In this document: positions 1-32,000 of the stretch, piece after piece
How the letters are laid out: each line of letters opens with the position of its first letter
How positions within the stretch are numbered: position 1 is the first letter of the stretch
Assembly: GCF_936981045.1 (NCBI RefSeq)
Contig: NZ_OW441264.1
Location: 240,001-272,000, forward strand
Length of the DNA stretch: 32,000 nt
Reading direction: 5' to 3'
Source: Candidatus Saccharimonadota bacterium
Lineage (GTDB): Bacteria > Bacteroidota > Bacteroidia > Cytophagales > Amoebophilaceae
Position numbers and translations under genes: made by a program
The notes under the pieces: generated by a model
Databases searched by the model: none
What the model saw: the letters and a program-made list of their open reading frames with translations, nothing else
Told to the model about the DNA's origin: nothing

Positions 1-1095
1 TTGAAAAAAAGGCTCATTCATCGTTACATTTTTAACCCCAACCACATAGGAATTACCTAACTCCATAATTTTATCTACCAACTGAAAAGGATAACGATGG
101 GGCAACATTTTACTAATCTGCTTTACATCAAATAGCGGTGTAGCTTGTAGGTCACAAATGGGAGCTCCTTTTTGTTCTTGCATCCATACATGCTTTCTTA
201 AAGCCGCTACGAAACGTATGTTGGCGCTATGCCCAGGCTTATGGACCACCAGCTTCCCTTGCAGAGGCCTACCCAATAAGGCTACATCACCGATCAGGTC
301 TAATAATTTATGACGAGCTGGTTCATTGATATAGCGTAGAGAAGATAAACTAGACGGAGCAGGTGTTATCAAATTTTCAACCTGTTTACCAGATAATTGG
401 GTGACCTGCTGCAACCGTTCTGTATTATCGGTATGATCAGAGAAAATAACCGCTTTGATAGGATCGCCTCCCTGTAGCAACCCTTTGCGATACAAGGCAA
501 CGATGTCATCTAAATAGGTAAAAGTGCGGGCAGAAGCAATTTCTTTTTTAAAATGGGCTAATGTGGAGAGACTTGCATATTGATGCCCAATCGGCCATCT
601 GTTGTAAGCAATGGTCACATGCAAGTTATAATCTGTATCAGGATAGACTTTATAATGGCTGCCGGTATAAGGATCATGATAGACAAACTTTTCCTTGAGT
701 TTAAAAAACTTTCGGGAAGCTTCCTGTTGCAGCAGCCCTGCTTCTAATAGAAGATCTACAAAGGCTAATGCACTACCATCTATATCTGGCACTTCTGGTC
801 CATTTAGTTGGATGCAAATATTATCCACTTGCAACCCTACAATGGCCGCTAACAAATGTTCGACAGTAGCTACCCGTGCTTGATCTTTTTCAAGAACGGT
901 ACCTCTTTCTACTGCAATTGCATGGATTACCAATGCCTTTATAAAAGGCTGATCTGGAAGATCCACCCGTTGAAATTGTATGCCTGTATCAATGGGCATA
1001 GGGGCCAGTGTAACCTTAACCTTTCTACCCGTATGAAGCCCAATGCCTTCAAAACTAATGATACGTTGAATGGTCTGTTGTTGGCGTTGCATCAT
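1..1095 (-). CDS. lpxC/fabZ: Bifunctional LpxC/FabZ (UDP-3-O-acyl-N-acetylglucosamine deacetylase fused to 3-hydroxyacyl-ACP dehydratase). The C-terminal part lies beyond base 1.
   Basis: Hand translation of the minus strand. ATG at 1095-1093, with an in-frame TAA just upstream at 1107-1105. I checked every plus-strand triplet in this frame for tta/cta/tca and found none down to base 1 (365 codons). N-terminus [32 protein letters not shown]; internal [18 protein letters not shown] and [11 protein letters not shown] (LpxC-like). [13 protein letters not shown]...NEPFFQ (FabZ N-terminal signature) follows at the window edge. Absent from the supplied ORF track because it is edge-truncated. Confidence 0.9.
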
Positions 1096-1123
1096 AAAGA
1101 TCTTTTAAAAAGGATTTTATATG

Positions 1124-1149
1124 ATACTTTTTGCTTGATCAAAAAGTAT
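1124..1149. repeat. Palindrome ATACTTTTTGCTTGATCAAAAAGTAT (10 bp arms, 6 nt spacer), 29-54 nt upstream of the lpxC/fabZ start. It belongs to the same family as the copies at 5675-5729.
   Basis: Read directly. Arms 1124-1133 and 1140-1149 are reverse complements. The core CTTTTTGCT(T/C)GAT recurs at 5677-5689 and 5709-5721. Confidence 0.6.
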
Positions 1150-1273
1150 CCAAAAAATCAAGCCCTGTCTAAAAAGCTGCTGAAAGCCCAGTTTAGAGCT
1201 GGAAAAGCAGAAGCCACCCTGCACACTCTCCCACTAAACTGTTTTTCTTTTCATCTGTAAGCTGCGCTTTCTG

Positions 1274-1310
1274 ATCGCCCCTTTTTAAAAGGGGCGATTT
1301 TTCTTGTTTT
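1274..1310 (+). terminator. Rho-independent terminator-like hairpin oriented for the plus strand, with no plus-strand gene to terminate
   Basis: ATCGCCCCTTTT (1274-1285), a central T, then AAAAGGGGCGAT (1287-1298) form a perfect 12 bp inverted repeat with a GC-rich base. It is followed by TTTTCTTGTTTT (1299-1310). There is no A-run on the left side, so it is not a canonical minus-strand terminator. Confidence 0.5.
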
Positions 1311-1396
1311 ATTCTATATTTAATAATCAGTAACGTTTATGCCTAAAAATTGACGCCATTGGCTCAGTGTATAGGGGTATTGTCGTCCTGGATAAA

Positions 1397-2398
1397 ACTT
1401 GAGTTCGGGATTAGCTTGTTAAAAAATAGCTTTAAAAAGCTCCTTTGTGTTTTAAATTTGGAGATAAAAAAATACTAACCAGATTATCCAAAGGAGCCAG
1501 TTATGAATGTAGAAAAATTAGTTGAAATATATTATGCTGTTGATGAATTTCTCATAAAGTTTATGCCGTATATGGAAAAACAACTGTTAACCAACTCTAA
1601 AAGAAAACCTACTAGAACTTGTTCATTAACTTTGGGTGAAATAATGACTATTCTTATTGCCTTTCATGTGATTGGTTTTAGAAATTTTAAGTCTTATTAT
1701 ATTCATTTACAGCAATTTCATTCTAGTAAATTTGGAAAGTTAGTAAGCTAGAATAGATTTATAGAACTGATCCAAAGAACGTTAGTTCCCTTGTACTGTT
1801 TTACACAAAGTCTTTCTAAAACAAAAACAGGTTGTTATTTTATGGATGCAACAGCCATCAAGGTTTGCCATATCAAAAGAGCCTATACGCACAGGGTTTT
1901 TAAATCGATTGCTACTAAAGGTAAAACCAGCATCGGTTGGTTTTTTGGATTAAAGTTGCACTTGATAGTCAATGATTTAGGAGAAATCATGAATTTTCGA
2001 CTGACCACAGGTAAAACTAATGATAGGCTTCCTGTAGAAAATTTATGTAAACACTTCATGGGTAAAATGTTTGCCGATAAAGGTTACATAAGCAAAGATT
2101 TATTTAAAAAACTGATCGAGAAAGGCGTGGAACTCATTACCCAGATCAGAAAAAATATGAAAAATTCTTTTATGCCACTCTGGGATAAACTGATGCTTAG
2201 AAAACGATCTATAATTGAAACTATTATAGATCATCTCAAAAATATTAGCCAGATAGAACATTCCAGGCATAGAAGCATACCTAATTTTCTAGTCAATTTG
2301 ATAGCTGGAATTACAGCTTATGCACTAAAAGAGAAAAAACCTTCTATAACTAATATATATATGACTGGTTCACAATACGTCTAATCCCGAACTGAAGT
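1397..2398 (+). mobile_element. IS982-family insertion sequence (~1.0 kb) inserted between lpxD and lpxC/fabZ, antisense to them
   Basis: Terminal inverted repeats: ACTTGAGTTCGGGATTAG (1397-1414), and CTAATCCCGAACTGAAGT (2381-2398), whose reverse complement is ACTTCAGTTCGGGATTAG (17 of 18 match). They enclose a DDE transposase reading frame with IS982-type motifs. No clear target-site duplication was seen. Confidence 0.85.
1503..2384 (+). pseudogene. IS982-family transposase interrupted by a single in-frame TAG (1749-1751)
   Basis: Track ORFs 1503..1751 and 1791..2384 are in the same frame (both starts are 0 mod 3). Read-through gives ...FGKLVS*NRFIELIQRTLVP... The expected IS982 motif at this point is (S)Y(S/N)RF(V/I)EL, so TAG probably replaces a Tyr codon (TAT/TAC). 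Downstream motifs: DATAIKVCHIKR, KGKTSIGWFFGLKLHLIVN, GKMFADKGYIS, LITQIRKNMK, LRKRSIIETIIDHLKNISQIEHSRHRS. Confidence 0.8.
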
Positions 2399-2478
2399 GC
2401 TAAATTCCTTTATTGAGGGCCATAAGCGGGGGGCACACTAACGATCCATACACACAGCTGCTCCACTACTTTTAGGGG

Positions 2479-3507
2479 CTAATGCTCCTTTCTTGCTGGC
2501 GTCAGATTTTTAAATCGAGCATAGCAATATAAGAATTTTTTATTTTCAAAAGCAGGTGTACCGGAAAGGGTAATATGTCCTTTTTGAAAGGAGCGGGTAA
2601 TACCGGCTCGACCAATGGCTGTAATATGGTCTCCCAAATGGAGGTGACCCGCAATACCTGTTTGACCACCCAACCTACAATAATCACCTACCTTAGTGGA
2701 TCCAGCAATCCCTACCTGTGCCGCAATACCGGTATGCTTGCCGATTTGAACATTATGGCCCACTTGAACCAAGTTATCTATCTTAGTCCCTTTGCCTACT
2801 ATGGTGCTACCTACAGTAGCCGCATCTATAGTGGTATGGGCACCAACTTCCACATCATCCTCTAGTCGTACATTACCAATTGAAGGGATAGCTTTATAGC
2901 TACCATCCGGATGGCTTAAAAAGCCAAAACCTGCACTACCTATTACGGCACCGGAATGGATGACACATCGACTACCTATCACCGTATAAGCCACTATTTT
3001 AGCCCCACTATAGAGTACCGTATGGTCTCCAATGGTTACATAATCTCCCACATAAACATGTGGATAAATTTTTACCCCTTTGCCTATAACCACATGGTGG
3101 CCAATATAGGAAAAAGCCCCTCGGTAAATATCTTCCCCTACCGTAACCTGCTGGCCTATATAAGAGGGAAATTCTATGCCGCACTTGGGGGCCATGCTTT
3201 GCTGTTGCACTTCCTCTATGAGGAGACAAAAACAACCATAAGGATCTTGTACACCAATCAAGGCAGCTGCTACCGGTCCAACGGGTTTAAAATCTTTGGC
3301 TACCAAAATAGCAGAAGCTTGGGTTTGATAAAAATCAGCAGCATATCTGGCATCAGCAAAAAAACCAATACCGCCAGAACGCGCTTCTGTCAATGGACAA
3401 AGATGGGTTAAGGTTGCATCTCTACTACCACTTAACAGTTTCCCATTAAACCGCTCTACTAATTCCGATATGGTCCATTGCATGGTACTTATTTTAGCTG
3501 AAGGCAT
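2479..3507 (-). CDS. lpxD: UDP-3-O-(3-hydroxyacyl)glucosamine N-acyltransferase
   Basis: 342 aa track ORF. The N-terminal LpxD-type domain (ISELVERFNGKLLSGS...LCPLTEA...GGIGFFADARY) is followed by long left-handed beta-helix hexapeptide repeats (IGxxVxIG periodicity). Its position next to lpxC/fabZ is the usual Bacteroidota lipid A arrangement. Confidence 0.93.
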   Translation of the reverse strand: MPSAKISTMQWTISELVERFNGKLLSGSRDATLTHLCPLTEARSGGIGFFADARYAADFYQTQASAILVAKDFKPVGPVAAALIGVQDPYGCFCLLIEEVQQQSMAPKCGIEFPSYIGQQVTVGEDIYRGAFSYIGHHVVIGKGVKIYPHVYVGDYVTIGDHTVLYSGAKIVAYTVIGSRCVIHSGAVIGSAGFGFLSHPDGSYKAIPSIGNVRLEDDVEVGAHTTIDAATVGSTIVGKGTKIDNLVQVGHNVQIGKHTGIAAQVGIAGSTKVGDYCRLGGQTGIAGHLHLGDHITAIGRAGITRSFQKGHITLSGTPAFENKKFLYCYARFKNLTPARKEH

Positions 3508-3552
3508 TATAAAACAACTTCCAAATTAATTTACACAAATTATCCCTTTTAG

Positions 3553-5475
3553 TTAAACCACAACACCCATCGTAGCCACCTCCGTACAAATTTGCTTCAT
3601 AAAGTCATTTAACGCCATAGTGATTTGCCCATCTTGTTTTCGAACCGAAACGGTTTCATCTGCCATTTCTTTTTCCCCAACCACTACAATATAGGGGACT
3701 TTGCGCAATGTGGCCTCACGGATTTTTTTCCCAATGGTCTCATTCCGGCTATCTAATGTAGCACGCATACCCTTTTCCAATAGCTTTTGCTGTACAACCG
3801 TACCATAACCATTATATTTATGAGAAAGAGCCAAAAGAGCTACTTGTTCTGGGGCTAGCCAAAGTGGAAACTTTCCACCGGTATGCTCAATAAGAATGGC
3901 TATAAACCGCTCCAGAGAACCAAATGGCGCACGATGGATCATAACGGGTCGATGCTTCCCACCATCAGCTCCCATATAGGTCAAATCAAACCGAATGGGC
4001 AATTGGTAATCCAATTGCACGGTACCCAATTGCCAACTCCGTCCTAAAACATCTTTCACCATAAAATCGACCTTTGGACCATAAAAAGCAGCTTCACCAA
4101 GCACAGTAGTAGCTTGTAAACCCTTCTCTTGGGCAATGGCTTGAATCGCTGCTTCGGCCAAATCCCAATCCTTCGACTCCCCTATATATTTATCGCTATT
4201 AGGGTCTCTAAAAGAGAGTTGCGCAGTATAGTCCTTAAAACCCAATAAACCAAATATATAAAGCACCAAATCAATTACTTTAGCAAACTCTTCTGGCACT
4301 TGATCTGAACGGCAGAAAATATGAGCATCATCTTGCGTAAAACAACGGGTTCTGGTCAATCCATGCAAGGCACCATGTAACTCGCAACGATAGACGGTTC
4401 CAAATTCTGCCAAACGTATGGGTAGCTCTTTATAAGACCAGGGTATACTATTGTAAATCTCACAATGATGGGGGCAATTCATAGGCTTTAAGAGATACTC
4501 TTCTTCAGCTTCAGCAGTACGAATGGGTTGAAAACAATCTTCTTGATACTTTTCATAATGACCAGAGGTGATATACAGTGCCTTATGGCCAATATGAGGG
4601 GTAACTACCGGCCGATACCCACGTTTGATTTGCTCCTTTTTAAGAAACTGCACCAAGGTATCACACAATAGCGCACCATTAGGCAACCAAAGAGGCAGAC
4701 CTAGGCCTACTTTTTCTGAAAAGGTAAACAAGCCAAGGGCTTTTCCGATCTTTATATGACTTCTTTTTTGGGCTTCTTCTCTAATATGGAGAAAATTAGA
4801 AAGTTCTTTTTTAGTTGGAAAGGTAATGCCATAGATACGGGTAAGCTGTTTATTTTTTTCATTGCCACGCCAGTAGGCTCCTGAAACATTTAAAATTTTA
4901 GCAGCCTTAACCCATGCAGTATGCGGAAGATGAACACCTTTACACAAATCTATAAAATCGCCTTGTTGGTATAAGGTAATCGTACCATCCTTTAACCCTT
5001 CTAGTAGTTCTAACTTATAAGGATCTTCTTTTTTACTAAAAAAGTCAACTGCTTCTTGTTTGGAAACTACTCGACGGATAAATGGATCTTTTCGCTGGGC
5101 CAGCGTAATGATTTTTTTTTCTATAGCTTCTAGGTCTAAAGCATCAGCCGCATAGACACCTAAGTCTACATCATAATAGAATCCCTGTGCAATAGGAGGA
5201 CCTATACCAAATTTAACACCAGGATAAAGGAGCTCCAAAGCTGCCGCCAAAAGGTGCGCAGAAGAGTGCCAAAAGAGCTGCTTGCCTGCATCATCGTCCC
5301 ATCTAAGAAAACGAAGGGGGGCATCTATTTCAATAGCACGGGTCAAGTCATAGACTTCCTCATTGACCTGAACCGCTAAAATGTCCATTTGCATCCCCAA
5401 CTGTTGGGCAATATGTAAACCAGTAATCCCTTTGGGAAATGACCTTATCTGGCCATCAATTAGAATGTGAATCAT
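3553..5475 (-). CDS. thrS: Threonine--tRNA ligase
   Basis: 640 aa track ORF. It has a TGS-like N-terminus, the editing-domain motif FWHSSAHLLAAAL, class II core motifs (MNCPHHCEIY, RLAEFGTVYRCE, TQDDAHIFC, FYGPKVDF, RPVMIHRAPFGSLERF) and a C-terminal anticodon-binding domain. Confidence 0.96.
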   Translation of the reverse strand: MIHILIDGQIRSFPKGITGLHIAQQLGMQMDILAVQVNEEVYDLTRAIEIDAPLRFLRWDDDAGKQLFWHSSAHLLAAALELLYPGVKFGIGPPIAQGFYYDVDLGVYAADALDLEAIEKKIITLAQRKDPFIRRVVSKQEAVDFFSKKEDPYKLELLEGLKDGTITLYQQGDFIDLCKGVHLPHTAWVKAAKILNVSGAYWRGNEKNKQLTRIYGITFPTKKELSNFLHIREEAQKRSHIKIGKALGLFTFSEKVGLGLPLWLPNGALLCDTLVQFLKKEQIKRGYRPVVTPHIGHKALYITSGHYEKYQEDCFQPIRTAEAEEEYLLKPMNCPHHCEIYNSIPWSYKELPIRLAEFGTVYRCELHGALHGLTRTRCFTQDDAHIFCRSDQVPEEFAKVIDLVLYIFGLLGFKDYTAQLSFRDPNSDKYIGESKDWDLAEAAIQAIAQEKGLQATTVLGEAAFYGPKVDFMVKDVLGRSWQLGTVQLDYQLPIRFDLTYMGADGGKHRPVMIHRAPFGSLERFIAILIEHTGGKFPLWLAPEQVALLALSHKYNGYGTVVQQKLLEKGMRATLDSRNETIGKKIREATLRKVPYIVVVGEKEMADETVSVRKQDGQITMALNDFMKQICTEVATMGVVV

Positions 5476-5674
5476 TTATTCTATCATCTGCTATTATACG
5501 ATGCACCACGTGACGCATATCAAAGGTGTATCCGGGATTAAGAAGTAAAAAAGCCGTTAAATACAGAGTGGGCTATTGGCTTTAAATTTAGAGATCAACT
5601 TACATTATTTAATATATGTAAAGCACCCAGCTACGAATTTAATACAATTCATAAAATTAAAGGAGTAGTTATCT

Positions 5675-5729
5675 GACTTTTTGCTCGATTAAAGGAACGT
5701 ATATACTACTTTTTGCTCGATCAAAAAGC
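5675..5729. repeat. Two further copies (one degenerate, one palindromic) of the CTTTTTGCTCGAT motif family, upstream of thrS
   Basis: 5675-5695 GACTTTTTGCTCGATTAAAGG is a half copy. 5708-5729 ACTTTTTGCTCGATCAAAAAGC has arms CTTTTTG/CAAAAAG and spacer CTCGAT. The same 13-mer core occurs at 1127-1139 with one mismatch. Confidence 0.55.
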
Positions 5730-5745
5730 TTATATCTTAGTATTA

Positions 5746-5985
5746 ACGTGAGTGCGGGATTTATTTGACTGATTTACAACAATTTAATATCAATTATTTA
5801 GTTAATATTTGCACCTATTTAACAAGTTTTTATATCTAATTTTATAAATATAATATATATAATAAACTGATTATAAGAATTATTTGTTATTCAACTACCT
5901 ATTTAACTGTCTATAAAACAAATTTTATAAATTTTTATTAATATTGATTATCAAATGAAAAAATAATCTAATCCCGAACTCACGT
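5746..5985. mobile_element. MITE-like non-autonomous element (~240 bp, very AT-rich, non-coding) with IS982-type terminal inverted repeats
   Basis: The left end is ACGTGAGTGCGGGAT (5746-5760). The right end is ATCCCGAACTCACGT (5971-5985), whose reverse complement ACGTGAGTTCGGGAT matches 14 of 15. The core GAGT(T/G)CGGGAT equals the TIR core of the IS at 1397-2398. The interior has no ORF. No clear target-site duplication. Confidence 0.55.
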
Positions 5986-6077
5986 GAAAAAAGTACTTTA
6001 TGAACACATAACTAAAGGGATAAACCTGAACGAAGAATACAAGAAAATCAGCTTTATTTGTTTGAAACTATCAAGCA

Positions 6078-6108
6078 GTCTAATCCAAAACTAAAAGAAA
6101 TAATCCCG
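6078..6108. repeat. Two degenerate IS982-end-like relics in the same orientation as the right ends at 2381 and 5968
   Basis: 6078-6097 GTCTAATCCAAAACTAAAAG against the IS right end 2379-2398 GTCTAATCCCGAACTGAAGT (16 of 20 match). 6101-6108 TAATCCCG is an exact 8-mer of the TIR core. Confidence 0.4.
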
Positions 6109-6242
6109 TCAGTAGCTGAAAAATTCAGACAAAGGGAAACTAGAACTGGACAATTTTATAGTTCGTGTCAAGTTTTATATGCATTTTCCATACGTGAAAG
6201 GTTATCAACGAGCTGGTCTTTCTGTTGCATGCTGCACATTTC

Positions 6243-6722
6243 TTACTTTACAAGATTGATATCAGCTTTTGGGTAGTATGAGCAGGTTGGGAAGTTGAGA
6301 CCTTCTGCTGAGCATTGCGCTTGTGGTAACTGTTCCTGTTGCAGGAACAGTTGCTCAAGCTTAGGCAGATCTTCGGTTACTTTGGCCAATAATTGATTAG
6401 ACTGATCTGGTGTCGATTTTGATGCTATTTTACTGATATTCTGTTGCACCACTTACTCAAACAGTGGCTGTGCAATTAGTTATCTTGTAGCTAACTTTTT
6501 ATGGACTGTTTGTATGGCTTGCGTATATAACTTAGGATCTTCCACTGTATCGGATACAGCTTTTTCAATACCACAAGCTTGGGCATGGTCTAACACCTTA
6601 TCCATAAATGCATCTACTAAATCACGCGATCGTATACCCAATTTGATATCTATTTCTGGATTATAGCATTGAGCTTTAGGAGCTTTTAGACTGTACCCTG
6701 TCCATGTATACTCGGAAGACTC
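6243..6722 (-). pseudogene. Probable remnant of an unidentified gene downstream of the MFS gene: a start-less open frame (6722-6483) plus track ORF 6452-6243, in the same frame and separated by two stops
   Basis: The minus-strand frame is open from just after a TAA at 6725-6723 to a TAA at 6482-6480. It reads ESSEYTWTGYSLKAPKAQCYNPEIDIKLGIRSRDLVDAFMDKVLDHAQACGIEKAVSDTVEDPKLYTQAIQTVHKKLATR, with no ATG near its beginning. A second TAA lies at 6455-6453, followed by the GTG-started 69 aa track ORF in the same frame. I do not recognise a family. Confidence 0.3.
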
Positions 6723-6742
6723 TTATATTTAAGAAGAAATTG

Positions 6743-8002
6743 CTATTCTGTAAAATTTTCTAACACTATATAACTTAGCATAAGGGATATGCCAGATAAC
6801 AATAGTATAAGGTTGCAATTCAGAATCATTAACTTCCCTATAAATAGCCCAGCAATAAAGAAACCCATGGAAGCTATTTGCCCGCTACTACCGATTATCT
6901 TGCCTTGACTTTCTTTGCTTACGCTACCAGCAAATAAGTTGGTAAATCCTAATGTAGAAAATGGAGTAAATATATAAAATAATATTGCTATTATCCATGT
7001 AATATACAGGTGATCTGTTACAGATAAACATGATATGATTTGTCTGGAAATTGAACCAAATATTAATAATAGGGCAGTGACGAGTAGTGATAACTTGATT
7101 TGAGTTTTATAAGTAATGTACTTAACCATTAGTTTTTGTAATGAATACATGCTCATTGCCATAGTTATGAACATGACTATAAAGAATATACCAATCTTAT
7201 TAGGTGTATAACTATGGTTATATGCTAGATACAGTGATAGTGATTCTACAAATAGCCCAAAACCAAGCATAAATAATAAATAGCTAAAAGCCAACTTGAT
7301 TAAGTATGGGGTACCAAATATATATGTTAATGAAGTTGCTATCGACCTTAGAGCATGTAATAGATTAAAGCAAGATTTATTGGGTGTCATCTCCATATGG
7401 TACTTTATGTTAATTTTCCTAAAGCTATTCCATAGTAGCAGGAGGTTAGCTATGCTAAGTATACAAACGATAACAAATGGAATAATTAATGGATTGGCCA
7501 TATTTATTTGACTGATGCATATAGATAATCCGGGACCTAATATAAAACCCAACATAGATGCAAGCATGGGTAACTTAAAATTATTCATTCTGTCCTGTTC
7601 ATTATCAGATATATAACTAATTAAGGCATTACCTACTGCATAAGTACCAGATAAAAATCCACTTAAGCATATGCTCAGTAGAAATAACCATATATTATGG
7701 GTTGCTATTGCAGCTATACTTAATAGGCTATTCATTACTAATCCTATCAATCCATATAGGATAATTTTACTTTTCTCATACCTATCTGATAGCGCTCCTA
7801 ATATTGGCATGCCAACCATACTTGATAAAGGAAATAAAGCAAGCGTTAGGCTATACAATGTCTCATATGCGCAGCATATATTGTCAATTTTTAGTCCAAG
7901 CTTACGATTCATAAATAACTCTGGAAGTATAGGAAACAGTAAACCACTGTTTATTCCATCGATAAGTAACATCAAACAAATGCTGTATAAGAGAGGTTTC
8001 AT
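6743..8002 (-). CDS. Major facilitator superfamily transporter (DHA1/TetA-like, ~12 TM), the likely exporter of the NRPS product
   Basis: 419 aa track ORF, hydrophobic throughout. The MFS motif A region is GMPILGALSDRYEKSKIIL (compare GxLSDRxGRK). It lies last in the minus-strand MbtH-PPTase-MFS gene string. Confidence 0.8.
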   Translation of the reverse strand: MKPLLYSICLMLLIDGINSGLLFPILPELFMNRKLGLKIDNICCAYETLYSLTLALFPLSSMVGMPILGALSDRYEKSKIILYGLIGLVMNSLLSIAAIATHNIWLFLLSICLSGFLSGTYAVGNALISYISDNEQDRMNNFKLPMLASMLGFILGPGLSICISQINMANPLIIPFVIVCILSIANLLLLWNSFRKINIKYHMEMTPNKSCFNLLHALRSIATSLTYIFGTPYLIKLAFSYLLFMLGFGLFVESLSLYLAYNHSYTPNKIGIFFIVMFITMAMSMYSLQKLMVKYITYKTQIKLSLLVTALLLIFGSISRQIISCLSVTDHLYITWIIAILFYIFTPFSTLGFTNLFAGSVSKESQGKIIGSSGQIASMGFFIAGLFIGKLMILNCNLILLLSGISLMLSYIVLENFTE

Positions 8003-8114
8003 TTTAATTATTTATTCTATTTTATTTATTGGTGTTTTGGAATTACCATTGTGGATTCTTGCAGGGGCACTTTATACTATGTAAGTACTTATATGCTTAT
8101 AATTGCCATTAATA

Positions 8115-8891
8115 TTACAAGATTTTAATTTTATTGAAAATATAGTGGTTATGCATTTCTACATAAGCGATTTGATTTATTTTATGTTCTATAGCTAAAG
8201 CAGCTGAATAATCACCCTTTACCCTTAATGGAAAACAATACCAACTTTTCGGATACCGATTTTGTTTACTAGCAAGCGCAATAGTATTTGCCCCCATGGT
8301 CTCAATGGTGTTAATCGGATAGGATAACCCCTGCCCATTTGCTTTAATCAATGATTCTTTTTTAGTCCATATATCGTAAAAAAAACTAACTTTTGCATCA
8401 CCATTCAGGCAAGTAAAAAAGCGATATTCTGTGGGAGTAAATACCAGATGAGCCAGCTCTTGCACTTCTAGATTCTTATCATGTAGTTCAATATCAATAC
8501 CCACTCTACTATCTAAAGCAATCGCATAACCAACTAGGTCATGCGAATGGGACATATTAAAGGTAATATTAGACTCCTTCAAGAAAGGTTTACCATAGGC
8601 TCCGTAGGAAAATATAATATCTTTTGGATGCTGCTTAGTGTAATAGCCTAATATATACCTTAAAATTCCATGTGAGATAATGTACTGCCTCCTTAAATGG
8701 TCCGTATAATATTTGCTGGCTTGAACTTGTTCTTCAGCTGCTAAACATTGAAGGAATGGGTTTATATTTAATTTGCACTCAGCTAGATTGACAATATAAA
8801 TAAACACTTTATTAGGGTTTTGATTGAATACCAACTGGTCTAAAAGTTTTTGTTCAAAAATACCAGCACATTCCATTAAACCCTTTAGCAT
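8115..8891 (-). CDS. Sfp-type 4'-phosphopantetheinyl transferase
   Basis: 258 aa track ORF with the canonical motifs: RRQYIISHGILRYILG, YGKPFL, FNMSHSHDLVGYAI, VGIDIE and WTKKESLIKANGQGL (W/TxKE(A/S)xxK). Confidence 0.88.
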   Translation of the reverse strand: MLKGLMECAGIFEQKLLDQLVFNQNPNKVFIYIVNLAECKLNINPFLQCLAAEEQVQASKYYTDHLRRQYIISHGILRYILGYYTKQHPKDIIFSYGAYGKPFLKESNITFNMSHSHDLVGYAIALDSRVGIDIELHDKNLEVQELAHLVFTPTEYRFFTCLNGDAKVSFFYDIWTKKESLIKANGQGLSYPINTIETMGANTIALASKQNRYPKSWYCFPLRVKGDYSAALAIEHKINQIAYVEMHNHYIFNKIKIL

Positions 8892-8988
8892 ATATTGCCC
8901 TAGCTTATGATTATTTCACTTTATGTCCTATAGCCCATATGCAAACATACACCAAGTATCAAGCAAAGCTGCTTTGCTTAGATTTTCC

Positions 8989-9201
8989 CTAATTAGAGGC
9001 AGTTAATTTGTCCATTTTTTCCCTAAGGCTTTTTGGTTTCATATCTGTCCATACCTGATTGATGTATTGCAAGCACTCCTCTTTACTACCTTTGGGCCTA
9101 ACCTGCTTCCAACCATGTGGAATGGGTTTCCATGCAAACCAAAGTGAATACTGTTCTTCCTCATTTATCAAGCATATATATGTTTCATGTTTGTCTGACA
9201 T
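8989..9201 (-). CDS. MbtH-like protein (adenylation-domain chaperone)
   Basis: 70 aa track ORF. NEEEQYSLWF-AWKPI-PHGW ... WTDMKPKSL matches the MbtH signature NxExQxSxWP-x5-PxGW...WTDxRP, with Pro replaced by Phe and Arg by Lys. Confidence 0.85.
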   Translation of the reverse strand: MSDKHETYICLINEEEQYSLWFAWKPIPHGWKQVRPKGSKEECLQYINQVWTDMKPKSLREKMDKLTASN

Positions 9202-9798
9202 AGTATATAATAATTTACTGGTTACATCTTGTTTGCGACAATGGACTTAGATTGGAGGATTGGTCATCCCCACAGTTGTGTTCTAAGCCCCTAAGTATAG
9301 AGTTAAAATAAACATTAAAATAGATACAGTACAAGACCCTAATTTAGCATAATCTTATTCTTGTCATAAATTATACTCTTAATCACATAAAAATAATTTT
9401 TTAAAAGAAGAATTTTTATATAAAATATCAGAGCATATTGCATAATACAATTTTTTTCCTTTTATATCGTACATAAAGCCTTGTTGAAATTAAAGGTCTA
9501 AGAGGAGCCTTAAAAAGCAGGAGCAAGGTTAGGAAATGAATGCATGGTAACCAATCAAAGATAAATATAGTCTTATATCGGTGAAATCATCATATCATTT
9601 TATTTTGGAGGCATCCTTTCCTAACTATATGGTACCTTCTAAAATATTTTTTTAATGCTTTTCCCTAACTTCCTAACGGAAAGACGGATTTGTTAAGAGT
9701 ACAGCAAGAGGCTCACTAACAGTGTATACATAAAAAATAGGTTTAAGTAAATTGAATATGCTGATTAGTTGGTTACATAACTAAAATGATAAAAAGTC
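9202..9798. promoter_or_regulatory. Divergent AT-rich intergenic region between the accessory operon (minus) and the NRPS gene (plus). It presumably holds both promoters and contains repeated CCTAAC motifs.
   Basis: 597 bp without a credible ORF, flanked by divergently oriented start codons (9201 and 9799). CCTAAC occurs at 9620-9625, 9664-9669 and 9672-9677, and inverted GTTAGG at 9528-9533. No promoter boxes could be assigned with confidence. Confidence 0.4.
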
Positions 9799-11100
9799 AT
9801 GGGACGATTATTATTATCACCTTTTCATAAAATATTTTTTTATGAATGGAAATTAGATCCATATAGAAGTGATTACAATATAGTATGGGATCAGGAGTTA
9901 ACAGGTAAATTAAATATATCTAGATTAAATGATGCTATTCAACGCTTTATTGCTGATCATGTAATATTAAATAGCCATATCGAAGAGATAGATGGAGAAC
10001 TATATTGGATAAAGAACCCTAAAATATATGCATTAACCCATTTTAAAAATGGATTAACCAAACAAGATGTATTAGCATATATACAAAAGCCTTGTGAGTT
10101 AACAAATGGCCCATTGTATAGATTTGGATTGGCAAAAACACAAAGCAATCAGTACAGGTTCATTATTGTTTTGCACCATATAGTTGTAGATGGATTATCA
10201 TTTGATCATTTTGTAAATGAGTTATCCAATTACTATAATAGCAAGTATTATACATCCGCTGTTTCTACTCAAGAGCAAGTATTAAAGATTTCAGCTTTAT
10301 CTGATACATTGGTAAAAAATTACCAACGCAACCATGCAACTAGCAAGTTATTTTGGAGAGAAAAATTGTTGGACAGCGAACCTATAGATTTAAGTTTTCT
10401 ACGCTTTAGATGCAACCATCCTATACAAGATGTATCTGGATGGTCAATCTCCGAGCTTACTGGTATAGGAGAGCTAAGGTTCAGCTTTGATCAAACAGTA
10501 TTATTGAAACTAGATAGGTTGAAAGAACAATGTAACATAACCCCTTATCTATTTAGTCAGAGTATATTTGCCCTTTTACTGTACAAATACACTGGCCAAA
10601 ATAATTTTGGCATAAGTTATCTAGTGCCCATTGAACAGGGAAGAGATTTCTTATATGGGGTCGGTTTTAATACCAATATCATTCTTTATAACTTTAGTCA
10701 AGTAAATAATATTTTAGATCTAATTGATCAATCTAAAGCATTTATCCAATCATTAAAATATGGGGTTGTTGACCATAGCTATCTACCTATATTTGATATT
10801 ATATCAGTATCCGACAAATCTCTATTAGATGTCCAGTTTGTTCAGACGAACTTAAAAGATAAGCCTTTTGCATTTAAAGGTATAACAGCACAGGTTCATA
10901 GTAATACTAATATTGATCTATCTACAAAATTATTATTTGAACAAGAATTTAGGGATAATCAAATTTGTTATCGAGTAAGGTATAGATTAGATAACATTAA
11001 CAGAGATTTATTAGATGACTTTATAGACAGCTATAAGCGGCTGTTTTTAGCCATCTTGGATGAATTGGTTGCTGTAAAGGATATAGCCAATTTAAAACCT
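9799..11100 (+). other. NRPS N-terminal condensation domain. It is a starter C domain by position, suggesting possible lipo-initiation.
   Basis: MGRLLLSPFHKIFFYEW... (the LSPxQ-like C1 region), with HHIVVDGLS at 10174-10200. It is followed directly by the first A domain, and no A/T precedes it. Sequence divergence from the four internal C domains is obvious. Confidence 0.7.
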
Positions 11101-14100
11101 ATTATATCTTACTTGCTACTTTCTAAGGAACAATATGATCAAATTGTTTACAATTGGAATGCTACAGATAAAGTATATCCAGCTCATAAGACTATCCATC
11201 AGTTATTTGAAGAGCAAGTAGCAAGAACCCCAGATCATATAGCAGTAGTATATGAAGATGTAAGGCTTACTTATAAAGAGCTAAATGCAAGAGCCAATCA
11301 GTTAGCCAACTATTTAATAGAACATTATCAGCTTCAACCTGATGCGTTAATAGCCTTATGTTTGGATCGCAGTGCGCATATGTTGATAGTGATTTTAGCT
11401 GTATTAAAAGCTGGAGGAGCCTATGTACCCATTGACCCAAGCTATCCTGATGAAAGGATTCAGTATATATTAGAGGATACGGGTACTAAGTTAGTATTGA
11501 CTAATGAGGTATACCAGAAAAGGTTAGAAGCTATTAATCAGTATAATTTGACCAATACAGCTGGAATAGCCAATCAGGAAGATATAGCAGTAAGTCAACT
11601 ATGCGACATCTTAGCTATAGATGGTAAGCCTTTAGGGGAACAATTATTGTTACAATCAATAGCTAATCCAAATACAGAAACAATAAGTACGCATCTAGCC
11701 TATGTAATTTATACTTCAGGAACTACTGGTAAGCCTAAGGGGGTATTACAACTGCATGGTAATATTATGAGGTTATTTACAGCAACAGATAATTGGTATC
11801 AGTTTAGTGATAAAGAGGTTTGGACATTATTCCATGCCTATATATTTACCTTTAGTGTGTGGGAGATATGCGGAGCATTACTTTACGGAGGCAAGTTGGT
11901 TATACCCTCCTATGAGGAAACAAGAGAGCTCAACTTGTTTTACGAGTTATGCAATAAGGAGCAAGTAACCATATTAAATCAAACGCCTAGTGCTTTTTAT
12001 CAATTTACAGAGATAGCTATTCGTAAGGAAAAACTAACCCACTTAAGGTATGTTATATTTGGCGGTGAAGCTTTAAAGCCCTTCCAATTACAAGATTGGT
12101 TTGCTTGCTATGGCTATGATCAGCCTAAGTTAATCAATATGTATGGTAGTACAGAAACTGCTGCGCATGTCACTTATAAACCAATAACACAACAGGATCT
12201 AGTAGCGTACTCATATATAGGTAAGATCATACCTGATTTAAAATCATATGTATTAGATACCACCTTAACTCCCTTACCAATAGGCACCATAGGGGAATTA
12301 TATATAAGCGGAGCAGGTCTGGCCCGAGGTTACTTAAATAGAGCCGATCTTACCGCCGAGCGATTTATGGCCAATCCCTTCCAAACTGAAGACGAAAGAA
12401 GATCAGGAAAAAACGCAAGGTTATATAAAACAGGAGATTTAGTTAGATGGTTACCTGATGGTAATTTGGAATATATAGGAAGGAATGATTTTCAAGTTAA
12501 GATTAGAGGTTATCGTGTTGAACTAGGAGAGATTGAAGCTGCTTTATCTAGTTATCCAGCTATTAAACAAAGTGTGGTACTAGCTAGAGAGCATAAGGAC
12601 AAGGCAGAGGGTGGAGTTGGTCATAAATATCTAGTGGGTTATTATGTAGCAGAGACTAGATTAGATGAAGGAGCAATACTTAATTATCTGCAATCTAAAT
12701 TACCAGACTATATGGTACCTGCTCTATTAGTACACTTAGATCAGCTACCCCTTACCATTAATGGTAAATTGGATAGAAAAGCTTTACCAGAGCCTGAATT
12801 TACCAATCAAGATAGTTATGTAGCGCCAAGGAATGAGCTAGAAAGAAAGGTATGCCAGATATGGGCAGAGGTATTGGGATTAGCTGCAGATAAGGTAGGC
12901 ATAGAGGATGATTTCTTTAGATTAAGGGGGGATAGTATTGTAAGTATTCAACTGGTCAGTAGATTAAGGCAAAAACTGGGATTACATATTCGTGTTAAAG
13001 ATATTTTTACTTATAAAACCATTGAAAAACTTTATGATCATGTCTTAAGTAAAAAGGTAGACAGTGATGCAGAGCTAAAAACTGAGCAAGGTATGCTAAC
13101 GGGTGAACTACCCTTACTACCGGTACAACAATGGTTCTTTGCACATAACTTTACTGCTGCTCATCATTGGAATCAAGCATTTCTAATCAAAACACCTAAT
13201 TTAGATTTAAATCAACTAGAAAAAAGTATAGCGCAACTGTTCCAGCACCATGATGGCTTTAGGTTAAGGTATAAGAAAGTAGCAGAGCAGGAGCATTATG
13301 GGCAATATTATGATGCAAATGCAGTAGTAGAACCACTAAAGGTGTTAGATGTTAGGACATTGTCAGTTAAAGAAGGTAGTAAATCATTTGAGGCTAAGTT
13401 ACGGGAAGTATTAACCGATTGGCAAAGTGAATTTGATTTGGAAAATGGACCAGTCTATAGCATAGGCTATATCCATGGCTATCAGGATGGTAGTAGCCGC
13501 ATCCATTTTTCCCTACACCATTTAATAGTAGATGCGGTAAGTTGGCGTATATTAGCTGAAGACTTAAGAGCTATTTACTACAGTAAAGATCTAGGTAGTA
13601 AAGGCAGTAGTAACCGCCAATGGGTGCATGCAGTAGAGGCATATGCCGTTAGCCACTCATCTGAAAAAGACTACTGGATCCATGTTTTATCCGATTACAA
13701 CAGCAGTCCATTGGATGTCTTGATGGTCAGTGAAACTACCTGCCACTACAGCAGCCTACAGCTAAGCAAGCAACAAACGGTCCGGTTGTTACAGGAAAGT
13801 AACCAAACCTATCATACCCAAATCAATGATTTATTACTGACAGCGCTTGGTTATAGCTTAGCTGAAATTACTCGCCATAAGGTTAACCATATTGTGTTAG
13901 AAGGTCATGGTCGAGAAGCTATTGATGGTAGTATTGATGTAACTAGAACATTGGGTTGGTTTACTACCATCTATCCAGTTCGCTTAGAGATTGGTGCATC
14001 ATTAGCAGATAGTATCAAACATACCAAGGAAAATCTAAGAAAGATCCCTCATAAGGGCATAGGTTATGGCACTTTATTGGGTTATAAAAAGGATCTCCCC

Positions 14101-17100
14101 AGGATAAGTTTTAATTACCTAAGGCAATTTGATAAAAAAGATGGAATAGATCAATGGCCTATTGTTGGTGAAGCGACTGGTGTAACCATAGATAGTGCCA
14201 ATCAAGATCCTTATATCATTAATATCAATGGCTTAGTAATCAATGGTCAACTGCAGTTTGATATATCTAGTAAGCTAGATACAGCCACTACCCAAAAACT
14301 GGCTCATACATTTAAGCAAAAATTGGAAGAGGTCATTGATCATACCATAGAGCAAACCAGAAGTTATTTAACCGTAAGTGATATAGATTACATCATCAGT
14401 CAAGAATGCTTGGATAGCTTACAAAGCGATAAAGAGGTAGCAGGAGTATATTTGGCCAATAGCCTACAGCAAGGCTTTATCTACCATGCCTTAAGCCAAG
14501 GAGATATCGATGATGCCTATCGCGTACAAGTGATTTGGGAATATCATACTCCATTAGATGTTGATCATTTAAAAGAAGCTTGGCTATTGGCTCAAGCTAA
14601 GTTTGGTAGTTTACGATTAAGGTTAGACTGGCAAGAGGAGTTGATTCAAATAATAGATAAGATAGGCCATTTAAATTGGCACTATATCGATGTAAGTCAA
14701 ACACAAGATCTGGTTGCCCAATCTACTAAGATTAAGCAAATTCAAGAACAAGATCGACAGGAACCCTATAACCTAGCCTTAGGTAATCTGTTTAGAGTAT
14801 ATTTAATTAAACAAAAGAAAGATTTATATACCTGCATTTTTAGTAATCATCATGCCATACTAGATGGTTGGAGCAACCAAATACTATTTAAATATGTGCA
14901 TGATACCTACTTAAAAGTACAGGCGCAAGCAGTCATACCATTAAAGGTAGATGTTAGTTATCCAGCTGCCCAGCAATACATACAGGCGCATCAAACAACT
15001 AATAAGGATTACTGGGATGCATATATAGCACAAATAGAAGAACGAACTGACTTAAGTGGATTATTATCCAGTAGTGGACAACAGTTACGCATCAACGAGC
15101 ATAGACATATCCGTAATCCTCAGGATCAAATAGTAAGCATTACAGGTAACCTGTATGATGGATTAAAACAACTAAGCCAAGTAGCAGGTGTAACCTTAAA
15201 TGCATTATTACAATATGTATGGCATAAAGTATTAAGTATTTATGGCAACAGTCTTCAAACGGTAGTAGGTACTACTGTGTCAGGTAGAAATCTTCCTATA
15301 GATGATATAGAACACTCAGTAGGGTTATATATCAATACCCTTCCTTTGGTAGTAGTCCATCAGAGTGATATAAGTGTTATAGAGGCTATCAGGAAGATCC
15401 AAAGCGATATCAATGAGATCAATAGCAGAAGCGATATAAGCTTGGCTAAGCTACAGAAAGAGGGTCAAAGGTTATTTGATAGCTTATTTGTATATGAAAA
15501 TTATCCTGATTTAATTGGTAAGGAAGCGCATGAAGATATAAAAATAAGCTTTAAAGAATTGGTAGAGAAACTAGACTATCCATTAGCAGTAACAGCTTAT
15601 GAAGCCAATCATCAGTTAACTTTTGCGCTTAAATATGCAGGGGAATTATTTAGTAAAGATACTATAGCAGATTTATTATTGATCGTTCAAGGCTTACTTG
15701 AACAAATAGCTGGTGATCCTGATCAGCAGGTATCTAATCTGGATTATCTTACCCCAGCACAGTATAATCAAATTATAGCTACCTGGAATGCTACAGATAA
15801 AGCATATCCAGCTCATAAGACCATTCATCAATTGTTTGAAGAACAGGTAGAGAAGACTCCAGGTCATATAGCAGTAGTATATAAGGAGGTAAAGTTAACC
15901 TACAGGCAACTCGATGAAAGCGCTAACCGGTTAGCTAACTATTTAATAAAACATTATCAGATTCAACCTGACGTGTTAATAGCCTTATTTTTAGATCGCA
16001 GTGAGCATATGTTGATAGCGATTTTAGCTGTATTAAAAGCTGGAGGAGCCTATGTACCCATTGACCCAAGTTATCCTGATAAGAGAATTCAGTATATACT
16101 AGAAGATACTGATACTAAATTAGTATTGACTAATCAGGTCCATCAGCAAAGGTTAGAAGCTATTAGTCAATATAATTTGACCAATACAGCTGGAATAGCC
16201 AATCAGGAAGATGTAGCAGTAAGTCAACTATGCGACATCTTAGCTATAGATGGTAAGCCTTTAGGGGAACAATTATTGTTACAATCAATAGCTAATCCAA
16301 ATACAGAAACAATAAGTACTCATTTAGCCTATGTAATCTATACTTCAGGAACTACTGGTAAGCCTAAGGGGGTAATGGTAGAGCATAAAGGAATAGTAAA
16401 TTATATTTTGAATTTTCAGAATTATATAGAGTTATCTTATAGTGAGAAAGTTGACCTGTCTTCAAGTCTTAGTTTTGATTTTACTGTTACAACTACATTA
16501 TGTAGTTTGTGTTTAGGGTTCCAAGTTGCTGTTTATGGTGGTCAATTAGAAGATTTGGAATCATACAGAAATTATCTAGTCAATAATTCAATATCTATGG
16601 TGAAGCTATCACCAAGTTATGGTGAGTTATTAATTGATTTTTTAAATGGTACACGAATTAATAAAGTTATATTTGGCGGAGAGAAATTAGGTGTCACTAT
16701 TCTAAGCAAGCTACCATATCTTAATAACAAGGTAAAAATATATGATGAATATGGTCCAACTGAAACAACAGTTGGTGTTTATTGCATTGAGATACATTCT
16801 AATGGTAATGTAGCTAAAAGAAATATATATGATAATTGTAAGTTATATGTGTTAGATACCACTTTAGCTCCCCTACCTATAGGAGCTATAGGAGAATTGT
16901 ATATAGGCGGAGCAGGTCTAGCCCGAGGTTACTTAAACAGATCTGACCTTACCGCTGAGCGGTTTATAGCTAATCCATTCCAAACTGGAGAAGAGAAAAG
17001 ATTAGGAAAGAATGCAAGATTATATAAAACGGGAGATTTAGTACGTTGGTTACCAGATGGTAATTTGGAGTGTATAGGAAGGAATGATTTCCAAGTTAAA

Positions 17101-20100
17101 ATTAGAGGTTATCGTATTGAATTAGGAGAAGTTGAAACTGCTTTATCCAGTTATCCAGCTATTAAACAAAGTGTGGTACTAGCTAGAGAGCATAAGGACA
17201 AGGCAGAGGGTGGAGCTGGTCATAAATATCTAGTGGGTTATTATGTATCAGAGACTAGATTAGATGAAGGAGCAATACTTAATTATCTGCAATCTAAATT
17301 ACCAGACTATATGGTACCTGCTCTATTGGTACACCTAGATCAGCTACCTCTTACCATTAATGGTAAATTGGATAGAAAAGCTTTACCAGAGCCTGAATTT
17401 ACCAATCAAGGTGGTTATGTAGCGCCAAGGAATGGGCTAGAAAAAAAGGTATGCCAGATATGGGCAGAGGTATTAGGATTGGATGAAGATAAAGTAGGCA
17501 TAGAGGATGATTTCTTTAGATTAGGGGGAGATAGTATTGTAAGTATTCAGTTGGTCAGTAGATTAAGGCAAAAGCTAGGATTACATATTGGTGTTAAAGA
17601 TATTTTTACTTATAAAACCATTGAAAAACTTTATGATCATGTCTTGAGTAAAAAGGTAGATAGTGATGCACAGTTAAAAACTGAGCAAGGTATACTAACG
17701 GGTGAACTACCCTTACTACCGGTACAACAATGGTTCTTTGCACATAACTTTACCGCTGCTCATCATTGGAATCAAGCATTTCTAATCAAAACACTTAATT
17801 TAGATTTAAATCAACTAGAAAAAGGTATAGCGCAATTGGTCCAGCACCATGATGGCTTTAGGTTAAGGTATAAGAAAGTAGCAGAGCAGGAGCATTATGG
17901 GCAATATTATGATGCAAATGCAGCAGTAGAACCACTAAAGGTGTTAGATGTTAGGACGTTACCAGTTAAAGAAGGTAGTAAATCATTTGAGGCTAAGTTA
18001 CAGGAAGTATTAGCCGATTGGCAAAGTGGATTTGATTTGGAAAATGGACCAGTCTATAACATAGGCTATATCCATGGGTATCAAGATGGTAGTAGCCGCA
18101 TCCATTTTTCCCTACACCATTTAATAGTAGATGCGGTAAGTTGGCGTATATTGACTGAAGATCTAAAGGCTATTTACCATGGTCATAAGTTAGGCTTAAA
18201 AGGCAGTAGTTACCGCCAATGGGTGCATGCAGTAGAGGAATATGCAGCTAGTCATGCATCTGAAAAAGACTACTGGATCCATGTTTTATCCGATTATAAC
18301 AGCAGTCCGTTGAATGGTTTGATGGTCAGTGAAACTACCTGCCACTACAGTAGTTTACAACTAAGCAAGCAACAAACGGTTCGGTTGTTACAGAAAAGTA
18401 ACCAAGCCTACCATACCCAAATCAATGATCTATTGTTGACAGCCCTTGGTTATAGTTTAGCTGAAATCACTGGCCATAGGGTTAACCATATTGTGTTAGA
18501 AGGTCATGGTCGAGAAGCGATTGATGGTAGTATTGATGTAACTAGAACATTAGGTTGGTTCACTACCATCTATCCGGTTCGCTTAGAGATCAGTGCATCA
18601 TTAGCAGATAGTATCAAGCATATCAAGGGCAATCTAAGAAAGATCCCCCATAAGGGCATAGGTTACGGCACTTTATTGGGTTATAAAAAGGATCTACCCA
18701 AGATAAGTTTTAATTACCTAGGACAATTTGATAAGAAAGATGGAACATTAGATGGATGGCCTATTGTTAGTGAAGCGGCTGGTATAACCGTAGATGGTGC
18801 CAATCAAGATCCTTGTATTATTAATATCAATGGCCTAGTAATCAATGGTCAACTTCAGTTTGATATATCCAGTAAGCTAGATATAGCCACTACCCAAAAA
18901 CTGGCTGACGCGTTTAAGCAAAAACTGGAAGAGGTCATTGATCATACCGTAGGGCAAACCAGAAGTCATTTAACCACAAGTGATATAGATTACATTATCA
19001 GTCAAGAGCGGTTAGATCTATTACAGGAATCCAGAGAAATAGAAGGAGTATATTTGGCCAATAGCTTACAACAAGGCTTTATCTACCATGCTTTAAGCCA
19101 AGGAGACATCGATGATGCCTATCGCATACAAGTGATTTGGGAATATCATACTTCATTAGATGTTGATCACTTAAAAGAAGCTTGGACATTGGCTCAAGCT
19201 AAGTTTGGTAGTTTACGATTAAGACTAGACTGGCAAGGGGAGTTGATTCAAATAATAGATAGGGTAGGTTACTTAAATTGGCATTATATCGATATAAGTC
19301 AAATGCAAGATCTGGCTGCCCAATCTACTAAGATTAAGCAAATTCAAGAACAAGATCGACAGGAACCCTATAACCTAGCCTTAGGTAATCTGTTTAGAGT
19401 ATATTTAATTAAACAAAAGAAAGATTTATATACCTGCATTTTTAGTAATCACCATGCCATACTAGATGGTTGGAGCAACCAAATACTATTTAAATATGTG
19501 CATGATACCTACTTAAAAGTACAGGCGCAAGCAGTCATACCATTAAAGGTAGATGCTAGTTATCCAGCCGCACAGCAATATATACAGACTCATCAGGCAG
19601 CCAATAAGGATTACTGGGATGGATATATAGCACAAATAGAAGAACGAACTGACTTAAGTGGGTTATTATCCAGTAGTGGCCAACAGTTACGCATCAACGA
19701 ACATAGGCATATCCGTAATCCTCAGGATCAAATAGTAAGCATTATAGGTAATCTGTATGATGGATTAAAGCAATTAAGCCAGGTAGCAGGTGTAACTTTA
19801 AATGCGTTGCTACAATATGTATGGCATAAAGTATTAAGTATTTATGGAAACAGTCTTCAAACGGTAGTAGGTACTACTGTGTCAGGTAGAAATCTTCCTA
19901 TAGATGATATAGAACACTCGGTAGGGTTATATATCAATACCCTTCCTTTGGTAGTAACCCATCAAGGTGATATAAGCGTTATAGAGGCTATCAGGAAGAT
20001 CCAAAGCGATATCAATGAGATCAATAGCAGAAGCGATATAAGCTTGGCTAAGCTACAGAAAGAGGGTCAAAGGTTATTTGATAGCTTATTTGTATATGAA

Positions 20101-23100
20101 AATTATCCTGATTTAATTGGTAAGGAAGCGCATGAAGATATAAAAATAAGCTTTAAAGAATCGGTAGAGAAACTGGACTATCCATTAGCGGTAATAGCTT
20201 ATGAAGCCAATCATCAGTTAACTTTTGTGCTTAAATATGCAGGAGAATTATTTAGCAAAGATACTATAGCAGATTTATTATTGATCGTTCAAGGCTTACT
20301 TGAACAAATAGCTAGTGATCCTGATCAGCAGGTATCTAATCTGGATTATCTTACCCCAGCACAGTATAATCAAATTATAGCTACCTGGAATGATACAGAT
20401 AAAGCATATCCAGCTCATAAGACCATTCATCAATTGTTTGAAGAACAGGTAGAGAAGACTCCAGGTCATATAGCAGTAGTATATGAAGAGGTAAAGCTTA
20501 CTTATAAAGAGCTAAATGAGAAATCTAACCAGTTAGCCAACTATTTAATAAAACATTATCAGATTCAACCTGATGCGTTAATAGCCTTGTGTTTGGACCG
20601 TAGTGAGCATATGTTGATAGCGATTCTAGCTGTGTTAAAAGCTGGAGGAGCCTATGTACCCATTGACCCAAGCTATCCTGATGAGCGAGTTCAGTATATA
20701 CTAGAAGATACTGATACTAAATTAGTATTGACTAATCAGGTCCATCAGCAAAGGTTAGAAGCTATTAGTCAATATAATTTGACCAATACAGCTGGAATAG
20801 CCAATCAGGAAGATGTAGCAGTAAGTCAACTATGCGACATCTTAGCTATAGATGGTAAGCCTTTAGGGGAACAATTATTGTTACAATCAATAGCTAATCC
20901 AAATACAGAAACAATAAGTACTCATTTAGCCTATGTAATCTATACTTCAGGAACTACTGGTAAGCCTAAGGGGGTATTACAACTGCATGGTAATATTATG
21001 AGGTTATTTACAGCAACAGATAATTGGTATCAGTTTAGTGATAAAGAGGTTTGGACATTATTCCATGCCTATATATTTGACTTTAGTGTGTGGGAGATAT
21101 GGGGAGCATTGCTTTACGGAGGCAAGTTGGTTATACCCTCCTATGAGGAAACAAGAGAGCTCAACTTGTTTTACGAGTTATGCAATAAGGAGCAAGTAAC
21201 CATATTAAACCAAACGCCTGGTGCTTTTTATCAATTTATAGAGATAGCTATTCATAAGGAAAAACTAACCCACTTAAGGTATGTTATATTTGGTGGTGAA
21301 GTCTTAAAGCCCTTCCAATTACAAGATTGGTTTGCTTGCTATGGCTATGATCAGCCTAAGTTAATCAATATGTATGGTATTACAGAAACTGCTGTGCATG
21401 TCACCCATAAACCAATAACACAACAGGATTTGGTAGCGTACTCATATATAGGTAAGATCATACCTGATTTAAAATCATATGTATTAGATACCACCTTAAC
21501 TCCCCTACCTATAGGAGCTATAGGAGAATTGTATATAGGCGGAGCAGGTCTAGCCCGAGGTTACTTAAACAGATCTGACCTTACCGCTGAGCGGTTTATA
21601 GCTAATCCATTCCAAACTGGAGAAGAGAAAAGATTAGGAAAGAATGCAAGATTATATAAAACGGGAGATTTAGTACGTTGGTTACCAGATGGTAATTTGG
21701 AGTGTATAGGAAGGAATGATTTCCAAGTTAAAATTAGAGGTTATCGTATTGAATTAGGAGAAGTTGAAACTGCTTTATCCAGTTATCCAGCTATTAAACA
21801 AAGTGTGGTACTAGCTAGAGAGCATAAGGACAAGGCAGAGGGTGGAGCTGGTCATAAATATCTAGTGGGTTATTATGTATCAGAGACTAGATTAGATGAA
21901 GGAGCAATACTTAATTATCTGCAATCTAAATTACCAGACTATATGGTACCTGCTCTATTGGTACACCTAGATCAGCTACCTCTTACCATTAATGGTAAAT
22001 TGGATAGAAAAGCTTTACCAGAGCCTGAATTTACCAATCAAGGTGGTTATGTAGCGCCAAGGAATGGGCTAGAAAAAAAGGTATGCCAGATATGGGCAGA
22101 GGTATTAGGATTGGATGAAGATAAAGTAGGCATAGAGGATGATTTCTTTAGATTAGGGGGAGATAGTATTGTAAGTATTCAGTTGGTCAGTAGATTAAGG
22201 CAAAAGCTAGGATTACATATTGGTGTTAAAGATATTTTTACTTATAAAACCATTGAAAAACTTTATGATCATGTCTTGAGTAAAAAGGTAGATAGTGATG
22301 CACAGTTAAAAACTGAGCAAGGTATACTAACGGGTGAACTACCCTTACTACCGGTACAACAATGGTTCTTTGCACATAACTTTACCGCTGCTCATCATTG
22401 GAATCAAGCATTTCTAATCAAAACACTTAATTTAGATTTAAATCAACTAGAAAAAGGTATAGCGCAATTGGTCCAGCACCATGATGGCTTTAGGTTAAGG
22501 TATAAGAAAGTAGCAGAGCAGGAGCATTATGGGCAATATTATGATGCAAATGCAGCAGTAGAACCACTAAAGGTGTTAGATGTTAGGACGTTACCAGTTA
22601 AAGAAGGTAGTAAATCATTTGAGGCTAAGTTACAGGAAGTATTAGCCGATTGGCAAAGTGGATTTGATTTGGAAAATGGACCAGTCTATAACATAGGCTA
22701 TATCCATGGGTATCAAGATGGTAGTAGCCGCATCCATTTTTCCCTACACCATTTAATAGTAGATGCGGTAAGTTGGCGTATATTGACTGAAGATCTAAAG
22801 GCTATTTACCATGGTCATAAGTTAGGCTTAAAAGGCAGTAGTTACCGCCAATGGGTGCATGCAGTAGAGGAATATGCAGCTAGTCATGCATCTGAAAAAG
22901 ACTACTGGATCCATGTTTTATCCGATTATAACAGCAGTCCGTTGAATGGTTTGATGGTCAGTGAAACTACCTGCCACTACAGTAGTCTACAACTAAGCAA
23001 GCAACAAACGGTTCGGTTGTTACAGAAAAGTAACCAAGCCTACCATACCCAAATCAATGATCTATTGTTGACAGCCCTTGGTTATAGTTTAGCTGAAATC

Positions 23101-26100
23101 ACTGGCCATAGGGTTAACCATATTGTGTTAGAAGGTCATGGTCGAGAAGCGATTGATGGTAGTATTGATGTAACTAGAACATTAGGTTGGTTCACTACCA
23201 TCTATCCGGTTCGCTTAGAGATCAGTGCATCATTAGCAGATAGTATCAAGCATATCAAGGGCAATCTAAGAAAGATCCCCCATAAGGGCATAGGTTACGG
23301 CACTTTATTGGGTTATAAAAAGGATCTACCCAAGATAAGTTTTAATTACCTAGGACAATTTGATAAGAAAGATGGAACATTAGATGGATGGCCTATTGTT
23401 AGTGAAGCGGCTGGTATAACCGTAGATGGTGCCAATCAAGATCCTTGTATTATTAATATCAATGGCCTAGTAATCAATGGTCAACTTCAGTTTGATATAT
23501 CCAGTAAGCTAGATATAGCCACTACCCAAAAACTGGCTGACGCGTTTAAGCAAAAACTGGAAGAGGTCATTGATCATACCGTAGGGCAAACCAGAAGTCA
23601 TTTAACCACAAGTGATATAGATTACATTATCAGTCAAGAGCGGTTAGATCTATTACAGGAATCCAGAGAAATAGAAGGAGTATATTTGGCCAATAGCTTA
23701 CAACAAGGCTTTATCTACCATGCTTTAAGCCAAGGAGACATCGATGATGCCTATCGCATACAAGTGATTTGGGAATATCATACTTCATTAGATGTTGATC
23801 ACTTAAAAGAAGCTTGGACATTGGCTCAAGCTAAGTTTGGTAGTTTACGATTAAGACTAGACTGGCAAGGGGAGTTGATTCAAATAATAGATAGGGTAGG
23901 TTACTTAAATTGGCATTATATCGATATAAGTCAAATGCAAGATCTGGCTGCCCAATCTACTAAGATTAAGCAAATTCAAGAACAAGATCGACAGGAACCC
24001 TATAACCTAGCCTTAGGTAATCTGTTTAGAGTATATTTAATTAAACAAAAGAAAGATTTATATACCTGCATTTTTAGTAATCACCATGCCATACTAGATG
24101 GTTGGAGCAACCAAATACTATTGAAATATGTGCATGATACTTACTTAAAACTACAAGCGCAAGCAGTTATACCATTAAAAGTAGATGCTAGTTATCCAGC
24201 CGCACAGCAATATATACAGACTCATCAGGCAGCCAATAAGGATTACTGGGATGGATATATAGCACAAATAGAAGAACGAACTGACTTAAGTGGATTATTA
24301 TCTAGTAGTAGCAAACAGTTACATATCAATGAGCATAGACACATTCGTAATCCCCAGGATCAAGTAGTAAGCATTATAGGTAATCTGTATGATGGATTAA
24401 AGCAATTAAGCCAGGTAGCAGGTGTAACTTTAAATGCGTTGCTACAATATGTATGGCATAAAGTATTAAGTATTTATGGAAACAGTCTTCAAACGGTAGT
24501 AGGTACTACTGTGTCAGGTAGAAATCTTCCTATAGATGATATAGAACACTCGGTAGGGTTATATATCAATACCCTTCCTTTGGTAGTAACCCATCAAGGT
24601 GATATAAGCGTTATAGAGGCTATCAGGAAGATCCAAAGCGATATCAATGAGATCAATAGCAGAAGCGATATAAGCTTGGCTAAGCTACAGAAAGAGGGTC
24701 AAAGGTTATTTGATAGCTTATTTGTATATGAAAATTATCCTGATTTAATTGGTAAGGAAGCGCATGAAGATATAAAAATAAGCTTTAAAGAATCGGTAGA
24801 GAAACTGGACTATCCATTAGCGGTAATAGCTTATGAAGCCAATCATCAGTTAACTTTTGCGCTTAAATATGCAGGAGAATTATTTAGCAAAGATGCTATA
24901 GCAGATTTATTATTGATCGTTCAAAGCTTACTTGAACAAATAGCTGGTGATCCTGATCAGCAGGTATCTAATCTGGATTATCTTACCCCAGCACAGTATA
25001 ATCAAATTATAGCTACCTGGAATGCTACAGATAAAGCATATCCAGCTCATAAGACCATTCATCAATTGTTTGAAGAACAGGTAGAGAAGACTCCAGGTCG
25101 TATAGCAGTAGTATATGAAGAGGTAAAGCTTACTTATAAAGAGCTAAATGAGAAATCTAACCAGTTAGCCAACTATTTAATAAAACATTATCAGATTCAA
25201 CCTGATGCGTTAATAGCCTTGTGTTTGGACCGTAGTGAGCATATGTTGATAGCGATTCTAGCTGTGTTAAAAGCTGGAGGAGCCTATGTACCCATTGACC
25301 CAAGCTATCCTGATGAGCGAGTTCAGTATATACTAGAAGATACTGATACTAAATTAGTATTGACTAATCAGGTCCATCAGCAAAGGTTAGAAGCTATTAG
25401 TCAATATAATTTGACCAATACAGTTGGAATAGCCAATCAGGAAGGTGTGGCAATAAGTCAACTATGCGACATCTTAGCTATAGATGGTAAGCCTTTAGGG
25501 GAACAATTATTATTACAATCAATAGCTAATCCAAATACAGAAACAATAAGTACTCATTTAGCCTATGTAATCTATACTTCAGGAACTACTGGTAGACCTA
25601 AAGGAGTCATGATAGAACATAAAGGGGTCGTGAATTTAAGATATGATTTAACAGGTAGGTATCAGCTTGGTCATACAGATAATAATGAAGCTATTTTACA
25701 ATTTGCTGATTATGTGTTTGACGCTTCAGTAGAGCAAATGGTATTGCCTCTATTAGGTGGTCACCTGTTGGTACTTATTCCAAACCAGTTATGGTTAGAT
25801 AAACAACAGTTTTATAATTATCTAATTACCCATAAAGTTACTCATATGCATGCTACGCCTGCCTTTTTAGAGCAATGTAATTTTAGCCAAATTGCAAGTT
25901 TGAAGAGATTGGTATGTGGAGGCGACTTACTCAGTCAAGATCGCTACAACAAAATAAAGCTAGCGGTAGGTGATGATCTCACCATAATAAATGAATATGG
26001 ACCTACGGAAGCATCTATAACTTCTACAGTTAGTGTTATCCAACATAATACTCTAATCACGATAGGAGTGCCTATTTCCAATATGAGGTGCTATATATTA

Positions 26101-29100
26101 GATGATAGCCTAACCCCCTTACCCATAGGGGCGATAGGAGAATTATACATAGGCGGAGCAGGTCTATCCCGAGGTTACTTAAACAGATCTGACCTTACCG
26201 CTGAGCGGTTTATAGCTAACCCATTCCAAACTGGAGAAGAGAAAAGATTAGGAAAGAATGCAAGATTATATAAAACGGGAGATTTAGTACGTTGGTTACC
26301 AGATGGTAATTTGGAGTGTATAGGAAGGAATGATTTCCAAGTTAAAATTAGAGGTTATCGTATTGAATTAGGAGAAGTTGAAACTGCTTTATCCAGTTAT
26401 CCAGCTATTAAACAAAGTGTGGTACTAGCTAGAGAGCATAAGGACAAGGCAGAGGGTGGAGCTGGTCATAAATATCTAGTGGGTTATTATGTATCAGAGA
26501 CTAGATTAGATGAAGGAGCAATACTTAATTATCTGCAATCTAAATTACCAGACTATATGGTACCTGCTCTATTGGTACACCTAGATCAGCTACCTCTTAC
26601 CATTAATGGTAAATTGGATAGAAAAGCTTTACCAGAGCCTGAATTTACCAATCAAGGTGGTTATGTAGCGCCAAGGAATGAGCTAGAAAAAAAGGTATGC
26701 CAGATATGGGCAGAGGTATTAGGATTGGATGAAGATAAAGTAGGCATAGAGGATGATTTCTTTAGATTAGGGGGAGATAGTATTGTAAGTATTCAGTTGG
26801 TCAGTAGATTAAGGCAAAAGCTAGGATTACATATTGGTGTTAAAGATATTTTTACTTATAAAACCATTGAAAAACTTTATGATCATGTCTTGAGTAAAAA
26901 GGTAGATAGTGATGCACAGTTAAAAACTGAGCAAGGTATACTAACGGGTGAACTACCCTTACTACCGGTACAACAATGGTTCTTTGCACATAACTTTACC
27001 GCTGCTCATCATTGGAATCAAGCATTTCTAATCAAAACACTTAATTTAGATTTAAATCAACTAGAAAAAGGTATAGCGCAATTGGTCCAGCACCATGATG
27101 GCTTTAGGTTAAGGTATAAGAAAGTAGCAGAGCAGGAGCATTATGGGCAATATTATGATGCAAATGCAGCAGTAGAACCACTAAAGGTGTTAGATGTTAG
27201 GACGTTACCAGTTAAAGAAGGTAGTAAATCATTTGAGGCTAAGTTACAGGAAGTATTAGCCGATTGGCAAAGTGGATTTGATTTGGAAAATGGACCAGTC
27301 TATAACATAGGCTATATCCATGGGTATCAAGATGGTAGTAGCCGCATCCATTTTTCCCTACACCATTTAATAGTAGATGCGGTAAGTTGGCGTATATTGA
27401 CTGAAGATCTAAAGGCTATTTACCATGGTCATAAGTTAGGCTTAAAAGGCAGTAGTTACCGCCAATGGGTGCATGCAGTAGAGGAATATGCAGCTAGTCA
27501 TGCATCTGAAAAAGACTACTGGATCCATGTTTTATCCGATTATAACAGCAGTCCGTTGAATGGTTTGATGGTCAGTGAAACTACCTGCCACTACAGTAGT
27601 CTACAACTAAGCAAGCAACAAACGGTTCGGTTGTTACAGAAAAGTAACCAAGCCTACCATACCCAAATCAATGATCTATTGTTGACAGCCCTTGGTTATA
27701 GTTTAGCTGAAATCACTGGCCATAGGGTTAACCATATTGTGTTAGAAGGTCATGGTCGAGAAGCGATTGATGGTAGTATTGATGTAACTAGAACATTAGG
27801 TTGGTTCACTACCATCTATCCGGTTCGCTTAGAGATCAGTGCATCATTAGCAGATAGTATCAAGCATATCAAGGGCAATCTAAGAAAGATCCCCCATAAG
27901 GGCATAGGTTACGGCACTTTATTGGGTTATAAAAAGGATCTACCCAAGATAAGTTTTAATTACCTAGGACAATTTGATAAGAAAGATGGAACATTAGATG
28001 GATGGCCTATTGTTAGTGAAGCGGCTGGTATAACCGTAGATGGTGCCAATCAAGATCCTTGTATTATTAATATCAATGGCCTAGTAATCAATGGTCAACT
28101 TCAGTTTGATATATCCAGTAAGCTAGATATAGCCACTACCCAAAAACTGGCTGACGCGTTTAAGCAAAAACTGGAAGAGGTCATTGATCATACCGTAGGG
28201 CAAACCAGAAGTCATTTAACCACAAGTGATATAGATTACATTATCAGTCAAGAGCGGTTAGATCTATTACAGGAATCCAGAGAAATAGAAGGAGTATATT
28301 TGGCCAATAGCTTACAACAAGGCTTTATCTACCATGCTTTAAGCCAAGGAGACATCGATGATGCCTATCGCATACAAGTGATTTGGGAATATCATACTTC
28401 ATTAGATGTTGATCACTTAAAAGAAGCTTGGACATTGGCTCAAGCTAAGTTTGGTAGTTTACGATTAAGACTAGACTGGCAAGGGGAGTTGATTCAAATA
28501 ATAGATAGGGTAGGTTACTTAAATTGGCATTATATCGATATAAGTCAAATGCAAGATCTGGCTGCCCAATCTACTAAGATTAAGCAAATTCAAGAACAAG
28601 ATCGACAGGAACCCTATAACCTAGCCTTAGGTAATCTGTTTAGAGTATATTTAATTAAACAAAAGAAAGATTTATATACCTGCATTTTTAGTAATCACCA
28701 TGCCATACTAGATGGTTGGAGCAACCAAATACTATTGAAATATGTGCATGATACTTACTTAAAACTACAAGCGCAAGCAGTTATACCATTAAAAGTAGAT
28801 GCTAGTTATCCAGCCGCACAGCAATATATACAGACTCATCAGGCAGCCAATAAGGATTACTGGGATGGATATATAGCACAAATAGAAGAACGAACTGACT
28901 TAAGTGGATTATTATCTAGTAGTAGCAAACAGTTACATATCAATGAGCATAGACACATTCGTAATCCCCAGGATCAAGTAGTAAGCATTATAGGTAATCT
29001 GTATGATGGATTAAAGCAATTAAGCCAGGTAGCAGGTGTAACTTTAAATGCGTTGCTACAATATGTATGGCATAAAGTATTAAGTATTTATGGAAACAGT

Positions 29101-32000: not shown

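Follow-up and report, generated by a model that had tools for sequence, protein, structure and literature searches.

The nonribosomal peptide synthetase (NRPS) considered here has been annotated before, in Cardinium sp. cOegibbosus-W744x776 (Halter et al., 2023; PMC9997750). According to the main text and the legend of Fig. S2 of that publication, this NRPS comprises seven A-PCP-C-E modules, the last of them with a TE, and the predicted peptide is 'TNTXXLP' (Thr-Asn-Thr-X-X-Leu-Pro). Genome, architecture and predicted order are those of the NRPS analyzed here. Main text and legend confine themselves to domain order and peptide: the near-identity of the modules, their mosaic structure, the Asp235Thr exchange in A1 and the identical MbtH-PPTase fragment in the co-resident Wolbachia do not appear there.

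For the kahalalide NRPSs of Ca. Endobryopsis kahalalidifaciens, a 'unit-and-linker' organization has been proposed (Li et al., 2024; PMC11428043). In this scheme a 'specificity unit' starts where A3 ends and stops at an extended A6, a 'chirality unit' extends from the carrier T1 motif via (E)-C to a CA motif located ~28 aa before A1, and the segments CA-A3 and A6-T1 are conserved linkers and recombination hot spots (PMC11428043). The Cardinium NRPS likewise belongs to an intracellular symbiont, and all four boundary types are also found in it; the kahalalide CA motif ELLETFNxTE(VA)YP has its counterpart in IATWNATDKAYP of the Cardinium enzyme. Both aspects of the scheme that were tested, namely the bounds of the cassettes and the location of breakpoints in linker, carrier and CA motif, apply to the Cardinium NRPS. 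However, recombination in the kahalalide family takes place among 20 separate pathways of one genome (PMC11428043), whereas in Cardinium it concerns tandem modules of a single gene. Unlike the kahalalide family, the Cardinium NRPS reaches 100% DNA identity over 2.9 kb, and every one of its modules in the window belongs to the D (E-containing) subtype.

Exchange units of cyanobacterial and other NRPSs are limited to the A-core, as are the cassettes described below (Baunach et al., 2021; PMC8097286). These swaps were inferred between strains or clusters and framed as cassette replacement; the Cardinium NRPS appears as the converse, with a backbone homogenized around resident cassettes within one gene. 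The PKS genes mlsA1/mlsB of Mycobacterium ulcerans, which code for the mycolactone assembly line, are giant genes that likewise contain highly homologous modules, and module rearrangements alter the product (PMC2730631, PMC2569948). The mycolactone genes are plasmid-borne PKS genes with demonstrated strain variation, whereas the Cardinium gene codes for an NRPS and is known from one genome. The mycolactone genes are a classic assembly hazard and are recombinationally unstable, and both may hold for the Cardinium gene. The degree of identity among the mls modules is reportedly high (Stinear et al., 2004). In assembly-line PKSs, paralogous modules are closer to each other than orthologues are, through intragenic gene conversion (Nivina et al., 2021; PMC8256042); the Cardinium array differs from these in being an NRPS of the Bacteroidota and in a skew that does not qualify it as GRINS. 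Compared with these systems, the mosaic array presented here does not constitute a new type of system; it cleanly exemplifies a pattern already known from kahalalide and cyanobacterial NRPSs and from the mycolactone PKS.

Architecture of the NRPS gene

The window, i.e. the whole stretch of 32,000 nucleotides that was analyzed, contains a stop-free frame from 9793 to 31998, with an ORF of at least 7,400 codons that starts at 9799 and continues past 32000, in DNA of 36.5% GC. Each repeat is an elongation module, and the modules follow one another within one giant NRPS gene (Table 1). A previous sequence-only reading had placed the repeat inside one gene, and indeed the single frame contains the whole array. 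This reading had also recognized coding tandem modules, but it missed the NRPS identity and the fact that the A3-A6 cassette is the sole non-repeated part of each ~4.6-kb period.

The motif map yields the order Cstarter-A1-T1-E1-C2-A2-T2-E2-C3-A3-T3-E3-C4-A4-T4-E4-C5-A5-T5-(E5...). Pfam domains repeat along the one ORF, with Condensation found ten times and PP-binding five times, next to AMP-binding_C; the six AMP-binding matches represent five A domains, since the protein was searched as halves and the stretch cut at residue 3736 was counted twice. Every module contains the core motifs (C/E HHxxxD, A3, A7, A8, A10 Lys, carrier Ser), with two exceptions in module 1: Thr at Stachelhaus position 235 of A1, and RGDSI in T1. 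Because A1 is devoid of the canonical Asp235 and T1 reads RGDSI, this module may deviate from the usual type or function poorly. The E domains after T1 and T2 score 92.1 and 93.0 bits with TIGR01720 (cut-off 74.2) and display the EGHGRE motif, and the best solved-structure matches of T-E-C are PvdL T-E-C, GrsA PCP-E and TycA E.

The N-terminal C domain lies outside the repeat and has no DNA homologue inside the window. A cluster in a Rickettsiaceae MAG contains a broken starter C with 68% nucleotide identity to this domain; matches with solved C domains are only weak (best E=1.7e-11). Among 5.8 billion proteins, no homologue of the modules exceeded 66% amino acid identity; the JGI metagenomes gave a single 65% match, and neither search gave a close Cardinium orthologue. 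Those contigs of the best module matches that were examined carry different clusters.

The dN/dS ratio is 0.15-0.35 in every segment and ~0.2 overall; the gene is under purifying selection. Judged by its sequence, the enzyme is probably active.

Table 1. Features of the NRPS locus (positions within the 32,000-nucleotide window)
Feature	Position	Strand	Remarks
MFS transporter gene	6743..8002	-	Pfam MFS_1, E=4e-22
Sfp-type 4'-phosphopantetheinyl transferase (PPTase) gene	8115..8891	-	Pfam ACPS and AASDHPPT_N
MbtH-like NRPS accessory gene	8989..9201	-	Pfam PF03621, E=9e-18
NRPS gene, 5' 22.2 kb, runs off the window end	9799..32000	+	Pfam, core-motif map, TIGR01720, structure matches
N-terminal condensation domain, probable starter C	9799..11154	+	Pfam Condensation; HHIVVDG intact at 10174; subtype from position only
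Acore cassette, module 1 (A3 end to extended A6)	11743..12273	+	TFWNIGMAHK, Thr-like, Asp235 -> Thr
Unit U1 (A6, T1, E1, C2, A2 N-terminal third to A3)	12274..16371	+	Older copy, ~93% to U2-U4
Module 1 A6-T1 linker tract	12346..12884	+	1 base from module 5 (30805-31343); 9% from the allele of modules 2-4
Acore cassette, module 2	16372..16872	+	DFTKIGEVGK, Asn-like; 46-48% nt to every other cassette
U2 tract that differs from U3 (21500-24122) at one position	16868..19490	+	
Unit U2	16873..20973	+	99.08% to U3, 96.3% to U4
Divergence island in C domain, just past HHAILDG	19491..19732	+	19 differences between U2 and U3/U4, 6 amino acid changes
Acore cassette, module 3	20974..21504	+	DFWNIGMVHK, canonical Thr code
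Unit U3	21505..25605	+	Segment and identity tables
Perfect 2,876-bp direct repeat, copy 1	22068..24943	+	A6-T1 linker end, T3 serine motif, all of E3, nearly all of C4
Acore cassette, module 4	25606..26118	+	DAEHVGEITK, acidic pocket
Unit U4	26119..30219	+	Last ~600 bp (A5 N-terminal part) a distinct allele, 82% to others
Perfect 2,876-bp direct repeat, copy 2	26682..29557	+	T4-E4-C5
Acore cassette, module 5	30220..30732	+	DAEDVGEITK
Unit U5, partial	30733..32000	+	A6-T1 linker module-1-like; ~70% to other units past the carrier serine motif

Specificity cassettes and backbone units

Each of the five modules contains a cassette of ~500 bp between the A-domain motifs A3 and A6, and all nine variable Stachelhaus residues are located inside these cassettes. 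Pairwise nucleotide identity between cassettes is ~47% (46-48%), except for the sister pairs M1/M3 (96.8%; dS 0.068) and M4/M5 (93.0%; dS 0.178). The Thr and Asn calls follow the specificity codes of these two amino acids. The resulting series T-like/N/T/X/X agrees with the first five residues of the published TNTXXLP prediction.

The remainder of each module is a backbone of ~4.1 kb that consists of A6, the C-terminal subdomain of the A domain, carrier, epimerase, condensation domain and the N-terminus of the next A domain up to A3. These backbones (A6-T-E-C-A3) are 98.6-100% identical across modules 2-4 and ~93% identical for module 1. By segment, identity among M2-M4 amounts to 100/98.6% for A6-T1 and to 98.6-99.5% for T1-E-C-CA. 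The part of U5 beyond T5 aligns to the E-domain positions of PRK05691 and represents a diverged E domain.

Sequence identity between the copies

Base-by-base comparison of 16870-19490 with 21502-24122 displays one mismatch in 2,621 bp (18355 T / 22987 C), and comparison of 21535-24943 with 26149-29557 displays three in 3,409 bp (at 21553, 21606 and 22067). The perfect direct repeat, without any mismatch over 2,876 bp, is the maximal exact run. In the sequence-only reading these counts (1, 3 and 0) had been obtained by eye; they are exactly reproduced by the computed comparison, and no further mismatches came to light. With exact repeats of kilobase length, chance is not an issue. Periods between A3-motif anchors are 4629, 4602, 4632 and 4614 bp, the last three of which had been reported before as multiples of 3, and those between A7 anchors are 4599, 4632, 4614 and 4614 bp; each of them is divisible by 3.

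While all numbers of the earlier description hold, its extent was incomplete, as it did not include the resumed identity past 19732 or the copies at 12246-16374 and from 30706 onward. Between copies 2 and 3, identity resumes after a divergent patch of 240 bp and continues to 20975, with 38 mismatches in 4,131 bp in total (99.08%); copy 2 and copy 4 are 96.3% identical. The further full copy at 12246-16374 is ~93% identical (93.1% in the blastn comparison with 16845-20976), and the fifth copy, which is partial, begins at 30706. Modules 1 and 5, although 18.5 kb apart, have a tract of 539 bp in common with one mismatch (12346-12884 and 30805-31343). Scanning the 9.8 kb ahead of the gene for repeats yielded short, weak ones only, and Rfam and tRNA scans of the whole window found nothing.

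Mosaic structure and breakpoints

Informative sites group the copies in conflicting ways. There are 16 sites of the type '12|34', clustered at 19346-19845, which conflict with the grouping '14|23' clustered at 20346-20845; sites of the type '4|123' number 91 in 20346-20976 (U2 coordinates). In the divergence island at 19491-19732, with identity on either flank, U2 groups with U1. A GENECONV-like permutation test on the longest tract gave p<=0.0005 in 5 of the 6 pairs.

Breakpoints are located at A3, at A6, at the carrier-domain serine motif and in the C-A linker. DNA homology between modules ends only a few bases from where A3 does (e.g. 16371, 20973) and restarts ~28 bp ahead of the LPIG...GELYI motif (16845 versus 16873). 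The tract common to M1 and M5 stops 29 bp short of the T1 motif, and M5 is ~70% identical directly afterwards. The perfect tract of M3 and M4 stops 75 bp short of the C-A linker motif WNATDKAYP (25018). These breakpoints coincide with motifs that now serve as fusion sites in NRPS engineering.

Proposed gene conversion and alternative explanations

Silent divergence was calculated per module along with identity, as the sequence-only reading had proposed. It amounts to a dS of 0 in the perfect tract of 2,876 bp, 0.012-0.024 over whole units, and 0.21-0.28 between U1 and the other units (dN/dS 0.20). Since backbone dS is 0-0.024 and sister-cassette dS is 0.068-0.178, the cassettes appear to have been in place before the backbone was homogenized. 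U1 to U4 are each 71.8-72.0% identical at the nucleotide level to the unit of the Rickettsiaceae MAG, an outgroup too distant to distinguish conversion from later duplication.

We hypothesize, with good confidence, that intragenic gene conversion recurs in this gene, which is under purifying selection, and that it is blocked where the specificity cassettes diverge. This reading is drawn from a single genome, in which very recent duplications may partly resemble conversion, and its recombination mechanism is one that we infer. The sequence-only reading had suggested that modules were duplicated very recently or are still undergoing gene conversion (concerted evolution); mosaic identity and silent-site contrast support this suggestion and sharpen it towards conversion. 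In the proposed mechanism, paralogous modules would repeatedly undergo RecA-type gene conversion or exchange sequence unequally, which would homogenize the backbones of modules 2-4 and also shorter tracts in modules 1 and 5. Conversion tracts would begin and end at the conserved motifs A3, extended A6, carrier GGDSI and the C-A linker motif. Cassettes of ~47% identity would be impassable to them, and because the tracts could not cross the cassettes, the order of the substrates (Thr-like, Asn, Thr, X, X ...) would be kept while the remainder is homogenized. The block may be due to sequence divergence or to selection.

The dS values also bear on a different history, in which one or two very recent whole-module tandem duplications were followed by replacement of A-core cassettes from other modules, with no ongoing homogenization. 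Such a history would account for the tandem layout with its in-frame periods and for the sister relations of the M3 cassette with M1 (96.8%) and of the M4 cassette with M5 (93%), and Acore swaps are the commonest natural recombination event in NRPSs (PMC8097286). However, cassettes inserted later should match their donors at least as well as the backbones match each other, and the dS values of 0.068 and 0.178, as opposed to 0-0.024, do not agree with this expectation. A mosaic with three conflicting groupings, a divergent island between identical flanks, and a private 539-bp tract common to modules 1 and 5, which are not neighbours, are likewise at odds with it, and several independent exchanges would be required regardless. 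We therefore consider this history unlikely.

The genome is a PacBio-only assembly made with Unicycler 0.4.6 from reads that were recruited by mapping to short-read MAGs (PMC9997750), and hence the assembly hazard is real in principle. Module number could have been inflated or collapsed, or differences between copies could have been erased by mis-assigned noisy long reads during assembly or polishing; the remaining differences mostly lie close to the unique cassettes, where anchored reads would protect them. The hazard is, however, mitigated by the unique cassette of ~500 bp in each 4.6 kb, by which reads longer than ~5 kb would be anchored, and by a frame that is unbroken over 22 kb without homopolymer frameshifts. 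Moreover, the divergent island at 19491-19732 survives at a distance of 1.2-2.6 kb from the nearest cassette, the differences look biological (dN/dS ~0.2, mostly at third positions), and the seven-module order given in the published main text and figure legend finishes in a TE, as a complete line should. An artefact of this kind is thus quite improbable. That the array is a GRINS is hardly conceivable: its repeats are >500 bp long and >80% identical, and within the A6-T1 linker the GC skew amounts to +0.30, but the definition asks for |GC| and |TA| skews that each average >0.15 (PMC8256042), and in 100-bp windows, which may differ from those of the GRINS authors, the array gives |GC| 0.196 and |TA| 0.12, values similar to those of ThrRS, LpxD and the unique C1 domain, while GRINS are reported to be rare in Bacteroidetes (PMC8256042).

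Implications of the proposed recurrent conversion

Under the preferred reading of recurrent gene conversion, a single gene displays NRPS evolution, with the A3-A6 cassette as an independent unit and the remainder of the module homogenized. Inter-module identity of this extent breaks short-read assemblies and can mislead module-level phylogenies, and the module number given here is provisional.

Every Cardinium genome sequenced is reported to have a conserved RecA (PMC12342168); on the basis of this conservation and of the in-frame periods, recombinational instability of the locus is plausible. A more far-reaching idea, which we regard as tentative and rather unlikely, is that the array acts as a live in-frame recombination engine in a reduced endosymbiont genome, with Cardinium populations carrying differing synthetases. 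If this were true, unequal exchange between the identical tracts of 2.6-2.9 kb would lead to loss or gain of exactly one module, and the number and order of modules would differ within or between spiders, resulting in a family of D-rich peptides.

Host genome and neighbouring genes

We assign the NRPS gene to the Cardinium endosymbiont of the dwarf spider Oedothorax gibbosus; the ThrRS encoded in the window is 100% identical to a protein of this endosymbiont. A Logan assembly (P0154) contains a ThrRS with 94% identity, and a scan of a genome collection gave Cytophagales relatives with 59-65% identity among the matches listed. Exact searches with the ThrRS, LpxD, MFS and PPTase proteins gave no match; MbtH alone matched, in a Wolbachia chromosome. 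An obligate intracellular symbiont with a genome of ~1.1 Mb devotes ~3% of it to this NRPS, which argues that the peptide is important in a spider that can harbour up to five symbionts at once.

The PPTase and MbtH genes adjoin the NRPS gene, and modules 6-7 and the TE lie past the window; the TE is placed there by the published figure legend. The MFS transporter is a probable exporter of the NRPS product. A fragment of 1,027 bp that covers MbtH-PPTase is 100% identical in the co-resident Wolbachia of the spider (OW370567.2, around 1,618.5-1,619.6 kb); it would stem from a real transfer or from an assembly chimera. Because of this identity, the tentative and rather unlikely idea of a recombination engine extends to pieces of the cluster that would pass from one symbiont of the spider to another.

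Gene organization and neighbourhood

A single reading frame stays open from position 9793 to the end of the window (at least 7,402 codons, in DNA of 36.5% GC). Along it Pfam Condensation, AMP-binding and PP-binding domains recur, and the core motifs occur in the order Cstarter-A1-T1-E1-C2-A2-T2-E2-C3-A3-T3-E3-C4-A4-T4-E4-C5-A5-T5-(E5). By their sequence, the domains directly following the carriers are epimerases: those after T1 and T2 reach 92-93 bits against TIGR01720 (cut-off 74 bits), they carry the EGHGRE motif, and their best matches among solved structures are GrsA PCP-E, TycA E and PvdL T-E-C. The ThrRS encoded in the window matches that of 'Cardinium endosymbiont of Oedothorax gibbosus' at 100% identity (other Cardinium strains, 72–94%). 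The IS transposase (DDE_Tnp_1_3, 1503-2384) is apparently split into ORFs of 82 and 197 amino acids, and is either a frameshifted pseudogene or a case of programmed frameshifting.

The NRPS gene is already known, since the genome paper on the Cardinium of O. gibbosus (Halter et al. 2023, PMC9997750) reports a 'large NRPS cluster' whose seven modules are built from A, PCP, C and E domains, with a TE on the last, and predicts the product 'TNTXXLP'; where its main text and Fig. S2 legend treat the NRPS and its modules, an internal repeat structure goes unmentioned. The product would be a heptapeptide, with D-residues predicted at positions 1–6 because there are six E domains. It may be N-acylated, as judged from the position of a condensation domain at the start of the gene.

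Positions, sizes and properties of the features discussed
Feature	Position or size	Description
MbtH-like gene, Sfp-type PPTase, MFS transporter	upstream of NRPS gene	minus strand
ThrRS, LpxD, IS transposase	farther out, past MbtH/PPTase/MFS genes
Full block copies (n=4), ~4.13 kb	12246-16374, 16845-20976, 21477-25607, 26092-30221	self-blastn
Partial fifth block copy	start 30706	self-blastn
Divergent island in C3	19491-19732	vs 24123-24364 and 28737-28978; 19 differences, 6 amino-acid changes
Acore cassette	501-531 bp	identity ~47% between modules generally; M1~M3 96.8%; M4~M5 93.0%
A6-T1 linker	666 bp	M2=M3 100%; M4 98.6%; M1 and M5 ~90-91% to M2-M4
T1-E-C-CA unit	2,847 bp	M2/M3/M4 98.6-99.5%; M1 ~93%; M5 ~70%
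CA-A3 linker	588 bp	M3~M4 98.1%; M2 93-95%; M1 ~90%; M5 82%
A1	code TFWNIGMAHK	Thr-like, Asp235 to Thr
A2	code DFTKIGEVGK	Asn-like
A3	code DFWNIGMVHK	canonical Thr
A4	code DAEHVGEITK	no assigned substrate
A5	code DAEDVGEITK	no assigned substrate
Homologous cluster, Rickettsiaceae MAG GCA_028803295.1	contig JARBCD010000098.1, 4861-13500	alphaproteobacterial symbiont

Extent and identity of the repeats

The sequence-only reading had reported near-perfect tandem repeats with periods divisible by three, and direct base comparison returned the same figures: 1 mismatch in 2,621 bp between 16870-19490 and 21502-24122, 3 in 3,409 bp between 21535-24943 and 26149-29557, and none in the 2,876 bp shared by 22068-24943 and 26682-29557, which form a maximal exact run. 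All measured periods (4599–4632 bp) are multiples of three. Self-blastn of the window displays a larger array than that reading described, its blocks being separated by spacers of ~480–530 bp without DNA homology. Copies 2 and 3 differ at 38 of 4,131 bp (99.08% identity). Past 19490, where the earlier comparison stopped, lies a divergent island of 240 bp with 19 differences, after which identity resumes. This island is located directly 3' of the C-domain His motif, with perfect identity on both flanks; one allele is common to C2 and C3, another to C4 and C5, each of the latter lying upstream of one of the two similar 'X' cassettes. It may reflect either an acceptor-site difference that has been retained or a conversion tract of short length.

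The pattern might be thought to stem from collapse, expansion or consensus smoothing during assembly, given that the genome was assembled by Unicycler from PacBio reads only. However, any read longer than 5 kb would be anchored by a unique cassette, of which there is one per 4.6 kb, the divergent island persists far from any cassette, differences between copies carry a biological codon-position signature, and the reading frame is unbroken over 22 kb. We therefore consider an assembly artefact very improbable.

Module anatomy and specificity cassettes

Modules were divided at four conserved motifs (the C-A linker WNATDKAYP, the end of A3, the start of extended A6, and the end of the carrier motif FFRLGGDSI). 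The five A domains were aligned to GrsA-PheA, using a GrsA sequence that was validated by its yielding the known code DAWTIAAICK at positions 235-517. The extracted codes agree with the published T-N-T-X-X. The non-homologous stretch, from the end of motif A3 to ~10 residues before A6, holds all nine variable code positions; this cassette, together with one codon in module 1, is the sole source of module-length variation.

Stachelhaus position 235 is a near-universal Asp that binds the alpha-amino group of the substrate. A1 carries Thr there (11848-11850), where the sister cassette of module 3 has Asp, and T1 reads RGDSI (12925-12927), every other carrier GGDSI. Module 1 may load a non-amino acid or be impaired. 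GC skew in the window peaks in the A6-T1 linker (16873-17538 and its copies), at +0.30 versus +0.13 for the whole gene, a value that still falls short of the GRINS definition treated below.

Gene conversion versus recent duplication

Three lines of evidence speak for recurrent gene conversion rather than one recent duplication event; they support and refine the earlier suggestion of concerted evolution. Firstly, the 2,876-bp tract has a dS of 0 and whole M2-M4 units one of 0.012–0.024, versus 0.068 (M1/M3) and 0.178 (M4/M5) for sister cassettes of the same array; therefore, the cassettes were already present long before the homogenisation of the backbones. Against unit 1, the first of the ~4.1-kb backbone blocks between cassettes, the other units display a dS of 0.21–0.28. 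Secondly, the 422 variable sites of units 1–4 are incongruent: 16 of 23 '12|34' sites fall within 19346-19845 and 15 of 18 '14|23' sites within 20346-20845, and in five of six unit pairs the longest concordant tracts exceed those of all 2,000 site-order permutations. Thirdly, an A6-T1 tract of 539 bp, with one mismatch, is private to modules 1 and 5, which are separated by 18.5 kb; this favours exchange between non-adjacent modules.

Tract ends coincide with conserved motifs, namely the end of A3, ~28 bp before extended A6, 29 bp before the carrier motif and 75 bp before the C-A linker motif; the island has its boundary at the C-domain His motif. A dN/dS of 0.15–0.35 in each segment, together with the intact frame, shows that purifying selection acts on the gene. 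According to PMC12342168, every Cardinium genome sequenced has a conserved RecA.

We hypothesize that the conserved linkers serve as initiation sites of homologous recombination between paralogous modules, from which heteroduplexes would spread until the ~47%-identical cassette, where loss of homology, and probably also selection on substrate order, would halt them. The 'chassis' would thereby evolve in concert, while the specificity cassettes are retained. Unequal exchange within the identical tracts of 2.6–2.9 kb likely happens at some rate, and each event would add or remove one whole module because all periods are in frame.

Comparison with known systems

The repeats add a new and clean case of a phenomenon known from elsewhere, in a gene that has been published before; the case is of modest general interest and useful for NRPS evolution, NRPS engineering and Cardinium genome assembly. 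The closest description is that of the kahalalide NRPS family of the intracellular symbiont Ca. Endobryopsis kahalalidifaciens (PMC11428043), with a 'specificity unit' from A3 to extended A6, a 'chirality unit' from T1 to CA, and recombination hot spots in the conserved CA-A3 and A6-T1 linkers. Each of these boundaries is also found here; unlike in that family, exchange takes place among tandem modules of one gene, at up to 100% DNA identity. Baunach et al. 2021 (PMC8097286) demonstrated for cyanobacterial and other NRPSs that natural recombination targets the A-core and leaves both the C-A linker and the Asub-T interface intact. Comparable PKS analogues are the mycolactone PKS genes and PKS gene conversion (PMC8256042). 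The array does not qualify as GRINS as defined in the latter source: its mean |TA skew| of 0.12 lies under the threshold of 0.15, and its skews are no higher than those of housekeeping genes.

Relatives and possible exchange between symbionts

Among 5.8 billion sequences no protein exceeds 66% identity to a module, and JGI metagenomes returned a single 65%-identical hit and none closer. The partly pseudogenised cluster of the Rickettsiaceae MAG comprises a PPTase, a starter C that is broken up between two ORFs, and an A-T-E-C-A protein with OTU/SecA-like sequence fused to it. Each Cardinium unit is equally distant from it (72% nucleotide, 63% amino acid identity), the starter C has 68% nucleotide identity, and here too DNA homology vanishes across the A-core. 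This data points to a cluster family common to intracellular symbionts of different phyla, and suggests that it moves between unrelated ones.

The stretch 8577-9603 (minus-strand genes) is 100% identical over 1,027 bp to positions 9599-10625 of a section (L081) of the chromosome of the Wolbachia endosymbiont of the same spider (OW370567.2). It takes in the initial 315 bp of the PPTase gene, MbtH in full and ~400 bp of the spacer between MbtH and the NRPS gene; the Wolbachia copy lies between acyl-CoA-dehydrogenase fragments and a truncated carboxyl-transferase gene. NCBI lists the MbtH protein as 'MULTISPECIES [Pseudomonadati]'. Either this DNA passed very recently between co-resident symbionts of different phyla, or the match stems from an assembly chimera.

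Transposable elements are reported to make up ~30% of the Cardinium genome of O. gibbosus (PMC9997750). Two further stretches (1396-1623 and 5743-5989, ~230–250 bp) are 98% identical to positions 6498-6725 and 6091-6337 of the same Wolbachia section, mutually adjacent there and beside a gene for a group II intron reverse transcriptase; shared fragments of a mobile element or MITE are the probable explanation.

Follow-up and report, generated by a model that had tools for sequence, protein, structure and literature searches.

How can the modules of an NRPS be near-identical over kilobases and carry A-domain cores with only 45% nucleotide identity, and which of the two, cores or flanks, changed last? 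The locus raising this question lies in a 32,000-nucleotide stretch of DNA (the window), in which an intact open frame of 22 kb (9793–31998 in the ORF scan) encodes a starter C domain followed by A-T-E-C repeats, giving the first five C-A-T-E modules. The frame matches the Pfam families Condensation, AMP-binding, AMP-binding_C and PP-binding, and its A domains match solved A-domain structures (1AMU, E = 1e-96). Motifs A3, A7, A8 and A10, the T core and the C/E HHxxxD recur every ~4.6 kb; an independent repeat finder returned a direct repeat of ~4.6-kb period, present in five copies, and repeat spacing 5' versus 3' of the cassette differs by the cassette length differences. The thrS gene adjoining the NRPS matches, at 100% identity, its counterpart in the Cardinium endosymbiont of the dwarf spider Oedothorax gibbosus, and the NRPS gene is the single large NRPS of this symbiont, published only as the antiSMASH-predicted maker of "TNTXXLP" (PMC9997750). 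The seven-residue prediction puts two further modules, predicted for Leu and Pro, past the window (PMC9997750).

The flanks of modules 2–4 differ by 0–3 bases over 2.6–3.4 kb. An earlier note on this DNA had observed that 16141–16374 and 20743–20976 are identical, which we reproduced; the perfect run of 287 nt stops at a GTA codon, the bases after it diverge as quoted (ATGGTAGAGCATAAAGG versus TTACAACTGCATGGTAA), and identity resumes at CCCCTACCTATAGGAGCT, present only at 16870 and 21502. The segments delimited in A2, A3 and A4 are 495, 525 and 555 nt long (165, 175 and 185 codons), and block lengths of 165, 169, 175 and 185 codons occur across the cassette types. From motif A3 to ~7 codons before A6, different cassette types share 45% nucleotide and 25–31% amino acid identity. 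In 60-nt windows along modules 2, 3 and 4, identity changes from 93–100% to 22–60% across the cassette and returns to 97–100% after it, the transitions being step-like and not gradual. On the 3' side of the cassette, modules 2 and 3 differ at one position over the first 2623 nt and at 36 over 4109 nt, and modules 3 and 4 at three over 3404 nt; perfect runs between modules reach 1.5–1.9 kb, and patches of 6–25 differences per 100 nt remain within otherwise identical units. All nine variable Stachelhaus positions (235–331) are located inside the cassette, as the note had held (numbering validated against 1AMU), and Lys517 lies outside it in the homogenized flank, with PLTINGKLD in 5/5 modules. 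The description of the segments as unique was wrong for A3 and A4: cassette 3 is 96.8% identical to cassette 1 at the nucleotide level (dS 0.069), and cassette 4 is 93.3% identical to cassette 5 (dS 0.17), the flanks being far more diverged in both pairs.

Table 1. Features of the NRPS locus, in window coordinates.
Feature	Coordinates	Strand	Details
MFS transporter, likely cluster exporter	6743..8002	-	PF07690
Sfp-type phosphopantetheinyl transferase, cluster helper gene	8115..8891	-	PF01648, PF22624
NRPS reading frame	9799..31998	+	at least 7400 codons, uninterrupted; continues past window 3' end
Cassette 1, 175 codons, Thr-type core	11746..12270	+	derived pocket TFWNIGMAH (D235T, V330A)
Module 1 A6-to-T1 tract	12346..12884	+	equals module 5 30805-31343 save one base (12622/31081)
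Cassette 2, 165 codons, Asn-like core	16375..16869	+	code DFTKIGEVG; GC3 0.18, the lowest
Homogenized inter-cassette unit U2	16870..20976	+	A6-A10, T, E, C, C-A linker, A1-A3; 36/4109 mismatches vs U3
M3 chimera 5' breakpoint interval (36 nt)	20941..20976	+	run coding YTSGTTGKPKGV (motif A3), identical in modules 1-3; informative sites 20940, 20977
Cassette 3, 175 codons, Thr core	20977..21501	+	DFWNIGMVH; module-1-like within module-2-like flanks
M3 chimera 3' breakpoint interval (5 nt)	21500..21504	+	7 codons 5' of GELYIGG (motif A6)
Homogenized inter-cassette unit U3	21502..25593	+	36/4109 mismatches vs U2
M4 chimera 5' breakpoint interval (29 nt)	25573..25601	+	within motif A3 coding run
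Cassette 4, ~185 codons, unassigned acidic pocket	25594..26153	+	DAEHVGEIT; module-5-like within module-3-like flanks
M4 chimera 3' breakpoint interval (5 nt)	26149..26153	+	directly after GELYIG
U4 part near-identical to U3	26154..29557	+	3 mismatches/3404 nt; identity stops in C-A linker, 29558
Cassette 5, cassette-4 type	30208..30767 (compared part 30223-30729)	+	DAEDVGEIT (His278 -> Asp)

Both module 3 and module 4 are clearly chimeric, at odds that rule out chance. Partitioning of the informative sites showed module 3 to be module-2-like, then module-1-like, then module-2-like again (Fisher p = 4e-62), and module 4 to be module-3-like, then module-5-like, then module-3-like (Fisher p = 5e-97). 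Within 20977–21499, 290 of 295 informative sites match module 1, with module 2 matched up to 20940 and from 21505, and within 25602–26148 module 5 is matched at 284 of 297, with module 3 matched up to 25572 and from 26154. On its 3' side, the A4 cassette extends 33–37 nt (11–12 codons) further than the A2 and A3 cassettes do, ending after GELYIG and not before PLPIG, and there is thus no single fixed splice site. Neighbor-joining (NJ) trees with outgroups placed the five modules in one clade, all outgroups excluded, for both flank partitions, and the cassette tree is incongruent with them, grouping 1 and 3 with foreign Thr domains and 4 and 5 with foreign domains, and leaving 2 alone. The A6-to-T1 tract of module 1 differs from that of modules 2–4 and is a second flank haplotype shared by module 1 (Thr core) and module 5 (acidic-pocket core), hence by two cassette types, indicating that flank-core associations were reshuffled more than once. 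The step-like identity and the incongruent trees agree with the earlier proposal that the A3–A6 block was uncoupled by recombination from the remainder of the module, which was homogenized.

The relative timing of these events is recorded in the synonymous divergence. Across N-flank, cassette and C-flank, dS was 0.30, 0.069 and 0.59 between modules 1 and 3, 0.69, 0.17 and 0.70 between modules 4 and 5, 0.17, 1.9 and 0 between modules 2 and 3, and 0.05, 2.2 and 0.11 between modules 3 and 4. From A8 through the T domain, dS is 0 for all pairs among modules 2, 3 and 4; between cassette types it is saturated (1.6–2.8), and the diverged flank pairs are under purifying selection (dN/dS 0.10–0.27). 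At the age of the split between cassettes 1 and 3 or 4 and 5, 37–109 synonymous differences are expected in the flanks of modules 2–4, versus the 1–3 differences found (Poisson P < 1e-14). Flank dS is close to 0, whereas the cassette pairs stand far higher, at 0.07 and 0.17; the sharp edges would accordingly stem from recent flank homogenization that halted where it met cores without homology, superimposed on older copying of cassettes. The comparison points to flank homogenizations, not cassette imports, as the latest events and the ones giving the clean edges. The idea that specificity was exchanged as a cassette holds as far as the recombinant mosaic is concerned, but the data do not single out the cassette as the moving piece, and the timing points to the flanks.

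Taken as a whole, the locus is probably best explained by concerted evolution of tandem modules through intragenic recombination, with the flanks homogenized around old cores. The 4.6-kb modules would evolve in concert, with homologous recombination inside the gene, by gene conversion or unequal exchange between modules, keeping nearly all of each module near-identical, from ~7 codons before A6 through Asub, T, E and the next C domain to A1–A3. The A3–A6 block (165–185 codons) would represent three old lineages, a Thr, an Asn-like and an acidic-pocket type, that lack usable mutual DNA homology (45% nucleotide identity). Conversion tracts started in a flank would stop at the foreign core and accumulate at both core edges, tracts anchored in both flanks would move a whole core between modules, and selection on the peptide product would determine which outcomes survive. 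Traces of both kinds of event are present, as older core copies (1/3, 4/5) and very recent flank homogenization (2, 3, 4). The pattern is identical whether a flank-conversion tract ended at the edge of a cassette or a tract spanned the cassette, and for the older events core movement and flank overwriting are not separable from sequence alone.

Taken literally, the earlier note's scenario would make cassette import the latest event: one module was recently triplicated by unequal crossing-over, and Thr and acidic cores were then pasted into two copies by single double-crossovers. One event would explain both edges of a module, modules 3 and 4 do carry cores whose relatives are in modules 1 and 5, and identical flanks in modules 2–4 are expected after recent duplication. 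We nevertheless regard this order as unlikely, since the only donors in view lie at dS of 0.069 and 0.17 from cores 3 and 4 while the flanks show far fewer differences than expected at that age, so that the donors would have to be unseen copies, and the two modules past the window are predicted for Leu and Pro, neither Thr nor X (PMC9997750). Recent horizontal acquisition of the cores from NRPS genes of other organisms into a resident scaffold is considerably less probable still. Core GC3 (0.18, 0.28 and 0.33–0.35) differs among the cores and from the flanks (0.23–0.27), which may hint at separate origins, the whole island is lower in GC than housekeeping genes, the best full-length homologue is from a Rickettsiales amoeba symbiont, and P0357, the best relative of cassette 2, has a core 64% identical to it within flanks of just 50–51% identity. 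Against this, a search of 5.8 billion proteins by word index, with 8000 candidates scored per query, found no close external donor of a core, and a scan of 1.84 billion cluster representatives, made for cassette 2 only, found no close donor of that cassette. The best core amino acid identities were 54% for cassette 2 in the word-indexed search (64% among the representatives, P0357), 68–72% for cassette 3 and 63% for cassette 4, and the donor lineages envisaged in the earlier note were not identified (best 54–72%). The flanks are about as far from known sequences as the cores are (58–60% and 77%), and intragenic copying accounts for the core pairs 1/3 and 4/5.

Two further explanations were weighed. 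The assembly was built with Unicycler from host-derived PacBio reads of a repeat-rich genome, and perfect runs of the length seen here are unusual, so that collapsed or over-polished repeats might give false perfect identity around true differences. Collapse loses copies, however, and would not make, within a single open frame, an ordered series of five modules bearing three types of core; the patches of 6–25 differences per 100 nt survive, showing that variation was not erased wholesale by consensus, the contrast of 45% versus at least 95% identity is robust to any polishing error, and the module count matches the published seven-residue prediction (PMC9997750). An artefact of this kind is highly improbable, and consensus building over repeats could slightly inflate the kilobase-scale perfect identity. 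Divergence in place without any recombination, in which strong diversifying selection or local hypermutation changed the A3–A6 block of recent duplicates, would fit a block that is the exact target of selection for new specificity, but its probability is negligible: it is refuted by the contrast between saturated dS in the block (1.6–2.8) and dS 0 a few bases away and by the clustering of the blocks with foreign domains in the tree. The blocks are also unequal in length (165, 175 and 169 codons) and nearer to foreign A domains of their own type (52–72% amino acid identity) than to their neighbors (25–31%).

Exchange of A-domain cores has precedents, and the earlier note, which mentioned it as proposed for a few NRPSs, understated them. 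Li, Ioca, He and Donia (2024, PNAS Nexus) described a 'unit-and-linker' organization for Candidatus Endobryopsis kahalalidifaciens and its 20 NRPS pathways, where the variable specificity unit begins as motif A3 ends and closes at an extended A6 motif lying ~7 residues ahead of the canonical one; the conserved CA-A3 and A6-T1 linkers are recombination sites, with more boundaries at the C-A linker and T1 (PMC11428043). The Cardinium boundaries likewise fall at the A3 end, ~7 residues before A6, at the C-A linker motif and at T1, core-flank covariation is absent in both, and both hosts are intracellular Bacteroidota symbionts with reduced, transposase-rich genomes. In contrast to the 20 paralogous pathways and 'moderately variable' flanks of Endobryopsis, exchange in Cardinium (Amoebophilaceae) involves tandem modules of one gene with literally identical flanks (0–3 differences per 2.6–3.4 kb), and the searched databases contain relatives of this NRPS at only the ~50% level. 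Baunach et al. (2021, MBE) found Acore exchange to be the predominant mode of NRP diversification across phyla, including microcystin, anabaenopeptin and lipopeptides; as in those cases, the Cardinium exchange unit lies within Acore, the C-A linker, Asub and the Asub-T interface are native, and breakpoints were found with sliding windows, whereas their exchanges concern orthologous clusters between strains, with plural boundaries, and ours modules within one gene (PMC8097286). Booth et al. (2022, Nat Commun) reported recombination of A domains within a genome and concerted evolution of assembly lines; the recombinant region spans ~A2 to A5/A6, the C-A interface is retained and gene-conversion homogenization is acknowledged, but the donor A domain came from another genomic locus and the boundaries start from A2 rather than from the A3 end (PMC9205934).

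Engineered flavodoxin-like subdomain swaps (Crüsemann 2013, hormaomycin; Kries 2015, GrsA; Thong 2021, enduracidin) similarly exchange a sub-A piece with 9/10 code residues and keep the rest of the domain, the engineered EndA unit comprising 139 residues versus 165–185 in Cardinium, where the natural unit adds the stretch directly after the A3 P-loop (PMC8616955). Such swaps work mostly above 55% identity (Thong et al. 2021, PMC8616955), whereas the Cardinium sequence has cores of 25–31% identity within identical scaffolds. Since earlier work had described the A3-to-extended-A6 unit with recombining linkers (Li 2024; Baunach 2021; Crüsemann/Kries), the lesson for engineering that the earlier note saw in the clean breakpoints is not new. 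For the inter-cassette unit, the nearest full-length homologue found was P0356 (WP_164503864.1), an NRPS of 'Rickettsiales endosymbiont of Stachyamoeba lipophora'. The two share 55% identity over the 1369-residue unit and the C-A-T-E period; P0356 has a Thr-like core and Asn-like cores, and its C-flanks are 95–96% identical to one another beside 32%-identical cores. It differs in belonging to another phylum and in its first N-flank, which is not homogenized (43%), and, not being an orthologue, cannot polarize the Cardinium events. The Cardinium NRPS adds a new and very clean case to a recombination pattern known from earlier NRPS work.

The code of cassette 3 is the canonical Thr code, and that of cassette 2 agrees with the Asn code at seven of nine positions. 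Module 1 is without Asp235 (the changed codon is ACC at 11848–11850) and has an odd T-domain core, which could be signs of decay. The pocket codes are consistent with the published antiSMASH prediction TNTXXLP (PMC9997750). In an NRPS that is presumably active, the core would choose the adenylated amino acid, fitting the published T-N-T-X-X, and the invariant flanks would preserve the C-A, Asub-T and T-E-C interfaces.

The NRPS reading frame runs uninterrupted to the end of the window and encodes a starter C domain, then repeated A-T-E-C units, and finally T5 and a diverged E domain. A motif scan resolved five repeats of ~4.6 kb with A3 (YTSGTTGKPKG), A7, A8, A10 and a T core, in which HHLIVDA (E-type) alternates with HHAILDG (C-type), and a five-copy repeat family was also recovered by an independent repeat finder. 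Pfam assigned Condensation, AMP-binding, AMP-binding_C and PP-binding domains, with PF00501 and PF13193 present in both modules scanned (1 and 2). The A3, A7, A8 and A10 motifs are found in all five modules, as is the A10 Lys (NGKLD); the strict A5 pattern NxYGPTE occurs in modules 4 and 5 only, and modules 1-3 have variant forms. The A domain of module 3 matched the solved structures 1AMU (E = 1e-96) and LgrA (E = 1e-193). The domain following T5 is of the E type, giving an E domain in all five modules seen; the T-domain-onset segment just 5' of it is ~76% identical in nucleotides to the other modules, with modules 2-4 mutually 100% identical.

Identity among modules 2, 3 and 4, taken over 60-nt windows, is 93-100% until the codon after A3, drops to 22-60% over ~0.5 kb (the cassette, block or core) and then returns to 97-100%. 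On the 3' side of the cassette, modules 2 and 3 differ by 1 mismatch in 2623 bases, and modules 3 and 4 by 3 in 3404. The divergent block extends in GrsA numbering from just after A3 to ~365-377, and all nine variable Stachelhaus positions therefore lie inside it; the pocket numbering was confirmed with the reference fragment, which matched 1AMU residues 234-452 exactly. The strings and coordinates quoted in an earlier note on this DNA proved exact on checking. Its description of the module 3 and 4 blocks as unique has to be revised, since cassette 3 is 96.8% identical to cassette 1, and cassette 4 is 93.3% identical to cassette 5. Cores of unlike type share 25-31% amino acid and ~45% nucleotide identity.

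Features of the NRPS gene and its upstream region, in window positions
Feature	Position	Pocket code	Remark
NRPS frame	9793 (opens), 9799 (first ATG) to 31998		at least 7400 codons
Cassette 1 (A1)	11746-12270	TFWNIGMAH	Thr type with D235T and V330A
Cassette 2 (A2)	16375-16869	DFTKIGEVG	Asn-like
Cassette 3 (A3)	20977-21501	DFWNIGMVH	Thr
Cassette 4 (A4)	25594-26153	DAEHVGEIT	acidic pocket
Cassette 5 (A5)	30208-30767	DAEDVGEIT	acidic pocket
Codon 235 of A1	11848-11850		ACC (Thr); GAC in module 3
Codon 278 of A4 / A5	25849-25851 / 30463-30465		His / Asp
T1 core	12913-12936		FFRLRGDS; FFRLGGDS in modules 2-5
Second flank haplotype, module 1 / module 5	12346-12884 / 30805-31343		identical bar one base
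End of near-perfect U3/U4 identity	24944 / 29558		LLEQI/AGDPDQQV vs LLEQI/VGYPHQQV
Module 1-like patch in module 3	20485-20595		within the flank 5' of the cassette
E-type domain after T5	31400-31998		HHLMVDS at window edge
IS element, ~1 kb	1397-2398		18-nt terminal inverted repeats 1397-1414 and 2381-2398
Transposase ORFs of the IS element	1503-1751, 1791-2384		DDE transposase (PF13612)

Modules 3 and 4 are chimeric. In an informative-site analysis with modules 1 and 2 as references, module 3 is module 2-like up to 20940, module 1-like at 290 of 295 informative sites between 20977 and 21499, and module 2-like again from 21505 (Fisher test, p = 4e-62). Module 4 is likewise module 3-like up to 25572, module 5-like at 284 of 297 sites between 25602 and 26148, and module 3-like from 26154 (p = 5e-97). 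Both 5' breaks fall within the A3-coding run. On the 3' side, the Thr and Asn blocks stop at LT/PLPIGAI-GELYIGG (the slash marking the break), 7 residues ahead of GEL, and the acidic-pocket block ends directly after GELYIG, 33-37 nt (11-12 codons) beyond the Thr-block break. Neighbor-joining trees with database outgroups place the five modules in one clade in both flank partitions. In the cassette tree, the blocks join foreign A domains of like type: cassettes 1 and 3 group with Thr-type domains (57-60%) and cassettes 4 and 5 with the database proteins P0010 and P0011 (43-52%), and cassette 2 stands alone. The cassette and flank trees are incongruent, and the core does not covary with its flanks. 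Neither gradual transitions nor congruent cassette and flank trees, the two outcomes that the earlier note had set against recombination of the block, were found, and we regard recombination between modules as demonstrated at the sequence level.

Synonymous divergence orders the events. The cassette pairs have dS values of 0.069 (1/3) and 0.17 (4/5), and the flanks around them 0.30 and 0.59 (modules 1 and 3) and 0.69 and 0.70 (modules 4 and 5). Downstream flanks have dS = 0 among modules 2-4, and flank dS from modules 2-4 to modules 1 and 5 is 0.2-0.7. The identical tracts contain 553 and 712 synonymous sites, in which 37-109 differences are expected at the cassette-pair rates; totals of 1 and 3 were found (P < 1e-14). 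On this count, the latest events homogenised flanks and stopped at the edges of the blocks. Judged by these values, block copying between cassettes 1 and 3 and between 4 and 5 predates the flank homogenisation of modules 2-4. The earlier note had explained the sharp-edged blocks by cassette exchange; recombination and flank homogenisation are borne out, and the timing favors flank homogenisation over exchange as the reason why the edges are so clean.

The flanks form a single clade with patchy mosaic tracts of different ages, the pattern of concerted evolution. A second haplotype, shared by modules 1 and 5, spans from A6 to ~30 nt before the T core and has a dS of ~0.6 to modules 2-4 over its first 300 nt; cores of the Thr and acidic-pocket types thus occur with one flank type, and all three core types with the other. 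The near-perfect identity of the inter-cassette units U3 and U4 ends abruptly in the C-A linker, and module 5 has an A1-A3 flank of its own, with a dS of 0.45-0.76 to the other modules. The small module 1-like patch in the otherwise module 2-like 5' flank of module 3 suggests further short conversion tracts.

Continual recombination among tandem modules probably accounts for these patterns, with flank tracts stopping at cores that lack shared DNA homology. Recombination requires homology, and for this reason the flank tracts would be barred from the cores. To carry a core across, a tract would need an anchor in each flank, and the outcomes would then be filtered by selection acting on the peptide. 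In the older events the cores may have moved, or both flanks may have been overwritten, and this one genome is compatible with either course. We consider it improbable that the gene is a standing shuffling system with perfectly identical flanks, in which a single conversion could move any core anywhere and core orders and peptides would vary among Cardinium lineages or spider populations. Such a system, if real, would reproduce within one gene the diversifying evolution of Endobryopsis, yielding varied peptides rich in D-amino acids, and cores less than 31% identical would be fully interchangeable within one scaffold.

Divergence of the block in place after module duplication is excluded, as the block dS is saturated beside dS = 0 outside and the blocks have foreign affinities. 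For recent horizontal import of cores from other organisms we found no support. Searches for donor lineages of the cassettes, which the earlier note had proposed to make with BLAST, returned no donor among database relatives: in the word-indexed protein search, a concatenated query of cassettes 2, 3 and 4 gave best identities of 54%, 68-72% and 63%, respectively, and the flanks are as isolated as the cores (58-60% and 77%). For cassette 2, an exhaustive HMMER search gave at most 59% among the matches listed (P0422, a partial protein), and BLAST of the long matches gave 64% amino acid identity to the protein P0357 of the representative library; the flanks of this best relative are only 50-51% identical. 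The whole A2 domain had a best protein match of 53%. The matches listed by the word-indexed protein search were all shorter than ~900 residues, full-length NRPSs coming from the representative library only. No orthologue of this NRPS was found in genome, protein and metagenome searches. A scan of GTDB-based species-representative genomes with the A2 domain gave only relatives of at most 48% identity (Chryseobacterium, Legionella, Chitinophagaceae and Psychromonas MAGs), whose architectures are non-orthologous. A metagenome scan with the A domain of module 3 gave no relative, and the contig with the best Thr-core relative (L077) was rejected as an orthologue, being a frameshifted, AT-rich NRPS fragment.

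Intragenic partners for a block swap do exist, in the pairs 1/3 and 4/5. If the module had instead been triplicated and the cores pasted in later, unseen donors would be required, as the visible cores are too diverged to have served. An assembly artefact or repeat collapse is rejected: it could at most inflate 99% identity to 100%, and could not create a drop from at least 95% to 45%.

Asp235 is near-universal in NRPS A domains; it is kept in A2-A5 and replaced by Thr in A1. Module 1, in which the T core is also altered, may be either decaying or loading, behind its starter C domain, a substrate outside the standard alpha-amino acids. A single code position, residue 278, separates the A4 and A5 pockets, in cores that are 91% identical. 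The codes of A1-A5 read T'-N-T-X-X (T' being the variant Thr code of A1), in line with the published antiSMASH prediction TNTXXLP (PMC9997750), the substrates being assigned by prediction. The product of the seven predicted modules would be an N-acylated peptide with D configuration in its first five residues or more, given the E domain in each of modules 1-5. The A4/A5 pocket, an 'X' in that prediction, is acid-rich (E239, D/H278, E322) and may accept a cationic substrate. GC3 is 0.18 in cassette 2, 0.23-0.27 in its flanks and 0.33-0.35 in the Thr cassettes.

Upstream of the NRPS, on the opposite strand, lie genes for a PPTase and an MFS transporter, thrS, lpxD, an IS element and lpxC. The IS element sits between lpxD and lpxC, and the lpxC ORF, longer than the LpxC domain, is cut by the start of the window. 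In a protein search, the ThrRS matched its counterpart in 'Cardinium endosymbiont of Oedothorax gibbosus' at 100% identity, with relatives at 89-94% in the nearest other Cardinium strains. Scanned against Rfam, the upstream 10 kb gave no match, and no rec genes lie within the window. The GC content is 36.5% in the NRPS, 32% in the MFS gene and 34% in the PPTase gene (5500-32000), compared with 42% in thrS and 44% in lpxD (2479-5475). Because the cluster is an AT-richer island and the closest full-length NRPS homologue belongs to a Rickettsiales amoeba symbiont, horizontal acquisition of the whole NRPS cluster among intracellular symbionts is suggested. Halter et al. make no mention of the internal mosaic of this NRPS, and our literature search found no further paper discussing the enzyme.

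None of 287 intra-locus A-domain pairs from 77 related loci combined at least 90% identity in both flanks with at most 65% in the core. Chitinophagaceae and Psychromonas MAGs and metagenomic contig L077 show weaker forms (flanks 84-94%, core ~51%); the pattern is extreme here, yet qualitatively not unique. In most module pairs of P0358 and P0361, two long multi-module NRPSs of the representative library, the flanks are about as diverged as the cores (30-50% amino acid identity). The closest full-length homologue found, P0356 (WP_164503864.1, from the Rickettsiales endosymbiont of Stachyamoeba lipophora), shares 55% identity across 1369 residues. This protein of 4480 residues has the C-A-T-E period of the Cardinium NRPS and contains two identical Asn-like cores as well as a single Thr-like one. 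The identity of 95-96% between its C-flanks, which adjoin cores of 32% identity, makes it an independent case of near-identical flanks beside diverged cores.

Natural exchange predominantly involves the Acore (Baunach 2021, PMC8097286), intragenomic A2-A5/6 recombination has been reported (Booth 2022, PMC9205934), the exact unit from A3 to an extended A6 is already defined (Li 2024, PMC11428043), and subdomain swaps have been engineered (including PMC8616955). The present gene is an unusually clean further example of this known pattern and no new phenomenon. Its Thr and Asn block limits agree with the specificity unit of Li 2024, which runs from the end of A3 to ~7 residues before A6, and as in that study the units cluster by substrate and not by position, without flank covariation, one C-flank haplotype here bearing different cores. 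The additional boundaries of that study, in the C-A linker and T1, are matched by the end of the U3/U4 identity and the 3' end of the module 1/5 haplotype. Going by their positions, all boundaries here (C-A linker, end of A3, pre-A6 and T1) fit the unit-and-linker scheme. The flavodoxin-like engineering unit comprises 139 residues in EndA (PMC8616955); the natural block is longer (165-185 residues), starts right after A3 and would contain that unit.

With three unrelated cores (25-31% amino acid identity) in base-identical scaffolds and junctions within 5-36 nt, the gene is a natural counterpart of what NRPS engineers aim for. Flavodoxin-subdomain swaps have a reported identity limit of roughly 55% (PMC8616955). 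If the enzyme is active, the longer A3-to-pre-A6 unit would be supported as a splice unit and may tolerate identities far below ~55%. Caution is warranted, as very clean edges can arise without a recent swap, from recent flank homogenisation halting at non-homologous cores. The unit-and-linker picture, described for Endobryopsis, now takes in a second intracellular Bacteroidota symbiont and exchange inside one gene. The locus is of value as an existing natural test of splice sites and for its symbiont context. In a genome that is decaying, this frame has stayed intact, is under purifying selection and is being actively homogenised, which suggests that the peptide matters to the symbiosis.
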